A stretch of DNA of 64,000 nucleotides from the NCBI GenBank assembly GCA_948439995.1, contig CAOJNP010000001.1, positions 394 to 64,393 on the forward strand, read 5' to 3'. Position 1 is the stretch's first letter. Every line of letters starts with the position of its first letter. A program made the translations under genes and the position numbers. Below, one piece after another: positions 1-64,000 of the stretch. Origin of the DNA: an uncultured Erysipelotrichaceae bacterium. Lineage in GTDB: Bacteria; Bacillota_I; Bacilli_A; RF39; UBA660. The notes below the pieces were generated by a model. That model saw nothing but the letters and a program-made list of their open reading frames with translations, was not told where the DNA came from and ran no database searches.

Positions 1-1
1 A

Positions 2-283
2 ATGAATTTATATTTAGATGAAAAGAAAAAAGATATTTTTAAGGTAGTGGGTGCAAATGTTAGATACTATCGACAATTATATAATTTAAATCATCCAAGA
101 GAAATGATTTCACAAGCAAAACTGGCAGAAATCATAGGTGTTTCCACTGGATTAATTGGAGCTATAGAAGCTGAACGATTACAAGGTGTAAGCGTTCCTG
201 TTTTATGGAATATTAGTCAAGTACTTGGAGTTCCAATTGATAAATTTTTTGAAGAACAAAAAATACCTGTAGAAATTAATTAA
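2..283 (+). CDS. XRE-family helix-turn-helix transcriptional regulator (possibly 5'-partial)
   Basis: 93-aa ORF with HTH motif QAKLAEIIGVSTGLIGAIE typical of Cro/C1 regulators; a hairpin plus T-run follows the stop. Confidence 0.5.
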   Translation: MNLYLDEKKKDIFKVVGANVRYYRQLYNLNHPREMISQAKLAEIIGVSTGLIGAIEAERLQGVSVPVLWNISQVLGVPIDKFFEEQKIPVEIN

Positions 284-318
284 AAAAAGAATTTCAAAAA
301 ATGAGAGTTCTTTTTTTA
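284..318 (+). terminator. Rho-independent terminator-like hairpin after the HTH gene
   Basis: AAGAATTTC..GAGAGTTCTT imperfect inverted repeat followed by TTTTTTT; near-identical element recurs at 1921-1954. Confidence 0.4.
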
Positions 319-532
319 TATGGAACTATTAACTGAAACATAATATGTAGATTTCTACTTGCTTTTTTTCCATTAAATAGATATAATTTAGTTTATGGTT
401 CTTCTTTGCTAAAGAGAATAATCGATTCAAACTTAAAACAGTTTATCAAACTTTTTTTCAAAATTGGTTTCAATTTAACCAAAATTATATTTGCAATCAG
501 AAATTAAAAATTATTTGAAATTGGGAGAAGTT

Positions 533-1834
533 ATGAAAAAAATAGTTACAAATATTAAAGAAAAAATTTATTGGAAAGAAAGTGAGATTGTTACAGAACA
601 ATATGATATTACTTGGGAATGGAATATTGTAAGGGCTTATCCAAACATTAAAATGCAAAAATGGCTTGGTATGGGTGGGGCATTAACAGAAGCTAGTTGT
701 TATAATATATTTAAATTACCAGAAGCTAAGCAAAAAGATTTAATTCAAGCTTATTATGGAAAAGATACTTTGGATTATAATTTGGGAAGAGTGTCGATCG
801 GGAGTAACGATTTTTGTTTAAGCGCTTATGAATTAACACGGAAAAGTGATTTAAGCGATTTTTCTATTGAAAGAGATAAAAAATATATTATTCCGATTAT
901 TAAAGAAATTCAAAAAGTAAAAAATCTTACTTTTGTGGCAAGTCCTTGGAGTCCTCCTTCATTTATGAAAGATAATGGTAATTTATTTGAAGGAGGAAAG
1001 TTAAAAAAAGAATATTATAAAACTTATGCAAAATATTTAAAAAATTTTATTCAAGAATATCATAAAGAGGGAATACCTATTACTTATTTAACTATTCAAA
1101 ATGAACCAAATGCATCTCAAAAATGGGAGTCTTGTGTTTATTCTTTAAAAGAACAAAAGAAATTGATAAAAGAATATATATTATTAGAAATGAATGATTT
1201 AGATATCAATATATTGCTATGGGATCATAATAAAGAAAACCTTTTTGATGTTGTTAATGAGCTTTTCTTTAAACATAAAAAAATTACTGGTGTTGCCTTT
1301 CATGATTATCAAGGGCAACACAATACAAATATGGAATTATTACATTCTTATTATCCTGATCTTTTATTATTTCATACTGAAGGATGTTGTGGTTTTTCAA
1401 GGTATGATGAAATAGAATGGATTAATGAGGCAGAAATATATTTAATTAATTTGATAAGCGATATAAATCATGGTTTAAACGGATATATCGATTGGAATAT
1501 TTTTCTTGATTTTTATGGTGGTCCAAATCATAAAGATAATTATTGTAAAAGTCCAATTATTTTGAATGAAGAAGAAGATAATTTTATTTTATCACCAATT
1601 TATTATTATTTAGGTCATATTTCAAAGTATATTAAACCAGGAGATTATATTATACCAATTGATATTTATCGTATGGATTTACTAGGAGTAGCAGCAGTTC
1701 ATGATAAACAAGTTGTAATTACATTAATAAATATTACCAACGTTAAAATAGATGTTAATATTGTAGTGTATCAACAAAAAATTCATGATTATATAGCAGC
1801 ACATTCTATTGTCACTTATTTAATAGATATTTAA
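533..1834 (+). CDS. Glycoside hydrolase family 30 (glucosylceramidase-like) protein
   Basis: GMGGALTEAS, RVSIGSNDF and TIQNEPN motifs typical of GH30. ATG at 533 follows GGGAGAAG; the ORF track start at 491 is TTG. No signal peptide seen. Confidence 0.6.
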   Translation: MKKIVTNIKEKIYWKESEIVTEQYDITWEWNIVRAYPNIKMQKWLGMGGALTEASCYNIFKLPEAKQKDLIQAYYGKDTLDYNLGRVSIGSNDFCLSAYELTRKSDLSDFSIERDKKYIIPIIKEIQKVKNLTFVASPWSPPSFMKDNGNLFEGGKLKKEYYKTYAKYLKNFIQEYHKEGIPITYLTIQNEPNASQKWESCVYSLKEQKKLIKEYILLEMNDLDINILLWDHNKENLFDVVNELFFKHKKITGVAFHDYQGQHNTNMELLHSYYPDLLLFHTEGCCGFSRYDEIEWINEAEIYLINLISDINHGLNGYIDWNIFLDFYGGPNHKDNYCKSPIILNEEEDNFILSPIYYYLGHISKYIKPGDYIIPIDIYRMDLLGVAAVHDKQVVITLINITNVKIDVNIVVYQQKIHDYIAAHSIVTYLIDI

Positions 1835-1885
1835 GATTTTTTTAAAATAAATCTTATTTCGAATTTATACTATTTTATCTTATCA

Positions 1886-1954
1886 AAAACCACATTTTGA
1901 AATGTGGTTCATAAATTTAAAAAAAGAATTTTCAAAAATGAGAATTCTTTTTTA
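1886..1954. terminator. Two hairpins between convergent GH30 gene and gpmI
   Basis: AACCACAT/ATGTGGTT 8-bp stem (1888-1909) then AGAATT/AATTCT stem (1925-1948) flanked by A-run and T-run; second overlaps gpmI stop. Confidence 0.45.
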
Positions 1955-3454
1955 TTCTTCAAATAAAGTTCCTGTTTCTTTCATTTCTTTTGGAATCGCA
2001 ATATCCATATATTCTAAAATAGTGGGTGCAACCATTGTTAAATCTCCAATTTCTTTTAATTGAACTTTTTCATCAGTAATAAGAAAAGGAACCAAAGCAG
2101 TTGTATGAGTTGTAATAGGATCATTTTTTCCATTTACCATATAATCTGCATTTCCATGATCTGCCAGCAAAATAATTTTATAAAAATTTTCCTCAGCTTT
2201 TTCGATTAGTTTTCCAAGACACAGATCTAACGCAACAATTGCGTTGACTGTTGCTTCTAAATTTCCAGTATGCCCAACCATATCAGCGTTCGCATAGTTT
2301 ACTAAAATAAAATCGATATCTTTTTCCATACAATTAATTACTTTTTTAGTTACTTCTACTGCACTCATTTCTGGTTTCATATCATACGTAGCTACTCTTG
2401 GAGATGGAACCAAATATTTACTTGCGCCATCAATCGCTCCACTATATTCTCCATCAAAAAAGTATGTAACATGAGCGTATTTTTCAGTTTCTGCAATTCT
2501 TGCTTGAGTAAGTCCAAGATTTGACAAATAGATTCCTAAAGGATTTTCTACACAGTTTTCTTTTAAAAAATAAGTAGCTTTAATGGATTTATCAATTGGT
2601 ACAAAAGTATAAAGATTTGGAAATATATCATAAGTCATTATTTCTTCTAAATCTTTATTGGTAAAGCATTTTAATATTTGTTTTGCTCGATCCGTTCGAT
2701 AGTTCATCCAAAGAAGTACATCATCATTTTTAATTAATCCTTCTGATGAAATTAAAATTGGTTCTAAAAATTCATCAGTTATTTCTTTTTCATAAAGTAC
2801 TTCAATCGTATTTTCAATATTAATCGTTGATATTCCAATTCCCTTTGTTACCAAATCATAATACTTTTGTGTTCTTTCCCATTTATTATCACGGTCCATT
2901 GCATAATATCTCCCACAAATGGTTGCAATTTTTCCTACTCCATATTTCTCGATTAATTTTTGAATTTTACGAATAAATTGATTCGATGTTTTCGGATTGG
3001 TATCTCTACCATCTGTGATAATATGAAAATAAATTTCTTCTACCCCAGCTGCAACTAATTTTTGATAAACTGTTATAATATGGTTAATATCAGAATGAAC
3101 TTTTCCATCACTAAAAAGTCCCATAATATGTACTCTTTTTTCTTCTTTTAAAATTTGTTCTAACATTTTTAAGAATGCTGGATCTGAATTCATTTTATCA
3201 TGAATATATTCTTTCATTTGATCGATTGGTTGTTTTATTTTTCTTCCTGCTCCAATGGTTAAATGTCCTACTTCACTATTTCCGAATTGACCTTTTTCAA
3301 GTCCTACATATTCTTCTGATGCATACAAAAGAGAATGGGGATATTTTCTCCACAACATTTCAAAATTTTGAGGTTCCGCTAATTTAATTGCATTTCCGCG
3401 TTTTTCTTCCCGATAACCAAACCCATCTAAAATGATTGTTAAGATTTTCTTCAT
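1952..3454 (-). CDS. gpmI: 2,3-bisphosphoglycerate-independent phosphoglycerate mutase
   Basis: Full-length iPGM similarity (ILDGFG, metal-binding DHG/GHTG motifs); start set at ATG 3454 preceded by AAGGTG. Confidence 0.85.
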   Translation of the reverse strand: MKKILTIILDGFGYREEKRGNAIKLAEPQNFEMLWRKYPHSLLYASEEYVGLEKGQFGNSEVGHLTIGAGRKIKQPIDQMKEYIHDKMNSDPAFLKMLEQILKEEKRVHIMGLFSDGKVHSDINHIITVYQKLVAAGVEEIYFHIITDGRDTNPKTSNQFIRKIQKLIEKYGVGKIATICGRYYAMDRDNKWERTQKYYDLVTKGIGISTINIENTIEVLYEKEITDEFLEPILISSEGLIKNDDVLLWMNYRTDRAKQILKCFTNKDLEEIMTYDIFPNLYTFVPIDKSIKATYFLKENCVENPLGIYLSNLGLTQARIAETEKYAHVTYFFDGEYSGAIDGASKYLVPSPRVATYDMKPEMSAVEVTKKVINCMEKDIDFILVNYANADMVGHTGNLEATVNAIVALDLCLGKLIEKAEENFYKIILLADHGNADYMVNGKNDPITTHTTALVPFLITDEKVQLKEIGDLTMVAPTILEYMDIAIPKEMKETGTLFEE

Positions 3455-3512
3455 CTCTTTTTCACCTTGTTTTATTTTACCACGATTTACCATATTATAT
3501 GAAAAAATTAAT

Positions 3513-4481
3513 TTAGTTTATTTTTTTTGCATGAATCACAGTACGTTTGGTTGTTCCTCCGTTTCCATTACACGTTGAGAGCGTAAGTATTTTATCTTTT
3601 GTAGATAGTGTAGTATTAAAATTACGAATACTTCTTTTTTTTATTGTATTGATAAACTCTTGAAATTCTTTGTCTTCTACAAATGAAGTTGTAATATAAT
3701 ATTCTTCTTTTTCAATGACATAATAAGAAAATATTTCATATTTATGACTCTCTTCTTTTAAATCTATTATTTCTATTATTTTATGTTCTTCTTTATCAAA
3801 AAAATCTTTTTCAAAAATATTAACGAGTGAACCAAACATGGAATCATCTACCGCATTATGACCAAATATCACGACGTTTTGATCTTCTAAACTTTTGTTT
3901 CGATGATCAAGAAATAAAGTACCTAAAGAATTTTTATTCTTTTGAAAGGAATGATCTAAATAAAAATTATTATTATTTGTTTGCACAAGTGGATTATTTA
4001 CTTTATTATCATTAAATCGAATCCAACCTTTTGTATCTGAATTCATATTTAATAATTTATCAAAATCGACAGTTAATTTTTCTTTTAATTCTTGATCTTC
4101 TTCATTTGCAGAAAGTTCTGTATTTAAAACATCATCAATTAATTTTTCATTAAAATGATTATTACTTTCTAAATCAATGTAAAAGTGCATTAATTTATAA
4201 GTTGATACTACAAAAACTATAATGAAAAAAACCTTTAATAACATATTTTTTTTCCATTTCAATTTTTTATTATTTTTTCTCTTTTGAATTTCATTGACTG
4301 TATTTTTATTATTATTTTTTATCTCTTCATTCAAATTATTTTTTTTGTCAGTATCTTTTCTAATCTTCTGTTTTATTATAATTTTTGAATAATTTTGATT
4401 TCTACTTTCTATTTGTTTTTTCTTTTTCTGATTATTATTTTTAGTAATGTTATTTTGTTTCTTTTCTTGTTCTTTTTTCAT
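3513..4481 (-). CDS. srtB: Class B sortase with long lysine-rich N-terminal region
   Basis: N-terminal TM, HN..D.MF region and C-terminal KILTLSTC....TKRTV matching the SrtB catalytic Cys/Arg signature. Confidence 0.7.
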   Translation of the reverse strand: MKKEQEKKQNNITKNNNQKKKKQIESRNQNYSKIIIKQKIRKDTDKKNNLNEEIKNNNKNTVNEIQKRKNNKKLKWKKNMLLKVFFIIVFVVSTYKLMHFYIDLESNNHFNEKLIDDVLNTELSANEEDQELKEKLTVDFDKLLNMNSDTKGWIRFNDNKVNNPLVQTNNNNFYLDHSFQKNKNSLGTLFLDHRNKSLEDQNVVIFGHNAVDDSMFGSLVNIFEKDFFDKEEHKIIEIIDLKEESHKYEIFSYYVIEKEEYYITTSFVEDKEFQEFINTIKKRSIRNFNTTLSTKDKILTLSTCNGNGGTTKRTVIHAKKIN

Positions 4482-4570
4482 CGTATTTAAATCTCCTTTT
4501 TCTATTGTATAGCCATTTTATAGAATAGTAAATTTAAAATAAAAAAGACTATCTTTCTGATAGCCAATTT

Positions 4571-6310
4571 TTATGCATTTTTCTTTTTTATGATATAGTA
4601 AGAAATTCCTATGAAAGAACCAATGGCTAAAAAACTATAAGCAGTTACATTGATATTTGATGTTTGAGCATTATTGGTTTTATTTTTTGGATTATTTGTT
4701 ATTTGGTAATCATCGTTTCCTACAATAACATAAGTAGAGAAATGATCCAATTCAATTTCTAATTGTCCATCATAGTCTGCTTTATCTAGTTTTAAATTTT
4801 CTTTTATTACTTCCATTTTTTCCGTTTCAGGATTGTAATATAGTAAAGTGAATTTTGTATTTTCTAAATAGGCAGTTACTGCATCATTTAATTTTTCATA
4901 AAATGCATTTTCACATGACTGCCATGCTTCATATTCTTTTCCCGTTCCGTTCCATGAAACGTTATATTCTCCGCATGTATATTCTTCTTCATACATTTTA
5001 TCAAAAAATGTTCCATAAATATAATTATAAATGTTGATATTCATTTTATAAGGAGCTGGTAATGATCCATGATATGCAAAATCAATATAAATCGCATTCT
5101 GTAATTCTACTAATTCATCAATTTTATCTTTGTTTATTGATGTTTCCATTGAGATATTATGATCATAAGTAAAGCCTTTATTTACTGTACTAATAATTTC
5201 TTTTCCGTTTAAAAGATAATCAGAAGAAAGCCCGTTTTGATCTTTATAAAAATAAACGGTAAGATCTTTTCCTTTTAAATTGTTAATCATTTCAGATAAA
5301 TCATCTTTATCACTTAATTGATAGGAAAAATTATATTCTATTTCTTTCTCATTATGATAATGTTTGCTTTTTTCTGGAATAATATTTTTATATTTTTCGG
5401 TATCTTTTAGAATTTCTGCTAATCCTTCAGCATTTGGATGAACAAGTTCTTTTATACCAATTCCATATCCATTCTTATTAAAATCAACGGCTTGAATAGT
5501 CCAATCAATGGTAATATTTTCTTTTCCTTCTGCACTTAACGTATAAGAACCTTTTCCTAAATCTTTGGCATGTGTAATTACTTCTACTCCAGTTGGTTCA
5601 CTCTCAAAATGATATGCTTTCCACCAAGTGTTAGGTTCTGATAAATACATATTACTTTGTAATTCTTTTATTTTTTTCTCTTTTTCTTCTGGACTGTAAT
5701 AATTAGATGAGCTAATATAATCGATTGATTCTTGAAATCCTTGATTATAGAATTCCCACCAAGTTGGTTTGGTTTTAAATTTTTCTTTCAATTTTGGGAA
5801 TCCATTTTCACACCAGTCTTTATCATCTGACTCTAGATTTTCACAATATTCTTTTGGATATCCAGCTTTATAAAATTCTTCTAATGATAAACCTTCGAAC
5901 CATTTTACAAATTTTTCATAATGTTCTTTTTCTTTTTTGTATTCATATGGTTTTAATTCTACTGATAAGATTTTTTCATCGATGTTGGTAACTCTCATAT
6001 TTTTGGCATTAAATACTAAATTTTTTGTATAACTATCATCACTAAAATTTAAATGATCATAATTAAGACTAGTATCTCCACATCCGCCTATCAATTCTTC
6101 AATAATATATTTTTGTGAATAATTCTGCCAATTTACAATGCCAGTAGCACCATTTGGTCCCATGCTACAACCTCCATTAAAATAGTAACTAGGAGTTAGT
6201 GGCTCTTTTTGAAATAAATTTTCCCAATAATCATTTTGGGCATTAACTGTTGTACTTCCTAATAAAAGTACCGTTGCAACTGTCATGAAGTAATAACAAA
6301 TTTTTTTCAT
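4571..6310 (-). CDS. Secreted surface protein with C-terminal sorting-signal-like tail (putative sortase substrate)
   Basis: Signal peptide MKKICYYFMTVATVLLLGSTTVNAQ; C-terminus NPKNKTNNAQTS...hydrophobic segment...KKKNA. Start at ATG 6310 after GAGGGA. Confidence 0.5.
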   Translation of the reverse strand: MKKICYYFMTVATVLLLGSTTVNAQNDYWENLFQKEPLTPSYYFNGGCSMGPNGATGIVNWQNYSQKYIIEELIGGCGDTSLNYDHLNFSDDSYTKNLVFNAKNMRVTNIDEKILSVELKPYEYKKEKEHYEKFVKWFEGLSLEEFYKAGYPKEYCENLESDDKDWCENGFPKLKEKFKTKPTWWEFYNQGFQESIDYISSSNYYSPEEKEKKIKELQSNMYLSEPNTWWKAYHFESEPTGVEVITHAKDLGKGSYTLSAEGKENITIDWTIQAVDFNKNGYGIGIKELVHPNAEGLAEILKDTEKYKNIIPEKSKHYHNEKEIEYNFSYQLSDKDDLSEMINNLKGKDLTVYFYKDQNGLSSDYLLNGKEIISTVNKGFTYDHNISMETSINKDKIDELVELQNAIYIDFAYHGSLPAPYKMNINIYNYIYGTFFDKMYEEEYTCGEYNVSWNGTGKEYEAWQSCENAFYEKLNDAVTAYLENTKFTLLYYNPETEKMEVIKENLKLDKADYDGQLEIELDHFSTYVIVGNDDYQITNNPKNKTNNAQTSNINVTAYSFLAIGSFIGISYYIIKKKNA

Positions 6311-6398
6311 ATATTCCCTCTCTTTTAATTGAGTATAAATCAATATGAAAAAAAATTTCAGTTTTTAGTGTTAAGAATGGATATAATTTTATTATTTT

Positions 6399-7613
6399 TT
6401 AATAAAGAATATAAGTAATTTTTGCAAAACCATTTCCTGTGTTTCCTGTCATATTACCAGTTCCATCATGATTTGGCATAGAAAGATTCCCCGATATCAT
6501 TTTGGTATCATGAAATACATATCCAGAGTAATGATTTGGTTGTCCTGTATGAACTATTTTAGAAGAGGTTGAATTTTCTGCTATGGCATTACATCCTGGA
6601 TACCCTGAGATAAAGGAAGAACCTCCTCCACCTCCTGACCATGAACTGCCAGGATGAACTCCATGACCACCACCATAGTAACCTCCTCCACCTCCAGATG
6701 AGGTATAGGTATTATCTTTTATATTTTTTCCATATCCTCCAGCACCAAATGTTCCAGTCATAGAAGCTTGTTTTGGATCATACGTTGATCTCGCAGTTCC
6801 TGGACCGCCTCCAGCAGTTTGACTAGCTCCATAACCACTATAATTGGTATTGTTATAAAGGTTATCATAGGTAACTGCTATTTTACTATTAATTCCAGTT
6901 AGTCCTCCACCATCACCTCTAGTTACTACTGAAGTATTTGTTTTGAAAGAACCGCCGCCTCCTCCTGCTGCAACCATAATTCTGGATTTTAAAGATTCAA
7001 AATTATTCCAATTACCATTAACTAAACGAACATCAGTTGCACCACCACCAAATGCTTCGCCAGGTCCACTGCCATTAAATTGAATCCAATTCGAAGTTCC
7101 AACATAAAAGTATAAATGTGTATCTTTTATTAAATTAATATAACCTCTAACATAAGCTCCTCTTCCAAATGAATTTTGTAAAATTTTTCCATCTGATCTT
7201 ACATGACCAGATGCACCCCATAGTTCTAACAGATAAAGTCCATCATAAGGTACAATAAATTCTTGCTCGCTTGCTACATGATTAAAGCTATATACAATCT
7301 TTCCATCTACTAAACTTGAATTTTTTCGAAATAAAACATTACATTTTGTTCTCGTTTTGGTTAAGTTTTGAATTATAGGTGCCCAATCTTCATAATTCCA
7401 AGTTCCAGTCGCATCATTATTACAAGTTATATCTATAATATAATCTTTTTCTTCTGGAATTGTTTCACTGATTTTTCTATTACCATTTTCATCTTCCGTT
7501 TGAAATGTCAGCATTAAATCATAGTTTTGATTCGGAATTTGACCTTTAATTATGTCAAATTCTAGTTTTTCTTCAAAAAAGGCAAAGCTTCGATATACAA
7601 TGATCATTGCCAA
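6399..7613 (-). CDS. Glycine-rich domain protein
   Basis: Multiple poly-Gly tracts (GGGGGS, GGGGGYYGGGHG) and LELWGASG motif reminiscent of glycine-rich (ALK-like GR) domains; no clear signal peptide. Confidence 0.4.
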   Translation of the reverse strand: MAMIIVYRSFAFFEEKLEFDIIKGQIPNQNYDLMLTFQTEDENGNRKISETIPEEKDYIIDITCNNDATGTWNYEDWAPIIQNLTKTRTKCNVLFRKNSSLVDGKIVYSFNHVASEQEFIVPYDGLYLLELWGASGHVRSDGKILQNSFGRGAYVRGYINLIKDTHLYFYVGTSNWIQFNGSGPGEAFGGGATDVRLVNGNWNNFESLKSRIMVAAGGGGGSFKTNTSVVTRGDGGGLTGINSKIAVTYDNLYNNTNYSGYGASQTAGGGPGTARSTYDPKQASMTGTFGAGGYGKNIKDNTYTSSGGGGGYYGGGHGVHPGSSWSGGGGGSSFISGYPGCNAIAENSTSSKIVHTGQPNHYSGYVFHDTKMISGNLSMPNHDGTGNMTGNTGNGFAKITYILY

Positions 7614-7817
7614 AAATAAACAAGTATTATACTTCCTATCAAGAATACTTTCTTTTTTTTATTATCCTGTTTCCATTTCTCTAATTTCATAAGATTACCT
7701 CTTAATTATTATGATCTAGATTGTTATAAAATATTTACTTACTAGATTTCATTAGAATTATAACACACATTTCTTTTCTTTTTCTATTTTTTTCTTTTTA
7801 TTTCTAAGTTTTAGAAC

Positions 7818-7842
7818 ATTAAAAAAGAGCATTTTGCTCTTA
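7818..7842 (-). terminator. Rho-independent terminator of spo0A
   Basis: AAGAGC/GCTCTT stem overlapping the spo0A stop codon, followed on the minus strand by TTTTTT. Confidence 0.5.
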
Positions 7843-8610
7843 TGACATAATTAAATTTTGATCTATTCTTAATCGATCTGCTAATGTTGCAATAAATTCT
7901 GAATTTGTAGGTTTGGCACGATCATAATCAACACTATGACCGAATATTTCTTCCATTAACTCGTAGTCTCCTCTAGACCAACTAACTTCGATTGCATGTC
8001 GAATCGCTCTTTCAACACGAGATGCAGTTGTATCAAAACGCATTGCTATTTCAGGATAAATCTCTTTTGTAATTCCGCCGATCATTTCTTTTGAAGTATA
8101 CATCATATAAATGCTTTCTCTTATATATTGATAGCCTTTAATATGAGATGGTACACCAAGTGAATGCAATAATTTGCTAATTGCCATTTGAATATTATTT
8201 TCTTCTTTAGCATTTGCTTCTTTTGTTTCTTCTAAATTGACAACTTCTAAAATGCGTTTTTCTAACGATTCTAAACTAAACGGTTTTAACATGTAATAAT
8301 CTACATTATATTTACTAGCCATTTTAACAGAGTATTCTTTTTTAATGCTTGATAATATAATTACATGTTTATCAATATTTTGATTTTTCATTTCTTCTAG
8401 AATTTCAATTCCGTCTTTTTCTGAAATTAATAAATCCATTAAAATTAAATCATAATCATTTTGATGGTCTTTGATTTGCTCTAACGCTAATTTTCCATCT
8501 GTTGCTTCATATGCAAGGTCTATTACTGCGTGTTCCTTGAAATATTCTTTTACTTTTCTTATTAGATTTGCGTTATCATCTACCATAAGAACTTTAATAT
8601 TTGTTTTCAT
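7840..8610 (-). CDS. spo0A: Sporulation master response regulator Spo0A
   Basis: REC domain plus characteristic Spo0A C-terminal domain (HIKGYQYIRESI, TTASRVERAIRHAIEVSWSRG, KPTNSEFIATLADRLR); start at ATG 8610 preceded by AAGGAGA. Confidence 0.9.
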   Translation of the reverse strand: MKTNIKVLMVDDNANLIRKVKEYFKEHAVIDLAYEATDGKLALEQIKDHQNDYDLILMDLLISEKDGIEILEEMKNQNIDKHVIILSSIKKEYSVKMASKYNVDYYMLKPFSLESLEKRILEVVNLEETKEANAKEENNIQMAISKLLHSLGVPSHIKGYQYIRESIYMMYTSKEMIGGITKEIYPEIAMRFDTTASRVERAIRHAIEVSWSRGDYELMEEIFGHSVDYDRAKPTNSEFIATLADRLRIDQNLIMS

Positions 8611-8701
8611 ACCTGTCTCCTTCATTGTATTATTTACTGCACGCAAATTCATTATATAAAACCTGTAGACAAAATACTAGAATATTTTTTGACTCATTAC
8701 G

Positions 8702-9436
8702 TCAACTTTTGTAAATGCTTGTCGAACTTTGAAACATTTCTAAAACTTTACACATTTTTTCAACATTGAGAGACAATTTTCCCAACAAAAAACCATCAAT
8801 TTCTGCTAAATTTTTTATGTCTTCTGGAGTTACACCTCCTCCATATAAAACTAAATTATTTAAGAAATTATGTTCGTAATACCATTGTTTGATTCTTTCA
8901 ATAATAGGTAAAATTTCTTCTATTTTAAGAGGTATATTTTTTCCTACTCTCCAAATCGGTTCATAAGCAATGATAATATTTTTCTTTTTATTTTCTGGTA
9001 TATCTTTTAATAAATAATCTAATTTATCTAGGATAACTTCTTCTGTCTTTCCTAATTGATATTCCATTAAGTTCTCACCAATTGGAATTATTACTTTTAA
9101 ATCTTGTTTTAGAGCATTTTGAATTTTCTTTTTTAGAATTTCTTCATTTTCTAAAAAATAAATTTCTCTTTCATGATGTCCAACAATGATATATTCTACT
9201 CCTAAGCTTTTTAAACACTCAGCACTTACTTCGCCTGTAAAGCTTCCTCTTTCTTCTTCACTCACATTTTGTGCACCAAGTATATATTTTTTAGAATACA
9301 TAATTGGAATATAGGGAAATTGAGGACATATTACCAAATTGGCTTTTTCCTGAATATAGTTTTCCATCGTTTTTTTATATCGAAGCATTTCATTTAACGT
9401 TCCATTTTCTTTTAAGTTACAAATCAAGAGTTTCAA
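8702..9436 (-). CDS. tpiA: Triosephosphate isomerase
   Basis: TIM family similarity (IIVGHHERE, AYEPIWRVG, YGGGV motifs); overlaps pgk end. Confidence 0.85.
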   Translation of the reverse strand: MKLLICNLKENGTLNEMLRYKKTMENYIQEKANLVICPQFPYIPIMYSKKYILGAQNVSEEERGSFTGEVSAECLKSLGVEYIIVGHHEREIYFLENEEILKKKIQNALKQDLKVIIPIGENLMEYQLGKTEEVILDKLDYLLKDIPENKKKNIIIAYEPIWRVGKNIPLKIEEILPIIERIKQWYYEHNFLNNLVLYGGGVTPEDIKNLAEIDGFLLGKLSLNVEKMCKVLEMFQSSTSIYKS

Positions 9437-10628
9437 TTATATCCTCCTCTGTAATAATATCTAATGCTTGTAATCTTCCAGTACCTAAATATTCTAGCGT
9501 CGCACCACCGCCACTGGAAATATAAGAGAATTTTGATGCAAATCCTAATTTTCTTACCGCACTTGCAGAATCTCCTCCCCCTACAATCGTTTTGGCAGTA
9601 GTATGCGCTAACATATCAAAAAATTCTTTTGTACCATTTGCAAATTTTATATTTTCATAAAGTCCCATCGTACCATTTATAAATATTGTTTTGGCATTTG
9701 CTATATATTTTTCATATTTTTCTAATGTTTTCATTCCAATATCTAAAATAATATCATTGTCATTTATTTTATCGATCGTTTTATATTTTACATAAGATTC
9801 ATCAAAACTACTTCCTACAACTGCATCCAATGGTAATCCTATTTTATTTCTATTTAATAACATAACTTTTTGTAATCTTTGAATAATTCTATCATCTTGA
9901 CTCGCTAAACTTTGACCAATATTAAAATATAATGCTTTTAAACAGGTATTTGCAATTCCTCCACCACAAAGTAAAAAATCACATTTTTCAATTAATGTTT
10001 CGATTAGTTCAATTTTATCATCTACTTTTGCGCCTCCCATTACGACTACAAATGGATGATCTGGATTTAAAATTAATTTGTCTAAGTTATCTAGTTCTTT
10101 TTGCACTAAAAAACCAATACAACTTGGTATGTATTTAGCTATTCCATAATTGGAAGCATGGCATCGATGCAAAGATGCAAAAGCATCATTTACAAAAACA
10201 TCTCCTAAACTAGCCCATAACATAGCAAGTTGTGGATCATTTTTGCTTTCTAAGTGGTTAGGATAATCTGCAAATCGCGTATTTTCTAGCATCAATATTT
10301 CTTGGGGTTTTAATTGTTCAACACGAGTTACTAAATCAGAAGAAAGAATCTCTTTAGTAAAATATACTTCCGTATTTAATAAACTTTTTAAATAGTTTGC
10401 TACGGGTTCTAATGTATATTTTAATTTATCTTCTTCTGATTTTATTTTTCCTAAATGACTTAATATTACAATTTTGCAATTTTCTGCTAATAAAAATTGA
10501 ATGGTATTTAAGGTTTCTTTTATTTTTGAATCATCCATTATTTGTCCATTTTGAATCGGTACATTATAATCAACTCGAAGAACAATTCTTTTGTTTTTTA
10601 TATCCATATTTTGTATATTTTTTTTCAT
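9417..10628 (-). CDS. pgk: Phosphoglycerate kinase
   Basis: RVDYNVP N-terminus, GGGASLEYL-like C-terminal motif; start at ATG 10628 preceded by AAGGAGA. Confidence 0.9.
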   Translation of the reverse strand: MKKNIQNMDIKNKRIVLRVDYNVPIQNGQIMDDSKIKETLNTIQFLLAENCKIVILSHLGKIKSEEDKLKYTLEPVANYLKSLLNTEVYFTKEILSSDLVTRVEQLKPQEILMLENTRFADYPNHLESKNDPQLAMLWASLGDVFVNDAFASLHRCHASNYGIAKYIPSCIGFLVQKELDNLDKLILNPDHPFVVVMGGAKVDDKIELIETLIEKCDFLLCGGGIANTCLKALYFNIGQSLASQDDRIIQRLQKVMLLNRNKIGLPLDAVVGSSFDESYVKYKTIDKINDNDIILDIGMKTLEKYEKYIANAKTIFINGTMGLYENIKFANGTKEFFDMLAHTTAKTIVGGGDSASAVRKLGFASKFSYISSGGGATLEYLGTGRLQALDIITEEDIIETLDL

Positions 10629-10905
10629 ATTTATCATCTCCTTTTTATTATAACGAATTCTTGTTTTTTTATCAAAATATAATGATTCAGTTTTTCAAAA
10701 TTTTACTTTTAAAAAATTGGGTAATATTATTATAAAAACAACGAATATATCAATTAAAATAATTAAGATACGATAAAATATGACTTTAAAAGATTGCTTT
10801 TCTAGTTTTAATTGAACAAACTATAGTGATAGGTTTCGTTTAAATTTAGTTTAATATTGATTTCTTTTGCATAAAAGTTTAACTTTGTTGAATCACTTGT
10901 ATATT

Positions 10906-11910
10906 TTATTGCAACCACTTTTTTGCTGTTCTTAACATTTGAGAGGTATAACCTAATTCATTATCATACCATGCAACTATTTTTATCATTTGTTTTTCAT
11001 TTACTGTTAATACATTTGTTAATAATCCATCAATAATACAACCCACTTTTTTGCCTATAATATCACTGGAAACAATTGGATCAAAAGTTATTTTCATGAT
11101 TTCATTTTGATTTTGTATTAACAATTCATTGATTTCTTCTTTGGTTGTATTCTTTTTTAATTCTAGTGTAACATCGATCATTGAGCCATCACTTACTGGA
11201 ACACGATAAGCCATTCCATCCAATTTTCCTTTTAAGGAAGGAATTACTTCACCAATTGCTTTGGCTGCTCCTGTACTTGCTGGCACAATATTCATACTAC
11301 ATGCTCTTCCTCTTCTTGCCATATATCCTTTTTTATGAGCAATATCTAATGTTGCTTGATCATTTGTGTAAGCATGAACTGTACTCATAAAGCCTTTTTC
11401 AATGCCATAGTGTTGTTCTAATATATTTAATACTGGAGCTAAACAATTGGTTGTACAGGAAGCTGCTGAAATAACATGTTCTGTACCATCTAAAATGGAA
11501 TCATTGACTCCATATACAATGGTTTTCATATCTCCTTTTCCTGGCGCTGATATGATTACTTTTTTTGCTCCTGCTTCAATATGTTTCATAGCCCCTTTTA
11601 AATCTGTAAAATGACCTGTACATTCAAATACTAAATCAATTTTTAAATCTTTCCAAGGTAATTTTTCAGGATCTGTTTCTTTCAAAATTTTTATTTTTTT
11701 ATGTTTATTTATAATAATACAGTCGTCTTTTGCTTCAATTAAATCTTCATGAAAAGAACGATGATTGGTATCGTATTTTAATAAATAAGCTAATTCTTCT
11801 GCGGAAGATAAGTCATTAATCGCAACGATATTAAAATCCGTTCCTGTAATCATTTCTCGAAAAGCTAATCTTCCTATTCTTCCAAAACCATTTATAGCAA
11901 CATTTTTCAT
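10906..11910 (-). CDS. gap: Glyceraldehyde-3-phosphate dehydrogenase
   Basis: INGFGRIGR Rossmann motif and ASCTTNCLAP catalytic Cys signature. Confidence 0.9.
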   Translation of the reverse strand: MKNVAINGFGRIGRLAFREMITGTDFNIVAINDLSSAEELAYLLKYDTNHRSFHEDLIEAKDDCIIINKHKKIKILKETDPEKLPWKDLKIDLVFECTGHFTDLKGAMKHIEAGAKKVIISAPGKGDMKTIVYGVNDSILDGTEHVISAASCTTNCLAPVLNILEQHYGIEKGFMSTVHAYTNDQATLDIAHKKGYMARRGRACSMNIVPASTGAAKAIGEVIPSLKGKLDGMAYRVPVSDGSMIDVTLELKKNTTKEEINELLIQNQNEIMKITFDPIVSSDIIGKKVGCIIDGLLTNVLTVNEKQMIKIVAWYDNELGYTSQMLRTAKKWLQ

Positions 11911-11919
11911 TTTTTTCTC

Positions 11920-13554
11920 CTAACCAATAAATTCTCTTAAGATGGAATCATCTTTTACGTATTCACTACTAATAGGATAAAATCCTTTTAAAGAATTAAG
12001 TAATCGTCTTGCTTCTTCATAATATGGTGAATTCATGTTGACAGAATATAAAAGAGGTTCTGCATATATTTTTAACACTCCTAATTCATAGGATAAAGCA
12101 GTGTTAATAATTACATCTGCTTGATGTACATATGGGAATATATATTTTTCTTCACCCATTCTTACGACTTGCCATTCTTGAATTGTTTGATCGACTTTTC
12201 TTCCACGAGTACGATTGTCTCTTACGATTCTTCGAATCAAACGCATATCAAGTGTGGATATGTAATTATGTCGATCAATATTTAGTGGAATAAAAGGACT
12301 TAAGTAAATCTTAAATTTTGACTCTGCTTCAATAAAGGGAACTAAATCATCATTTAAACAATGAAGTCCTTCTATTAAGACAATACTATTGTGTTTTAGT
12401 TTTACTTTATGATGATTGTATTCTTTTTTTCCTGCTACAAAATTATATTCTGGAAGTTCTCTTTCTTCTCCATTTAAAAGCCCAGTTAATGTTTCATTAA
12501 ATAGTTTTAAATCAATGGCTTCTAAACATTCAAAATCAAATTCTCCATCTTCATTTTTTGGTGTATCTTTTTTATCTACAAAAAAATCGTCTGTTGATAT
12601 GGAAATCGCATCAAATCCTTTGGCCATGAGATAAGTGGCTAATCTTTTTGTAGTAGTTGTTTTTCCTGAGGAAGATGGTCCTGCAATTAATATAAATTTT
12701 ACATCTCTTCTTGAGACAATTTCATTCGCTACTTCTAATATGCTTTCATTAAAAACAAGTTCATTGGCTTCCATAAATTTTTGAATTTGATTATGACTAA
12801 TCCAATCATTCATATCAGCTAGATAAGGAACATTCATTTTTTTTAACCATTTTTTTCCCAACATAAAATTATCTATAATATTATCGTAATGAACATAATC
12901 TGGAACTTCTCCAGTTCTTATATTTGGACATACTAAGATAATTCGATTTTTCCCAATATAAACCAAATCATATTTTTTAATACATCCAGTACTATAAGGC
13001 ATAAAATTATAATAATAATTTAAGTGATCTCTTAATTTATAAAGTGTTACAACTTCATTACTAATATTTTGAATGTTTTTGGCTTTTTCTTCTTCTCCAT
13101 TGGCTGAAAAATAAAGATAAGCATCTTTTTTGATTAAATGATAAGATAGAATTCTTTCATTCGAAGATATGATTTCGGCCATTTTTCCTTTTATTTGTTT
13201 TACTTCTTCATTCGTAAAATTTTCTGGAGTTACTACTTCACTTAATATTCCTTTTGGCACACTATGGAGAAAATTAATTTCACTTTTTGGAAATAATTCT
13301 TTAACAGCTACTTCAAATATGAATTTTAAAGCCGATTGATACATTTTATAACCTGCTAAGTCGGTTACATCAAAAAAATCAATTTTCATATCACTATTAG
13401 CTTTTTGATCTAATGAATATATTTCATTATTAATTTTGACACCTAAAATATCGTGTTTTTTTCTTTTTATATCTTTACTGATCTCATAAAAAGTGGTCCC
13501 TGTTGGATATTTTTTACTTTTTTCATTTGTAAATGTTATTGTAATTTCACTCAT
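11920..13554 (-). CDS. TGS-domain (ThrRS N-terminal-like) uridine-kinase-family fusion protein
   Basis: ThrRS-like N-terminal TGS region (ITITF...GTTFYEIS) followed by P-loop kinase IAGPSSSGKTTT and uridine/PRK kinase-like C-terminal region; lies 9 bp upstream of gap. Confidence 0.6.
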   Translation of the reverse strand: MSEITITFTNEKSKKYPTGTTFYEISKDIKRKKHDILGVKINNEIYSLDQKANSDMKIDFFDVTDLAGYKMYQSALKFIFEVAVKELFPKSEINFLHSVPKGILSEVVTPENFTNEEVKQIKGKMAEIISSNERILSYHLIKKDAYLYFSANGEEEKAKNIQNISNEVVTLYKLRDHLNYYYNFMPYSTGCIKKYDLVYIGKNRIILVCPNIRTGEVPDYVHYDNIIDNFMLGKKWLKKMNVPYLADMNDWISHNQIQKFMEANELVFNESILEVANEIVSRRDVKFILIAGPSSSGKTTTTKRLATYLMAKGFDAISISTDDFFVDKKDTPKNEDGEFDFECLEAIDLKLFNETLTGLLNGEERELPEYNFVAGKKEYNHHKVKLKHNSIVLIEGLHCLNDDLVPFIEAESKFKIYLSPFIPLNIDRHNYISTLDMRLIRRIVRDNRTRGRKVDQTIQEWQVVRMGEEKYIFPYVHQADVIINTALSYELGVLKIYAEPLLYSVNMNSPYYEEARRLLNSLKGFYPISSEYVKDDSILREFIG

Positions 13555-13763
13555 AATATACCCTCTTATTCTAAAAAATATTTTAGCATATCTTTTTGTG
13601 AAATAAAAGTTTTCTCTTTTATAATTTTTAATTATTAAAATAAAGGAATTATATTAATAACATTCTGCTTTTCCTATTAAATAAAAATGTTTATTACAAA
13701 ACTTGTCAAACTTTTTTCGTATACTTTTTATGATATTTTATAATTTATTAATAGGTGAATAAT

Positions 13764-14333
13764 ATGAATATAGTTCCTACGGTTTTGGAAAAATCAAGTA
13801 ATCGTGAATATGCTTATGATTTGTATTCTAGACTTTTAAAAGATCGAATCGTCTTTTTAACTGGTGAAATTACAGATGATACTTCTAATTTAGTAGTATC
13901 AGAATTACTTTATTTAGATTCTCTAAATCATGAGGATATTTGTTTGTATATTAATAGTCCTGGTGGTAGTGTAACTGCTGGTTTTGCGATTTATGATACT
14001 ATGAATTTTATAAAAAGTAATGTTCGTACTATCGTGATTGGAATGGCTGCTAGTATGGCTGCTTTTTTACTCGCATGTGGAGAAAAAGGAATGCGCTGTG
14101 CTCTACCAAATGCAGAAATTATGATTCATCAACCTCTTGGAGGGGTACAAGGACAAGCAACAGAAATGAAAATAGCTTGCGAACGAATTTTAAAGATGAA
14201 AAAGAAACTAAATCATATTTTAGCAAAACAATCTGGACAAAATATTAAAAAAATTGAAGAAGATACAGAAAGAGATTATTTTATGGAGTCAGAAGAAGCA
14301 AAAAAATATGGATTGATAGATCAAATTCTATAA
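13764..14333 (+). CDS. clpP: ATP-dependent Clp protease proteolytic subunit
   Basis: ClpP family throughout (catalytic GMAASMAA serine region, MIHQPLGG); ATG 13764 preceded by AGGTGA. Confidence 0.9.
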
Positions 14334-15260
14334 TCCATTTTTTTCTTGATGTGATTCAGCTAATTGACGCATTTTAATCAAGTGATGATTTATTCCTGAT
14401 TTTCCTATTTTATAACCAGTTTCTAAAGTGATTATTTCTGATAATTCTTGATAAGATGATTCATAATATTTTTCTCTGTATTCTAAAACAATCTTTGTTT
14501 TATCATCTAATAAATCTAACAAATCATTTTCTTTTAAATATTGAATCATCTTTTGCTGTTTTATTCCAGTTTCTGTAGTTTTTTCTTGATTTGCTATTTC
14601 ACAGTTGTTCAATCGATTTACCATATTTTTGTGATCACGATAAATTCGAATGTCTTCAAAATAAAATAAGGAATTGATCGTTTTAAAAGATTTAATAATA
14701 TCACTGATTACTTCCGCACTTTTTAAATAAACCATGTATCGATTATTTCTTTTTAATATTTTTGATGCAAAACCTAATTCATTTAATAATTTTTGTAAAA
14801 ACAAAGCATCTTTTTTTATGGTAAAAACAAATTCCATATGATATCCGCTAGTACTCGGATCACTAATCGATCCAATCACTAAAAAGGTACCTCTAACATA
14901 AGATATTTTTTCATCACGATCCAAAAGCTGATCTTCGGTTATCGTTATTTTTTTATTATTTTCTTGGATGAGCAATTTTGATAAGATTTCTTCTATTTTT
15001 TCTTTCACTTCTAAAATATAGATTTGTTTCATTCGTAATCTTTTTTGATTTCGAATTGTTATTTTTATTGGTACATTAAATAATTCTTTTAAATCGGTAT
15101 ATACTCTTCTTGCAACGGAAGCATTTTCAAAAGTTAAATTGATTAGTTCTTTTGTTATTTTAGCATCGTATCTTAAAATTGCTGATAATTCACTTTGTAT
15201 TTCAATTCGATTAATTGGATTTTTTGCTATTTCTTCTTTCATTCGTGTTGAAAAAGACAT
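14328..15260 (-). CDS. whiA: Sporulation/cell-division regulator WhiA
   Basis: 310-aa protein with LAGLIDADG-like N-domain and C-terminal HTH typical of WhiA. Confidence 0.8.
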
Positions 15261-15333
15261 TTAAATCACCTTTTATAACTATATCAAAAATTTAGAATAA
15301 AAGGAAAAAAACAATATCAATCTTATATTGTTT

Positions 15334-16533
15334 TTATCGATAATAATCATATCTTGAATAGAAACGGTATCCTTCTTGATTTGGAAATCCTGGTGGAGTG
15401 ATAACATTTGCTCGATAGATTGTTCCTGTAAACCAACCTTTTGAAACTCCAAAATGAAGATGTGGCCCAGTTGTACATTGATCGTATCCTCCATTTGATG
15501 TAGAGGTTGATCCACCTCCTACATAGCCAATAATGGTATTTTGATCAACTGTATCTCCCACGTTTACATTAAATCTCAATAAGTGATAATAGTAAGTAGT
15601 ATACTGTACTCCATTTACGACTACATCAATATAGAGCATGTTTCCACCACATTTATATTTGGAAATTTTTCCAGAAACAATCCCTGAGGCTGCCGCATAA
15701 ACAGGTGTTCCTTCAGAATTACCACCTATATCTAACGCATTGTGATAACTTCCCCATCTAGAGCCTATATTACTTGTAACATAACCTTTGGTAAGTGGTT
15801 TTAACCAAGTACTATTCGTAGCAAAATTATAACAAGTAGAAGTAACAATTGAATCATCATCTTTTCCTAAAGTAGCTAAACATTGTCTTTTGGTATTTTC
15901 ATATTTTGTTTTTGCTTGATTTAACTGTGTAGCTAAATCAGGAGCAAATTGATCATATTCTTCAATATTGTTATGTAATTGTTTAATTGCAGCTTGATAA
16001 TTTGCTATTTGTTTTTTAGAGGTTTCTTGTTTTTCTTGTAATTCTTTTTTTAAGTTTTCATTTTGCTTGATTTCATTTTCTAAATTGGTCATCGTCTCAT
16101 GAATGCTTTTTGACATTTGTTCCATTGCAGCAATTCTTGTAATCAAATCTGTCATGCTACTTGCTCCTGTTACATATTTTAAATAAGCATTTTGACTTTT
16201 CATTTCTTGTAAATATTTTAAAACATTATTTACTTCTTTGGTTAATTTTTCTATTTTTTCATTCGATTCATTGATTTGTTCTTGAGTATCTTCTTCTTCT
16301 TTTTTTGCTTTTGCTATATTTTCTTCTGCTTCACCAATTGCTTTTTCTTTTGCTGCTATCTCTTTTTTTGCTTGATCACTTTTGTTATCATTGTCTTGTT
16401 TGGCTTTTAATTTTGCTTCATAATCTTTTCTTAAACTACCTAATGTTTCTTCTTGAGCTTTCCCATTTATTGGAATAAAAAAGGAAAAGAAAACAATAAT
16501 CGTAGTAATTAAAATTCCTATTTTTTTTATCAT
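15334..16533 (-). CDS. Coiled-coil M23 (LytM) peptidase, likely FtsEX-associated
   Basis: Signal anchor, long charged coiled-coil, intact HxxxD (YHNALDIG) and HLHF motifs; start ATG overlaps ftsX stop (ATGA). Confidence 0.7.
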   Translation of the reverse strand: MIKKIGILITTIIVFFSFFIPINGKAQEETLGSLRKDYEAKLKAKQDNDNKSDQAKKEIAAKEKAIGEAEENIAKAKKEEEDTQEQINESNEKIEKLTKEVNNVLKYLQEMKSQNAYLKYVTGASSMTDLITRIAAMEQMSKSIHETMTNLENEIKQNENLKKELQEKQETSKKQIANYQAAIKQLHNNIEEYDQFAPDLATQLNQAKTKYENTKRQCLATLGKDDDSIVTSTCYNFATNSTWLKPLTKGYVTSNIGSRWGSYHNALDIGGNSEGTPVYAAASGIVSGKISKYKCGGNMLYIDVVVNGVQYTTYYYHLLRFNVNVGDTVDQNTIIGYVGGGSTSTSNGGYDQCTTGPHLHFGVSKGWFTGTIYRANVITPPGFPNQEGYRFYSRYDYYR

Positions 16534-17423
16534 ATTTTTAAATACTTCCTTACTGCTCTGTAACTTCCAAACATTCCTACAATACATCCAACTCCTAATA
16601 AGATTAAGGCTACAAAGAAAATAAAATTAAATGGTTGTACTAAGGTAATGATATTAGAAATAATGTGCCCTCCTAATTTATCATATAATATAATATATCC
16701 ATAAATTGTTACTAAAATTGGAATAATAGATCCTAATACTCCTAGTATAAATCCTTCAAAAATAAATGGTAAACGAATTGCTGTATTACTAGTTCCTACA
16801 AGTCTCATTATTTCGATTTCATTTTTTCGTGAAAAAATAGTTAATTTAATGGTATTACTGATTAAAAAAGCAGTAACTAAAATGAGAGCTATTACAATCA
16901 CAATAGTTCCTTTACTCACGATATCAAAAGCTCCTACTAGGTTTTCCACCATTCCTTCTCCATATTCAGCAGAGGAAATAAAATCGTATGATCTTACTTT
17001 TTCCGTAACACCTTTTAAGTCATTTACATCTTTTACTGTGATAATAAAAGAATCTAAAAGAGGATTTTCTTCTAAATAATCTAGGGTCGTATTTAGTGTT
17101 TCTGATTCGTTTTTCATCTCAGCTTTCCATTCTTCTTTGCTTTTAAAAACATATTTGTCTATTTCTGGAATTTGATCTAATTCTTTTTTTATGGTTCTAA
17201 TATTTGCATCTTCTGAATCTTTTTTTACATATGCAACTACGGTAAGTTCTCGCTCTAAACTGAGTGTAATTTCTTGAACATTATAAGTTAAAATAATTGC
17301 AATTGCTACTAAAATTAGCGTTATGGTAGAACATGTGATGGCAGCGATACTAAGACTAAAATTTCTTCCAACACTTTTGAAAGAGTCACGTATGCTCCTA
17401 CTAAGAATTCTTAATGCTTTCAT
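16530..17423 (-). CDS. ftsX: Cell division permease FtsX
   Basis: 4-TM FtsX-like permease with large extracellular loop, translationally coupled to ftsE. Confidence 0.8.
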   Translation of the reverse strand: MKALRILSRSIRDSFKSVGRNFSLSIAAITCSTITLILVAIAIILTYNVQEITLSLERELTVVAYVKKDSEDANIRTIKKELDQIPEIDKYVFKSKEEWKAEMKNESETLNTTLDYLEENPLLDSFIITVKDVNDLKGVTEKVRSYDFISSAEYGEGMVENLVGAFDIVSKGTIVIVIALILVTAFLISNTIKLTIFSRKNEIEIMRLVGTSNTAIRLPFIFEGFILGVLGSIIPILVTIYGYIILYDKLGGHIISNIITLVQPFNFIFFVALILLGVGCIVGMFGSYRAVRKYLKI

Positions 17424-18123
17424 GAGCTTTATAACTTCCTTTCAAATAATCTCCTGCTAGTACACCATTTTCTATCACTAACACTCTTTTTTTCATACGA
17501 TTAACAATATCTTTGTCGTGAGTTGCCATAATAATGGTTGTTCCAAGTTCTTGATTAATATTTTCTAAAATCTTCATGATTTCTTTTGATGTTTCAGGAT
17601 CTAAGTTTCCAGTAGGTTCATCACAAATCAATAATTTAGGATTGTTTACAATCGCTCTTGCTATCGCAACACGTTGTTGTTCTCCACCTGATAATTGCGT
17701 TGGAAAATTTCTTGCTTTTTCTTTTAAACCTACTTTTTCAATTGCTTTTAATACTTTTGGACGAATGGATTTGGATTCCATTCCAAGTGATTCTAATGCG
17801 AAGGCAATATTTTCGTAAACTGTTAATTTAGGCAGTAGTTTAAAATCTTGAAAAACTACTCCAATTTTTCTTCTTAATTTATATACTTTGGAATTTCTTA
17901 ATTTCGCCACGTTAATTCCACCCACAATGACGCTACCTTTTGTTGGTTTTTCTTCTCGATAAAGGGTTTTGATAAATGTTGATTTTCCACTTCCAGTGGA
18001 ACCGATTACAAAGACAAATTCTCCTTTATCAATGGTTACATTTAAATCTGCAAGTGCTGTTGTGCCATTTTTATACACTTTATAACAATTACTGACTTGT
18101 ATTAACTTCAATTTTACCACCAT
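17401..18123 (-). CDS. ftsE: Cell division ATP-binding protein FtsE
   Basis: ABC ATPase: Walker A GSTGSGKST, signature LSGGEQQR, Walker B LLICDEPT. Confidence 0.85.
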   Translation of the reverse strand: MVVKLKLIQVSNCYKVYKNGTTALADLNVTIDKGEFVFVIGSTGSGKSTFIKTLYREEKPTKGSVIVGGINVAKLRNSKVYKLRRKIGVVFQDFKLLPKLTVYENIAFALESLGMESKSIRPKVLKAIEKVGLKEKARNFPTQLSGGEQQRVAIARAIVNNPKLLICDEPTGNLDPETSKEIMKILENINQELGTTIIMATHDKDIVNRMKKRVLVIENGVLAGDYLKGSYKAHESIKNS

Positions 18124-18151
18124 CTTTAGTATTTATTATACCAAAGATCTA

Positions 18152-19057
18152 CTATCTAGAAAATGGTAAATTCGACCGGTTCACACCACCTTGCACTTCA
18201 TAGCAATCGTTTATGATAAAAAAAGCCTGCGGATCAATTGCTAATACTGCTTCTTTGAAGTAATAATAATCTCTAGTTGGAACAACACACATAATCAATT
18301 TTCCTTTTTTGGAACGATAACCACCTTCTGTATCAATTAATGTTACTCCACTTTTTAAGTCTTCAATAATAAATTTTTTGACTTTTTTTGTTTGTTCCGA
18401 ATATATAAAAAATAATTTACTATTTGATATCCCTATTAAAATTCGATCAACTAACGCACTGTTGATATATAAAATAATGATTGAATAAATCATTTTGTTT
18501 ATTCCAAAAATAAATCCACCCGCTAAAATGATTATACTATTAATGTATAGTATACTTTTTCCCTCTGGAATTCGTCCATATTTGTTTAATATTTTCATTA
18601 AAATATCACTACCGCCAGTATTAAAACCAGATTTATATATAATTCCGTTGGCAAATCCATCTATTAAACCAGCAATTAAAATTACAATTAAAAAATTGTC
18701 AAAAATAAAGTATTCTTTTAAAAAATTTGCGAGTGGAACTGTAGCTGATACCATAATTGGATATAATAAACTTCCAATTATGGCATTGGTTGTTTCTTTT
18801 TTTCCTAAAAAGAAATAGCTAATTAGAATTAAAACAATGCTAGCAATATATAAAAAAATGTTGGGATCTAATCCACATAATTTTTGTAAAAGAATGGCTA
18901 TACCACTTGTTCCTCCCACTACTAAATTATTTGGAACTAAAAATAAGTTATAAATTAATGCTAATAGTGTAACGCCAATTAATAATAAGAAAAAACGGCG
19001 AATTAAATTTTTATGAGTTACAAAATCTCTTATTTTTTTATAGTCTATCAGTTCCAT
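18152..19057 (-). CDS. YitT-family membrane protein (DUF161/DUF2179)
   Basis: Polytopic N-terminal domain plus C-terminal DUF2179-like soluble domain; paralogue at 41905-42774. Confidence 0.55.
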   Translation of the reverse strand: MELIDYKKIRDFVTHKNLIRRFFLLLIGVTLLALIYNLFLVPNNLVVGGTSGIAILLQKLCGLDPNIFLYIASIVLILISYFFLGKKETTNAIIGSLLYPIMVSATVPLANFLKEYFIFDNFLIVILIAGLIDGFANGIIYKSGFNTGGSDILMKILNKYGRIPEGKSILYINSIIILAGGFIFGINKMIYSIIILYINSALVDRILIGISNSKLFFIYSEQTKKVKKFIIEDLKSGVTLIDTEGGYRSKKGKLIMCVVPTRDYYYFKEAVLAIDPQAFFIINDCYEVQGGVNRSNLPFSR

Positions 19058-19155
19058 TGCTTTTCATCCTTTTCTTTAATTATACTGTACCATTTTTTTG
19101 AAATCAATCGCATAAATTTAATTTTGTTGTATATAGTTTAATGAGGTGAAAGTTA

Positions 19156-19521
19156 ATGAATGGTAGTTTCTATCAAAATCCTACGTTTCCAAATGCTACA
19201 AATAATTCTAATTTAAATCCAGTTACGCCACCTGGTAATATTAGTTTTCAGTCTTCTATGCCTTTGGAACAAAGTTTGATTGAAAATATTTTAAGACTTA
19301 ATAAGGGGAAAAAGGTTCGAGCATATGTTTCTTATCCAGATTCAAATGAATGGCGAGATAAAATTTATGAAGGAATTATTGAAGAGTCAGGTCGTGATCA
19401 TTTAATTATAAGTGATCCTAGTACTGGAAATTGGTATTTGATTCGAATGATTTATTTAAATTATGTTGAATTTGATGAAAAAATAAATTATAACGTAGAT
19501 TATTCTGATACATTTGATTAA
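19156..19521 (+). CDS. gerQ: Spore coat protein GerQ-like
   Basis: C-terminal region KVRAYVSYPDSNEWRDKIYEGIIEESGRDHLIISDPSTGNWYLIRMIYLNYVEF matches the conserved GerQ domain; Q/N/P-rich N-terminus. Confidence 0.6.
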   Translation: MNGSFYQNPTFPNATNNSNLNPVTPPGNISFQSSMPLEQSLIENILRLNKGKKVRAYVSYPDSNEWRDKIYEGIIEESGRDHLIISDPSTGNWYLIRMIYLNYVEFDEKINYNVDYSDTFD

Positions 19522-19539
19522 AAGGCAATATGCCTTTTT

Positions 19540-20139
19540 TTATTTATACAGATAATGAGATAACATACAATCAGTCCGTTCTGCAAATCTTACAATTCTT
19601 GCTTCTACTGTAATTGGTTTTACTAATCCTCCTTCATATTCATCCATATGACTTGCAATAATATGGAGAGCTTGCTCTCTTAATTCTGGATCAAATTGAT
19701 GATATTGATCAAATTTTTTGGAAATCAGTTCCATTCCTAAATAAGAATGTTGAAGCATTTTTGCATGTTCTGTAACAGGACATTTTAATTCTCTTTCTTC
19801 TTTCCATTCATGATATGTATATATTTTTCCTAGATCGTGAAGCGACGATCCAAATAAAACCAAATCTAAATTAATCTGATCTTTTACTTCTGATATCATT
19901 CTAAGAGCCATTTTAGTGGCACCATATAAATGACATAATAAGCCACCTTTAAAAAAATGATGATTTCCAATAATATATTCATTATTTTCATATCGATCTG
20001 GAGAACCTGCTCGATTCATGATTTCATTTTTATGTTCTAATAATAATTCTTGAGCAATTTCTTTTAAAATTGGATCTTTTATTTGTTTTATTAAATCTAA
20101 TAGTTCTTGAAACATTTGCTCTAATTTTAATTCATTCAT
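19540..20139 (-). CDS. HD-domain phosphohydrolase
   Basis: HD motif (LHDLGK) and conserved His/Asp pattern. Confidence 0.5.
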   Translation of the reverse strand: MNELKLEQMFQELLDLIKQIKDPILKEIAQELLLEHKNEIMNRAGSPDRYENNEYIIGNHHFFKGGLLCHLYGATKMALRMISEVKDQINLDLVLFGSSLHDLGKIYTYHEWKEERELKCPVTEHAKMLQHSYLGMELISKKFDQYHQFDPELREQALHIIASHMDEYEGGLVKPITVEARIVRFAERTDCMLSHYLYK

Positions 20140-20177
20140 ATTTTTACTTCAAAATTACTAAATTTTGATTCCTTTCA

Positions 20178-20678
20178 TTATATATATTGTTGTAAATATA
20201 ATATCTCTTTTTCTAAAGTAGTATTAATATCATGTCCAGGATAAATTATAATATCTTTTGGATAATTTAATATTTTTTTGATACTGTTTTGCATCTCTTT
20301 GAAATCTCCGCCTTCTAAGTCACAACGACCTATATTATGAAAAAAGATAAAATCTCCTGAAAATAAAATTTTTTCTTCTTTAAAATAAAAACTGATAGAA
20401 TCTTTTGAGTGTCCAGGAGTATTTATTATCTCATAGTTGAATCCATCAATATTTTGAGGATTGTGTTTTAAGTGAAAAGATTGCTCTATTTGTTCTAGAG
20501 CTCCTATGTGATCAAAATGGTGGTGGGTAACAAGGATTCCAACTACATTTAAATTAGTACATTCTCTTAATATTTGATCCGCTTCATCTCCTGGATCAAT
20601 AATAATGGTTTTATTATTTTTGGTTACAATATAACAATTAGCTTGTAAATAACCTACTGGTATTTTCTTTATCTTCAT
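20178..20678 (-). CDS. Metallo-beta-lactamase-fold hydrolase
   Basis: HHHFDHIG (HxHxDH) zinc-binding motif. Confidence 0.65.
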   Translation of the reverse strand: MKIKKIPVGYLQANCYIVTKNNKTIIIDPGDEADQILRECTNLNVVGILVTHHHFDHIGALEQIEQSFHLKHNPQNIDGFNYEIINTPGHSKDSISFYFKEEKILFSGDFIFFHNIGRCDLEGGDFKEMQNSIKKILNYPKDIIIYPGHDINTTLEKEILYLQQYI

Positions 20679-20745
20679 TTTTTTCTTTCCTTTTTTAAAT
20701 TATATCACGTATAATAGATTTAGATAAAAAATTTAAGTTAGGAAG

Positions 20746-21297
20746 ATGTTAATGAATTTTATTTATATTTTATTAATTATAATTGGTATTGGAAGTATGA
20801 TTGGTATTGTTTATATTTCTTGTTTTAATAATTTACAATTTACGAAAACTAAAATCGAACAATCAGAAGGTATTATTGACGAAGTTCTTCGTAATCGATT
20901 TGATATTATTGTAAGAACAAGTGATGTTGTGAAAAATAATTTAGAAGAAAAAAAGGATTATTTAAAAGAGTATTTGTCTTTGAAAGAAGAAAAAATTAGT
21001 AATTTTGAAATGGATCGTAAAGTAAAAGAAGCTTTTAATATTATTTTAAATTTAAAAAATGATTATCCTTCTCTTCAAAAAAATAATGGGATGAAAGAAA
21101 TTTTGAGTGAAATAAAAGCAACAGATGAAAAATTATCTGCTGCTATCTCTTACTATAATCGTTATACTAGTCAATTAAATGAATATATAAGAAAGTTTCC
21201 TTCAAATATTATTGCCAAAATTCATGGTTTTTCGATCAAACCATTCTTTGATGGAAAAAATATGAATGATGAAGATATTATGGATTTTAAACTGTAG
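20746..21297 (+). CDS. lemA: LemA-family membrane protein
   Basis: N-terminal TM and LemA-like conserved core (YNRYTSQLNEYIRKFPSNIIA). Confidence 0.6.
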   Translation: MLMNFIYILLIIIGIGSMIGIVYISCFNNLQFTKTKIEQSEGIIDEVLRNRFDIIVRTSDVVKNNLEEKKDYLKEYLSLKEEKISNFEMDRKVKEAFNIILNLKNDYPSLQKNNGMKEILSEIKATDEKLSAAISYYNRYTSQLNEYIRKFPSNIIAKIHGFSIKPFFDGKNMNDEDIMDFKL

Positions 21298-21324
21298 ATA
21301 ATTACAGTTTTTTTATGCTAATTT

Positions 21325-22002
21325 CTAGTCTTGATCTAACTTATTTAAATCCCAATCAATTGGTTCTTGATTATTTTGTTTTAAAAATTCATTTGTTTTC
21401 GAAAAAGGTTTGCTTCCAAAAAAACCATAATTTGCAGAAAAAGGACTTGGATGAGCACTGGTTAATACGAGATGTTTTGGATTAGTGATCAGTTCTTTTT
21501 TGGCTTTGGCAAAATTTCCCCACAAAATAAATACGATCGGTTCTTCTTTTTCATTTAAAACTTTAATAATGTAGTCTGTTAGTCGTTCCCATCCTAATTT
21601 TCTATGTGAAGCCGGAGTATCTTTTACCACAGTTAATACTGCATTTAATAATAATACTCCTTGATTCGCCCAACCTGTTAAATCGCCACAATTTCGAATT
21701 GGAATATTTAAATCGCTTTGCAATTCTTTATAAATATTTTGTAAAGATGGTGGAACTTTGATTCCTTTTTGAACAGAAAAAGATAATCCATGCGCTTCAT
21801 GTTCTCCATGATATGGATCTTGTCCCACTATTACAACTTTTACTTTGTGGAAAGGGGTTAATTTTAAAGCATTAAATACATAATTTTTTGGCGGAAAAAT
21901 TATTTTAGTTTGATATTCTTGATCAACAATAGATAAAAATTTTTTGAATCCTTCACTTTCCCATACTACTTTTAATTTTTCATCCCAATCATTTTGAATC
22001 AT
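21325..22002 (-). CDS. ung: Uracil-DNA glycosylase
   Basis: UNG family motifs GQDPYH and HPSPFSA. Confidence 0.85.
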   Translation of the reverse strand: MIQNDWDEKLKVVWESEGFKKFLSIVDQEYQTKIIFPPKNYVFNALKLTPFHKVKVVIVGQDPYHGEHEAHGLSFSVQKGIKVPPSLQNIYKELQSDLNIPIRNCGDLTGWANQGVLLLNAVLTVVKDTPASHRKLGWERLTDYIIKVLNEKEEPIVFILWGNFAKAKKELITNPKHLVLTSAHPSPFSANYGFFGSKPFSKTNEFLKQNNQEPIDWDLNKLDQD

Positions 22003-22014
22003 AATATATACCTC

Positions 22015-22452
22015 CTATTTATGATAAATTTCATGATTATTTATCTTAAAACTTCGATAAATTTGTTCTAATAAGATTCCTCTAAATAAACCATGAGGAA
22101 AAGTAAAATCAGAAAAAGAAAGGCTTTCGTTTTTCTTCTGTTTAATGCTTTTTGAAATTCCTAGTGAACTTCCAATAATAAAAGTAATATTGCTTGTTTT
22201 TACAAATAGTTCATCTATATGTTTTGCAAATTGTTCACTAGTATATTTTTTTCCTTCAATTTCTAAAGTAATGATATAGTCTTTTGGATTTAATACCTTA
22301 ACGATACTAAGTGTTTCTTTTTCTAAAGTATCTTCATCTTTTAATTCGATTATTTCAAGTTTATGATATTTTTGTATTCTTTTTTTATAATCATCAATTA
22401 AATCTTTTAAATAGTTTTCTTTTATTTTACCTACACAAATAATTTTAATCAT
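22015..22452 (-). CDS. rlmH: 23S rRNA (pseudouridine1915-N3)-methyltransferase RlmH
   Basis: SPOUT RlmH family; start at ATG 22452 (MIKIICVGK) preceded by GGTGG. Confidence 0.8.
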   Translation of the reverse strand: MIKIICVGKIKENYLKDLIDDYKKRIQKYHKLEIIELKDEDTLEKETLSIVKVLNPKDYIITLEIEGKKYTSEQFAKHIDELFVKTSNITFIIGSSLGISKSIKQKKNESLSFSDFTFPHGLFRGILLEQIYRSFKINNHEIYHK

Positions 22453-23209
22453 TATGAACCACCGTAATTTCGTTTTGTTTTGCACATATAATATTTTGAA
22501 AATGAATTTGATATTCTTCTAATGTATTACTAATGGTTTCCATCGCTTTTTCTTCTGTATTATTTTCTTTCGATAAATGCATTAAAACAATTTTTTTAGT
22601 TTGATCTCCAATTAGTTTGGTTAAATAAAAGCCTGCATCTTTATTGGATAAATGCCCACTGGTTCCAAGTACTCTTGTTTTTAACCATTTAGGATATGGT
22701 CCATTCATTAACATTTCAATGTCATGATTGCTTTCTAATAAGTAATAATTCTTGTTTTTTAATAATTCAAAATATTTCCGATTCAAGTATCCTGTATCTG
22801 TAATAGACACAATCGATAAGTTTTTATCTTCAATTAAAAAGTTTCTAGAATCCGTTACGTCATGACTTGTTTTGATTGTCGTAATTTTTAAGTTATCTAA
22901 ATGAATTGTATCATCATAAATAATTATATTATCGTATGCTTCTAAATTTTTTAAATCAAAGAACATTTTTTGCGTTAAATAAACTTTAGGATGATATTTT
23001 TTCACAAATCGTTCTAAAGAGGCAACATGATCATTGTGAGTATGACTAATGATAATGGCTTCAATATTTTCTGGTGTTTCATCTATCTCTTTTAATTTTT
23101 CCGTAATATATTTTACATTTTTTCCAATATCAATTAATATTTTATGGTTATTGGAAGAAATAAAAGTCGAATTTCCTTCGGAACCACTTGCTAAAATACA
23201 CACTTTCAT
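22445..23209 (-). CDS. Metallo-beta-lactamase-fold hydrolase (YycJ/WalJ-like)
   Basis: SHTHNDH (HxHxDH) motif; start at ATG 23209 overlapping the upstream gene stop. Confidence 0.6.
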   Translation of the reverse strand: MKVCILASGSEGNSTFISSNNHKILIDIGKNVKYITEKLKEIDETPENIEAIIISHTHNDHVASLERFVKKYHPKVYLTQKMFFDLKNLEAYDNIIIYDDTIHLDNLKITTIKTSHDVTDSRNFLIEDKNLSIVSITDTGYLNRKYFELLKNKNYYLLESNHDIEMLMNGPYPKWLKTRVLGTSGHLSNKDAGFYLTKLIGDQTKKIVLMHLSKENNTEEKAMETISNTLEEYQIHFQNIICAKQNEITVVHND

Positions 23210-24735
23210 TAATAAATACTCCGAGGATTTAACCATTTGCTTCCAGGGTGATGTGGATAACCTATTGATATTCCGAAATGAAGGTGAGTTCCAGTTGAAG
23301 AACCACTATTTCCCATCGTTCCAATAATTTGTCCACGATTTACAGTTTGTCCAACACTTACTTTAACATCTTGCGTTAAATGTCCATACATTGTGTAGTA
23401 ATTATTGCTGTGTTTTACAATAATGTAGTTTCCATAACTCATACCACATCTAGATCCATAATAACCATAGTTTGAACAAGTGTTATTTGTTTCTACTACC
23501 GTACCTGGTTTTGCTGCATAAATTGGAGACCCAAATCCAGTACCTGAAATATCAAGCGCGTAATGGAATGATCCCCAACGCCATTCGAATCCAGAAGTGA
23601 TAACGTATGGACGATTGGTCGGCCAACCCCAGTCTTTACCAGTTTCATTATAAGTTCCACTTCCTCCACCTGTTGTAACTTTTTTCTTTCCTACAGTTGT
23701 AATTTCATGAACCACTTCTCGCAGTGTCACAGAACTTAAAACAACTGCTCCTTGGTTTCTTTCTCCATTGGTTAATTTCACTTCTTGTGTTGTTCTTACA
23801 ATACCTGTTACTCCAGCTTGTGTTACTTCACTATAATTGGATGGTTTACTATTATCTACTACTTCTTGCTTTTCATAAACCTGTTCGGTATCTTCTACTA
23901 CATGTAATTCTTCTACTAAAGTAACAATAGGATTAATCAAATCAACAGATACTTCTTCTCCAATGGCTAAAAGACTTTCGGCACTTTTAAATCTTGGATT
24001 AGCAATTAAAAATTCTTGTGGATTTAATTTATTATCTTCAGAAATACTTGCAATCGTATCCCCTTTTTGAATGGTATAATTACTTGTACTTTTCTCTTTT
24101 CCAAATAATAAATATTGACTTAATTCGGTTGCATCTGTATAAATTTTATTTTTTACACTAATATTTGCTTCTTTAATTGTAATGTTTTCTTCAAAATACA
24201 TGTGTTTGATAACTTCTCCAACGGTTGTAATTTCTTCTTGTGTATTATTAATATAATTTAAATAAGCTTCTTTATCTACAAATGCTGTTACTAATTTTTC
24301 TAGAGCATCTTTAAATATTTGTTGGTCTAAAACATACAATAAAATTTTCTTTTCAGGTTCTTCTTCGTTTTTTTCTTTTGTGATTGTTATAATATATCCT
24401 TTTACTGTAAAATCTCCATTTTCTTTTACTTTATTGTAGACATCAGAAGCAGTTGTAACTGTTTCATGAAATGTTTTATATTTTACAATTTCAAATCCAT
24501 TGGGAGGATATACTTTATCCACTCCATATTGTTTTTTTATATCTGCTTGTTCTTCATTAATCATGTTTAGTAATTCATCATCATTATTAATGAGTCCAAT
24601 TTTTTTACCATTTAAATAAACTTGATATACTTCTTTTGAAATATCTTTAAATCGATAACGGAATCCAAATAATACACAAATTAAAACAGTTACTCCTATA
24701 ATACAGTAAAATATTATTTTTTCATTTTGCTTCAT
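23209..24735 (-). CDS. LysM-like M23 (LytM) peptidase
   Basis: N-terminal TM, LysM-like segment (YTIQKGDTIASIS), intact FHYALDISG and THLHFGI motifs. Confidence 0.65.
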   Translation of the reverse strand: MKQNEKIIFYCIIGVTVLICVLFGFRYRFKDISKEVYQVYLNGKKIGLINNDDELLNMINEEQADIKKQYGVDKVYPPNGFEIVKYKTFHETVTTASDVYNKVKENGDFTVKGYIITITKEKNEEEPEKKILLYVLDQQIFKDALEKLVTAFVDKEAYLNYINNTQEEITTVGEVIKHMYFEENITIKEANISVKNKIYTDATELSQYLLFGKEKSTSNYTIQKGDTIASISEDNKLNPQEFLIANPRFKSAESLLAIGEEVSVDLINPIVTLVEELHVVEDTEQVYEKQEVVDNSKPSNYSEVTQAGVTGIVRTTQEVKLTNGERNQGAVVLSSVTLREVVHEITTVGKKKVTTGGGSGTYNETGKDWGWPTNRPYVITSGFEWRWGSFHYALDISGTGFGSPIYAAKPGTVVETNNTCSNYGYYGSRCGMSYGNYIIVKHSNNYYTMYGHLTQDVKVSVGQTVNRGQIIGTMGNSGSSTGTHLHFGISIGYPHHPGSKWLNPRSIY

Positions 24736-24738
24736 TTT

Positions 24739-26088
24739 TTAAAAATCACTCTCTTCTGCTTTTAAATAATTTTTAAAACTACTTTTATCTAGTTCAAATA
24801 GTAATTGATATAATCCTGTTCCACCACGACGATGTTTGGCAATAATTAAATCGGTTGGAACAATATTTTGTTTGTTTTCTGTCGTTTTGTTTTCGTAATA
24901 ATCTTGTCGATTTAAAAATATAACCAAATCAGCATCTTGTTCAATGGAACCAGATTCACGTAAATCAGCTAATCTTGGTTGATTAGATTCTCTTCTTTCT
25001 GCATTACGTGATAACTGTGCTAATGCAATCACTGGAACTTTTAATTCCATTGCCATTGTTTTTAAACTACGTGATATTTCGGATACTTCGACTTGTCTTG
25101 ATTCAGTTCTACCACCCGTTGTAACTAACTGTAAGTAGTCGATTACTACTAATCCTAGCCCTTTTTCAGAAGAATTTAAGCGACGACATTTGGCACGAAT
25201 TTCTGGTGCAGTAATTCCTGCATTATCTTCAATATAAATATTGGTATCGGCAAGTTGACTTAATGCTTCATTGTAGCGTTTCCAATCATTGTGTCCAAGC
25301 ATTCCGGTTTTTAATTTTTCTCCTTCGATTTGCCCTACTGAACTAATCATTCGATTTACTAATTGTTCTGCACTCATTTCTAAGTTAAAAATAGCTACTG
25401 CTTTTTCTGTATGAAAAGCTGCATTACAAGCTACATTTAAAGCAAATGCTGTTTTTCCCATACCAGGTCTTGCGGCTAATATAATTAATTCTCCTTCATG
25501 AAGGCCAGCTGTTGCTTTATCTAAATCATAAAATCCAGTTGTAAGTCCTGTAATAGCACTTTTGTTTTTCGCCATATTTTCTAGATTTTCTTGAGCCATT
25601 CGAAGAGCTGTGCTAATTGGGATGAGTTCACTTGTTTTTCTAGTTTTTACAACATTTAAGATTTTCTTTTCAGCTTGATCTAACACCATTGTTAAATCTC
25701 TGTCTTCTTCATATGTATCGGTTATGATGTCAGTTGCTGTATCTATTAATTTTCGACGGGTTGCTTTTTCTTTTACTATATTAATGTAATAATCTAAGTT
25801 GGCAGAAGTAGCAACACTATCAATGACTTCACTTAAATATGCAATTCCACCAATTGCATTTAAATTTTTTTGTTTGTCTAATTCATTTTTTACTGTTGTA
25901 ATATCGATTGGAGTGCTCGCTTGATATAAACTTTTTAAGGCTTCAAAAATTTTTTTATTTGCTTCTTGAAAGAACATTTCAGAATCTATTTCTTCTACTA
26001 TTTTTTCCATTGCAAAATCATTTAGAAAAGCTACTCCTAACACACTCATTTCTGCTTCAATATTTTGTGGCATTTTTCTAGAAGCCAT
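24739..26088 (-). CDS. dnaB: Replicative DNA helicase
   Basis: DnaB family: Walker A ARPGMGKTAF, conserved C-terminal RecA-like domain; adjacent to rplI as in Firmicutes. Confidence 0.9.
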   Translation of the reverse strand: MASRKMPQNIEAEMSVLGVAFLNDFAMEKIVEEIDSEMFFQEANKKIFEALKSLYQASTPIDITTVKNELDKQKNLNAIGGIAYLSEVIDSVATSANLDYYINIVKEKATRRKLIDTATDIITDTYEEDRDLTMVLDQAEKKILNVVKTRKTSELIPISTALRMAQENLENMAKNKSAITGLTTGFYDLDKATAGLHEGELIILAARPGMGKTAFALNVACNAAFHTEKAVAIFNLEMSAEQLVNRMISSVGQIEGEKLKTGMLGHNDWKRYNEALSQLADTNIYIEDNAGITAPEIRAKCRRLNSSEKGLGLVVIDYLQLVTTGGRTESRQVEVSEISRSLKTMAMELKVPVIALAQLSRNAERRESNQPRLADLRESGSIEQDADLVIFLNRQDYYENKTTENKQNIVPTDLIIAKHRRGGTGLYQLLFELDKSSFKNYLKAEESDF

Positions 26089-26096
26089 AATATCAC

Positions 26097-26537
26097 CTAC
26101 TTCTTCAAGGTTACTTTTAATTCAAATTGTACTTTTTTATGTAATTCTATTTTTATGTTGTGAGTTCCAAGTGAATCAATTGGATTTTCTATTTTAATAC
26201 ATTTTTTATCAATTGTATATCCCATCTCTTTTAATTTTTCACTTATTTGTTTTGATGAAACATTTCCAAATACTTTATCTTCTTTTCCAGTTTTTACTTG
26301 AAATAAAATCTCTTTTTGTTTTAATTCATTTGCTATTTGAGTAAAATTTAATACTCTTTCATCTTCTATTTTTTTTCTTTCTGCTAATTCTTGATCTAAT
26401 ATTTTTTTACTTCCTTCTGTTACAGGAACAGCTAAACCATTCTTAATTAAAAAATTATTTGCATAACCATCTGATACATTAATGATATCATCTTTTTTTC
26501 CTTGCTTTTTCACATCTTGTAATAAAATAACTTTCAT
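26097..26537 (-). CDS. rplI: 50S ribosomal protein L9
   Basis: MKVILLQDVKKQGKKDDIINVSDGYANNFLI typical of L9. Confidence 0.9.
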   Translation of the reverse strand: MKVILLQDVKKQGKKDDIINVSDGYANNFLIKNGLAVPVTEGSKKILDQELAERKKIEDERVLNFTQIANELKQKEILFQVKTGKEDKVFGNVSSKQISEKLKEMGYTIDKKCIKIENPIDSLGTHNIKIELHKKVQFELKVTLKK

Positions 26538-26565
26538 GGGAATTCCTCCTTTGATTCGTAATTTA

Positions 26566-26590
26566 TTATAACAAAAAAGAGCCTTTAGTA
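26566..26590 (-). terminator. Terminator between HipA-like gene and rplI
   Basis: AGAGCcTTT/AAAaGCTCT stem then TTTTTT on minus strand; downstream of 26723-27631 gene and upstream of rplI promoter (TTATAAT, AAAGGAGG). Confidence 0.4.
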
Positions 26591-26722
26591 AAAGCTCTAT
26601 TATCTTTTTGAGAATTATTTTATAAAAGATTTTAAATTATAGTAATTGATTCTTTCTCACTTTAATAATTTATTTTTCATATTTATTATAACATTTAGAA
26701 ATAATAAAATTATGTTTACTTT

Positions 26723-27631
26723 TTATAAACAATATTTTTTTAAAATTTTTTCTGCACTTTTTGTATTTCGTAATAATCGATTACTTAAATTACATTTTAA
26801 AAAATATGATAAATGACGTTGAAACTTTTCTTCTAATTCTTCAAATAATATTTTTCTGTTTATTTCCCTAATTCGGTTCATATATTCTTTTAGTATTTCT
26901 AATTCTTGAACATTTGCGTACCGAAGAAATGTCAAAAAAGCTCTGTCTGGTTTTTCAAATTCACTTTCTCGTTCATATAAATATCTAAATTGAAAGTCAT
27001 TCAAAGAAGAGATTAATTTTATGTTACCATAATTTCCAAAATCATAAAAAGGAGAGATTTTTGGAGATTGATTAAACCATATTTCCGTATTTTTAGGATG
27101 ACAGTCATTATCTCCTAAAAGCATTTGTATAATGAATTTTAAAAAAGTATTTAGTTTTAATGTTTCTACACAACTTTCACCATAGTCATGATATAAAAAT
27201 TGATATATTTTTTTTAATTCTTGAATATTATACAAATGTATTAAAGACCAAACGCCTACTTCATTCATAATTGATTTTTTTTTACCAGTTTTTAGAATTA
27301 TTTTTTGCTCATATTCTTCAATTATTTGATAAAGAGATTTCACTGGAAATCCTTCTTGATTGTAGTTTTTGGTTATAACTCCGTAATAATTATCATGAAA
27401 TGCTAAATCATATTGCACATTTGATATTCCTAAAGCATTTAAAACATGACTCCAAAATACTTCAAAAATAGCTTGATTTATGGTTCCTTGTTTAAACAAA
27501 AATTTTTCTCTATTAATCTGTATCCATTCATAACTATACAGACCATCTAAATTTGCAGTACAAAATCGTTGTCTTTTATAATTCGTTTCATCTATCTGTA
27601 AAAAACCTTTTTTTCTTCTTATTTCATTCAT
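26723..27631 (-). CDS. HipA-like Ser/Thr kinase-fold protein (short form)
   Basis: LLGDNDCHPKNTEIWF...ISPFYDFGN matches HipA C-terminal catalytic motifs (GNtDdHlKNfs...LsPaYD). Confidence 0.5.
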   Translation of the reverse strand: MNEIRRKKGFLQIDETNYKRQRFCTANLDGLYSYEWIQINREKFLFKQGTINQAIFEVFWSHVLNALGISNVQYDLAFHDNYYGVITKNYNQEGFPVKSLYQIIEEYEQKIILKTGKKKSIMNEVGVWSLIHLYNIQELKKIYQFLYHDYGESCVETLKLNTFLKFIIQMLLGDNDCHPKNTEIWFNQSPKISPFYDFGNYGNIKLISSLNDFQFRYLYERESEFEKPDRAFLTFLRYANVQELEILKEYMNRIREINRKILFEELEEKFQRHLSYFLKCNLSNRLLRNTKSAEKILKKYCL

Positions 27632-27702
27632 AGGAAGTATTTTAACATTCTTCTTAAATTAGTCAATGAATTTTAAAAAAAAAGAATTGTTTTTTCAATC
27701 CT

Positions 27703-27918
27703 TTATTTTACAAATGGTATTAATGCCATAAATCTAGCATATTTAATTTGTTCTGCAATGTGTCTTTGATGTTTTGCACAAGCTCCAGTCATACGTCTTG
27801 GCATAATTTTTCCTTTTTCATTAATATATTTGTTAATGATCATTACATCTTTATAATCGACACTTTTTCCAGCACACATTTGACAAATTTTTTTCTTTTT
27901 ACGTCTAAATTCAGCCAT
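27703..27918 (-). CDS. rpsR: 30S ribosomal protein S18
   Basis: S18 family; start at ATG 27918 (MAEFRRKKKK) after AAGGAGA. Confidence 0.9.
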   Translation of the reverse strand: MAEFRRKKKKICQMCAGKSVDYKDVMIINKYINEKGKIMPRRMTGACAKHQRHIAEQIKYARFMALIPFVK

Positions 27919-27935
27919 AATTAGTCTCCTTTCCA

Positions 27936-28418
27936 TTAAAATGGTAAATCATCGTCGGATAAGGCTATTTCTTCTCCAAAATCTTTAAATGGATCTTCTC
28001 CTATATTTGCTGTTGGGGTTTCATTTGTTGCATAATTGTCTTGATACATTGGAGGTTCTTGTGGATATGGTTCATTTTGTTGATATCCCATATCATTCCC
28101 TCCACGTGATCCTAAAAATGTTACATTATCCGCAACAATATCTGTTGTATATCTTTTTGTACCATCTTGTCCATCATAGCTTCCAGTTTGTATTCTACCT
28201 TCTAATGCTACTTGGCTTCCTTTGGTACAATATTTTGCAATATTTTCTGCTTGTCTACGCCATGCAATACAATTAATAAAGTCTGCTCCACGTTCTCCAT
28301 TTTGTCCAGTAAACGGTCTTGAAACAGCAATCGTAAATCTGGTAACTGAAGTACCTGTACCTGTAGTACGCATTTCTGGATCTCTTGCAAGTCTTCCGAT
28401 CAAAATTACTTTATTCAT
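27936..28418 (-). CDS. ssb: Single-stranded DNA-binding protein
   Basis: OB-fold SSB N-terminus and acidic C-terminal tail DDDLPF. Confidence 0.9.
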   Translation of the reverse strand: MNKVILIGRLARDPEMRTTGTGTSVTRFTIAVSRPFTGQNGERGADFINCIAWRRQAENIAKYCTKGSQVALEGRIQTGSYDGQDGTKRYTTDIVADNVTFLGSRGGNDMGYQQNEPYPQEPPMYQDNYATNETPTANIGEDPFKDFGEEIALSDDDLPF

Positions 28419-28423
28419 TATTT

Positions 28424-28714
28424 TTACTCCTCGTCTAATCTAATTATTAAATGTCTTAGAATATTTTCATCTAGTTTAATTTTTCGATCGAATTCAGCAA
28501 TGGCTTCTTTGTTTGCTTCTACTTGCATTACATAATAATATCCACTAATTTCTTTTTTAATAGAATAAGCAAGTTTTTTTTCACCAAGTTCTTTCATTTC
28601 GTTTACCTTTGCTTTTTCTGCAGTTAAGATATTTTTTGCATTATCAGCTGTTTTTTTTATATCTCCACTTTCTTGTGTTGCTTTTACGATAAACATGATT
28701 TCATATTTTTTCAT
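28424..28714 (-). CDS. rpsF: 30S ribosomal protein S6
   Basis: MKKYEIMFIV N-terminus typical of S6; rpsF-ssb-rpsR order. Confidence 0.9.
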   Translation of the reverse strand: MKKYEIMFIVKATQESGDIKKTADNAKNILTAEKAKVNEMKELGEKKLAYSIKKEISGYYYVMQVEANKEAIAEFDRKIKLDENILRHLIIRLDEE

Positions 28715-28790
28715 TTTTTACACCTCCTTATGGTCTTAAGCGGCTTTTACTCAAAGGTAAAAGCAAGGAGTAATTTCTTACTCGTAATTG

Positions 28791-28819
28791 ATTATAGCAG
28801 AAAAGAAAATGTTTGTAAA
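28791..28819 (-). promoter_or_regulatory. Sigma-A-type promoter of the rpsF-ssb-rpsR operon
   Basis: On minus strand TTTACA - 17 nt - TATAAT, about 75 nt upstream of rpsF start. Confidence 0.5.
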
Positions 28820-28926
28820 TGTTTCTTTTCTATTAAATTTTATTCGATTTTAATGCTTCTATCACTTTTTTTAAATTAAATTTAAAAATAATTTTTTTTA
28901 TTTTTAAGAAAGATATCTTGATCATT

Positions 28927-30078
28927 TTAAAAAAAATCTGATTCTTTTACATTTGTACTAGATTCTAAAACTTTTTCTAATATTCTAGTGTATTCAGAAC
29001 CTTGCGAGATTACTGGCTGATAATCATTTAAGTCACTTCTACTTGATAAAGAACAAGGAATGATATTAATTTCTGTATCTATTAAAACTCCATCTTCAAA
29101 GGAAAACGTTTCTTGAAAAATCATGGTATCTTTATCACTTGGATTTCGATTTCCTCCAAATACAAAATTTCCTAAAGAATAAACAATATATTTTCCTTGG
29201 TATTGTTCTATTCCCTGTAATACATGAGGGTGATGTCCTATTACTAAATCTGCTCCTTTTTCAATTGCATATCTTCCAATCGATTCTTGAACTACATTTT
29301 GTTTATATTCTCTTTCTATTCCCCAGTGATATGTTAAAATGATTAAATCTGTATTGTTTTCATGAAAATATTGAATTGCTTTTTCTGTATTTTCTTTTGC
29401 GCTTGTTTCATCCCATCCGGTAATACCAGCTAATCCAATTTGCATTTCTTGAACTTCTATAATGGAATAATCTTCATATCCAAAATAAGGAATATTTGCT
29501 TTTTTTAAAGCTTCTATAGTATCCGTATATCCTTCTTCTCCATAATCATAAGTATGATTATTTGCAAGATTTACTACTTCAACACTTCCTGATTTTAAAA
29601 TATTTGTATAGTCAAAATCTCCTTTAAAATTAAATTTCTTTGTTACTTTAGTTGTCGAATCAGTAAATGTAGTTTCTAAATTTGCAATGGTTAAATCATC
29701 CTTTGATAATACTTTATTTACTCCCTGAAAAAAATAACTAAAATCACGATGATTCGAATCTAGTATATCTGTAAAGCTTCCATTGTACCCAAAATTAGTG
29801 TCTGTTCCCAAGGTACAGTCACCAACCGCACTAATTGTAATTTCTTTCTTTTCCACTTTCGGAACTTGAAATTGTTTTTCTTCTTTTTCTATTTTTTTTA
29901 TCTGGTTATCCAATGCAGAAAAACCAATGTTTTTTCGAAAGTCTGAGTCTAAGGTTTCTTTCTTTACCTTTGGATTTTCTAAATTCATTTTAACTTTTCC
30001 GCTACCACTTGATATTATAACCATGGCAGAACTAATAGCTAATAAAGCTAATTTTAAAATTTTTAATTGATTTTTCAT
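28927..30078 (-). CDS. CapA-family metallophosphoesterase (poly-gamma-glutamate synthesis-like)
   Basis: Signal peptide; GHHPHVLQG and calcineurin-like metallophosphatase motifs. Confidence 0.6.
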   Translation of the reverse strand: MKNQLKILKLALLAISSAMVIISSGSGKVKMNLENPKVKKETLDSDFRKNIGFSALDNQIKKIEKEEKQFQVPKVEKKEITISAVGDCTLGTDTNFGYNGSFTDILDSNHRDFSYFFQGVNKVLSKDDLTIANLETTFTDSTTKVTKKFNFKGDFDYTNILKSGSVEVVNLANNHTYDYGEEGYTDTIEALKKANIPYFGYEDYSIIEVQEMQIGLAGITGWDETSAKENTEKAIQYFHENNTDLIILTYHWGIEREYKQNVVQESIGRYAIEKGADLVIGHHPHVLQGIEQYQGKYIVYSLGNFVFGGNRNPSDKDTMIFQETFSFEDGVLIDTEINIIPCSLSSRSDLNDYQPVISQGSEYTRILEKVLESSTNVKESDFF

Positions 30079-30150
30079 AAAATTTCTCCTAAACAGAAGC
30101 TATTATAATATAAAAATTTCAAAAAAAAAAGCCTAAATGGCTTTTCAATT

Positions 30151-30795
30151 TTAATCTTTGGAATTTCCAATTATACTTAATAAATGTAAGAAAATATTAA
30201 TGTAATCTAGGTATAATTCTAAAGCACCAATAATTGCTACATTTTCTTCTGGAATGTCGCTATTGGCTAATCCTTTTATTTTTTGAACATCATATGCAGT
30301 AAATCCGACAAATATCAAAATAGCTATAATTGAAATAATAAGGTCAAATTGGCTACTTCCTACAAACATATTGATAATCATACAAACGATAACACCAATT
30401 AATCCCATTAATAAATATGTTCCGATTCTTGTTAAATCAAAATTTGTGAAATATCCAATTGCACCAAAGATCGCAAAAATTACTGCAGCTATTACAAATA
30501 CATAAAGTATTGATGTAAGATTGTAAATCACAAAAATTGATGAGAATGTTAATCCACTTACAAAAGAATAAAGCAAGAAGAATATTTTTGCAGTAATTCC
30601 ATTCATTTTTGCTGCTCTAGCTGATAAGATTAATACTAAAATAAGCTCCGCAATCACTAAAATCCAATGAATTCCACTTGAAAATATGTTAAATAACATT
30701 TTTTCATTTAATGATACGACATAACCAGTTGCAAACGTAACAATTAAACCAAGAGTCATCCATAGGAATACTTTTGGCATTAATTTATTTTCCAT
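30151..30795 (-). CDS. Bax-inhibitor-1/YccA-family membrane protein
   Basis: 7-TM ~214-aa protein with BI-1 family topology and charged C-terminus. Confidence 0.65.
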   Translation of the reverse strand: MENKLMPKVFLWMTLGLIVTFATGYVVSLNEKMLFNIFSSGIHWILVIAELILVLILSARAAKMNGITAKIFFLLYSFVSGLTFSSIFVIYNLTSILYVFVIAAVIFAIFGAIGYFTNFDLTRIGTYLLMGLIGVIVCMIINMFVGSSQFDLIISIIAILIFVGFTAYDVQKIKGLANSDIPEENVAIIGALELYLDYINIFLHLLSIIGNSKD

Positions 30796-30874
30796 AAAAA
30801 TCCTCCTAAAAATATATATGAATTAGTATATCATTAATATTAATTTTTGTAAATTTTTATATCAATTATTTTAA

Positions 30875-32503
30875 TCATTTTTTCTTATGATATATTTCTA
30901 TTATTAACCAAAAAAAGCCGGAAATACACATCATGATATGTGCAACAAATACTTTTTTGGTTCCTTTGTAAGTTAATTCATAAATTCCATTTTCATTTAA
31001 TTCTGCTTCTAAAAAGCCATTTTCATTTTCTTTTAATGGAATTTCTTTTTGGTCTTTTTTTAATTGATAACCCAAATAAAAGATTCTTGGAAATTCTATT
31101 TTTATTGTTTTGACCTCTTGGATTTCAAATGTTAAATCTGGTACAGAATTATTAATAATTTGTATTAAGCCATTACCAGAAATAATTTTTATTTCTTGAT
31201 TTCTGTTTTGATAATACTCATAATTTCGAATTACTTTTTCTGGTAAATACTCTTCTTGATTTCCCATACCTAAATTATAATTGATTTGATTAAGATCAAC
31301 TTTTTCTTCAGATACATGGTATGTATTATAATAACTTCCTATTAAAGCGAAGAAACCTAAAATAATACAAGCTTTGGTAAAACATTTTCTTTTTTCTATT
31401 TTCTTTAAACAGAGACAAAAAATTAAAATTCCTCCAAATGCAACATATATGCAAAGTCTCCATGGAAATTGTAATGTTTGCAATATATCAGGAGTATAAA
31501 CCCAAGGAAATATAGAAGTTGTCATTATAAAAGAAATGATTGTGAATAACAAAATACTTATCCACACTTTATTTTTCCAAAGTTTTGTTTTAAAAATATA
31601 ATATATTCCATATAGAAGTCCTATCGTAACTATTAGCTGAAGATGGTATCTTATAAAATTATATGTGTGAGGTAATAAAAAGGAGAAATATTGGGAAAGA
31701 CCAATGGCACTATATTGTAAATCTCCTTTTCCCGTTATGTAATAGGGAATAAAAATAGCGTAACTTCCATTTATTTTATGTTCTAGTATGGATATCCAAA
31801 AAGGAGAAGTAAAACATAATATAATCATACTAGATAGCCCAAAATATTTGATGTTCTTGAAAGAAAAGAGTTTTTTATAATATATTGGAACAAAAGATAC
31901 AATAAGTATAAGCGTGAAATAAATCGCCATAGCTAAATGAGAGTAGAGTAAAATAATGTATCCTATAGTAAAATATGAAAAAAATTTTTTTTCATTATCT
32001 TCTAAAAGATATAAAAGCCCTAAAAAAATGATAGGAATTGCTATTGGTACAAATATTTCTGAAAATGCATCTCGAATAAATATTTCTGATAAATGATAAG
32101 GTGCAGACATATAAAAAAGAGAAGCTAAGGTTGCTATTTTTTTGTTTTTGAATATTTTTTTAGTTAAGAAAAAGAAAGTGATTCCAGATGCTAAGATCGT
32201 TATCCATTGAGTTAATCTCATTCCAATAACCACATTGTTACAAATTTTTGTATTGTAAGCAGCCATTAGATGAGGAAGATTAGGATAAAAAAGTCGAGTA
32301 CCATAGCCAAAATTATTTGCTATATTTGGTAAAGGTTCTTTTGCCAAAGGATTTTTCCATGTAATTTGCTTGGATAATACAGATATATTAGCCACATGAA
32401 AATTAGTATCATGTCCTTTGTAATAACCATTTTTTAAGGATGGTATCATAATTAGGATACTAAAAATAAATATGATTATAAAGTATTTTAAATTTTTTTT
32501 CAT
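30875..32503 (-). CDS. Polytopic membrane protein, possible GT-C/YfhO-like glycosyltransferase
   Basis: More than 10 TM helices, N-terminal GHDTNFH motif, C-terminal beta-rich extracytoplasmic domain. Confidence 0.3.
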   Translation of the reverse strand: MKKNLKYFIIIFIFSILIMIPSLKNGYYKGHDTNFHVANISVLSKQITWKNPLAKEPLPNIANNFGYGTRLFYPNLPHLMAAYNTKICNNVVIGMRLTQWITILASGITFFFLTKKIFKNKKIATLASLFYMSAPYHLSEIFIRDAFSEIFVPIAIPIIFLGLLYLLEDNEKKFFSYFTIGYIILLYSHLAMAIYFTLILIVSFVPIYYKKLFSFKNIKYFGLSSMIILCFTSPFWISILEHKINGSYAIFIPYYITGKGDLQYSAIGLSQYFSFLLPHTYNFIRYHLQLIVTIGLLYGIYYIFKTKLWKNKVWISILLFTIISFIMTTSIFPWVYTPDILQTLQFPWRLCIYVAFGGILIFCLCLKKIEKRKCFTKACIILGFFALIGSYYNTYHVSEEKVDLNQINYNLGMGNQEEYLPEKVIRNYEYYQNRNQEIKIISGNGLIQIINNSVPDLTFEIQEVKTIKIEFPRIFYLGYQLKKDQKEIPLKENENGFLEAELNENGIYELTYKGTKKVFVAHIMMCISGFFWLIIEIYHKKK

Positions 32504-32542
32504 TTTGAAACTCCTATAAAAAAATAGATAAAAAATTTTTAT

Positions 32543-33643
32543 CTATACATTAAATCGAAAATATACAATATCGCCATCTTGCATGGAATATTCTTTTCCT
32601 TCTAAATTTAATTTGCCAGCTTCTTGTACTTTTTTTTCGTCTTTTAATTCATATAAATCTTCATATTTCATGATTTCAGCTTTGATGAATCCTCTTTCGA
32701 TATCACTGTGTATCAGACCAGCACATTTTTTCGCATTCATTCCTTTTTTAAAAGTCCATGCTCTCACTTCATCTTTTCCTACAGTAAAAAATGTTTGCAG
32801 TCCTAATAAATCATACGTTGTAAAAATTAGCTTATCTAATCCACTAGAATGAATTCCTAATTCATTTAAAAATTCTTGTTTTTCTTGTTCTTCTAACTCA
32901 GCAAGTTCACTTTCCATTTTAGCTGACATAACAATCATATTTGTATTTTCTTTTTTAGCATATTCTAAAACTTTTTTGGTATATTCATTTTCACCTACAC
33001 TTGCATCTTCCTCACTCACATTAGCTGCATAAATAAGAGGCTTTAATGTAATAAAATTAAAGGCTTTTAAAAGAAATTTTTCTTCTTCCGTCAATTGAAT
33101 TAATCGAAGAGGGATATTTTGTTCTAAAGATGATTTACATTTTTTTAGAATTTCTACTTCTAGTAAAGCATCTTTATCTTTTGTTGTTTCTGCCTTTTTT
33201 GTAATTCTTTCTAAACGATTATCAACAATTTCTAAATCAGAAAGAATGAGTTCAATATTAATAATTTCAATATCTCTAATCGGATCTATTTCTCCTTCTA
33301 CATGAGTAATATTTCCATCTTGAAAACATCTAACTACCTCAACAATTGCATCAACTTCACGAATGTGAGATAAAAATTTATTGCCAAGCCCTTCTCCTTT
33401 ACTTGCACCTTTTACAAGACCTGCAATGTCAGTAAATTCAAATGTAGTTGGTACTAAACTCTTTGGTAAATATAAGTTTTCTAAAAATTCTAATCTTTTA
33501 TCTGGCACTGTTACTACTCCAACATTTGGATCAATTGTAGCAAAAGGATAATTTGCCGCTAAAATATTTTTTTTGGTAATGGCGTTAAATAAAGTTGATT
33601 TTCCTACATTTGGAAGACCTACTATTCCTGCTTTTAATGACAT
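32543..33643 (-). CDS. ychF: Ribosome-binding ATPase YchF
   Basis: G-domain GIVGLPNVGKST, TGS-like C-terminus; start at ATG 33643 after GGTGA. Confidence 0.9.
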   Translation of the reverse strand: MSLKAGIVGLPNVGKSTLFNAITKKNILAANYPFATIDPNVGVVTVPDKRLEFLENLYLPKSLVPTTFEFTDIAGLVKGASKGEGLGNKFLSHIREVDAIVEVVRCFQDGNITHVEGEIDPIRDIEIINIELILSDLEIVDNRLERITKKAETTKDKDALLEVEILKKCKSSLEQNIPLRLIQLTEEEKFLLKAFNFITLKPLIYAANVSEEDASVGENEYTKKVLEYAKKENTNMIVMSAKMESELAELEEQEKQEFLNELGIHSSGLDKLIFTTYDLLGLQTFFTVGKDEVRAWTFKKGMNAKKCAGLIHSDIERGFIKAEIMKYEDLYELKDEKKVQEAGKLNLEGKEYSMQDGDIVYFRFNV

Positions 33644-33656
33644 AATAATCACCTTT

Positions 33657-35207
33657 CTATAAAATTGAAGTTCCATTGATTCCAATTGGAAGTCCTATTA
33701 CATACCATACAATTAAAATGAGTAACAAAAGACCACCACATATTACACTATAAGGAATTTGATACTTTAATGATTTAAACAGACTTATCTTTTTTTCTGA
33801 AGTATCATATTTATCAATCATTGCTAAATAGATTACAAAATATGCCATAAGAGGTGTTAAACCCATTGTTACACATTCTCCAAATCGAAATATTACTTGT
33901 GTAAATTGTGGGGTGATTCCTGCATTCATAAATGTTGGAATAATACTTGGTGCTAAAATGACCCATTTTGAAAGAGAAGAAGGAATAAAAAAAGTAGATA
34001 TTGCAGTAACAAAGAATAATAAAACAATTAAGGGTATACCTGTAAAATTTAAACTTGTAAATAATCTCGCTAATGATGATACGATTATTTCTCCAATATT
34101 CGTGTATCGATAAATACTTATAAAAGTTGAAGCAAAGAAAATTAATACTAAAGCTTTCCCGATTCCATCTAATGAATGGCCCAAAGTATCCACAAAGTCT
34201 TGATTATTTTTTATGGTTTTTGCTCCAATTCCATAGAAAAATCCAATTATGACAAAAAACATTGTTACAACAAATACAAAACCATTGCTAAAAAAAGAAT
34301 TGTAACTAAATAATTTATCAATATAAAATCCTTGACTATTATCTAATAAGTTCCCTCCACCTGGTAACCATGGTGTAATTTGATAAATAAAGAATAAAAT
34401 ATAAATAATTCCTGCAATTGCACTAAATATTAGTCCCCTTACATTTTTTCTTGTTATTTTTAATTCTTCAATATCTGTTTCTGGTATTTCGTATTTATCT
34501 AATTTATTAACTGTATATTTTTCAGTAATGATCGTAATTGCAGTAGAAATTGTAAAAATAGAAACTAACATGATAAATATAAAACTTGTTGTAGCAAAAC
34601 GAAAATTAGGATCTAATATTTTTGCACCAATAATTGTTTCTGAAATTAAAGAACTATCAATACTAGTTATAAAAAAACTTAAACCACTTCCACAGGTAAG
34701 ACCTGCAAAAGATGCAATAATTCCAATCAGAGGATTTCTCTTTCCATATTTAAAGATTAAAGCACTTACAGGAATCATGATTATATAAGATAAATCTCCC
34801 ATAAAAGATGCAATCACGCTAACAAATACAATTAAAAATGTAACTGTATTTTTTTTCATTTTTCTTGTTAATAAAGATAATGAAGTTTTTAAAAATCCAC
34901 TTTTTTCCATAACTCCAATACCAATTAAAATGATAATGAGACTACTTAGTGGAATAAAAGCAACAAAATTTGCTACGGTAGAACTAAAAATATATTTTAT
35001 TCCATGAAAAGAAAATAAGTTATCTACTTTTAATAATTCTGTAGAATATTCCAATGAATTAGGATTTATTTTATATTGAACCGATTGCACTCCCATTAAT
35101 GTTAAAATCCCACTTATTACAATGGTAAGTCCAATTAACATAATAAGTGTCATAATTGGATGGAGAGTCATTTTATCTTTTAAATTACTTACTTTCATTT
35201 TTCTCAC
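33657..35207 (-). CDS. AbgT-family transporter (p-aminobenzoyl-glutamate transporter-like)
   Basis: 516-aa polytopic protein with AbgT family-like features. Confidence 0.7.
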   Translation of the reverse strand: MRKMKVSNLKDKMTLHPIMTLIMLIGLTIVISGILTLMGVQSVQYKINPNSLEYSTELLKVDNLFSFHGIKYIFSSTVANFVAFIPLSSLIIILIGIGVMEKSGFLKTSLSLLTRKMKKNTVTFLIVFVSVIASFMGDLSYIIMIPVSALIFKYGKRNPLIGIIASFAGLTCGSGLSFFITSIDSSLISETIIGAKILDPNFRFATTSFIFIMLVSIFTISTAITIITEKYTVNKLDKYEIPETDIEELKITRKNVRGLIFSAIAGIIYILFFIYQITPWLPGGGNLLDNSQGFYIDKLFSYNSFFSNGFVFVVTMFFVIIGFFYGIGAKTIKNNQDFVDTLGHSLDGIGKALVLIFFASTFISIYRYTNIGEIIVSSLARLFTSLNFTGIPLIVLLFFVTAISTFFIPSSLSKWVILAPSIIPTFMNAGITPQFTQVIFRFGECVTMGLTPLMAYFVIYLAMIDKYDTSEKKISLFKSLKYQIPYSVICGGLLLLILIVWYVIGLPIGINGTSIL

Positions 35208-35385
35208 CTATTACTTTTTTACATTTTTTTTCAAATTCTAAGCGATCCATCATGATTTCTCTTCCACAATTCACACATTTTAATTTTATGTCTACTCCTA
35301 CACGAGTGATTATCCATTCATTATAACCACAAGGATGTCCTTTTTTCATGATTACGTGATCTTGTAATTTATATTTTTTTTCCAT
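35185..35385 (-). CDS. DUF951 small zinc-ribbon protein
   Basis: 66 aa with CxxC...CxxC pairs; DUF951 is typically adjacent to ychF in Firmicutes (yyzM-like). Confidence 0.55.
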   Translation of the reverse strand: MEKKYKLQDHVIMKKGHPCGYNEWIITRVGVDIKLKCVNCGREIMMDRLEFEKKCKKVIGEKNESK

Positions 35386-36184
35386 TATGCACCTCTATTT
35401 GTGGGTATGGAATCTTTATGTTCTCTTTTTCATAAGCCAATTTGATTTGTTTTAACATTTCTCTTTTTATTTGCCATTGCATATCTTGCTTGCAAGAAAT
35501 GGAAATTGCATAGTTGATGGCATGATCAGTCATTTCATCAATTCCTAGATATTTACTTTCCTTATAAACTTCTGGTATGTTTAAAGCATTTTCTACAATT
35601 TTTTTTAAAATTTTCTCAACCTTTTCAGTAGATTCTTCATAGGCAGTTGAAACTTTAATTATTAAATTTGCTTTTTGTTGACTTAAATTAATAATAGAAC
35701 TTATATTTCGATTCGCAATAACATAAACTTCTCCACTTACTTTTTTTATTTTCGTATTTTTTAAGCCCATTTCAATGATTTCTCCAGTAAAATCGTTATA
35801 TGTGACAATATCTCCAATTACAAAATAATTATCTAATATGATAAAAATTCCACTAATTAAATCTTCTATGGTAGATTGTAATGCTAAACCTAATACAGCA
35901 CCAGCTATACCTAAACTTGCCAAAAGAGATTTTGTATCTACTTCATAAATATTTAAAATAATTATTATTATTAAAAAATATATAATATATTTAATAAAGT
36001 TTTGAATTAATTTTACAATTGTATTTCTTCTTTTTATTTCATATTGTGTTTTTCCTCTGATAATAATACGTTTTGTAATTTGCATTAAAATACGTATTAT
36101 AATAAATCCAAAACTTAAAACGATAATTGGTCCTATTATTCTTTTTTGTAAAAAAAATGATGTTACTAAATTAATTACATTCAT
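35369..36184 (-). CDS. Small-conductance mechanosensitive channel MscS family
   Basis: 3 TM helices followed by MscS-like beta domain. Confidence 0.7.
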   Translation of the reverse strand: MNVINLVTSFFLQKRIIGPIIVLSFGFIIIRILMQITKRIIIRGKTQYEIKRRNTIVKLIQNFIKYIIYFLIIIIILNIYEVDTKSLLASLGIAGAVLGLALQSTIEDLISGIFIILDNYFVIGDIVTYNDFTGEIIEMGLKNTKIKKVSGEVYVIANRNISSIINLSQQKANLIIKVSTAYEESTEKVEKILKKIVENALNIPEVYKESKYLGIDEMTDHAINYAISISCKQDMQWQIKREMLKQIKLAYEKENIKIPYPQIEVHNGKKI

Positions 36185-36186
36185 TT

Positions 36187-37077
36187 TTATTCACCTTCTA
36201 CACGTATTCCTAAAATTTCTAAAATTCGTTCTAAATCTTTATCCGAATCAAATGGGATTTCTATTTTTCTTTCTTTTATTTTTACTTTTGTTCCCACTTT
36301 TTCTTGAAAAATTCGCTCATAAATGGTATTTCGTATATTTTTTGTTTCCATCATACGATTTACCTTATTTTTTTTCGGAATATTCTCTTCCGAAATTAAC
36401 TTTTCAATGTCACGAACACTCATAGAATTTTGAACAATTTTTATAGCTAGTTCGTTTATTTTATCATTGTCTTCTATTTTACTAAGAGCTCTTGCATGGC
36501 CCATACTAATTTTCTTCTCTTTTACTAAATCTTTGGTTTTTAATGGTAAATTAATCAAACCCAAAAGATTGGTTACATAACTCCTACTTTTTCCAAATTT
36601 TTTTGCAAATTCTTCTTGAGTCATTCCACTCACTTTAATAATATTTGCATAGGCATTGGCTTCATCAATTGGATTTAAATCTTCACGTTGAATATTTTCT
36701 ATTAAAGCAATTTCCATCATTTCTTGATCAGAAAATTCTTTTACGATGGCTGGTATCTTTTCTAAATTCGCTAATCTTGCAGCTTTGGTTCTTCTTTCAC
36801 CAGCAATTAATTCATATCCTTTAATACTATTTTTTACTAAAATTGGCTGTACAATTCCAACTTCTTTTATGGAATCTGCTAATTCTTGTAAGGTTTCATC
36901 TACAAAAGTTGTTCTAGGTTGATATGGATTACTTCGAATCTCACTTAATGGTATTTCAATGATATCACTCGATTTTGCTTCTTTAATTATATCTTTTTCA
37001 AAATTATCAAAATCAATTACTTCATTTGAAAATAATTGTTCTAATCCTTTTCCTAATGCTTTTCTTTTAGTTTCCAT
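36187..37077 (-). CDS. parB: Chromosome partitioning protein ParB/Spo0J
   Basis: ParB box GERRTKAA (GERRxRA), HTH, overlaps parA. Confidence 0.85.
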   Translation of the reverse strand: METKRKALGKGLEQLFSNEVIDFDNFEKDIIKEAKSSDIIEIPLSEIRSNPYQPRTTFVDETLQELADSIKEVGIVQPILVKNSIKGYELIAGERRTKAARLANLEKIPAIVKEFSDQEMMEIALIENIQREDLNPIDEANAYANIIKVSGMTQEEFAKKFGKSRSYVTNLLGLINLPLKTKDLVKEKKISMGHARALSKIEDNDKINELAIKIVQNSMSVRDIEKLISEENIPKKNKVNRMMETKNIRNTIYERIFQEKVGTKVKIKERKIEIPFDSDKDLERILEILGIRVEGE

Positions 37078-37852
37078 TTCTACTAATCACTTCCTTTGCT
37101 AGATTTTGATAGGCAAGGGTAGCACGGCTGGTTGGATCATAATCACTGATTGGTTTTCCATGACTTGGAGCTTCTACTAATCGAACTAACCGTGGAATAA
37201 TCGTATTAAATACTTTGCTTTTAAAGCATTTTCTTACTTCTTCAATGATTTCTAATCCAATATTGGTTCTACCATCTAACATTGTTAAAAGTACTCCTTC
37301 TATTCTAAGATCTGGATTCATATTATTTTGAACCATAATAATAGAATTTAACAGTTGAGTAATTCCTTCTAAAGCAAAATATTCACATTGAACTGGTATG
37401 ATAACAGAATCGCTAGCAACCAAAGCATTCATAGCAGATAGTCCAAGTGATGGCTGACAATCAATAATAATATAATCATATTTTTCCTTAATCCCTTCAA
37501 TTGAATTTCTTAATTGCTCATTTTGACGAAACGTATTATCTTCTAACATTTTTTTTACAAATTCTACATCGATTCCAGCCAAATTTATCGTCGATGGAAT
37601 GACAGATAAATTTTTAAATTTTGTCTTAATTATGGCACTTGTAATTTCACATTTTCCAGAAATTACATCATAAATATCTTCTGTAAAATCATTTGCATTT
37701 AATCCTACTCCAGAAGAAGCGTTGCCTTGAGGATCTAAATCAATTAGCAGTGTTTTTTTTCCTTCTTTTCCTAAAGCGGCAGCAAGGTTGATACTTGTAG
37801 TGGTTTTTCCCACACCACCTTTTTGATTTACTAAAGATATAATTTTTGCCAT
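37067..37852 (-). CDS. parA: Chromosome partitioning ATPase ParA/Soj
   Basis: Deviant Walker A KGGVGKTT, ParA family. Confidence 0.9.
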   Translation of the reverse strand: MAKIISLVNQKGGVGKTTTSINLAAALGKEGKKTLLIDLDPQGNASSGVGLNANDFTEDIYDVISGKCEITSAIIKTKFKNLSVIPSTINLAGIDVEFVKKMLEDNTFRQNEQLRNSIEGIKEKYDYIIIDCQPSLGLSAMNALVASDSVIIPVQCEYFALEGITQLLNSIIMVQNNMNPDLRIEGVLLTMLDGRTNIGLEIIEEVRKCFKSKVFNTIIPRLVRLVEAPSHGKPISDYDPTSRATLAYQNLAKEVISRNGN

Positions 37853-37929
37853 AATACCACCTTCATTTAGTCGCTATTGATATTTTAACACAATAAGTAT
37901 TTTTTGTCTTTAGAAAATCAGAGTTGATT

Positions 37930-38394
37930 TTACTTTTTTTGTTCTTTTAAAACTCTCCATGATTTTATCATTTCTTTTTCTTCTTCCCATATTTTTAACG
38001 TCTCTTCAAACTTTTTCATATCTTTAGTAGTAAATAATTTCTGTTCTTTCATATAACTAAGAAATAATTCTGGTTCTTCATAAAATAATTTTTCTGATAA
38101 TTCCATTATTTTAAAATTTTTTTTCGAAGTATTTTTGTTTAATGTGTTATGTGCTTGATTGATATTGATTTGAATATAAGTTAATTGTTTTGTTAATATT
38201 TCATTATGATACAATATTTTTCCTTTTTTAATCGCTTCTTCTTTTGATATATTAGATTTAAAATTTAAAATAATATATTTCATATTCTTCCAATCAATTT
38301 TTTCATATTTGGAAATTGCTTTTTTATTTTTATCTAAAAACAATTCTAAAAATGGAATATTATCCATACAAAGAAATACATAGTAATATTTCAT
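37930..38394 (-). CDS. Hypothetical protein
   Basis: 154-aa ORF with normal codon usage between parA and ftsH; no recognisable motif. Confidence 0.3.
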   Translation of the reverse strand: MKYYYVFLCMDNIPFLELFLDKNKKAISKYEKIDWKNMKYIILNFKSNISKEEAIKKGKILYHNEILTKQLTYIQININQAHNTLNKNTSKKNFKIMELSEKLFYEEPELFLSYMKEQKLFTTKDMKKFEETLKIWEEEKEMIKSWRVLKEQKK

Positions 38395-38563
38395 AAATCA
38401 CTTCCTTTTGACACACTTTAGCATAATCTAAAAAGTCCGTCAAAAATTAGTTTTTCTATTTTTTTTCCTTTTCTTTTTTGAATTGTTTATTTTAGTATTC
38501 CAATTTATCTTATTTGCATTAATTTTAATTTGATTTTATTAATTCATGAAAAAAAGAAGATTT

Positions 38564-40543
38564 TTATTTTTTATCTTCTTTTTTCAAAGCTTCTTTTAGT
38601 TCTTCTTTATTCATCTTAGTATAACCTTTAATTCCATGCGATTTTGCTAATTCACGTAATTTTAATAAAGTTGGTTCATCATCTTTACTATTGTCTTCTT
38701 CTACTATTTTTCCAGTTAATACTAATGATTCAATTTGCTCTTTTGTTAAAGTTTCTCGTTCCATTAAAGCATCACTTAAAAGCATTATTAATTCTTTATT
38801 TTTCTTTAAAATGTCTTTTGCTTTATTATAACATTCTTCAATAATCTTTCTTGCTGCTTGATCAATTTCTAATGCAACTTGATCCGAATAATTTTTTGAT
38901 TTATTGTAATCTCTTCCAAGAAAAATTCCTTCTTCTTTTTGTTCGTATTGCATAGGTCCTAAATCACTCATACCATATTCAGTTACCATACTACGTGCTA
39001 TATTTGTAGCTCTTTTAAAATCATCACTGGCACCAGTTGTAATCTCTCCTAAAAATAATTCTTCACTTGCTCGTCCTCCAAGTAGACCTGTAATCATAGC
39101 AAGCAATTCATTTTTAGATAAAATTGACATTCTTTCTTCTTTTGGAAGCATCATGGTATATCCTCCTGCACTTCCTCTTGGAATGATAGTAATTTTATGT
39201 ACTTCATTGGCATCTTCTAATTTAATTCCAATCACAGCATGCCCTGCTTCATGAATACTTACTAGACGTTTTTCTTTTTCGGTAATTTTATGAGAAGTTT
39301 TGGCAGGTCCCATTAAAACACGATCTGTTGCTTCATCAATATTATCCATTGTAATCGATTCTTGATTTTTTCTTACGGCAAGTAGTGCTGCTTCATTTAA
39401 TAAATTTTCTAAGTCGGCTCCACTAAATCCTGGAGTTCTAAGGCTTATATTTTTTAAATTTACATTTTTAGAAAATATTTTATTTCTAGCATGAACATTT
39501 AAAATTTCTTCTCGCTCTTTGGCATCTGGTAAATTCACGGTTACTTGTCGATCAAATCTTCCAGGTCTTAAAAGAGCTGGATCTAATACATCGGGACGGT
39601 TTGTAGCAGCAATAATAATAATTCCTTCATTTGCCCCAAATCCATCCATTTCAGTTAATAATTGATTCAGTGTTTGTTCTCTTTCATCGTGTCCTCCACC
39701 AATTCCAGAACCTCTTTGTCTTCCAACTGCATCAATTTCATCAATAAATATTAAGCATGGAGCATTTCTTTTTGCATCTTTAAACATTTCTCTGACACGA
39801 CTTGCTCCAACTCCGACGAATAATTCAACGAAATCTGATCCACTTATGTAGAAAAATGGTACATTTGCTTCACCTGCAACAGCTTTTGCCAGTAATGTTT
39901 TACCTGTTCCTGGAGGCCCTACTAATAAAACACCTTTCGGAATACGAGCACCCAATTTTTGAAATTTCTTAGGACTCTTTAAAAAATCAATTAATTCTTT
40001 TACTTCTTCTTTTTCTTCTTTTAAGCCAGCAACATCAGTAAATTTAATCGATCCACCATCTTCACTTAATTTTGCACGACTTTTTCCAAAGTCCATACTT
40101 CCTTTATTACTATTTGCCATTTTAGAAAATAAGAAGTAAGTAAAGACAACCAATAATAATAATGGAACAACATTTACTAATACATACATCCATGAAAATG
40201 TTCCAGGATCTGCATTGGTTTCATATAATTTTAAATTGTTTGATTCCGCATATTTTGTAATTGTAGAAATATCAGCTTCCACTACTTTTGCCTGAAAGGT
40301 TTCATTTTCTTTGTAATTGTTTAATTTCCCTTCAATGTAATAAATGCTTTCATCACTACTTGGAGTAATTGCAATTTCAGTAACAGTTTTAGATGAAATT
40401 GCATTCATTAATTCTCCTGTGGTTAATTCATGGTTGATTACACGTCCCATATTTAAAACGGATAACACAATAAATATAACAAGAATTAATACAACATAGG
40501 GAAATAAATTTTTAATCGTATTAACATTATTTTTTCTTGGCAT
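38564..40543 (-). CDS. ftsH: ATP-dependent zinc metalloprotease FtsH with C-terminal Rho_N-like tail
   Basis: 2 TM, AAA Walker [17 protein letters not shown] zinc motif; C-terminal [28 protein letters not shown] resembles Rho N-terminal domain. Confidence 0.9.
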
Positions 40544-41882
40544 AATTTTTCTCCTTACTAAAACTATATTTATATATTATATCACACATTTCTTCTTTTT
40601 CTTTATCAAATTTTGATTTTTTGAGTCCTGGAATCCACAAAATTTCACCAGATGAATCTATTAAAATTGGCCAGTTATCTCTTTGATCTAATGGTACTTT
40701 TTTGTTTATGAAAATATCCTTTAATTTTTGATGACCATTCGAATTCTTTACAGTCATTTTATCTGAATTTTGTCGATTTCGTAGATAAAGAGGAAATTTA
40801 ATTTCTTCTTTTCTCAACCGCAATATATTATTACTTTTTTCATCCGATTTGTCAACTTTTTTAATTTGAATTCCAAATATATTTGCTTCTTCTTTTAATT
40901 CTATTTGAAATGGTTTAACTTTATTATTATTTCTAATTTGAAAAATATCATAACTTTTAATAGCAATTTTTCCTAATGGTAAATTTCTTTTTTCACTACT
41001 TTTCTGATTATGAATCATTTCTAACATCAAATCTAAATGCTTCTCGTTAATTGCTTCTATTTCATTATTGTATATTTTTTCAAAATAAGCTTTGATTACT
41101 TCTCTTTCTATAAATGGATCTAGTTTTATCACCTCAGTAATTAGTAACGTATCATTCTGAAGGCAATTCGTCAATGCATCATTTATAAATTTCACAAGAA
41201 ATTCATTTATTCGACACATATTTTCTTGAAATTGTAAAAATTTATAATGAACATTTGGATTTTCTTTTTTTAAAAATGGCAAAAGATGAATTCGATATCG
41301 ATTTCTTGTATATTTTTCCGAAAAATTACTTTGATCAATTACGTATGGTATATTATTCTTATCATTATAATTTTTAATTTCTTCTTTCGTTTTGGTGATA
41401 AGTGGTCGGATTATGGTGTAATTTTCTTTGTGACTTATTTTAGAAAAACCCAAATATCCTTTTCTAGAGCTTCCTCTTGTTAATCTCATTAAAATTGTTT
41501 CGATTAAGTCATCTCCATGATGAGCGGTCATAAAATAATTAACTTGATATTTTTCTATTATTTGTGTATAAAATTCTTGTCGCATTTGATGAGCTTGTTT
41601 ATGAAAATTACCTTTCTTATATTCTTTAAATTCTGTACCTTCAAAAATAATATTATTTTTTTCACAATATTGTTTTACAAATTCATATTCTTTTTTGCTT
41701 TCTTTTCTTAAATTATGATTAATATGTGCACATATTATTTTTAAATCTTTTTCTGGTTTTATAAGGAATAATAAAGCAAGTAAACACATAGAATCAGGTC
41801 CACCAGAACATGCTATCACAACAGAATCTTTTTTATTTAATATTTTTTTTAAATCATTTACTACTTTTTTCAAGAAAATCAC
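40527..41882 (-). CDS. tilS: tRNA(Ile)-lysidine synthetase
   Basis: PP-loop SGGPDS motif. Confidence 0.8.
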   Translation of the reverse strand: MIFLKKVVNDLKKILNKKDSVVIACSGGPDSMCLLALLFLIKPEKDLKIICAHINHNLRKESKKEYEFVKQYCEKNNIIFEGTEFKEYKKGNFHKQAHQMRQEFYTQIIEKYQVNYFMTAHHGDDLIETILMRLTRGSSRKGYLGFSKISHKENYTIIRPLITKTKEEIKNYNDKNNIPYVIDQSNFSEKYTRNRYRIHLLPFLKKENPNVHYKFLQFQENMCRINEFLVKFINDALTNCLQNDTLLITEVIKLDPFIEREVIKAYFEKIYNNEIEAINEKHLDLMLEMIHNQKSSEKRNLPLGKIAIKSYDIFQIRNNNKVKPFQIELKEEANIFGIQIKKVDKSDEKSNNILRLRKEEIKFPLYLRNRQNSDKMTVKNSNGHQKLKDIFINKKVPLDQRDNWPILIDSSGEILWIPGLKKSKFDKEKEEMCDIIYKYSFSKEKNYAKKK

Positions 41883-41904
41883 CTTTTGCTTTTTTTGCTA
41901 AATT

Positions 41905-42774
41905 TTAAAGAAGTTTAAATGTAAGCCTTTCTTTTTTCGGAACCATTAAATTTGCATTTAATAGTTCATAATTTTCAGTTATGGTTATAAAAATTTGACG
42001 ATCAATGTAATTAAGAGCTGTTTTTACTTTATAATAATCATTAGTTTTCACACTACATAAAATTAATTTCTTCTTTTTTTCTGAAAATCCACCTTGCATT
42101 TCAAAGATGGTAACATCATAATGTAGCTCTTGAGTTAAATAAGCAATTACTTTTTTATATTGTTTCGTTTGAATATAAAATACTTTATTTTGATTCATAC
42201 CTATAATAGTTTTATTACTTATATTACTAATTAAAAGAAGCGCTATAACGGAATAGAGAAAGGATTCTACTCCAAAAATAAATCCTCCTAATAAAACGAT
42301 TAATCCATCAATATAAATCATTGATAAATTCATGGGAATTTTAAACTTTTTTTCCGCTATTTGGTTTAAAATATCAGTTCCTCCCGATGTAAAATTGTTT
42401 TTAAAAAGCATTCCATATCCAATTCCACTAATAACACCGCCTAATAAGGTTATTAATAATGGATCTAAATTGGCAATCACAATAAATTGATTGATATTTT
42501 CAGTAAAGTTTATAAAAAGCGGCAATAAAATGGAGCCTAAAATGGTATTTTTTGTTAATTCTTTTCCAAGTATTATGTAACTTAATATTAATAGTAAAAA
42601 ATTCATTATAAAAATAAATATACTTTCATTTATAAAAAAGAGCTTTTTTATTACGATAGCTAGCCCACTTATTCCACCAGTATCTAAATCGTATGGAGAA
42701 AAAAATAAATTATAAGAAATTGCTACTAGAAATATACCAATTGCAACATTTCCATATTTTTTTATTTTTTGCAT
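41905..42774 (-). CDS. YitT-family membrane protein (DUF161/DUF2179)
   Basis: Paralogue of 18152-19057 with same architecture. Confidence 0.55.
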   Translation of the reverse strand: MQKIKKYGNVAIGIFLVAISYNLFFSPYDLDTGGISGLAIVIKKLFFINESIFIFIMNFLLLILSYIILGKELTKNTILGSILLPLFINFTENINQFIVIANLDPLLITLLGGVISGIGYGMLFKNNFTSGGTDILNQIAEKKFKIPMNLSMIYIDGLIVLLGGFIFGVESFLYSVIALLLISNISNKTIIGMNQNKVFYIQTKQYKKVIAYLTQELHYDVTIFEMQGGFSEKKKKLILCSVKTNDYYKVKTALNYIDRQIFITITENYELLNANLMVPKKERLTFKLL

Positions 42775-42775
42775 A

Positions 42776-43865
42776 TTATTCCACCTTTGTTTTTAAGACT
42801 GATTTCATGATATCTAAAATATCTCCATCTAATATTTTATCCACATTACTCGATTCATACTCACTTCTTAAATCTTTTATTAATTTATAAGGTTCTAAAA
42901 CATAGTTTCTAATTTGACTTCCCCATTCATTACTTAGATTTTCTCCTTTTATTTGATTTAATTCTCTTTCTTTTTTTTCTTGTTCAATTTGATAAAGCTT
43001 ACTTTTTAGCATTTTCATCGCTTGATCTTTATTTTTTAATTGACTTCTCTCATTTTGACACGTCACTACGGTTTTAGTAGGTAAATGAGTAATTCGAACT
43101 GCAGAATTAGATGTATTAACAGATTGACCTCCTGCTCCACTACTATGATATACATCTATTTTTAAATCACTTTCTTTAATTTCAATATCAATATCATGGT
43201 TAAATTCTGGTGTAACGCTTACAGAAGCAAAACTAGTATGTCTTCTCGAGTTAGAATCAAAAGGTGAAATTCTTACTAATCGATGAACTCCTTTTTCTAC
43301 TTTAAAATAACCATAAGCAAAATCTCCTTTAACTAAAAGAATTGCACTTTTAATTCCTGCTTCTTCACCTTTTTGTTCATCAATCACTTCATAACTATAG
43401 TTATTTTTTTCACAAAATCTTTCATACATTCGTAATAACATACTAGCCCAATCGCATGATTCTGTTCCGCCAGCTCCAGGATGAATTTCTAAATAACAAT
43501 TTAATTGATCAAAATTTCCATTTAATAAAGTATTCATTTCTAATTGTTCAATTATACTTTTTTGTTCATTTATTTCCTTTTCCATGAACCTTAATTCATT
43601 TTCTTCACAAATATTTATCAATTCTAAATTGTCAGTTAATGATTTTTTTGTTTTCTCAAGTTGCTCAACAATTTTTTTTAAACTTACTAACTCTTTGTTT
43701 AATTCATTCGCGATTTCTATATTACTCCAAAAATTTTCTTGTTTCATTTCATTTTCTAAGATGGTTATTTTTTCTTTTTTTTGTTCTAAGTCAAAGTGAC
43801 CTCCCAATTGTATTTATTTTTTCTAATAATGATTCGAAAAGACTTTTCAATTCTGTTTTATTCAT
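42776..43865 (-). CDS. prfB: Peptide chain release factor 2, programmed +1 frameshift
   Basis: ATG at 43865 after AAGGAGG. Frame 0 reads MNKTELKSLFESLLEKINTIGRSL then UGA at 43793-43791 within GGGAGG-TCA-CTT-TGA-C. The +1 frame continues DLEQKK... into the RF2 body (SPF, GGQ-type motifs). Confidence 0.85.
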
Positions 43866-43989
43866 AAGTATTCCTCCTTATTTATTATAACAAAATTTTA
43901 AAAACATATAAAATAACTTTAACTATATTTTTAATTTAACTTTTTTAATAATCATATTTTTAACAAAAGAATGAAAGCTTTTAAAATGA

Positions 43990-44021
43990 AAAAAAGTATT
44001 GAAATTTTTTCAATACTCTTT
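43990..44021 (-). terminator. Rho-independent terminator downstream of the giant surface protein gene
   Basis: AGTATTGAA/TTCAATACT 9-bp stem, 5-nt loop, followed on minus strand by TTTTTTT. Confidence 0.5.
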
Positions 44022-44055
44022 CAATTTTTCAAAGTTATAATTATTTCTCGTTGTA

Positions 44056-47000
44056 TTATTTTTTGTTAATAATTATTGCAATGATAGCTCCTAAAGCTAT
44101 AACAATTCCTGTGATAACATACCAGATTAAAGTGTTTGACTCTTTTGGTATTTCTTCTTGAACTTTTTCATCTTGTTTTTCTATTTCATTTTTATAATCT
44201 ATTAGTAATTTTCCAAAAGATTTCAATTCCAATTCAATTTGATTTGGACTTAAAGCTTTATAATCTAAATTTTCATAAGCATTTCCACGATTAATCAGAT
44301 ATATTCCTTCTAAATCTTTCTTATTATTCAGATTAATAATTAATTTAATCTTTTCTGATGAAATATTAATTTCTTTTTCTTTGGAATCTTCTAAATATAA
44401 TTCGAAATACTCTGAATCTTCTCCAAATTTTTGTTTTAAAGTTTTTGTAAGCTCAAAATCTTCTTTTTTTAGTACAAAATTAGTTAAGTTTTCACTTGTT
44501 AAAATACTTGCTTTAATATTTGAAATAGTAAAGTCAACATATTTTGTTTGATTTTCCTGCTTATTGTAATTTGGTAATGTATAATCTTTTATTACAATTT
44601 GATTATCTACTTTGTTTTCAGGAATAATAATTGGTTTTTCTACTTTCTTTTGAATCCAATTTACGATTGCTTTTGCTGTTCCTTTGTTTCCAGCTTGATC
44701 CATAAATTCAAATGTAAATTCTCCATTTTCTTTAAAAGTATATTTATTTGATCCATTATTATTTAAAATGGTAACATCTGTTTCATCAAATGTAATCATT
44801 GCCATAACATTTTGATCTGTTACTTTTTTGTTATCATAAATAATTGTTGCCGTTGGTGCAATTTTATCAATCCAATCGACGATAGCTTTTATACTTCCTT
44901 TATTTCCAACTTGATCTATATATTCAAATGTAAATTCTCCATTTTCTTTAAAGATCACTGTTTTCAAACCATTATTATTTAATAATTTTACTCCATCTTG
45001 TAATTCTATGGTTGCTATTACATCTTGATTCGTTAATTCTGTTTTATCATAAGTAATAGTCGCAATTGGTTTTTCTTTTTGAATCCAATTTACCATAGCT
45101 TTAGCTGTTCCTTTGTTTCCAGCTTGATCCATATACTCAAATATAAATTCTCCATTTTCTTGGAACGTATAAGTATTTAGTCCTTGATTATTCAAAATTT
45201 CTACATCTTTTTTATCAAAAGTAATCGTTGCAATTACGTCTTCTTTGGTTAATTCTGTTTTATCATAGGTAATGGTTGCATTTGGTATTACTTTATCAAT
45301 CCAATCTACAATAGCTTTTATACTTCCTTTATTTCCAGCTTGATCTATATATTCAAATATAAATTCTCCATTTTCTTGGAATGTATAAGTATTTAGTCCT
45401 TTGTTATTTAGGATTTTTACATTTTCTTTATCAAAACGTATGGTTGCTATTACATTTTGGTTGGTTAATTCTGTTTCATTAAATGAAATGGTTGCATTTG
45501 GTGCTTCTTTATCGATCCAATTTACCATTGCTGTCGCTGTTCCTTTGTTTCCTAATGTATCTTGATATTCAAATGTAAATTCTCCATTTTCTTGGAATGT
45601 ATAAGTATTTAGTCCTTTGTTATTTAAGATTTTTACATTTTCTTTATCAAAACGTATAGTTGCTATTACATCTTGGTTGGTTAATTCTGTTTTATTATAA
45701 GTAATAATAGGAGTTGGAAGTTCTTTATTTATCCAAGTAACTTTTGCTGTAGTTTTGTTTTTATTTCCAGCTTGATCCACATATTCAAATGTGAATTTGC
45801 CATTTTCTTGGAACGTATAAGTATTTAGTCCTTGATTATTTAAGATTTTTACATTTTCTTTATCAAATTGAATACTAACAGTTACATTTTGATTCGTTGG
45901 TTCTTCTATATTATAAGATAAGGTTCCTTCTGGTAATTTTTTATCAATCCAACTTACGATAGCTGTTGCTGTTCCAATATTTCCTAAAACATCTTGGTAT
46001 TCAAATGTAAATTTACCATTTTCTTGGAATGTATAAGAATTAGATCCATTATTATTTAGGATTTTAATTTCTTCCTCAGCATGAATTTCGGCAATTACAT
46101 TTTGATTCGTTAAATTGTTAATACTATAAGTAATAGTTGCAATAGGTGCTTCTTTGTCAATCCAACTTACTGTAGCAGTTGCATATCCTATATTTCCTGC
46201 TAAATCTTTCATTTCAAAAGTAAATTTACCATTTTCTTGGAATGTGTATGTTTTTTTACCTTCATTATTTAATACAATGATTTCTTCACTTGGAATTAAT
46301 TCTACTGTTACATCTTGATTGGTTAAATTTGTTGTACTGAATTTAAATTGCCCTGTAGGTAATACTTTATCAATCCAACTTACCATAGCTTTGGCTGTTC
46401 CTGTATTTCCCGCTAAATCACGATATTCAAATGTAAATTCTCCATTTTCTTGGAATGTATAAATATTTGATCCATTATTATTGGTAATGGTTACATTTTC
46501 TTTATCAAAAGTAATCGTAGCCGTAACGTCTTGGTTTGTTAATTCTGTTTTATCAAATGTAATGGTTGCATTTGGTACTGTTTTATCAATCCAATTTACA
46601 ACTGCTTTGGCTGTTCCAATATTTCCTGCTAAATCTTTAAATTCAAATATAAATTCTCCATTTTCTTGGAATGTATATGTTTTTTTACCTTCATTATTTA
46701 ATACAACGATTTCTTCACTTGGAATTAATTCTACTGTTACATCTTGATTGGTTAAATTTGTTGTATTGTATTTTAATTCTGCCGTAGGGGCTTCTTTATC
46801 AATCCAGTTAACAATGGCAATGGCATATCCTTCGTTTCCGTTCTCATCGATATAGTTGAATATAAATTGCCCATTTTCTTGGAATGTGTATGTGTTATGC
46901 CCATCATTATTTTGAATTGTTACATTTTCTCTATCAAATTCAATTGTTACTGTTACATTTTGATTCGTTATTGTATTGATATCATAGGTAAACGTAGCAT

Positions 47001-50000
47001 TAGCAATATCTTTATTAATCCAATCTACTTTTGCTAAAGTTGTATTTTTATTTCCCGCTAAATCTTGGTATTCAAATATAAATTCATCATTTTCAGTAAA
47101 AGTATAGGTATTTGATCCATTATTATTCAATATAATGATTTCTTCATCGCATTCTAATGTTGCAATGACAGGATCTCTAGTCGTGGAAAGATTACTGTAT
47201 TTTATTTTTGCTACAGGTACTGTTTTATCAATCCAATCTACTTTTGCTGTTGCTGTATTTTTATTTCCCAAATTGTCCTTGAATTCAAATGTAAATTCTC
47301 CATTTTCTTGGAATGTATAAGTATTTAATCCGTTATTATTAGTGATAAATACTTTTTCTTTATCAAATTCGATAGTAACTACAACATCTTGATTGGTTAA
47401 TTCTGTTATGTTGTATTTTAAAATTCCATTTGGTGCTACTTTATCAATCCAACTTACAACTGCTTTGGCTGTTCCTGTATTTCCCGCTAAATCACGATAT
47501 TCAAATGTAAATTCTCCATTTTCTTGGAATGTATAAATATTTGATCCATTATTATTCAATATAATGATTTCTTCATTTGCTATTAATTCTACTGTAACAT
47601 TTTTATTTGTCGTTTGTTTTGTACTATACATTAATTCTATTGTTGGAGCTTCTTTATCAATCCAACTTACAATTGCTTTTGCACTTCCTGTATTTCCTGC
47701 TGCATCACGATATTCAAACGTGAATTCACCATTTTCTTGAAACGTATAAGTATTTGAAATATTATTCGTAATAATAATATTTTTATCTGAAATAAGCGTT
47801 GCAATTACATTTTGATTCGTTTTTTCCGTAATGTTATATTCAATTCTAACATTTGGTGCTACTTTATCAATCCAATTTACAACTGCTTTTGCACTTCCTG
47901 TATTTCCTGCTGCATCACGATATTCAAATGTAAATTCGCCATTTTCTTGGAATGTATAAGTATTTAATCCGTTATTATTTAATACTTTAACATTGGATTT
48001 ATCAAATGAAATGGTTGCTGTTACGTCTTGATTGGTTAACTCTGTTTTATTGTAAGTAATGGTAGCATTTGGTGCCACTTTATCGATCCAATCAACATGA
48101 GCAGTAGTACTTCCTACATTTCCTGCTTCATCTGTAAAATCAAATGTAAATTCTCCATTTTCTTGAAATGTATAAGTATTTAATCCATTATTATTTAGAA
48201 TCCTTACATTTTCTTCATCAAATTCAACTGTAACTACGACATCTTGATTGGTTGGTTCCATTGTACTGTATTCTACGGTAGCATTTGGTGCTACTTTATC
48301 AATCCAACTTACGATAGCTGTTGCTGTTCCAATATTTCCTGCTGCATCCATAAATTCAAATGTAAATTCGCCATTTTCTGCAAAAGTATAAGTTAATGGA
48401 TCTTTATTTGGATCTGATAAATCAAGTGTTCCATTATTTAAGACTGTAACTGCTTCGTTTGGTATTAGTCTAGCAATAACATCTCGATTTATTTTATTGG
48501 TTGTACTATATTCAATGGTAGCTGTTGGTGCTTCTTTATCAATCCAATTTACAACTGCGGTTGAGCTTCCTGTATGTCCATAATCATCTACAAATTCAAA
48601 TGTGAATTCGCCATTTTCTTTGAAAATATAAGTATCACTACCACCATTATTTGTAATCGTTATATTGGTACTAGGATTAATTAATCTTGCAATAACATCT
48701 TGATTCGTAATTTCAGTTTTATCATATCCAACACCTGCTGTAGGATGTGGATTAATTGTTAAATCTTGAAAAATATTAAATGCTCTTGCCATAAACCAAT
48801 TTCCATTACTTGCACGATCCGCTACAATTTTAATATATTGTACTTCTTTTGGATGTTCTATTTCAAAACTTTTTGTATTTTCAATTGCTTCTTCATTGGT
48901 ATTTGCTTGATTCGTATATCTTAAATTTTTTGCAGTATATAATACTTCCCAATTTTCACCATCCATACTTCCATAAACGGTTCCATCTAATATTTTTCCA
49001 TTTCCACCGCCACCTGGAACATATTCTACAGCTGAAACATATCTTGGTTTATCTAATTTAATAGTAATAAATCTTTCAGTGTCTGACCCATTCCATGCAC
49101 TATGCCAATTGGTATTATAATTTCCATCAATGGCATTGGTTGCATATCTTTTTTGCGCTGAAGCTTCGGATGAAAACGATTCAATACTTAAATGGGAAAT
49201 GGATACATATTTTCTTGTGTCTGGTTGATTATCTGGAGTAAACGTATAACTTAATACATCACTTGGTAAATTGGTTCCTGTTGCTCCTATTCTTACTTGT
49301 AAGCTAGCATTTCCACTATTATCTGGGGAAGATATCGCATAAGAAGTCCATGAATCGTTTTCACTTTTTCTCCATTCATAAGTCGTATTAATTCCAATGA
49401 CACGATTTTCTAAATCGTTTCCAAATAAGTGAGTAGGTGTTGCTGCTTTTGTGATATCAATATTATAAATATTTTCTTCACTATAATTGACTCCAACAAT
49501 GTGGATTTTTATATCATTTTCAGCTGTAATACTTTCTAGTTCTTCTTCAATTAATTGTAATTTATGTTCTTCTTCTGCTGTAAATGACACTTCTTTCCAA
49601 TTATTACCACCATCTAAACTATAATCCCATCTTACTCCATTATTATCGAATCTACTTGATAAAACAATTTTTCCTGCATTGTCACCATCAAATGAGAAAG
49701 TAGCAATCGTTTTATCTATTTTTCCTAATAAATAATTTGCCTCTAATCTTGTTAAGGATGGTTGATAAACATAATAATCGTCTGCTGTATTATTTGGAAC
49801 TTTTGATCCTTCTGTTAAAATTCTTGTTTGCAATAAAGTGAATTTGTAACTATTTTCAATTGATGTTAATTTTGGCTTAATTAAATTTGTTAAATGATAC
49901 ATTGGTAATGGAAAATATTTCATTTCTTCTGCAAGTTCTTTTGCTAATTCATAATAGTCATCTTCTGTTTTATTTTCATTCGCATTATAAGTGGTTATTA

Positions 50001-51897
50001 AACCATACCAAGCATTGATATTAAGTGGTTGAATTTCTAATGCTTCACGATAAATTCTTTCTCTTTTTTCTAAATCACTTTGATATACATCTGCTAAAAT
50101 TACTTTCTTTTGACTTTCTTCAAATATTTCAAAATTGTTTAATACTTCTTGAGCTAAAGCCATATAAACAACAGAATATCCTCTTTGATAAGTTTCATTT
50201 CCCCATCCAAGTAACATTCTTTCGCCTTTTTCAGAAAGTGTCCATCCACTTACATCGTTATCTAGATTCCAATATCCTCTACCTAAATCATCTTGTGTAT
50301 AATATATAATCGCAGCATGTCCTGGTTGACCAATTACTGCAGCTGGTATTCCATGAGTTGCACGAATGTTTGAACCAGATTTTGAGATACCACCACAAAC
50401 GGCTCCAGTTCCAAATTTATTTCGAAAATTCATCCACACTTTGTATACTTTTTTATCCATGGTTCCACGAGTGATTCCATAATCATATAATTTTTTTTCT
50501 TTTACTGAAAATAAATCATTAAAATAGTCATAATTTTCTTCATCATAATAAACTGGATTTCCATAATTAGGCCATACATATGCGATATACGAGTGTGGTG
50601 TTAATAATCCCCATGCACTTTTTGGATTTTGGTCTATCTTATTTTGTACATATTCATTCAACCATACAATAGATTCATCATCAATTAGATTATTCATTAC
50701 AAATCGCATTTCTTCAATGTTATAATTTTCAAACCATTTGGTAATATCTATGGTATCTGTTACTTTTAGTTTTCCATTTTTATGTAAGTCTTTATAAATT
50801 TCGTATCTTTTTACAGCATCAGATTGATTTTCTGCTGCACTTGGTTGCATCCATAAAGCAACTTGTGCTGAGTGAGTTAAAGATAAAGTTATGGCCATTC
50901 TTTTATATAAATCACCATATTTATTACCATATTTAGTTAATTCTTGAATTTCAAAATCAATTTTATGAGCTTTTAATAATCTTTTTAAAACCTCAAAAGA
51001 ATTATAATAACTTCCAGTGGGTTTTCCACCCATGGTATATAATCTTAAATTTTCTAAATCATTAAATAACCATTCAAAAGTTTCTTTATTTTCTTGTCCT
51101 TCTCCTATAAACTTCTTAATTGCATATGTACCTACATTTTTAATTAAATTTCTTTGCAATATTGTCAATTCTTGTTCTTTATTATTAAAATCAATTTCTC
51201 CAAACGACTTAATTTTTTCATCATATTTTTCTAAATCAATTTGATCGAAAGAAGCGCCATATTCTGCTTTAATTAATTTTGCATCAGCATATACAGAGTG
51301 GTCTTGTCCATTTCCTTTATTGTCATAAGCTTCTAATTTCAAAAAGTTTTTATCTTTAATATCTATTTTAACCATATCGGCATTTTCTTTAGGTAATTTT
51401 ACAAATTCTTCTTGAAGATCCCAAGTTTCACCATCCATCGAAGTATAAATTCTAAAAGTAACACCGTTTCCTGCTGTAGAAGTAGTATTTAATCCTAAAA
51501 GTCCTGTAAAATAATCGTAATCATAATCGCTAATATCATATACTAATACTGAACTTGCATGAGCCCACATTCCTTTATCATAACTATATACTGAGCCTTC
51601 TACTTTTACAGATATTTTAGTATTATTACTTGTTTTATCTTTTAATATACTTCCCCAACTAGTTGATGATTGATTTTCTATATAATCAATATCAGAAAGA
51701 TAAATAAAATCTGTATTATTTACTTCATTATTATTTAAATTTAAAATATTTGATACTTCATTAATTTCTTGTTTCATATTTTGATAATACCTTGGTAATG
51801 TAATTACCATAATTAATAAGCATATAATTCCGATCAAATATATTTTATAATTATTTCTTGCTATGTATTTTTTCACGCCAAAAATCCCTCTTTTCAA
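44056..51897 (-). CDS. Giant (2613 aa) cell-surface protein with NPCBM-like, transglutaminase-like core, F5/8 type C and ~20 Ig-like repeats
   Basis: N-terminal signal/anchor; NPCBM-like (IYLSDIDY...VYADAKL); C-H-D pattern GAVCGG...HGIPAAVIGQPGHAAIIYY...GYWNLDND like transglutaminase-like cysteine proteases; discoidin-like domain (NWHSAWNGSDTERF). It has about 20 tandem ~80-aa repeats (TYTFQENGEFTFE...VNWIDKxAP) and a C-terminal TM. Start may be GTG at 51876 after AAGAGGGA. Confidence 0.8.
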   Translation of the reverse strand: MKRGIFGVKKYIARNNYKIYLIGIICLLIMVITLPRYYQNMKQEINEVSNILNLNNNEVNNTDFIYLSDIDYIENQSSTSWGSILKDKTSNNTKISVKVEGSVYSYDKGMWAHASSVLVYDISDYDYDYFTGLLGLNTTSTAGNGVTFRIYTSMDGETWDLQEEFVKLPKENADMVKIDIKDKNFLKLEAYDNKGNGQDHSVYADAKLIKAEYGASFDQIDLEKYDEKIKSFGEIDFNNKEQELTILQRNLIKNVGTYAIKKFIGEGQENKETFEWLFNDLENLRLYTMGGKPTGSYYNSFEVLKRLLKAHKIDFEIQELTKYGNKYGDLYKRMAITLSLTHSAQVALWMQPSAAENQSDAVKRYEIYKDLHKNGKLKVTDTIDITKWFENYNIEEMRFVMNNLIDDESIVWLNEYVQNKIDQNPKSAWGLLTPHSYIAYVWPNYGNPVYYDEENYDYFNDLFSVKEKKLYDYGITRGTMDKKVYKVWMNFRNKFGTGAVCGGISKSGSNIRATHGIPAAVIGQPGHAAIIYYTQDDLGRGYWNLDNDVSGWTLSEKGERMLLGWGNETYQRGYSVVYMALAQEVLNNFEIFEESQKKVILADVYQSDLEKRERIYREALEIQPLNINAWYGLITTYNANENKTEDDYYELAKELAEEMKYFPLPMYHLTNLIKPKLTSIENSYKFTLLQTRILTEGSKVPNNTADDYYVYQPSLTRLEANYLLGKIDKTIATFSFDGDNAGKIVLSSRFDNNGVRWDYSLDGGNNWKEVSFTAEEEHKLQLIEEELESITAENDIKIHIVGVNYSEENIYNIDITKAATPTHLFGNDLENRVIGINTTYEWRKSENDSWTSYAISSPDNSGNASLQVRIGATGTNLPSDVLSYTFTPDNQPDTRKYVSISHLSIESFSSEASAQKRYATNAIDGNYNTNWHSAWNGSDTERFITIKLDKPRYVSAVEYVPGGGGNGKILDGTVYGSMDGENWEVLYTAKNLRYTNQANTNEEAIENTKSFEIEHPKEVQYIKIVADRASNGNWFMARAFNIFQDLTINPHPTAGVGYDKTEITNQDVIARLINPSTNITITNNGGSDTYIFKENGEFTFEFVDDYGHTGSSTAVVNWIDKEAPTATIEYSTTNKINRDVIARLIPNEAVTVLNNGTLDLSDPNKDPLTYTFAENGEFTFEFMDAAGNIGTATAIVSWIDKVAPNATVEYSTMEPTNQDVVVTVEFDEENVRILNNNGLNTYTFQENGEFTFDFTDEAGNVGSTTAHVDWIDKVAPNATITYNKTELTNQDVTATISFDKSNVKVLNNNGLNTYTFQENGEFTFEYRDAAGNTGSAKAVVNWIDKVAPNVRIEYNITEKTNQNVIATLISDKNIIITNNISNTYTFQENGEFTFEYRDAAGNTGSAKAIVSWIDKEAPTIELMYSTKQTTNKNVTVELIANEEIIILNNNGSNIYTFQENGEFTFEYRDLAGNTGTAKAVVSWIDKVAPNGILKYNITELTNQDVVVTIEFDKEKVFITNNNGLNTYTFQENGEFTFEFKDNLGNKNTATAKVDWIDKTVPVAKIKYSNLSTTRDPVIATLECDEEIIILNNNGSNTYTFTENDEFIFEYQDLAGNKNTTLAKVDWINKDIANATFTYDINTITNQNVTVTIEFDRENVTIQNNDGHNTYTFQENGQFIFNYIDENGNEGYAIAIVNWIDKEAPTAELKYNTTNLTNQDVTVELIPSEEIVVLNNEGKKTYTFQENGEFIFEFKDLAGNIGTAKAVVNWIDKTVPNATITFDKTELTNQDVTATITFDKENVTITNNNGSNIYTFQENGEFTFEYRDLAGNTGTAKAMVSWIDKVLPTGQFKFSTTNLTNQDVTVELIPSEEIIVLNNEGKKTYTFQENGKFTFEMKDLAGNIGYATATVSWIDKEAPIATITYSINNLTNQNVIAEIHAEEEIKILNNNGSNSYTFQENGKFTFEYQDVLGNIGTATAIVSWIDKKLPEGTLSYNIEEPTNQNVTVSIQFDKENVKILNNQGLNTYTFQENGKFTFEYVDQAGNKNKTTAKVTWINKELPTPIITYNKTELTNQDVIATIRFDKENVKILNNKGLNTYTFQENGEFTFEYQDTLGNKGTATAMVNWIDKEAPNATISFNETELTNQNVIATIRFDKENVKILNNKGLNTYTFQENGEFIFEYIDQAGNKGSIKAIVDWIDKVIPNATITYDKTELTKEDVIATITFDKKDVEILNNQGLNTYTFQENGEFIFEYMDQAGNKGTAKAMVNWIQKEKPIATITYDKTELTNQDVIATIELQDGVKLLNNNGLKTVIFKENGEFTFEYIDQVGNKGSIKAIVDWIDKIAPTATIIYDNKKVTDQNVMAMITFDETDVTILNNNGSNKYTFKENGEFTFEFMDQAGNKGTAKAIVNWIQKKVEKPIIIPENKVDNQIVIKDYTLPNYNKQENQTKYVDFTISNIKASILTSENLTNFVLKKEDFELTKTLKQKFGEDSEYFELYLEDSKEKEINISSEKIKLIINLNNKKDLEGIYLINRGNAYENLDYKALSPNQIELELKSFGKLLIDYKNEIEKQDEKVQEEIPKESNTLIWYVITGIVIALGAIIAIIINKK
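44650..48750 (-). repeat. Intragenic tandem array of ~240-bp near-identical repeats encoding Ig-like modules
   Basis: Long stretches recur nearly verbatim, e.g. aatccaacttacaactgctttggctgttcctgtatttcccgctaaatcacgatattcaaatgtaaattctccattttcttggaatgtataa at about 46370 and 47450. Confidence 0.8.
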
Positions 51898-52815
51898 ATT
51901 ATTTGATATTATAGCAAAAAAATTATATTTTTCAATACTAAATTATTAAAAAATATCTTTTTTTATTCATTTTTTTCTAATAGTAATTATATCATTCATT
52001 TTTCTTTTATGATCTTTTTAATTAAAATGTTTACATCATTCTACTTATTTTTATAATGATAGCTTGATTTCATTAAAAATTTGCTTTTACATGACTGTAT
52101 TCTTCCATTTTTTTAAAATCTTTTCATAATATAATATGTCTCATAAATATTTAATATTAATTTAAAAAATTCATGAAATTTCTAATTGTATATAATAATG
52201 TTCCAATTTTAGTAATTATCAATATTTACATATCTTTATTTTGATCATTCTGTTTCTTTAGTCTAAATACTATTGCTTTGTCTTTAATTGAAAATTTAAT
52301 ATATTAACTTAACATCTAATTTTTATTTTCAAGTTTTATTAACCTATTACATTTTTTATAGCAATTCTAAATATTTCTTTAACATTTTTATTTCAAGCTT
52401 AGTTATCAATTTAACAAAATCTGTATAATTCCTAGTTGTATGAGCTTTATCTAATGCTATTTTCTATTGTTTTTCCATCTTTATTTTTAACTTCTTCTGA
52501 TGATAATAATGATATCTATTTCATCTTGAGTATAAAAACGTATTATAATCTTTTTTTTAATTGTTCTATATTTTAAATTTACTTTGCAATAATTATCTAG
52601 CCAATAAGCCAAATAATTTTGAACTCATACTTTAAAATCCACTTTCTTTTTCCATTAACTTTTACTAAAACAAAAAGAAATGTTAACAATTTATCTATGT
52701 TAACACTCCTTTATTTTTCAGAGTTTTAGTTATTTTCATTTAATTTATGAAAACAACAGAAATTTCGCTACCACTTTTGATTTTATCATATCTTTCGGAC
52801 ATCCTTATTTTACGA

Positions 52816-55302
52816 TCATTTTCCACAACAATTTTTGTACTTCTTACCAGAACCACAAGTACATAATTCATTGCGGCCTATTTTTTTATTGTTTTTAATT
52901 GTATGACCTATTTTTTCTTTTCCATCATTCGCATTTCCATTAATGACTTGTTTTCTTTCTAAATTTTGTTCAATTTCTGCTTTTAGTAAAAATATAGCTA
53001 TATTGTTATCAATTTTATTTAAAAGCTTTTCAAATAAATCAAATCCATCCATTGTATATGCTTGTAATGGATTAATTTGCCCATAACCTCTTAACATAAT
53101 TCCATCTTTTAAGTGTTCCATTTCATTTAAATGTTCTACCCATAAAGAATCTATTACTCGTAACATAATTGCTTTTTCAAATTCTTCAAAATTTGGAGCA
53201 TTTTTTATTTTTTCTTCATAATCATTATTTACTTCTTCTGTTAAATAATTGATTATTTCTTCCTCATTTTTTTCTTTAATATGGGAAACTTCAAGAGAAG
53301 ATCCTTTTATAAAATTAGCATTTACATATTCTATGATTTCTGATTTATCATTATCAGTTAAATATCCTTCTGGTGCAATATGGCTTTTTACTAAATCAGT
53401 TAAAGTATTTTTAAATGTTTCTATCACATTTTCATGAACACTTTCTTTTTCTAATATTTCATTTCTTTTATCATAAATGATCATTCTTTGCTCATTTACT
53501 ACATTATCGTAGTCTAATAAACTTTTTCTCATATCAAAGTTGTTACCTTCTACTTTTTTCTGAGCTGATTCAATGCTTCTTGATAAAGACTTAGAACGAA
53601 TTGCTTGATCGCCAACCATTCCTAATGCTTCTACCATTCTTTTTACTTTATCGGTTCCGAAACGACGCATTAATTCATCTTCAAAAGATACAAAGAATTG
53701 ACTCATTCCAGGATCTCCTTGACGACCTGCTCTTCCTCGTAACTGATTATCAATACGACGCGATTCATGACGTTCTGTACCTAAAACACATAATCCACCT
53801 AGCTCTTTTACACCTTCTCCAAGTTTAATATCGGTTCCACGTCCTGCCATATTTGTTGCAATTGTTATTGCTCCTTTTTCTCCTGCTTTTGCAATGATTT
53901 CTGCCTCACGAGCATGATTTTTAGCATTTAATATTTCATGTTTTAAACCAACTTTATTTAAAAGTTTACCTAAATATTCATTTGCTTCTACTGAAATAGT
54001 ACCTACTAAGATTGGTTGTCCAGTTTTATGAATTTCTTGAATCGTTTTTACGATAGCATCATATTTTCCTTTCATATTAGAATAAAGTAAGTCAGGCAAA
54101 TCTTCTCGAACTACTGGTTTATTAGTTGGTATTTGTATTACATACATATTATATATATTTCTAAATTCTTCTTCTTCAGTTTTTGCGGTACCTGTCATAC
54201 CTGATAATTTTTTATACATACGGAATAAATTTTGGAACGTAATCGTAGCCATTGTTCTTGTTTCTTCATTAATTTTTACGTTTTCTTTTGCTTCGATGGC
54301 TTGATGTAATCCTTCACTAAATTGTCTTCCTTGCATTAAACGTCCAGTAAACTGATCTACGATTATGACTTGATTATTATCTACAACATAATCTACATCT
54401 TTTTTAAAAGCATAATTTGCTTTTAAGGCTTGATTAATATGATGTACTAAAGCAGAATTATCTAAATCATATAGGTTTTTTAGATGAAAATATTTTTCAA
54501 TTTTTTCAACACCTTTTTCCGTTAATGAAACACTTTTTGTTTTAGCATCAAAATCATATTCTTCATTTTCTTGAAATCCCTTTACTGCTTGATCTGCATC
54601 CATATATAAATCTTTTGTATTTGATTTTCCTCCAGAAATAATGAGTGGAGTACGTGCTTCATCAATTAAAATAGAATCCACTTCATCAACAATACAAAAA
54701 TTTAATGGTCTTTGAACACGCTCACTTGATTGTACAACCATATTATCTCTTAAATAATCAAATCCAATTTCACTATTAGTAGAATACAAGATATCACAAT
54801 TATAAGCTTCTTGTTTTTCTTTTGGATTTAATTCTCTTAAATTTAGTCCAACAGTTAAGCCTAGAAATTGAAAAACATTACCCATCCATTCGGAATCACG
54901 TTTCGCTAAAAATTCATTAACTGTTACAATATGTACTCCTTCTTCTGTTAATGCATTTAAATATGCTGGCATTGTTTCTGTTAAAGTTTTTCCTTCTCCT
55001 GTTTTCATTTCTGCAATGTTACCAAAATGAATTGCTAAACCACCTAAAATTTGTACATAATAAGGCATTTCTCCAACCACTCTTCGGTCAGCTTCTCTTA
55101 CAACTGCATATGCTTCTACAACAATATCATCTAAAGTTGCACCATTTTTTAACTTTTCCTTAAATTCCATTGTTTTGTTTTTTAAATCCTCATCGGATAA
55201 TTGTTTCATTTGTTCTTCTAAGTTAACAATTTCATTTGCTAACCCTTCAAAGCGTTTTAGTTCTTTATATTCTGAATCTATTAATTTTCTAAAAAATCCC
55301 AT
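52816..55302 (-). CDS. secA: Preprotein translocase ATPase SecA
   Basis: DEAD-like motor, C-terminal zinc finger [13 protein letters not shown]. Confidence 0.9.
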
Positions 55303-55401
55303 AGTTCTTGCCTCCTAAGTAGTATTTTACCATAATATTTTAGAAAGAGGGTAATTATTCATTTAAATTTACTTTTTTCGTGAAAAAAAGAGCAAATCGC
55401 T

Positions 55402-55932
55402 CTATTTTGTATTAATAATACCGTAGGTATCTCCTTTTCGTTTATAAATAACAGAAATACAGTCTTCTTCTTCATTTTGAAATACAAAGAAATCATGTCC
55501 TAAAAGTTCCATTTGTAAAATTGCTTCTTCTTCGTCCATTGGTTTCATTTCTAGCTCTTTTCTTTTTACAATTTTTTTCTCTTCAATTTCTTGTTCTGAA
55601 ACTTCAAAATTCATATTCATTCCTGATATTTCAGTCTTTAATTTTCGATTTAATCTTGTCTTATTTTTTCTTATTTGTCTTTCTAATTTATCAACATTTG
55701 TATTGATTGCAGCATACAAATCTTCATGGGTTTCTTCTGCTCTTAAAGTAAATCTTTTTGTAGGAATTGTTACTTCAATCGTTTGACTTAATCCGTTTAT
55801 GCAAATTTTTACATAAGCTGTGATTTCATTTGGAGATTCAAAATAAGGATCCAACTTTTTTAATTTTTCTTTAATTGCACTTTCTATGGCATCGGTTATT
55901 TTTATTTTTTCTCCTCTGATATTTAATATCAT
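55402..55932 (-). CDS. hpf: Ribosome hibernation promoting factor (long HPF)
   Basis: RaiA/HPF N-domain MILNIRGEKIKITDAIESAIKEKL plus C-terminal dimerisation domain. Confidence 0.8.
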   Translation of the reverse strand: MILNIRGEKIKITDAIESAIKEKLKKLDPYFESPNEITAYVKICINGLSQTIEVTIPTKRFTLRAEETHEDLYAAINTNVDKLERQIRKNKTRLNRKLKTEISGMNMNFEVSEQEIEEKKIVKRKELEMKPMDEEEAILQMELLGHDFFVFQNEEEDCISVIYKRKGDTYGIINTK

Positions 55933-55985
55933 TTTATCACCTTCCTTATTATTATAATAACAAAAATTTCATAAAAAAACTACTG

Positions 55986-56204
55986 TTATTCCACAGTAGT
56001 CATTTCCACTTCTGTAACGTCTACGGCTTGTAGGCCTTTTGAAGTTTCAATTAATTTAAAATCTACGAATTCGCCTTCTTTTAAAGTTTTATATCCTTCT
56101 TTTACAATAGCTGAATAATGTACAAAGATGTCTTCTAAATTATCATATTCAATAAATCCATATCCTTTAACATTATTGAACCATTTCACTTTACTGCGCA
56201 ACAT
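55986..56204 (-). CDS. Cold-shock protein CspA family
   Basis: KVKWFNNVKGYGFI RNP-1 motif; start at ATG 56204 after AAGGAGAGG; ORF-track start was GTG inside the RBS. Confidence 0.8.
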   Translation of the reverse strand: MLRSKVKWFNNVKGYGFIEYDNLEDIFVHYSAIVKEGYKTLKEGEFVDFKLIETSKGLQAVDVTEVEMTTVE

Positions 56205-56520
56205 TAACACCTCTCCTTCTTACTCTTATTTACTGCTGATACTACCTTACCATGAATTTTTTATTTCTGACAACAGGAATCAGTCGACATTTTTTTCTAA
56301 TATCCATATAAACTCATGACCTATTCAATATATAATAAAAATTTTTTAGTTTTTTATACTTTGTTCCAAATATGCGAAAATATGTCTCAAATTTTATTTT
56401 GGAAATATTTTTTGGATCAAAAAGCTATTTCATTTTTATATTTTTATTCTTAAGACAAAAACTAATCAAAATTTAATAATTTCCATTATAATGCATGTGG
56501 GTTAAGGAAAGGTTATATAA

Positions 56521-57135
56521 ATGAAAAGAAATTTTATTGAAAAATGCTATCAATTTATTTCAAAGTATCAAACTTGTGATGAATTGCAAGCAAAAAAAAT
56601 AAAATATGGTTTAGAAGGTATTTATAACGTATTAACGAAAGTAATTGTTATGGCAATTATTACTATAATATTAGGAATTTGGAAAAGTTATATTTTGTTA
56701 ATCATATTTTATGCTTTAGCAAGAAGGTATGCTTATGGACTTCATTCAAAAAGTTCTATTACTTGTTGGATTTTAACTCTTACCATTTATATTTTTGGAA
56801 GTTATTTTATCCATTATGCTCATCTTCAAAACTATATAATATATTTTATATGGTGCTTTAGTTTTCTTTCTTTCTTATTATGGGCTCCTGCCGATACCCC
56901 AAAGAGACCTTTGATTCATAAAGAAAAAAGAAGAATACAAAAAATAAAATCTTGTATCATATGTTTGATATATTTAGGACTTATTTTTTTATTTCAAAAT
57001 TGCTTTATCAACAATGCTATTATTTATAGCTTATTTGTACAATCTTTATGTATTAATCCTCTACTTTATAAAATCACGAATACACCTTTTGATAATTATA
57101 AAACATATTGTAAAAATCATGGTTTAAATTTTTAA
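56521..57135 (+). CDS. agrB: Accessory gene regulator B (AgrD-processing membrane peptidase)
   Basis: ARRYAYGLHSKSSITCW aligns to S. aureus AgrB IRRHAHGAHAPSSFWCY (catalytic His and Cys 7 residues apart); WAPADTPKRP vs YAPAATKKKP; 4-6 TM. Confidence 0.8.
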   Translation: MKRNFIEKCYQFISKYQTCDELQAKKIKYGLEGIYNVLTKVIVMAIITIILGIWKSYILLIIFYALARRYAYGLHSKSSITCWILTLTIYIFGSYFIHYAHLQNYIIYFIWCFSFLSFLLWAPADTPKRPLIHKEKRRIQKIKSCIICLIYLGLIFLFQNCFINNAIIYSLFVQSLCINPLLYKITNTPFDNYKTYCKNHGLNF

Positions 57136-57173
57136 TATAGATTTAAACAAAAAAGAAAAAAAGGAGGGAATTG

Positions 57174-57291
57174 AATGAACACTTTAGCAAATATTCTATC
57201 TTCTACTGCTACGAATTTAGCTAATACTAGTACTTCAGCTTGTGCAGGTTTCATCTTTGAAGAACCAGTTTGTCCTGAAGAAATTTTATAA
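57174..57291 (+). CDS. agrD: AgrD-like autoinducing peptide precursor, apparently frameshifted
   Basis: RBS AAAGGAGGG then ATG 57174. Frame 0 reads MNTLANILSSTATNLANTSTSALCRFHL and stops at TGA 57258-57260. The +1 frame from 57241 reads CAGFIFEEPVCPEEIL, an AgrD-type C-terminal recognition tail. Deleting one T in the run 57239-57241 fuses them into a 38-aa canonical AgrD. Confidence 0.5.
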
Positions 57292-57292
57292 T

Positions 57293-57328
57293 AAAAAAAA
57301 GAGATCAAGGCCATATGATCTTTTTTTA
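57293..57328. terminator. Bidirectional terminator between convergent agrD and agrC
   Basis: A-run, AGATCA/TGATCT stem with 7-nt loop (AGGCCAT), then T-run overlapping the agrC stop. Confidence 0.45.
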
Positions 57329-58588
57329 ATCTAATTTTTTATTAATAATAATTTCATTAATGAATAAATCATTTATGATAGAAGTCTTTACTTTCACTTT
57401 TTTCCTGCCAATGATAGAAAATAATCCTATTCCATGACCTGATTTTTTAGTTGTATATTTCATAGTACCTAATTTATCGATGTCTAATAATTCTGAAAAT
57501 GTATTAATAATTTTAATTCGATAAGAATTTTCTGTTTCTCTCATATCTATCATAATAATTTTATCTTTTGTTTTTAAAGTAGCTTGTAAAGCATTATCTA
57601 AAAGTACACCTAAAGCTTCACACAAAAGATTATAACGTCTAGGAGATAAATGATCAAATACATTAGTTTCAATTATATTGTCTACTCCTAATTTTAAATT
57701 TGGTTCATTACAATCATAAATTTTTTCATATACAATTCTACTAATACCAATTGGGAGTTTTTGCATTTTATGGGAACATTTATTATTTTCATTATAAGAT
57801 TTTATTAAATCTTCAATTAATTGAATTGATTTTTTATTTGAAACACTTTTTATGCCATTTAACTGATGAATTATGTTATGTTTTAAAATATGATAATCAT
57901 CTACTATAGTTATATAAAATTCATTACTTTTTATTAAATGGTCATTAGTTTCTTTTAATGAATAGTTATTATATTCACAATTAATGTATATAATTATCAA
58001 GATCAAAACTGAAATCAATAAAACATAAAGACTAATATTTGAATTAACGATATTTTTTTCTACAACACTAAAATATAATGCGTATCCTAAAGAACATAAA
58101 ATGGTAATTAAAAGTATTAAGCGAAAATAAGGAAATTTTACTCGTGATATTTTTTTATATAAAGATTTAAACCAACGATGTAATTTTTTATTTCTTAATA
58201 TAAAAATTAAAATAATATCTAAGAAAATAGTGTATATTGATCGAATCATAAGTAAAGATAAATATGGAATAAATTTGGAACAAATCATTGCAAGAATATC
58301 AATAATTAATCCAAAGCTCCATAACACAATGCCATAATAAGTTGTTTCTTTTCGATTTCTACGATAGATCAAAAAATATAGTATAAAGTAAAAGCAGAAT
58401 GATGTAATTGTATTTAAAGTATCTAAATGATAATAATTTTCAAATGTCATAATTATTGCAAAAAATGGTATACAAAGTGCATATAGTTTATAAATTTTTG
58501 TTTTATGATCTGTTATTAATTTAAAACCATAAGTTAACGTACTTAATATTGAACAACTAGCAAAATAATAAAAAATATGATCAATCAT
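57326..58588 (-). CDS. agrC: AgrC-like membrane histidine kinase (HPK10 family)
   Basis: 6-7 N-terminal TM helices, H-box HNIIHQLNG, GHKL ATPase with GHGIGL; overlaps agrA by 8 nt. Confidence 0.75.
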   Translation of the reverse strand: MIDHIFYYFASCSILSTLTYGFKLITDHKTKIYKLYALCIPFFAIIMTFENYYHLDTLNTITSFCFYFILYFLIYRRNRKETTYYGIVLWSFGLIIDILAMICSKFIPYLSLLMIRSIYTIFLDIILIFILRNKKLHRWFKSLYKKISRVKFPYFRLILLITILCSLGYALYFSVVEKNIVNSNISLYVLLISVLILIIIYINCEYNNYSLKETNDHLIKSNEFYITIVDDYHILKHNIIHQLNGIKSVSNKKSIQLIEDLIKSYNENNKCSHKMQKLPIGISRIVYEKIYDCNEPNLKLGVDNIIETNVFDHLSPRRYNLLCEALGVLLDNALQATLKTKDKIIMIDMRETENSYRIKIINTFSELLDIDKLGTMKYTTKKSGHGIGLFSIIGRKKVKVKTSIINDLFINEIIINKKLD

Positions 58589-59294
58589 TTATTTCTACCT
58601 CCTTTTTGTATTTCTTTGATAAGTATTCTACTTTTTCACCACTATCTAAAATATAAAAGCCTTTCGTCCAATTCCATTGATGTACTCTTTGACGATTCGT
58701 AATACAACTTCTATGAGTTTGAATAAATCTATTATCTAACAATTCGGTTACATCACTTAAATTCATATTTAATTTAAATGTATTTTTATCTGTATGAATT
58801 ATAATTTTTCTTTCTTCTTTATCTCTTGTAATATAGGTAATGGCACGATAATAAATTTGTAGATCCACATTACGATTTGTTACTTTAAACATTTTATTAT
58901 CAAACTTTCTTTGAAAAATCAATTCTATATTTTCTTCTAGTCTTTTTTCCATATCATGAAATTTTTCAATGAAGTTAAAAACTTTTAAGACATCTCGATG
59001 AACTGTTTCAAACATTTTATCATGACAAGTTATAAATATAATTTCACTTTCCCAATCTTCTTTTCTAACTAGCTTAGCAATTTCGATTCCACTCATTTTC
59101 GTTTCTAATTCTATATCCATAATATATACTTTTCTGACAGAATTATCTTCTATTATATTTTTTAGTTCTTTATTAAACTTGGTAAAATATTTTACTTTTA
59201 TATTCTTATCTTTTTTTATCACAGTTCTTCTTAAAACTTCTTTAATTAATTCTTGTGTTTTAGTATCGTCTTCCACTACTACAAAGCTAATCAT
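58581..59294 (-). CDS. agrA: AgrA-like LytTR-family response regulator
   Basis: REC domain (YIMDIELETKMSGIEIAKLVRKEDWESEIIFITCH resembles AgrA YFLDIQLSTDINGIKLGSEIRKHD...IIFVTSH) plus C-terminal LytTR DNA-binding domain. Confidence 0.8.
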   Translation of the reverse strand: MISFVVVEDDTKTQELIKEVLRRTVIKKDKNIKVKYFTKFNKELKNIIEDNSVRKVYIMDIELETKMSGIEIAKLVRKEDWESEIIFITCHDKMFETVHRDVLKVFNFIEKFHDMEKRLEENIELIFQRKFDNKMFKVTNRNVDLQIYYRAITYITRDKEERKIIIHTDKNTFKLNMNLSDVTELLDNRFIQTHRSCITNRQRVHQWNWTKGFYILDSGEKVEYLSKKYKKEVEIND

Positions 59295-59378
59295 TTTATC
59301 ATTCCCTTTCTTTTATTCTTTGTTTACCATTTGCAATTATATCTTAGAAATTAGAACTAATCAATAAAAAAGCACAAT

Positions 59379-60005
59379 TTATATCAAATTGTGTCGGATT
59401 ATATGAGATAATAAATAATACTTAGGATTTTCAAAATATAATACAATTTTATTAGTTTGACTTTCGATTTTTTTACAATACTGATTTATTTCACTACTGT
59501 TTCCAAATAGAAATATTTTTTTTATGTTTTTATTCATATCTAAAAACATTTTTAACTGTTCTATGAAATTAATTCCTAAATAATTATCTTGTAATAATTT
59601 AGTTTCTTTTTGATGCTTTGTTAAATATGTTAAATATGCATATTCTTGATTTAAATTTAACCACAATACATTTTTTTTCAAATTATAGCAACTGGTTTCT
59701 TTGATAAATTTCATTTTATGTAGAGATAAATTATCAAATATGATTTTCCATATTTCTTTATCTATTTCATTAAAGTTTGGAGGAATGATAATATATAAAT
59801 TATTTTTTTGAAACTTTTTCAGAATTTGATATTTTTTTAAAAATAAACGAAATTCACGTAAAAATTTTGGGTAATTTATTATTTTTCCATGTTCTACTAC
59901 TTTTTTTGGTAATATGTATTCAAAAAATTGCTCTGTTTTTTTTTGATAAAATTCTATTTTATTATCTGCTATGTATAAATAATTATCATTTTGCATTCTT
60001 ATCAC
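59379..60005 (-). CDS. Hypothetical protein
   Basis: 208-aa ORF overlapping spoIIID stop by 4 nt, occupying the position where mbl/mreB follows spoIIID in many Firmicutes; no recognisable motif. Confidence 0.3.
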   Translation of the reverse strand: MIRMQNDNYLYIADNKIEFYQKKTEQFFEYILPKKVVEHGKIINYPKFLREFRLFLKKYQILKKFQKNNLYIIIPPNFNEIDKEIWKIIFDNLSLHKMKFIKETSCYNLKKNVLWLNLNQEYAYLTYLTKHQKETKLLQDNYLGINFIEQLKMFLDMNKNIKKIFLFGNSSEINQYCKKIESQTNKIVLYFENPKYYLLSHIIRHNLI

Positions 60006-60253
60006 ACTCGTTTTAAGTTTTGGTATTTTTGCTTTGTTTTTTCTCCACCTTTAATATGTTTTTCTTTTTGATGTTTTGTAAAGATTGATTCAATTTGCTT
60101 CCATTTTATTAGATCAATCTTTTTTAATCTTATTTTTAAATCTTGATAAATTGAACTTTTACTTCTTTGAAAAAGAAGTGAAGCACTTCTTATTGTTTCA
60201 TTTTTTTTTATAATAAAATCTGCTTCTTTTAATATATCTTCTTTTTTTAACAT
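60002..60253 (-). CDS. spoIIID: Sporulation transcriptional regulator SpoIIID
   Basis: IRSASLLFQRSKSSIYQDLKIRL HTH and HQKEKHIKGGEKTKQKYQN aligning to B. subtilis SpoIIID VRVIAKEFGVSKSTVHKDLTERL and HKSIRHLRGGEATKLKYKK. Confidence 0.8.
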   Translation of the reverse strand: MLKKEDILKEADFIIKKNETIRSASLLFQRSKSSIYQDLKIRLKKIDLIKWKQIESIFTKHQKEKHIKGGEKTKQKYQNLKRV

Positions 60254-60306
60254 ATTGAAATAATCCCCTATTAAATTTATATTATAATAAGAGATTATTC
60301 ATGAAA

Positions 60307-60948
60307 TTATTTTAAATCTTCTAAACTCATTTCTAGAAATTCAATTGGATCAATTAAATTACCATTCACATAAACTTCAAATAATAAACAGTTATCTTTT
60401 TCATTTTCCAACTTATTTTTTCCACTTGTTCCAATAACATCTCCTACTTTTACAGTATCTCCTGCTTTTATTTTTACGTTATTCAAACTGTAATAAGTAG
60501 TGGTAACTTTTGTATTGTATTCTATAATTACTACTGTTCCTAAAATCTCATCATCTTTGATTTCTTTTACTGTTCCATCTACACTTGCTAAGACTTCAAA
60601 TGATTCATCACTTGAATATAATAATCCTGTATTCTGCATGTAAGTATTTTCATAATAGATTAAAGATTTTTGTTGATTCGTTACCTCATCTTCTTTTTTA
60701 TAAAATGATTTACTGATTTCTACATTTTCTTTGTTATATGGTTTCATTGGTTTATCAGGAACTGGATTTACTACAACCATATCATTTTCTGTTTGATTCA
60801 CTTCTTGAATCACGGTTTTTTCTTCCTTTTGTTGTGGAGCTTCATAAGTTAAACTATTGTTTAAAAAATAAACTGTTAAAAATACAAATACGACTACTAA
60901 TCCGTATATGCTTGGTAATACATATCCTTTTAATTTTCTTCTTTTCAT
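60307..60948 (-). CDS. spoIIQ: SpoIIQ-like membrane protein with degenerate LytM domain
   Basis: N-terminal TM; M23 fold retained but all His zinc ligands replaced (SSD, IIEY, YYSL, LLFEV in place of HxxxD, iidH, YaHl, HLHFEV); sits between spoIID and spoIIID as in Clostridia. Confidence 0.5.
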   Translation of the reverse strand: MKRRKLKGYVLPSIYGLVVVFVFLTVYFLNNSLTYEAPQQKEEKTVIQEVNQTENDMVVVNPVPDKPMKPYNKENVEISKSFYKKEDEVTNQQKSLIYYENTYMQNTGLLYSSDESFEVLASVDGTVKEIKDDEILGTVVIIEYNTKVTTTYYSLNNVKIKAGDTVKVGDVIGTSGKNKLENEKDNCLLFEVYVNGNLIDPIEFLEMSLEDLK

Positions 60949-60998
60949 GATTTCACCTTCCTACTTCTAGTGTGATCATGATTTCCAATTTTATACAG

Positions 60999-61943
60999 CT
61001 ATATTTTTGAAATTTCAATATTTTGATAATAATGTTCTAAAATTTCTTCATATGGATATCCCTCTTTAGCCATTCCATTTGCTCCATATTGACTCATTCC
61101 AACTCCATGGCCTGATCCTCTGGTTGTAATGGATATTTTATCTTCAATATCAATATCAAAATCAGTAGATCTTAATTTTAATAGCGTTCTTATCTGAACT
61201 CCTGTAAACTCTTTTTCATTAATTACAATTTTTCTTACTCTTTTAGAATCAGTTCTTTCTATTGAACCAATTTTAATTTCATCACAATTAATTTCTAATT
61301 TATTACAAAATTCTTCTTTCTCAAATTGTGTTATCACTTCATAATTGTTTAGCGATTTATTATCCCAAGCAGATTCAACACTTTCTATATAGGGAAGAGC
61401 TTGTTGAAATACTAATTCACATTTTTCAGTGTATCCATTGCTCATTGAAAAATAAAAGGATTCAATCACTTGATCTTGATAAGTCAAAATTTCATTTTTT
61501 GTTTCAGAAACAGCTTGCTGAATTTTTAAAAAATTTTCATTAAATTTATCTGCCCATTTTTTTTGCATTTCTTCTAAAGTATTAAATGCCTGGTCACTTA
61601 CTCCTTTTACAACATCATATTCTTTATTGCTATGTTCTTTTTTATATAATGCAAAAGTTCTTGCAGCTACTGCTTGTGCTTTTAATGCTTCTAATTCAAA
61701 TGAGACAGGCATTTCTGCCGCTACTACTCCAATTATATAGTCTTCCATATTCATCGTTGTAATTTCATCTGTTTCTTGATTATATACTTTGATTTGATAA
61801 ACTTCATTTTCTTGTATGCTTTCTTCTTTTTTTTCTTCCTTTTTTTCATCATAAGAAAAGTTAGTTTCTTTTTTAAAACTAACTACTCCAATTAATATTA
61901 TACTTAATACTACGACAACTCCACATAGAATTTTATTTTTCAT
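60999..61943 (-). CDS. spoIID: Stage II sporulation protein D (lytic transglycosylase)
   Basis: SpoIID/LytB motifs EALKAQAVAARTFAL, YFSMSNGYTE, GHGVGMSQYGA. Confidence 0.85.
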   Translation of the reverse strand: MKNKILCGVVVVLSIILIGVVSFKKETNFSYDEKKEEKKEESIQENEVYQIKVYNQETDEITTMNMEDYIIGVVAAEMPVSFELEALKAQAVAARTFALYKKEHSNKEYDVVKGVSDQAFNTLEEMQKKWADKFNENFLKIQQAVSETKNEILTYQDQVIESFYFSMSNGYTEKCELVFQQALPYIESVESAWDNKSLNNYEVITQFEKEEFCNKLEINCDEIKIGSIERTDSKRVRKIVINEKEFTGVQIRTLLKLRSTDFDIDIEDKISITTRGSGHGVGMSQYGANGMAKEGYPYEEILEHYYQNIEISKI

Positions 61944-61956
61944 AGTATTTTGTCTC

Positions 61957-62172
61957 CTATATAATTTTGGTTAAAGAAAAGAAGTCAAAAACAAAATTTG
62001 TTAATAAGTATCCCATAATTAAACTAATTATAATAACAAAAAGTCTAGCTTCTAATATTTTATTTTTTTTCATGATGGAATCAAAATTAATTCCTGTTAA
62101 AGTATATGCACTAAGCATAACAAAAAAGACATAAAAATATATTTTAATATTCATGATATTTCCCATTTTCAT
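61957..62172 (-). CDS. Possible small two-TM membrane protein
   Basis: 71-aa ORF with two hydrophobic helices; overlaps rpiB start; may be spurious. Confidence 0.2.
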   Translation of the reverse strand: MKMGNIMNIKIYFYVFFVMLSAYTLTGINFDSIMKKNKILEARLFVIIISLIMGYLLTNFVFDFFSLTKII

Positions 62173-62596
62173 AATCGATTATTTTTTGAATTCTTTTTAA
62201 ATGTCTTTCTTCAAAAGCTGGTTTCGTACAAATAAAAACATCAATAATACCTTTGGCTTCTTCTAATGGAATACCTCCAAAAGAAATCATGTTGACTCCA
62301 TTGTGGTTTTTAGCTTTAAATGCATCATCACTATTGATTACTCTGGCACAGCGAATTCCTTTTACTTTGTTTGCAGCAATTCCGATACCTATGCCATTTC
62401 CACAAATTAAAATTCCAAGAGCATTTTTACTTCGATTTACCTTTTCCGCAACATCAAACGCGAAATCTGGATAATCATCTGTTTCACAATTTTCTACTTT
62501 CGATAATTCTACATCATATCCTTCTTCTTTTAAATAAGATGCTAATTTTTCTTTTAAATCAATACCACGATGGTCAGCTCCAATAATTATTTTCAT
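62144..62596 (-). CDS. rpiB: Ribose-5-phosphate isomerase B / LacAB-family sugar-phosphate isomerase
   Basis: MKIIIGADHRG and CGNGIGIGIAANK motifs. Confidence 0.8.
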   Translation of the reverse strand: MKIIIGADHRGIDLKEKLASYLKEEGYDVELSKVENCETDDYPDFAFDVAEKVNRSKNALGILICGNGIGIGIAANKVKGIRCARVINSDDAFKAKNHNGVNMISFGGIPLEEAKGIIDVFICTKPAFEERHLKRIQKIIDYENGKYHEY

Positions 62597-63564
62597 TCTT
62601 CAAATTTCCTTTCTTCTGCCTGATGAAATGTAGTTAATTTTCCTATTTTTACTTTTGGATGAGCATATATTAAATGATCTGGATAGGCATTGGATGTCAA
62701 TAAATATATTTTATCTTGGCTTATAGCAAAATTCCAACTAACATAACCTATTTGAGGTATTTCTAAGCATATTTCATCAATAATTTTTAATAGTTCATCC
62801 CATAATGGGATTTTTATATTATTTATTTTTTCATTAGTAGTAGGATGTAATTCAAATAATTCTTTTTTTATATTCATTGCTGGAGCATTCACGACACCTG
62901 TTTTAATATCTATTGGGGCTATCAATCCTCCGTAATGAAAATTGTCTGTATTTATGTTATTATTCCCTATATTGATATAGGAAGCAACAATACTTCCTAA
63001 TAGAGTTACGATTGTAATGGTATTTAAACTTTTAGGATGTAATTTTTGTAAATCTTCATGTCCTGTTATTGGTTCTGATATCAATGTAAAATGATTTTCT
63101 AATAGTTCTTCATATAAATCTTTTAATTTTGTTAAATCTGTAGTAATTTTTCTTCTTATTTTTGTTCTTTTTTTTGATTCTGCAAAAAATATAGGATGAT
63201 TTTGACAAAATATTGCAAATTCTTTTTTATTATTTCCATTTATTATCAAACATTCACGATTCATGTATTTTGTAAAACTTTTATAAAATAATTCTATATC
63301 AAGAAAAGGATTAATATATTTTTGAATATTATATTTTAAAATATAATCTCGATTTATTCCTTTTAATACTAAACTTTTTCTTTGTAAAGTATTTAAACTA
63401 CTCATTCCAAAAAAGAAATAATCTTGAAAAGAAGCTTTATATTTTATTTTACAATTTATTAATTCTTTGATTGTTAGTGACAAATTTTCAATACCATGTA
63501 TTTTTTTTAATTGTTCATAAGTATTTTCTAATTTGATTGGTTTTACTTTATTTTTTAAATTCAT
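62593..63564 (-). CDS. Hypothetical protein, possibly ATP-grasp-like
   Basis: 323-aa ORF with normal codon usage, overlapping rpiB stop; weak resemblance to sugar-transfer-associated ATP-grasp proteins. Confidence 0.25.
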   Translation of the reverse strand: MNLKNKVKPIKLENTYEQLKKIHGIENLSLTIKELINCKIKYKASFQDYFFFGMSSLNTLQRKSLVLKGINRDYILKYNIQKYINPFLDIELFYKSFTKYMNRECLIINGNNKKEFAIFCQNHPIFFAESKKRTKIRRKITTDLTKLKDLYEELLENHFTLISEPITGHEDLQKLHPKSLNTITIVTLLGSIVASYINIGNNNINTDNFHYGGLIAPIDIKTGVVNAPAMNIKKELFELHPTTNEKINNIKIPLWDELLKIIDEICLEIPQIGYVSWNFAISQDKIYLLTSNAYPDHLIYAHPKVKIGKLTTFHQAEERKFEE

Positions 63565-63770
63565 TTTGATTTCCTCATTGCTATTATATCAAAAAGTAAT
63601 TCTCTTGAAAAGAAGGCAATTCCCTTAGGAAAAAAGCATATTAATATTCGAAATTTAGATTTTTGTTCCTGATTTTCTAAAATTTTTTTTATTTTTTTAT
63701 ATTTTTTAGGTTTTTTGATGAGCTACTTATTTTATCAGTACATAGCTTATATTAGAAAGGAGTTCAAAAA

Positions 63771-64000
63771 ATGAACGAAAATGATTTCATGTTTGAACAT
63801 GAAAATAATAAAGATTGTCTATGTAAAGTATTAAAATGCATGGTTAAATGTGGTCCTACTGGTCCAACGGGTCCTACTGGCCCTACTGGTCCTAGAGGTG
63901 CTACTGGTCCTACTGGTCCTCAAGGTGTTACTGGCCCTACTGGTCCTCAAGGTGTTACTGGTCCTACTGGTCCCCAAGGTGCTACTGGCCCTACTGGTCC
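63771..64000 (+). CDS. Collagen-like triple-helix repeat protein (BclA-type), 3'-partial
   Basis: RBS AAAGGAG then [27 protein letters not shown] followed by [34 protein letters not shown]... GXY repeats to window end; codons GC-rich relative to genome. Confidence 0.7.

Follow-up and report, generated by a model that had tools for sequence, protein, structure and literature searches.

A giant stalked, predicted surface protein from an uncultured Erysipelotrichaceae bacterium with a candidate thiol-enzyme module between two carbohydrate-binding modules

The window analysed here, a stretch of 64,000 nt from contig CAOJNP010000001.1 of an uncultured Erysipelotrichaceae bacterium, encodes a giant protein that we consider, on balance, to be a stalk-displayed, lectin-targeted thiol hydrolase acting on glycoconjugates, and probably a peptidase or amidase of glycoproteins. 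The protein would be arranged as a head (residues ~60-1040), a stalk and an anchor, and is predicted to be membrane-anchored at the cell surface. Within the head, an NPCBM lectin is followed by a putative enzyme module of ~520 aa, a 'mid' region and an F5/8 type C lectin (Table 1), and the candidate enzyme core would hold a Cys501-His527-Asn547(/Asp548) triad together with an invariant Gln524. If the domain is active, it would represent a new thiol-enzyme family for gut bacteria on host glycoproteins (mucus, IgA, glycocalyx), where the known players are glycoside hydrolases and zinc mucinases. Residue numbers throughout follow the numbering of the 2613-codon ORF.

Table 1. Features of the giant gene and its product, in window coordinates.
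Feature	Residues	Position	Strand	Remark
Promoter-like site		51908..51935	-	TTGAAA-16 nt-TGcTATAAT, TG-extended; consensus match only
RBS		51886..51890	-	GAGGG, 9 nt 5' of GTG 51876; read from sequence
Coding sequence, surface protein 2606 aa		44056..51876	-	GTG start; mechanical ORF reaches TTG 51897
Signal peptide or signal anchor		51793..51876	-	KKYIARNNYK then hydrophobic IYLIGIICLLIMVITL; translation read; predicted
NPCBM/NEW2 carbohydrate-binding module	65-208	51274..51705	-	Pfam PF08305
Central module	210-735	49693..51270	-	Helical N-part, candidate thiol-enzyme core and a C-part of TPR-like helices; without family assignment
Transglutaminase/papain-like core	471-612	50062..50487	-	Candidate catalytic residues within
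Candidate catalytic Cys	501	50395-50397	-	
Candidate Gln	524	50326-50328	-	
Candidate catalytic His	527	50317-50319	-	
Candidate Asn	547	50257-50259	-	
Candidate Asp	548	50254-50256	-	
'Mid' region	736-905	49183..49692	-	Asp-box-like motif SLDGGNNW; probably beta-rich
F5/8 type C (discoidin) carbohydrate-binding module	909-1038	48784..49173	-	Pfam PF00754
Stalk, 19 tandem repeats of ~72 aa	1046-2417	44647..48762	-	TRF and alignment
Membrane-proximal segment, non-repeat	2418-2589	44131..44646	-	No domain match
C-terminal transmembrane anchor		44068..44130	-	LIWYVITGIVIALGAIIAIII, then NKK and stop; translation read; predicted
Predicted intrinsic terminator		43989..44017	-	10-bp perfect AT-rich hairpin AGTATTGAAA/TTTCAATACT, then T-run; ~40 nt past stop

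The original prediction had described a 2613-aa product of ORF 44056..51897 as the largest of the window. The ORF is real, and it is the biggest among those listed for positions 30000-64000, but its product is likely 2606 aa long. The TTG at 51897 lies only ~4 nt past the transcription start expected from the extended -10 promoter; translation almost certainly starts at GTG 51876, 9 nt past GAGGG. Gene callers picked this codon, and the orthologue in the sister genome L001 starts there as well. The promoter-like site (11/12 matches plus the TG) was the top match of a 9.4-kb scan in which the total number of promoter-type matches was no greater than in shuffles. At the other end, the terminator hairpin folds at -13 kcal/mol (z = -4.0), a stability equalled in 0/200 shuffles; it escaped a consensus scan, which demands 3 G-C pairs. 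The best explanation is that the giant gene is monocistronic, with a predicted promoter and terminator of its own.

The central module was modelled by AlphaFold with a pLDDT of 91.3 and a pTM of 0.89. Searches of the module against Pfam, NCBIfam and PDB sequence models gave nothing beyond a TPR-like motif, and all 88 of its homologues are unnamed or carry the names of flanking domains only. TPR_14 and TPR_17 reached 12-13 bits, under their cut-offs, whilst one motif at residues ~606-655 aligns with designed consensus TPR proteins and the model shows paired helices at ~590-726. For the core, neither Transglut_core nor any peptidase profile was found at E up to 10 when the window segment and 21 family cores were searched against Pfam. 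Moreover, a core profile found no match among PDB sequences, and a word-indexed homologue search with it returned 14 fragments only and no annotated distant relatives. The central region has no match among the sequence models of Pfam, NCBIfam and PDB, and so none of the known families of glycoside hydrolases or peptidases claims it. The earlier statement that no characterised match could be recognised thus holds for the databases and the literature searched, where the sole relevant item was a survey of dockerin proteins in Ruminococcus flavefaciens.

The link to transglutaminases comes from structure. As proposed from the sequence, the GAVCGG...QPGHAA...WNLDND segment lies within a confidently modelled core of a helix and three strands. 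Cys501 is the first residue of model helix H292-304 and His527 the first of strand E318-326 (model numbering); the Cys sits at the helix N-terminus, and the His and Asn/Asp lie on the antiparallel strands that follow. Such an arrangement is the canonical topology of the transglutaminase/papain-like superfamily. In the model the candidate catalytic helix packs on an antiparallel sheet and can be superposed on known transglutaminase-like members. The best structural matches of the core were proteins of this superfamily with the same core topology, namely factor XIIIa, TG2/TG3, PNGase, S. pyogenes TglA, the Bacteroidales TGase-like 'putative proteases' 3kd4 and 3isr, LapG and PeiW; whole-module searches gave helical-repeat matches only. 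Menin was also a structural match, and its structure combines a transglutaminase-like domain with TPR motifs, a combination that the TPR-like extension after the core resembles here. As modelled, the core has a transglutaminase-like fold, and a sequence-profile link to that superfamily is absent. It differs from the superfamily members in its short Cys-His spacing (26 residues), in Asn547 as the conserved third residue, in a family-specific helical N-part of ~260 aa with the motif EEMRFVMNNxIDDE, and in being embedded between two lectin modules.

A Cys...His...Asp arrangement had been proposed for the active site. Among 220 family sequences, drawn from 50%-identity cluster representatives, Cys501, Gln524 and His527 are 99-100% conserved (Cys in 215/217, His in 214/215), which upholds the first two residues. 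However, the best conserved third residue is Asn547 (97%; 202/208) and not Asp548 (71%; 147/208, with Asn there in 45), and position 548 is Asn throughout one whole clade. Asn is the likelier candidate for the third catalytic residue, and a papain-style Cys-His-Asn triad is just as possible as Cys-His-Asp.

Both carbohydrate-binding modules that had been read from the sequence were recovered by Pfam. The NPCBM module scored 70.4 bits against a cut-off of 23.9 (E 1.9e-19; profile positions 3-136/137) and the F5/8 type C module, which is CBM32-type, 77.5 bits against 28.2 (E 1.2e-21; profile positions 5-124/127), and on these matches we infer that the two act as glycan-binding lectins. The 'mid' region gave weak Pfam matches alone (Reelin_subrepeat-B 2e-4, CHB_HEX_C 0.03, BNR 3.4) and no significant match among PDB sequences. 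In glycan-targeted peptidases from gut and pathogenic Firmicutes, namely the M60-like/enhancin mucinases and the Clostridium perfringens Zmp proteins, a surface-displayed peptidase module is flanked by CBM32/CBM51 lectins, and the present head, with its flanking F5/8 type C and NPCBM modules, follows the same design logic. However, those proteins are HEXXH zinc metallopeptidases, whereas the candidate here is a thiol enzyme whose fold is different, and among the HMMs of Pfam neither M60 nor any other peptidase matched the window protein.

Members of this uncharacterised family are widespread among Firmicutes MAGs from animal guts. Relatives number at least 458 encoding stretches in species-representative genomes and ~600 protein clusters at 50% identity; of the best 80 loci, nearly all belong to uncultured MAGs, of which many are of mouse-gut origin (MGBC) and one bears the label rabbit. 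NPCBM-core-mid-F5/8C is a fixed four-module head: the module has NPCBM ahead of it in 89% of 116 long representatives, and behind it 'mid' in 115 (99%) and F5/8C in 97%. Eight divergent relatives (up to 4068 aa) contain no other catalytic Pfam domain, whilst their stalk and anchor modules are swapped (Big_3, Flg_new, LRR_5, Dockerin_1). The sole candidate catalytic domain of the shared head is one without family assignment or characterised member. Some relatives (P0155, P0183) carry a type I dockerin at the C-terminal end, and in others, such as P0066 and P0048, the candidate catalytic module is a stand-alone secreted protein without a stalk. A cohesin-type gene adjoins in 27 of the 80 best loci, and in the representative neighbour scanned with Pfam (locus L078) a Cohesin domain is combined with an LPQTG anchor, which points to surface display by several routes; no cohesin gene lies near the window protein's own.

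Extracellular transglutaminase-like putative proteases that bear dockerins and are tethered to the cell surface are found in the cellulosome of R. flavefaciens FD-1 (PMC2930009). The type I dockerins and adjoining cohesin-type genes of our family are reminiscent of these proteins. However, the latter are small (SIGN-TGase-Doc), have a recognisable transglutaminase-like model and lack NPCBM, F5/8C and a long stalk, whereas the window protein uses a transmembrane anchor; they are equally uncharacterised.

About 20 Ig-like repeats had been predicted for the stalk. A tandem array is indeed present, with 19 repeats, each of 70-80 aa (TRF period 216 bp, super-period 429 bp, 17.5 copies, ~70% DNA identity) and with the consensus WIDKxAPxATIxYxxTELTNQDVxATIxFDxExVxILNNxGxNTYTFQENGEFTFEYxDxAGNxGTAxAxV. 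An Ig-like character is weakly indicated, by sub-threshold matches only: Big_3_2 reaches 24.3 bits summed across the array (cut-off 23.3), yet no individual stretch passes, and single repeats match Big_9, Big_12, Big_13, Big_3_2 and HYR_4C below threshold (best E 0.006). Against PDB sequences the repeat gave no significant match. The segment that follows had been called a low-complexity stalk, which it is not: these 172 aa are non-repetitive, K/E/I/N/L-rich and conserved in some relatives, being common to 9 of the 80 best related loci, and searches of Pfam and PDB found no match to them. The C-terminus reads ...EEIPKESNT-LIWYVITGIVIALGAIIAIII-NKK, a transmembrane anchor without LPXTG as had been described.

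Between the window and L001, the head segments are 93-99% identical, the stalk 77% on average and residues 2418-2613, anchor included, 61%. The neighbouring genes give 95.7% (secA), 97.5% (FtsH), 88% (RF2) and 76% (TilS), and in this comparison the central module is more conserved than secA. The family is a clear example of a tip that stays conserved while its stalk evolves fast and its means of anchoring is exchanged, which may be a transmembrane helix, a dockerin or a neighbouring gene of cohesin type. Giant repeat-stalk surface proteins such as Ebh, SiiE, LapA and the Bap-type adhesins likewise place many small beta-rich repeats in a row between tip and anchor, and a fast-evolving stalk behind a conserved tip is a further shared trait. 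In contrast to them, the present tip is enzyme-like with lectins and not a simple adhesive domain, the repeats fall outside the recognised Big/HYR Pfam families, and the anchor is a transmembrane helix and not LPXTG or T1SS retention.

We propose that the two lectin modules dock the head onto glycans, which by analogy with the same kinds of module in enzymes of other gut Firmicutes are probably host mucin-type, blood-group or galactose-containing, and that the thiol active site would then attack an amide (or ester) bond of the glycoconjugate. The 19 repeats would form a long spacer, of the order of 70 nm if each repeat is an Ig-like domain of ~3.5-4 nm, which may keep the head distant from the cell whilst the C-terminal transmembrane helix tethers the protein. 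As to the activity, we favour a peptidase or isopeptidase directed at glycoproteins, with a PNGase-like or glycan-amide hydrolase in second place.

That second activity also forms the best surviving alternative, in which lectins position the glycan and the enzyme hydrolyses glycan amides and not peptides, either by PNGase-like release of N-glycans or as a de-N-acetylase/esterase on GlcNAc, GalNAc or sialic-acid substituents. We regard this as unlikely, although worth keeping in view; sequence similarity to PNGase is absent, and other transglutaminase-fold proteins match the core with the same or higher scores than PNGase does. The occurrence of inactive transglutaminase folds among the structural matches (menin, Rad4/XPC, band 4.2), and a TPR-like extension that suggests protein binding, might instead speak for a non-catalytic head, in which the domain would be a binding scaffold as in menin, Rad4/XPC and protein 4.2, and the protein a purely lectin-type adhesin. 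Retention of the Cys, His, Gln and Asn in 97-100% of the 220 sequences is unexpected for a scaffold, and between the window and L001 conservation of the head exceeds that of housekeeping neighbours; we judge a non-catalytic head improbable.

A true transglutaminase, forming covalent cross-links to host glycoproteins or among surface and matrix proteins and so serving as a covalent adhesin, seems decidedly improbable. Cross-linking transglutaminases use Cys-His-Asp, whereas the Asp here is replaced by Asn in a whole clade and it is the neighbouring Asn547 that is conserved; moreover, the bacterial transglutaminase-like domains studied are mostly hydrolases. It is very unlikely that the module works in cis or on its own surface in the manner of LapG on LapA, trimming or releasing the stalked protein or cleaving neighbouring surface proteins, since the two lectin modules that consistently flank it and the secreted forms that lack a stalk both suggest that the substrate is external. 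Assembly errors are common in long tandem repeats, but that the ORF is an artefact or pseudogene with a mis-assembled array is scarcely credible, given that the identical 2606-aa product occurs on 4 independent metagenome contigs from at least 2 ENA assemblies (ERZ14864787, ERZ14864788; coverage ~20x and ~9x), that L001 has an intact orthologue of 2605 aa, likewise with 19 repeats, and that the repeats are only ~70% identical in DNA and hence assemblable; the same applies to membership of residues 210-735 in one of the known families of glycoside hydrolases or peptidases, since Pfam, NCBIfam and PDB were all negative.

Returning to the lectin-guided hydrolase, a bolder and more speculative version, which we put forward tentatively and think on the whole unlikely, is that the head represents an unrecognised enzyme class. 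Its members would be extracellular Cys-His-Asn amidases with a transglutaminase fold, guided by their lectins and processing host glycoconjugates unlike any known gut-bacterial enzyme, in a family under stronger constraint than core housekeeping genes. Possible activities of such a class are a surface PNGase-type enzyme, a glycopeptide-specific thiol hydrolase and a glycan de-N-acylase. The case is directly testable, because the compact head can be expressed and the Cys-to-Ala control is obvious.

Lastly, we considered the genomic setting. The 918-bp gap upstream of the gene, predicted to be noncoding, lacks ORFs of at least 80 aa, has no match to Rfam up to an E of 1 and showed no cohesin-like remnant in a tblastn search, and a hidden gene or RNA was rejected on these negatives. 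The adjacent secA is indeed the upstream neighbour; its synteny is kept only in L001 and L002, the two closest genomes, and that of prfB only in L001. A functional link with either gene was rejected on this limited synteny and on the predicted promoter and terminator of the giant gene itself; the adjacency to secA is incidental, without functional meaning. The neighbourhoods of related loci offer no clue to function: they include no cluster for glycan utilisation, and glycoside-hydrolase genes do not group with the family; cohesin-type proteins are the only recurrent neighbours, the remainder being recombinases, cell-wall or housekeeping genes.

The giant gene is the largest of the ORFs listed for positions 30000-64000 of the window, as the original prediction had it, but the start should be moved from the TTG. 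The GTG at 51876 is preceded, at 9 nt, by a GAGGG ribosome-binding site and is also the start in the sister-genome orthologue (locus L001) and in public gene calls, whilst the promoter-like site would place transcription start ~4 nt before the TTG. Promoter position, GAGGG-GTG spacing, orthologue and public calls all fit the GTG and therefore the protein is 2606 aa; residue numbers given here count from the TTG of the 2613-codon ORF. With this promoter-like site before it and a hairpin and T-run after it, the gene looks monocistronic. An identical 2606-aa product was called on four contigs from at least two ENA metagenome assemblies and L001 carries an intact 2605-aa orthologue, likewise with 19 repeats; thus an assembly artefact or pseudogene is very unlikely.

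Pfam recovered both the NPCBM and the F5/8 type C modules that had been predicted. For the central module between them, no family match was found among Pfam, NCBIfam or PDB sequence models, the only signal from these being one TPR-like motif around residues 606-655. A homologue search with this module returned 88 proteins, all 'hypothetical' or named just for their NPCBM/discoidin parts. AlphaFold, run on the alignment of these homologues, gave a confident model (pLDDT 91.3, pTM 0.89) with a predicted helical N-part of ~260 residues, a core whose helix has Cys501 as its very first residue and leads into three antiparallel strands, and TPR-like paired helices. In the model His527 opens the second strand of the core and Asn547/Asp548 lie just past the end of the third. 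Structural matches of the core included S. pyogenes TglA (5.1), the TGase-like putative protease 3kd4 (5.0), mouse PNGase (4.6) and the microbial TGase 4xz7 (4.6), with 3isr, TG2, TG3, menin, Rad4/XPC, LapG, PeiW, Cif and NAT ranking lower. The modelled topology and these matches support the transglutaminase-like core originally proposed. Across 220 family sequences, mostly 50%-identity cluster representatives, the cysteine and histidine of the proposed Cys...His...Asp are nearly invariant, but the Asp is less conserved than the Asn next to it, and the candidate triad is better written Cys-His-Asn(/Asp).

Features of the giant gene and its product, with comparison proteins and neighbouring genes at related loci
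Feature	Position	Strand	Identity to L001	Detail
Giant ORF	44056..51897	minus		2613 codons from TTG
Promoter-like site TTGAAA, 16 nt, TGcTATAAT	51935-51908	minus		11/12 matches, extended -10; best in region scanned
Terminator-like hairpin, then T-run	~40 nt past stop			perfect 10 bp; -13 kcal/mol, z = -4.0
Signal peptide or signal anchor	residues 8-35
NPCBM	residues 65-208		92.6%	Pfam, 70 bits, far over threshold
Central module	residues 210-735		97.6-99.3%
Candidate Cys	Cys501			kept in 215/217
Conserved Gln	Gln524			kept in 214/215
Candidate His	His527			kept in 214/215
Candidate Asn	Asn547			kept in 202/208
Candidate Asp	Asp548			kept in 147/208; Asn in 45
'Mid' region	residues 736-905		96.5%
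F5/8 type C	residues 909-1038		95.6%	Pfam, 77.5 bits, far over threshold
19 tandem repeats	residues 1046-2417		mean 77%, 56-99% per repeat	70-80 aa each
Non-repetitive segment	residues 2418-2589
C-terminal part / membrane-proximal segment			61%
Transmembrane helix, then NKK	C-terminus
SecA			95.7%
FtsH			97.5%
RF2			88%
Hpf			89%
TilS			76%
Fic/DOC-like ORF	L001 4970-5899			identified by eye
Flavodoxin-like ORF	L001 5986-6459			identified by eye
PNPOx-like ORF	L001 6491-6910			identified by eye
Cohesin-type representative	L078 8449-9159			Pfam Cohesin E 4e-15; LPQTG anchor
Cohesin-type representative	L014 8767-9492			no significant Pfam match; ends LPKAG + hydrophobic tail

Of the ~20 Ig-like repeats predicted, a tandem array of 19 stands, whilst 'Ig-like' is plausible only, given sub-threshold matches to several bacterial Ig-like families and none to PDB sequences. 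The repeat DNA has a 216-bp period and a two-repeat super-period of 429 bp (~70% identity), and bona fide Big_3 domains fill the equivalent position in relatives. The supposed low-complexity stalk near the C-terminus is non-repetitive rather than low-complexity; the terminal membrane anchor was correctly described, the translation ending without an LPXTG.

Judged by identities between the window and L001, the central module is under constraint no weaker than that on essential housekeeping proteins, and stalk and anchor are drifting. Divergence over residues 1046-2613 climbs away from the head, with repeats 1-2 at 95-99%, repeats 3-8 at 80-89% and repeats 9-18 at 56-74%. Relaxed constraint may lie behind this gradient, as may diversifying selection or a shuffling of repeats.

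Gut Firmicutes commonly carry giant surface proteins with lectin modules. The reading best supported here, and in our view somewhat probable, is that this one is a thiol enzyme which the stalk would display at the cell surface, with the lectin modules on either side docking it on glycoconjugates; we infer that it is catalytic and surface-exposed, and likewise its substrate, the specificity of its lectins and the geometry of its stalk. Acyl transfer at amide, ester or thioester bonds is the chemistry of the transglutaminase/papain fold, and candidate activities were ranked within that frame. First of five comes a glycoprotein-directed peptidase or isopeptidase, similar in its logic to the CBM32/CBM51-bearing zinc mucinases, whose lectin-flanked design is similar but whose catalytic fold differs. 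A predicted PNGase-like or glycan-amide hydrolase ranks second, a non-catalytic scaffold third and a cross-linking transglutaminase fourth; a cis-acting release protease is placed last. The core resembles the transglutaminase-like superfamily in modelled fold and candidate triad, without membership by sequence. The closest known kinds include giant repeat-stalk adhesins and the dockerin-borne TGase-like proteins of Ruminococcus flavefaciens, uncharacterised as well (PMC2930009). In agreement with the original prediction, the databases and literature searched contained neither a characterised member nor a family model for the central module; we therefore rate it an unannotated and widespread family, modelled with a transglutaminase-like fold, in a fixed lectin-enzyme-lectin head. 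The family is a good enzyme-discovery target for host-glycoprotein processing.

An exhaustive search of cluster representatives gave 596 clusters at E <= 1e-3 and 351 at E <= 1e-10, and the GTDB species representatives scanned contain no fewer than 458 stretches that code for a relative. The best 80 of these loci come almost entirely from MAGs whose label is Tenericutes, Bacilli, Clostridia or Clostridium, and the mouse-gut MGBC catalogue is the source of many. Members from named genera are P0075 (Enterococcus faecium; partial, 36% identity) and P0044 (a Turicibacter sp. MAG; 38% identity), and cultured representatives of either genus could supply experimentally tractable homologues. The head order NPCBM-central-mid-F5/8C is common to all of the best 80 loci where the ORF is complete on the contig, with 0 to 19 detectable repeats, the window's 19 being the highest. 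Among 116 representatives of at least 1000 aa, the central module has NPCBM before it in 103, 'mid' after it in 115 and F5/8C after it in 112. In eight divergent relatives, the longest of 4068 aa, Pfam showed no other catalytic domain; these proteins vary in stalk and anchor (Big_3, Flg_new, LRR_5, Ig_3, type I dockerin). Stand-alone secreted forms of the central module also exist (e.g. P0066, P0048). Some genomes carry tandem paralogues; at L008, L019, L023, L028, L031, L054 and L072 the two genes differ in mid-F5/8C unit and repeat numbers.

At 27/80 loci a ~240-aa protein related to the L078 or L014 representative directly adjoins the family gene. A type I dockerin forms the C-terminus of two relatives, P0155 and P0183. 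These adjacent genes and dockerins suggest that members of the family may be tethered by cohesin-dockerin pairing in some lineages. At L023 and L035 a match to the cohesin-type neighbour lies within the family protein (E 1e-11 and 4e-10). In the window no cohesin-type gene lies beside the giant gene, whose product bears its own transmembrane anchor instead.

The gene order hpf-secA-[giant gene]-prfB-yitT-tilS-ftsH is kept whole only in L001, with hpf and secA also upstream at L002. Between secA and the giant gene, L001 has 3 kb (4529-7543) with three unrelated small genes, and the window 918 bp of ~20% GC (51898-52815), alignable over just 104 bp and, in line with the predicted noncoding stretch, with no ORF of 80 aa or more and no Rfam match. 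By this comparison the gap is a variable site; the reported position beside secA is real, but with synteny so limited it is functionally meaningless. Downstream, prfB (42776-43864, minus) has a classic programmed +1 frameshift, reading ATG at 43864 and then ...GGGAGG TCA CTT TGA C... (shift site ~43788-43800), so that the mechanical ORF of 343 aa, which opens at a TTG, lacks the first ~25 codons; the site also shows that UGA is a stop (genetic code 11) in this 'Tenericutes'-labelled organism. Just past hpf lies an agr-type quorum-sensing pair, AgrB (56521-57135, plus; Pfam E 1e-31) and a GHKL histidine kinase (HATPase_c_5; 57326-58588, minus), of which AgrB is kept in L001 too.

Follow-up and report, generated by a model that had tools for sequence, protein, structure and literature searches.

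The question raised by this locus is whether four agr-like genes lying downstream of sporulation genes in an uncultured gut bacterium form a working peptide quorum-sensing system and, if they do, what that system would control. The window analysed here is the whole stretch of 64,000 nucleotides (64 kb) that contains them. A preliminary description had claimed a complete four-part agr cassette with two converging gene pairs, and both points are borne out by the ORF positions and family domain matches: all four parts lie where it had placed them (Table 1), agrB and agrD on the plus strand and the agrA-like regulator and agrC-like kinase on the minus strand. To judge from its genes, the region is a genuine, complete agr-type peptide quorum-sensing system of an uncultured spore-forming gut bacterium. 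We consider it likely that this is a working, vertically inherited autoinducing-peptide (AIP) system of an uncultured, low-GC (~26%), spore-forming gut lineage that operates by the mechanism proposed below. The system type and the convergent gene layout are both known already from public genomes.

The agr genes and their genomic setting

What can be read directly from the DNA is two operons, one bidirectional terminator, and family domains with key residues in all four proteins. The agrBD and agrAC operons converge on a gap of 34 nt. In the minus-strand operon agrA is transcribed first and agrC second, with an overlap of 8 nt, and not in the order agrC-agrA given in the preliminary description.

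Table 1. Features of the agr locus and the adjoining csp gene, in coordinates of the window
Feature	Position	Strand	Remarks
csp	55986..56204	-	72-aa cold-shock-domain protein, monocistronic; RBS and ATG at 56204
Predicted csp core promoter	56313..56332	-	-10 TATATT (56327-56332), 7 nt, conserved TCATGAG (56313-56319)
Strong LytTR-type direct-repeat pair	56361..56392	-	predicted; 21-bp period, points toward csp
Weaker LytTR-type pair	56427..56458	+	predicted; oriented toward agrB
Predicted agrBD promoter, -10 TATAAT	56487..56492	+	34 nt upstream of agrB ATG
agrB	56521..57135	+	204-aa polytopic membrane peptidase processing AgrD; PF04647
agrD	57175..57291	+	38-aa autoinducer precursor MNTLANILSSTATNLANTSTSACAGFIFEEPVCPEEIL; predicted ring begins at C23
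Bidirectional intrinsic terminator	57296..57327	both	common to agrBD and agrAC; overlaps agrC stop codon
agrC-like sensor histidine kinase	57326..58588	-	420 aa; PF14501
agrA-like response regulator	58581..59294	-	237 aa; receiver PF00072 and LytTR PF04397
Predicted agrAC promoter	59336..59364	-	TTGATT-17-TATAAT, 10/12 consensus matches; no LytTR boxes
Predicted terminator between agrAC and the sporulation genes	59366..59393	-	hairpin 59373-59393 and T-run directly after orf208 stop

Profile searches for AgrB, the kinase and the LytTR regulator, the check proposed in the preliminary description, gave matches above cut-off in every case (PF04647, PF14501, PF00072 and PF04397). AgrB, which contains hydrophobic segments, scored 110.1 bits against PF04647 in a Pfam profile search (cut-off 23), and a PDB sequence search with it gave no match. 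Its catalytic His and Cys are H75 and C82, 7 residues apart, as are the catalytic H77 and C84 of S. aureus AgrB. H75, C82 and G73 are invariant in 15 orthologues and R68 is present in 14/15, while W83 likewise belongs to the residues kept in all or nearly all of them. The kinase matches HATPase_c_5 (GHKL, PF14501) with 45.8 bits (cut-off 22) and consists of a hydrophobic sensor (residues ~1-205) followed by H237, the N-box N332 and the G-box G386/G388, all four of these residues being invariant across orthologues. The regulator has AgrA as its best NCBIfam match, and its invariant D60 aligns with the phospho-acceptor position that is mutated in 4MLD/4ML3.

AgrD scored 26.1 bits against TIGR04223 (cut-off 19), and the Pfam model for AgrD of the staphylococcal type (PF05931) has no match in the window. 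Every related locus has an AgrD orthologue, in which four variable core residues separate the cyclisation residue from a conserved [FW][DE]EP; the window's version of this pattern, which is common to all loci, is C23-AGFI-FEEP. The predicted AIP ring would be of five residues (CAGFI, calculated [M+H]+ 492.2275) or six (CAGFIF, 639.2959), as the sequence fixes neither the ring size nor the N-terminal tail. Some relatives, including a very common human-gut species, have Thr where cyclisation would use Cys/Ser, a hint of threonine-lactone autoinducers in those organisms.

Related loci, gathered from a 15-sequence kinase alignment, place the agr locus at the same chromosomal site in ~25 loci of one uncultured lineage, so that the comparison of synteny suggested in the preliminary description returned the same gene order. 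This order, spoIID-spoIIQ-(spoIIID)-(orf208)-agrA-agrC> <agrD-agrB followed by csp-hpf-secA, is kept in 17 genome loci, in one common human-gut species and in 6 further loci, among which it is retained even where the kinase is only 24% identical. As described earlier, and now supported by ORFs and domain searches, the genes upstream on the minus strand are spoIID, a spoIIQ-like M23 gene, a spoIIID-like gene and an unknown ORF (orf208), for which no Pfam or PDB relative was found even with a 16-sequence profile. In every complete locus examined csp is the neighbour of agrB; the exception is L007, which lacks agrB and gave no csp match. The lineage was found in mouse, rabbit and human samples, and the labels of the related loci, with taxonomy taken from MAG record titles, are mostly "Bacilli bacterium" and not Clostridia. 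In orthologue alignments the column identity falls from ~0.82 for SecA through 0.61 for AgrA and ~0.5 for the AgrC kinase domain to ~0.24 for the AgrC sensor, and this gradient, together with the variable AgrD ring core, is a pattern typical of agr specificity.

The preliminary description had allowed that the kinase and regulator might instead belong to a different LytTR system, for example a bacteriocin regulator; in such a bacteriocin- or competence-type arrangement the pair would not be the cognate receptor of the AgrD peptide. We regard this as very improbable. It would be in keeping with the observation that the regulator's receiver domain has as its best solved relative a chain of 143 aa (4MLD/4ML3) whose deposition says only 'Response regulator' and which we take to be a ComE receiver domain, and with the scores of the NCBIfam equivalog models for AgrC (NF046015, 26.5 vs a cut-off of 500) and AgrA (NF046049, 53.2 vs 400), which lie so far below cut-off that the two proteins must be called distant relatives, not equivalogs, of the staphylococcal ones. 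However, the 6 kb on either side of the locus contain no genes for a bacteriocin, an immunity protein or a C39-ABC exporter, and the combination of a linear double-glycine pheromone with C39-ABC exporter or bacteriocin genes that marks Blp/Com/Pln-type systems is absent from the same 6 kb, the signal genes being agrB and agrD. In addition, the best PDB matches of the kinase are S. aureus AgrC (4BXI and 6E52), and in all ~25 lineage loci examined the kinase-regulator pair adjoins agrD; among the complete loci only L007 lacks agrB. The hypervariability of the kinase sensor and the AgrD core beside a conserved AgrA likewise argues against a foreign receptor pair.

Terminators and the promoter of the receptor operon

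The shared bidirectional terminator proposed in the preliminary description is supported by an A-tract/hairpin/T-tract within the 34-nt gap, which folds with -10.9 kcal/mol on the plus strand (z = -3.4) and more weakly on the minus strand, and by structural conservation across relatives. Nearly all related loci have a hairpin at the agrD/agrC junction, and in the distant ones the sequences are unrelated; it is kept with different sequences in L015, L016, L018, L019, L038, L041 and L042.

The preliminary description had also proposed that transcription of the sporulation operon could read into the receptor genes. Were agrA and agrC expressed mainly by read-through from spoIID-spoIIQ-spoIIID-orf208, peptide perception would be coupled to sporulation, and the common orientation of orf208 and agrA, their intergenic gap of only 84 nt and the weakness of the window's hairpin after orf208 (-6.4 kcal/mol), which makes some read-through possible, are all compatible with this idea. 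Against it, in most of the loci examined orf208 is followed by a hairpin with a T-run, whose sequence differs in L015 and L021-L023, although L017 has no clear terminator upstream of agrA. Just downstream of the hairpin there is a conserved -10, extended in most loci (TGnTATAAT, 31-47 nt from agrA), and the agrA promoter remains in the loci from which orf208 and spoIIID are missing. With a conserved terminator and a conserved promoter in between, we think it improbable that read-through is the main source of receptor expression. Box scores at the prescribed position of the agrAC promoter are negative in 16/17 scorable loci; only L011 has a single half-site, of 2.7 bits. Since agrAC would have its own box-less promoter and be insulated from the spo genes, the receptor is probably expressed constitutively.

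Repeat pairs in the csp-agrB spacer

According to the preliminary description there were no convincing LytTR repeats upstream of agrB, only short repeats such as AATATG. This proved to be mistaken, in that the AATATG repeats are fragments of LytTR-type boxes read in the wrong register. Two predicted pairs of ~9-bp repeats 12 bp apart lie directly upstream of predicted promoters (Table 1), with the box consensus RTTTNRRAC-N12-RTTTNRRAC followed after 28-30 nt by a -10. The strong pair reads TTGTTCCAAAT-N10-ATGTCTCAAAT at 56361-56392 and ATTTGAGACAT-N10-ATTTGGAACAA on the minus strand. Nowhere else in the 64 kb is the lineage pattern matched exactly (expected 0.05), and with the window's own sites left out of the scoring matrix the pair reaches 22.9 bits, no other pair in the 64 kb exceeding 12 bits; 1-mismatch matches at 36207 and 54210 were dropped as being at chance level (expected 2.0). 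In the related loci the pattern is matched once each, every time within the agrB-csp spacer. The weaker pair combines a degenerate distal box ATTTCATTTTT (-8 bits) with a proximal box TCTTAAGACAA (6.7 bits, ~99.9th percentile of background) and is placed exactly 28 nt ahead of the agrB -10, which is itself conserved 26-39 nt from the start codon in all loci (as TGnTATACT in the rabbit-gut clade). At this prescribed position on the agrB side, 10/16 loci have at least one site at or above the ~99th percentile.

Box orientation was assigned from the -10 geometry together with resemblance to ACAGTTAAG / ACAnTTCAG; a literature search for the literal string ACAGTTAAG returned only unrelated primer lists. 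In the orientation toward csp, TAnnnT follows the strong pair at 29 nt in 14/16 loci and at 30 nt in 2/16, whereas in the opposite orientation any one -10 offset is common to at most 4/16 loci. For this reason a reading of the repeats as WNGTYYNAAAY pointing toward agrB was dropped. The 28 bases between the strong pair and the -10 show only background identity (0.37). The csp-ward geometry was reproduced in 5/6 fresh loci, and no clear boxes were found in L042, the most distant locus. Published geometries agree with that of the predicted boxes: in the C. difficile RgaR repeats the critical G residues are those at -51 and -72 (PMC10602386), the pln repeats (9 bp + 12 bp) are directly upstream of the -35 (PMC2714321), and the AgrA repeats are immediately upstream of P2 and P3 (PMC4227749).

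The gene divergent to agr is the protein-coding csp and not an RNAIII-like RNA, and csp is the predicted direct target of the strong pair. PF00313 (CSD) was found on the identical csp gene in L001, and a terminator-like hairpin at 55978-56001 follows csp. The predicted csp core promoter has neither a TG extension nor a -35. The conserved TCATGAG is predicted to be the 5' end of the csp transcript, and in a consensus fold of 11 pairs, without double compensations, the corresponding TCRTGAG block is paired with UUCAUGA further downstream. An Rfam scan of the whole window found no family reaching its gathering score, which speaks against an RNAIII-like RNA or a known csp-leader family. A candidate second promoter, TGGTAAGGT, is nearer (~40 nt from the csp ATG), and its use would make the box dependence of csp partial. 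A literature search for agr-csp links gave nothing useful.

A different explanation is that the strong repeats act on agrBD, as in classical autoinduction from upstream, with csp a mere neighbour; AgrA would then work from ~110 bp upstream of the agrB start site, either by bending the DNA or in concert with the weaker, proximal box. In favour of this reading, agr systems are normally autoinduced, AgrA has been reported to bend DNA (PMC4227749), and the strong pair lies at a conserved distance of 120-133 nt from the agrB ATG. The -10 offsets described above nevertheless favour csp (16/16 loci, vs at most 4/16 toward agrB), and agrB already has a separate pair with canonical geometry. Moreover, a weak csp core promoter accompanies csp-ward boxes, while in L021-L023, where the strong pair is on the agrB side, csp has a strong TGCTATAAT promoter; in L024-L026 the best pair also faces agrB, scoring only 6.6 bits. 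We therefore judge an action of the strong repeats on agrBD to be unlikely. As signs of autoinduction, agrBD has one good and one degenerate box at the canonical geometry and agrAC has none, and feedback on the agrB side is uncertain because the distal half of the window's pair is so poor.

In the mechanism that we propose, AgrB (H75/C82) would cut off the C-terminal tail of AgrD and cyclise it from C23 to give a CAGFI or CAGFIF thiolactone, and the exported peptide would be sensed by the fast-evolving membrane domain of AgrC, from whose H237 phosphate would pass to D60 of AgrA. The agrAC operon would be transcribed from its own box-less sigma-A-type promoter, shielded by a terminator from the spo genes upstream. 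In the 316-bp csp-agrB spacer phosphorylated AgrA may bind two repeat pairs that stand back to back and have a 21-bp spacing, of which the strong pair, 28 nt from a weak -10, would drive the divergent monocistronic csp as output, and the weaker pair, with the same geometry before agrBD, would provide positive feedback. The shared terminator would stop either convergent operon from reading into the other. The predicted start sites of csp and agrB would be ~180 bp apart, like those of S. aureus P2/P3, and by this analogy we infer that csp takes the place of RNAIII. More tentatively, and as a possibility that we hold to be somewhat short of probable, the RNA chaperone csp could be the direct, highest-affinity agr output in the position and role of RNAIII, and the switch of the box pair from the csp to the agrB side in some sister lineages could be a natural rewiring from output-first to feedback-first control.

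The agr systems are very widespread and rarely characterised: one survey counted 40,850 AgrB matches in RefSeq and 43 autoinducing peptides, from six species (PMC12180512). The present locus is a further, well-defined case, from an uncultured gut lineage that forms spores, and in practical terms it provides a predicted peptide, its cognate receptor, two predicted AgrA-dependent promoters, and a box consensus usable to scan MAGs for the regulon. If csp is truly the primary target it would be an unusual protein-based counterpart of RNAIII, and cell density would be read out through a global RNA-binding protein from a locus wedged between sporulation genes.

Comparison with known agr systems

The split cassette had been called notable in the preliminary description, yet the same layout is found on the C. 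estertheticum plasmid pCEST-001C (NZ_CP087101.1), with agrB-agrD on the plus strand and a GHKL kinase and LytTR regulator on the minus strand, the regulator again being upstream of the kinase. Among 10 annotated agr loci sampled on plasmids there are at least 5 different arrangements. Because it is already present in public annotated genomes, the convergent layout is of little importance in itself; a literature search for it found no description. Of the annotated loci sampled, that of pCEST-001C matches best or nearly best (AgrB 35%, kinase 30%, regulator 29%), ranking second by score to C. taeniosporum for AgrB. Its locus differs from ours in being plasmid-borne and beside radical-SAM/SPASM genes, not beside csp or sporulation genes, and its agrD-kinase gap of only 6 nt leaves no room for a shared hairpin.

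With S. aureus agr the locus shares the four protein families, the 7-residue spacing of the AgrB His and Cys, a hypervariable AgrD core and AgrC sensor, LytTR repeats with a 21-bp period, and two back-to-back repeat pairs between divergent promoters with start sites ~180-190 bp apart (PMC4227749). Unlike the colinear S. aureus agrBDCA, the window has two convergent operons with the regulator gene first, its receptor operon is box-less, its divergent transcript is csp and not RNAIII, and its agr proteins are only distant relatives. The AgrD precursor of Listeria monocytogenes has a similar architecture (Cys, four hydrophobic residues, aromatic-Glu-Pro), and the extra acidic residue in the window's AgrD (F-E-E-P) leaves both a 5- and a 6-membered ring open. 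The Listeria genes form a colinear single operon agrBDCA, whereas those of the window converge. We take agrBD and agrCA of C. acetobutylicum to be colinear, in which they too would differ from the window. The L. monocytogenes agr product is a CFMFV thiolactone (PMC4916163).

Clostridial agrBD and agrCA can form separate operons (PMC12312760, a 2025 primer), and C. acetobutylicum, a spore former whose agr is described as agrBD then agrCA (PMC3754575), resembles the window, as do similar Clostridia, in having separate signal and receptor transcription units (PMC3754575, PMC12312760). C. difficile agr2 is described as agrACDB, the reverse of the S. aureus order and apparently a single transcript (PMC3754575). 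A parallel in regulation is the C. difficile RgaS-RgaR/AgrB1D1/SpoZ system, which is linked to sporulation and in which a LytTR regulator drives agrBD and a second regulatory output by binding direct repeats spaced by 21 bp and centred near -50 and -70 (PMC10602386). In C. difficile, however, RgaSR is encoded apart from agrB1D1, and a small RNA serves as the second output, whereas in the window the kinase and regulator are adjacent to the signal genes and the predicted second output is csp.

Gene content and inheritance of the agr locus

The agr assignment of this locus is sound and the observation behind it is real. ORF calls confirmed the positions of the four agr parts in the preliminary description, and family profile searches support all four proteins (see table). 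The top NCBIfam matches of the kinase and the regulator are AgrC and AgrA, respectively, with scores that miss the equivalog cut-offs by far (26.5 versus 500 for AgrC, 53.2 versus 400 for AgrA); judged by sequence, the two are members of these families and not equivalogs of the staphylococcal proteins. In a PDB sequence comparison the closest solved relative of the kinase was S. aureus AgrC (4BXI, 6E52), and the receiver domain of the regulator aligned with 4MLD/4ML3, D60 falling on the acceptor position that is mutated there. Residues G73, H75 and C82 of AgrB (R68 is kept in 14/15), D60 of AgrA and H237, N332, G386 and G388 of AgrC are invariant among orthologues. On the minus strand the order is regulator gene, then kinase gene, with an 8-nt overlap, and so this operon reads agrA-agrC.

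Predicted features of the agr locus and the csp-agrB spacer (window coordinates)
Feature	Position	Strand	Remarks
agrB	56521-57135	+	ORF; PF04647, 110 bits (cut-off 23)
agrD	57175-57291	+	ORF; TIGR04223, 26.1 bits (cut-off 19)
agrC-like kinase, 420 aa	57326-58588	-	ORF; GHKL HATPase_c_5 domain
agrA-like regulator, 237 aa	58581-59294	-	ORF; Response_reg and LytTR domains
Predicted agrA promoter	59336-59364	-	TTGATT-17-TATAAT; downstream of the orf208 hairpin
Predicted csp -10	56327-56332		TATATT; then 7 nt, then conserved TCRTGAG block
Strong repeat pair	56361-56392		TTGTTCCAAAT-N10-ATGTCTCAAAT; from csp-agrB spacer alignment
Second repeat pair	56427-56458		Scored 28 nt upstream of the agrB -10
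Predicted agrB -10	56487-56492	+	TATAAT; conserved

An identical kinase is encoded on 14 metagenome contigs, which all share one gene order; samples with the window's contig include ERZ14864787 and SRR17684630. Homologues of the kinase are found exclusively in uncultured MAGs, most of them bearing the label "Bacilli bacterium" and coming from the guts of mice, rabbits and humans (Hadza). We compared gene order across 17 genome loci, a very common human-gut species (AgrB P0167, found in 486 collection blocks) and six further loci, in one of which the kinase is just 24% identical. The order in nearly all of them is rpiB-spoIID-spoIIQ-(spoIIID)-(orf208)-agrA-agrC> <agrD-agrB, then csp-hpf-secA, where csp encodes a cold-shock-domain protein. 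Because this order recurs across the compared loci, we regard the agr locus as old and vertically inherited and not as an assembly artefact. The exception is a MAG locus (L007) with neither agrB nor csp after agrD; it carries a tandem agrD pair (2113-2229 and 2281-2397) with differing ring cores, CLGFI and CIGLV, followed by a 743-aa ORF in place of agrB.

SecA has a mean column identity of 0.82 and AgrA one of 0.61; within AgrC the value is about 0.5 in the kinase domain and about 0.24 in the sensor. In AgrD the four residues after the cyclisation residue vary freely and the flanking [FW][DE]EP is fixed. As aligned, the divergence among relatives is the agr specificity pattern. The lineage-specific orf208 (59379-60005, minus strand), between spoIIQ/spoIIID and agrA, has no Pfam or PDB relative, also when searched as a 16-sequence profile, and is missing from L021-L023 and L042. 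A spoIIID-like gene (60002-60253, minus strand) scores 55.9, below the NCBIfam SpoIIID cut-off of 111.5, and occurs at this position only in the window, L011 and L037-L040. A rabbit-gut MAG (L018) has an insertion of about 3 kb between orf208 and agrA (5911-8994), with the agrA promoter kept downstream of it. Downstream of secA an ORF of 2613 aa (44056-51897, minus strand) probably encodes a large secreted protein that binds glycans or acts as a glycosidase; its counterpart in locus L001 has NPCBM and F5/8 type C (discoidin) domains.

Terminators and transcription units

The 34-nt interval from agrD to agrC contains an A-tract, hairpin and T-tract at 57296-57327; the plus-strand fold has -10.9 kcal/mol (z = -3.4) and the minus-strand fold is weaker. 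A hairpin is kept at this junction in related loci, with very different sequences in the distant ones (L015, L016, L018, L019, L038, L041 and L042). Such retention despite sequence change marks a structure under selection, and therefore supports the earlier proposal that the convergent agr pairs meet at a shared bidirectional terminator.

A second hairpin with a T-run directly follows the orf208 stop (59373-59393) and is likewise conserved, with differing sequences in distant loci. The predicted agrA promoter comes next, and in nearly all relatives reads TGnTATAAT. Because a conserved hairpin is followed here by a conserved promoter, agrAC is probably an insulated transcription unit with its own promoter. 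The preliminary description had suggested that transcription of the sporulation operon could run into the receptor genes; with the terminator hairpin and the agrA promoter both conserved in between, read-through from the sporulation genes into agrAC is unlikely, though it may occur weakly. Scoring of the agrA promoter across loci found no LytTR boxes, bar one marginal half-site in L011. In both the agrB (56487-56512) and the agrA (59315-59341) promoter a shared sequence closely follows the -10; in relatives it reads TATAAT(T)GCAATT.GT..ACAA, and it may be an operator or a 5' leader common to the two.

LytTR repeats in the csp-agrB spacer

Alignment of the csp-agrB spacer revealed direct repeats of 21-bp period in 16 of the 18 loci with a complete spacer. 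Across the 64 kb only the window's strong pair fits the pattern exactly (expected 0.05), and with the window's sites left out of the matrix it scores 22.9 bits, no other pair in the window exceeding 12 bits. Loci that match the pattern have one match each, always within this spacer. The view that the locus lacks convincing LytTR direct repeats was thus wrong. On the other strand the boxes read ATTTGAGAC and ATTTGGAAC, and resemble the motifs of AgrA (ACAGTTAAG) and ComE (ACAnTTCAG). In that orientation a TAnnnT hexamer follows the pair in 16/16 loci, after 29 nt in 14 and after 30 nt in two; in the opposite orientation no TAnnnT offset is common to more than four loci. Identity over the 28 bases between pair and hexamer is 0.37, which equals background. 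The predicted geometry held in 5/6 loci fetched later. It is also that of published LytTR promoters: in the RgaR repeats the critical G residues fall at -51 and -72 (PMC10602386), the pln repeats (9 bp + 12 bp) lie directly upstream of the -35 (PMC2714321), and P2 and P3 have AgrA repeats directly in front of them (PMC4227749).

The predicted promoter at the strong pair faces csp, not agrB, in the window and 12 relatives. Transcript starts are predicted near 56319 (minus strand) for csp, near 56499 (plus strand) for agrB and at about 59329 (minus strand) for agrA. The TCRTGAG block beyond the csp -10 may pair with a downstream UUCAUGA, in a weakly supported consensus fold of 11 pairs with no double compensations. 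In the predicted csp leader a conserved TTTGTCGAA motif lies about 30-45 nt past the predicted start (in the window 56283-56289, TGTCGAC on the minus strand), and at the same place in most related loci. This motif resembles the Spo0A-box consensus TGTCGAA, and another possible csp -10, TGGTAAGGT, follows some 33 nt downstream of it; the two may constitute a second, sporulation-linked csp promoter or operator.

On the agrB side, the site exactly 28 nt in front of the conserved -10 was scored and gave the second pair. The proximal box, TCTTAAGACAA, reaches 6.7 bits (about the 99.9th percentile) and the distal box, ATTTCATTTTT, is degenerate; in 10/16 loci one site or more at this position ranks at roughly the 99th percentile or higher. 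In one sister lineage (L021-L023) the strong pair itself lies on the agrB side, at about 12130-12160, and in the common human-gut species (L024-L026) the best pair is also there (about 6909-6941 in L024), but with only 6.6 bits; the -10 is again at offset 29/30 in both. In L021, where the strong pair faces agrB, the csp promoter is a strong one, TGCTATAAT. Under activator dependence a weak core promoter is expected to come with boxes and a strong one to lack them, as is predicted here, and the repeat pair looks to have switched between the two divergent promoters during evolution. L021-L023 also carry two csp genes in tandem.

Proposed signalling route and comparison with known agr systems

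The gene set, domains, key residues, convergent operons, conserved hairpins and repeats with fixed promoter geometry are established at the level of sequence, and on the route that we propose AgrD would be cleaved by AgrB and cyclised from C23 into a five-residue (CAGFI) or six-residue (CAGFIF) thiolactone. Known agr rings mostly have five residues, and that of C. acetobutylicum has six (PMC4916163). The computed [M+H]+ is 492.2275 for CAGFI, 639.2959 for CAGFIF, 650.2966 for SA-CAGFI and 751.3443 for TSA-CAGFI. The peptide would be sensed by AgrC, which would phosphorylate AgrA; AgrA~P would activate csp strongly and agrBD more weakly, agrAC would be constitutive, and the shared terminator would block antisense read-through between the convergent operons.

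The AgrD cyclisation position lies six residues before [DE]EP. Thr replaces Cys there in L024-L026 (7659-7772), L039 (5296-5412), L040 (5294-5410) and L041 (5357-5467), as in MLEFLANLLSGAATASTATPYTLWLVWDEPECPEELI from the very common human-gut species, and one relative (L008, 11325-11441) has Ser. Since the agr literature that we searched mentions Cys or Ser as the cyclisation residue and not Thr, threonine-lactone autoinducers are possible in the Thr-carrying relatives.

Clusters of the agr type are common: one survey counted 40,850 AgrB matches in RefSeq against just 43 characterised peptides (PMC12180512), and gut AIP families have been mined already (PMC11953309). Separate agrBD and agrCA operons were previously described in clostridia; our literature search found no published description of the convergent layout. 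We surveyed layouts by tblastn of AgrB against annotated plasmids and inspected 10 loci. C. estertheticum pCEST-001C has exactly the window's layout and is, of the loci sampled, the closest or nearly the closest in sequence (AgrB 35%, kinase 30%, regulator 29%), and the other nine show at least four further arrangements. Layouts therefore vary as a rule and the convergent form has a precedent, so that the claim of an unusual arrangement is not borne out. On two C. estertheticum plasmids (L031, 4083-4601; L034, 4056-4574) a CPBP-family intramembrane protease gene adjoins agrB, an arrangement that brings to mind MroQ, the second S. aureus protease in AIP maturation; the window's agr locus has no adjacent CPBP-family gene.

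The remaining interest is the predicted role of csp as a divergently transcribed, box-driven output. Because agrB has a second repeat pair of its own, the csp-agrB spacer resembles S. aureus P2/P3, with two divergent promoters back to back, each with its own repeat pair; the predicted csp and agrB start sites are about 180 bp apart, and those of P2 and P3 about 188 bp, as implied by the published probe (PMC4227749).
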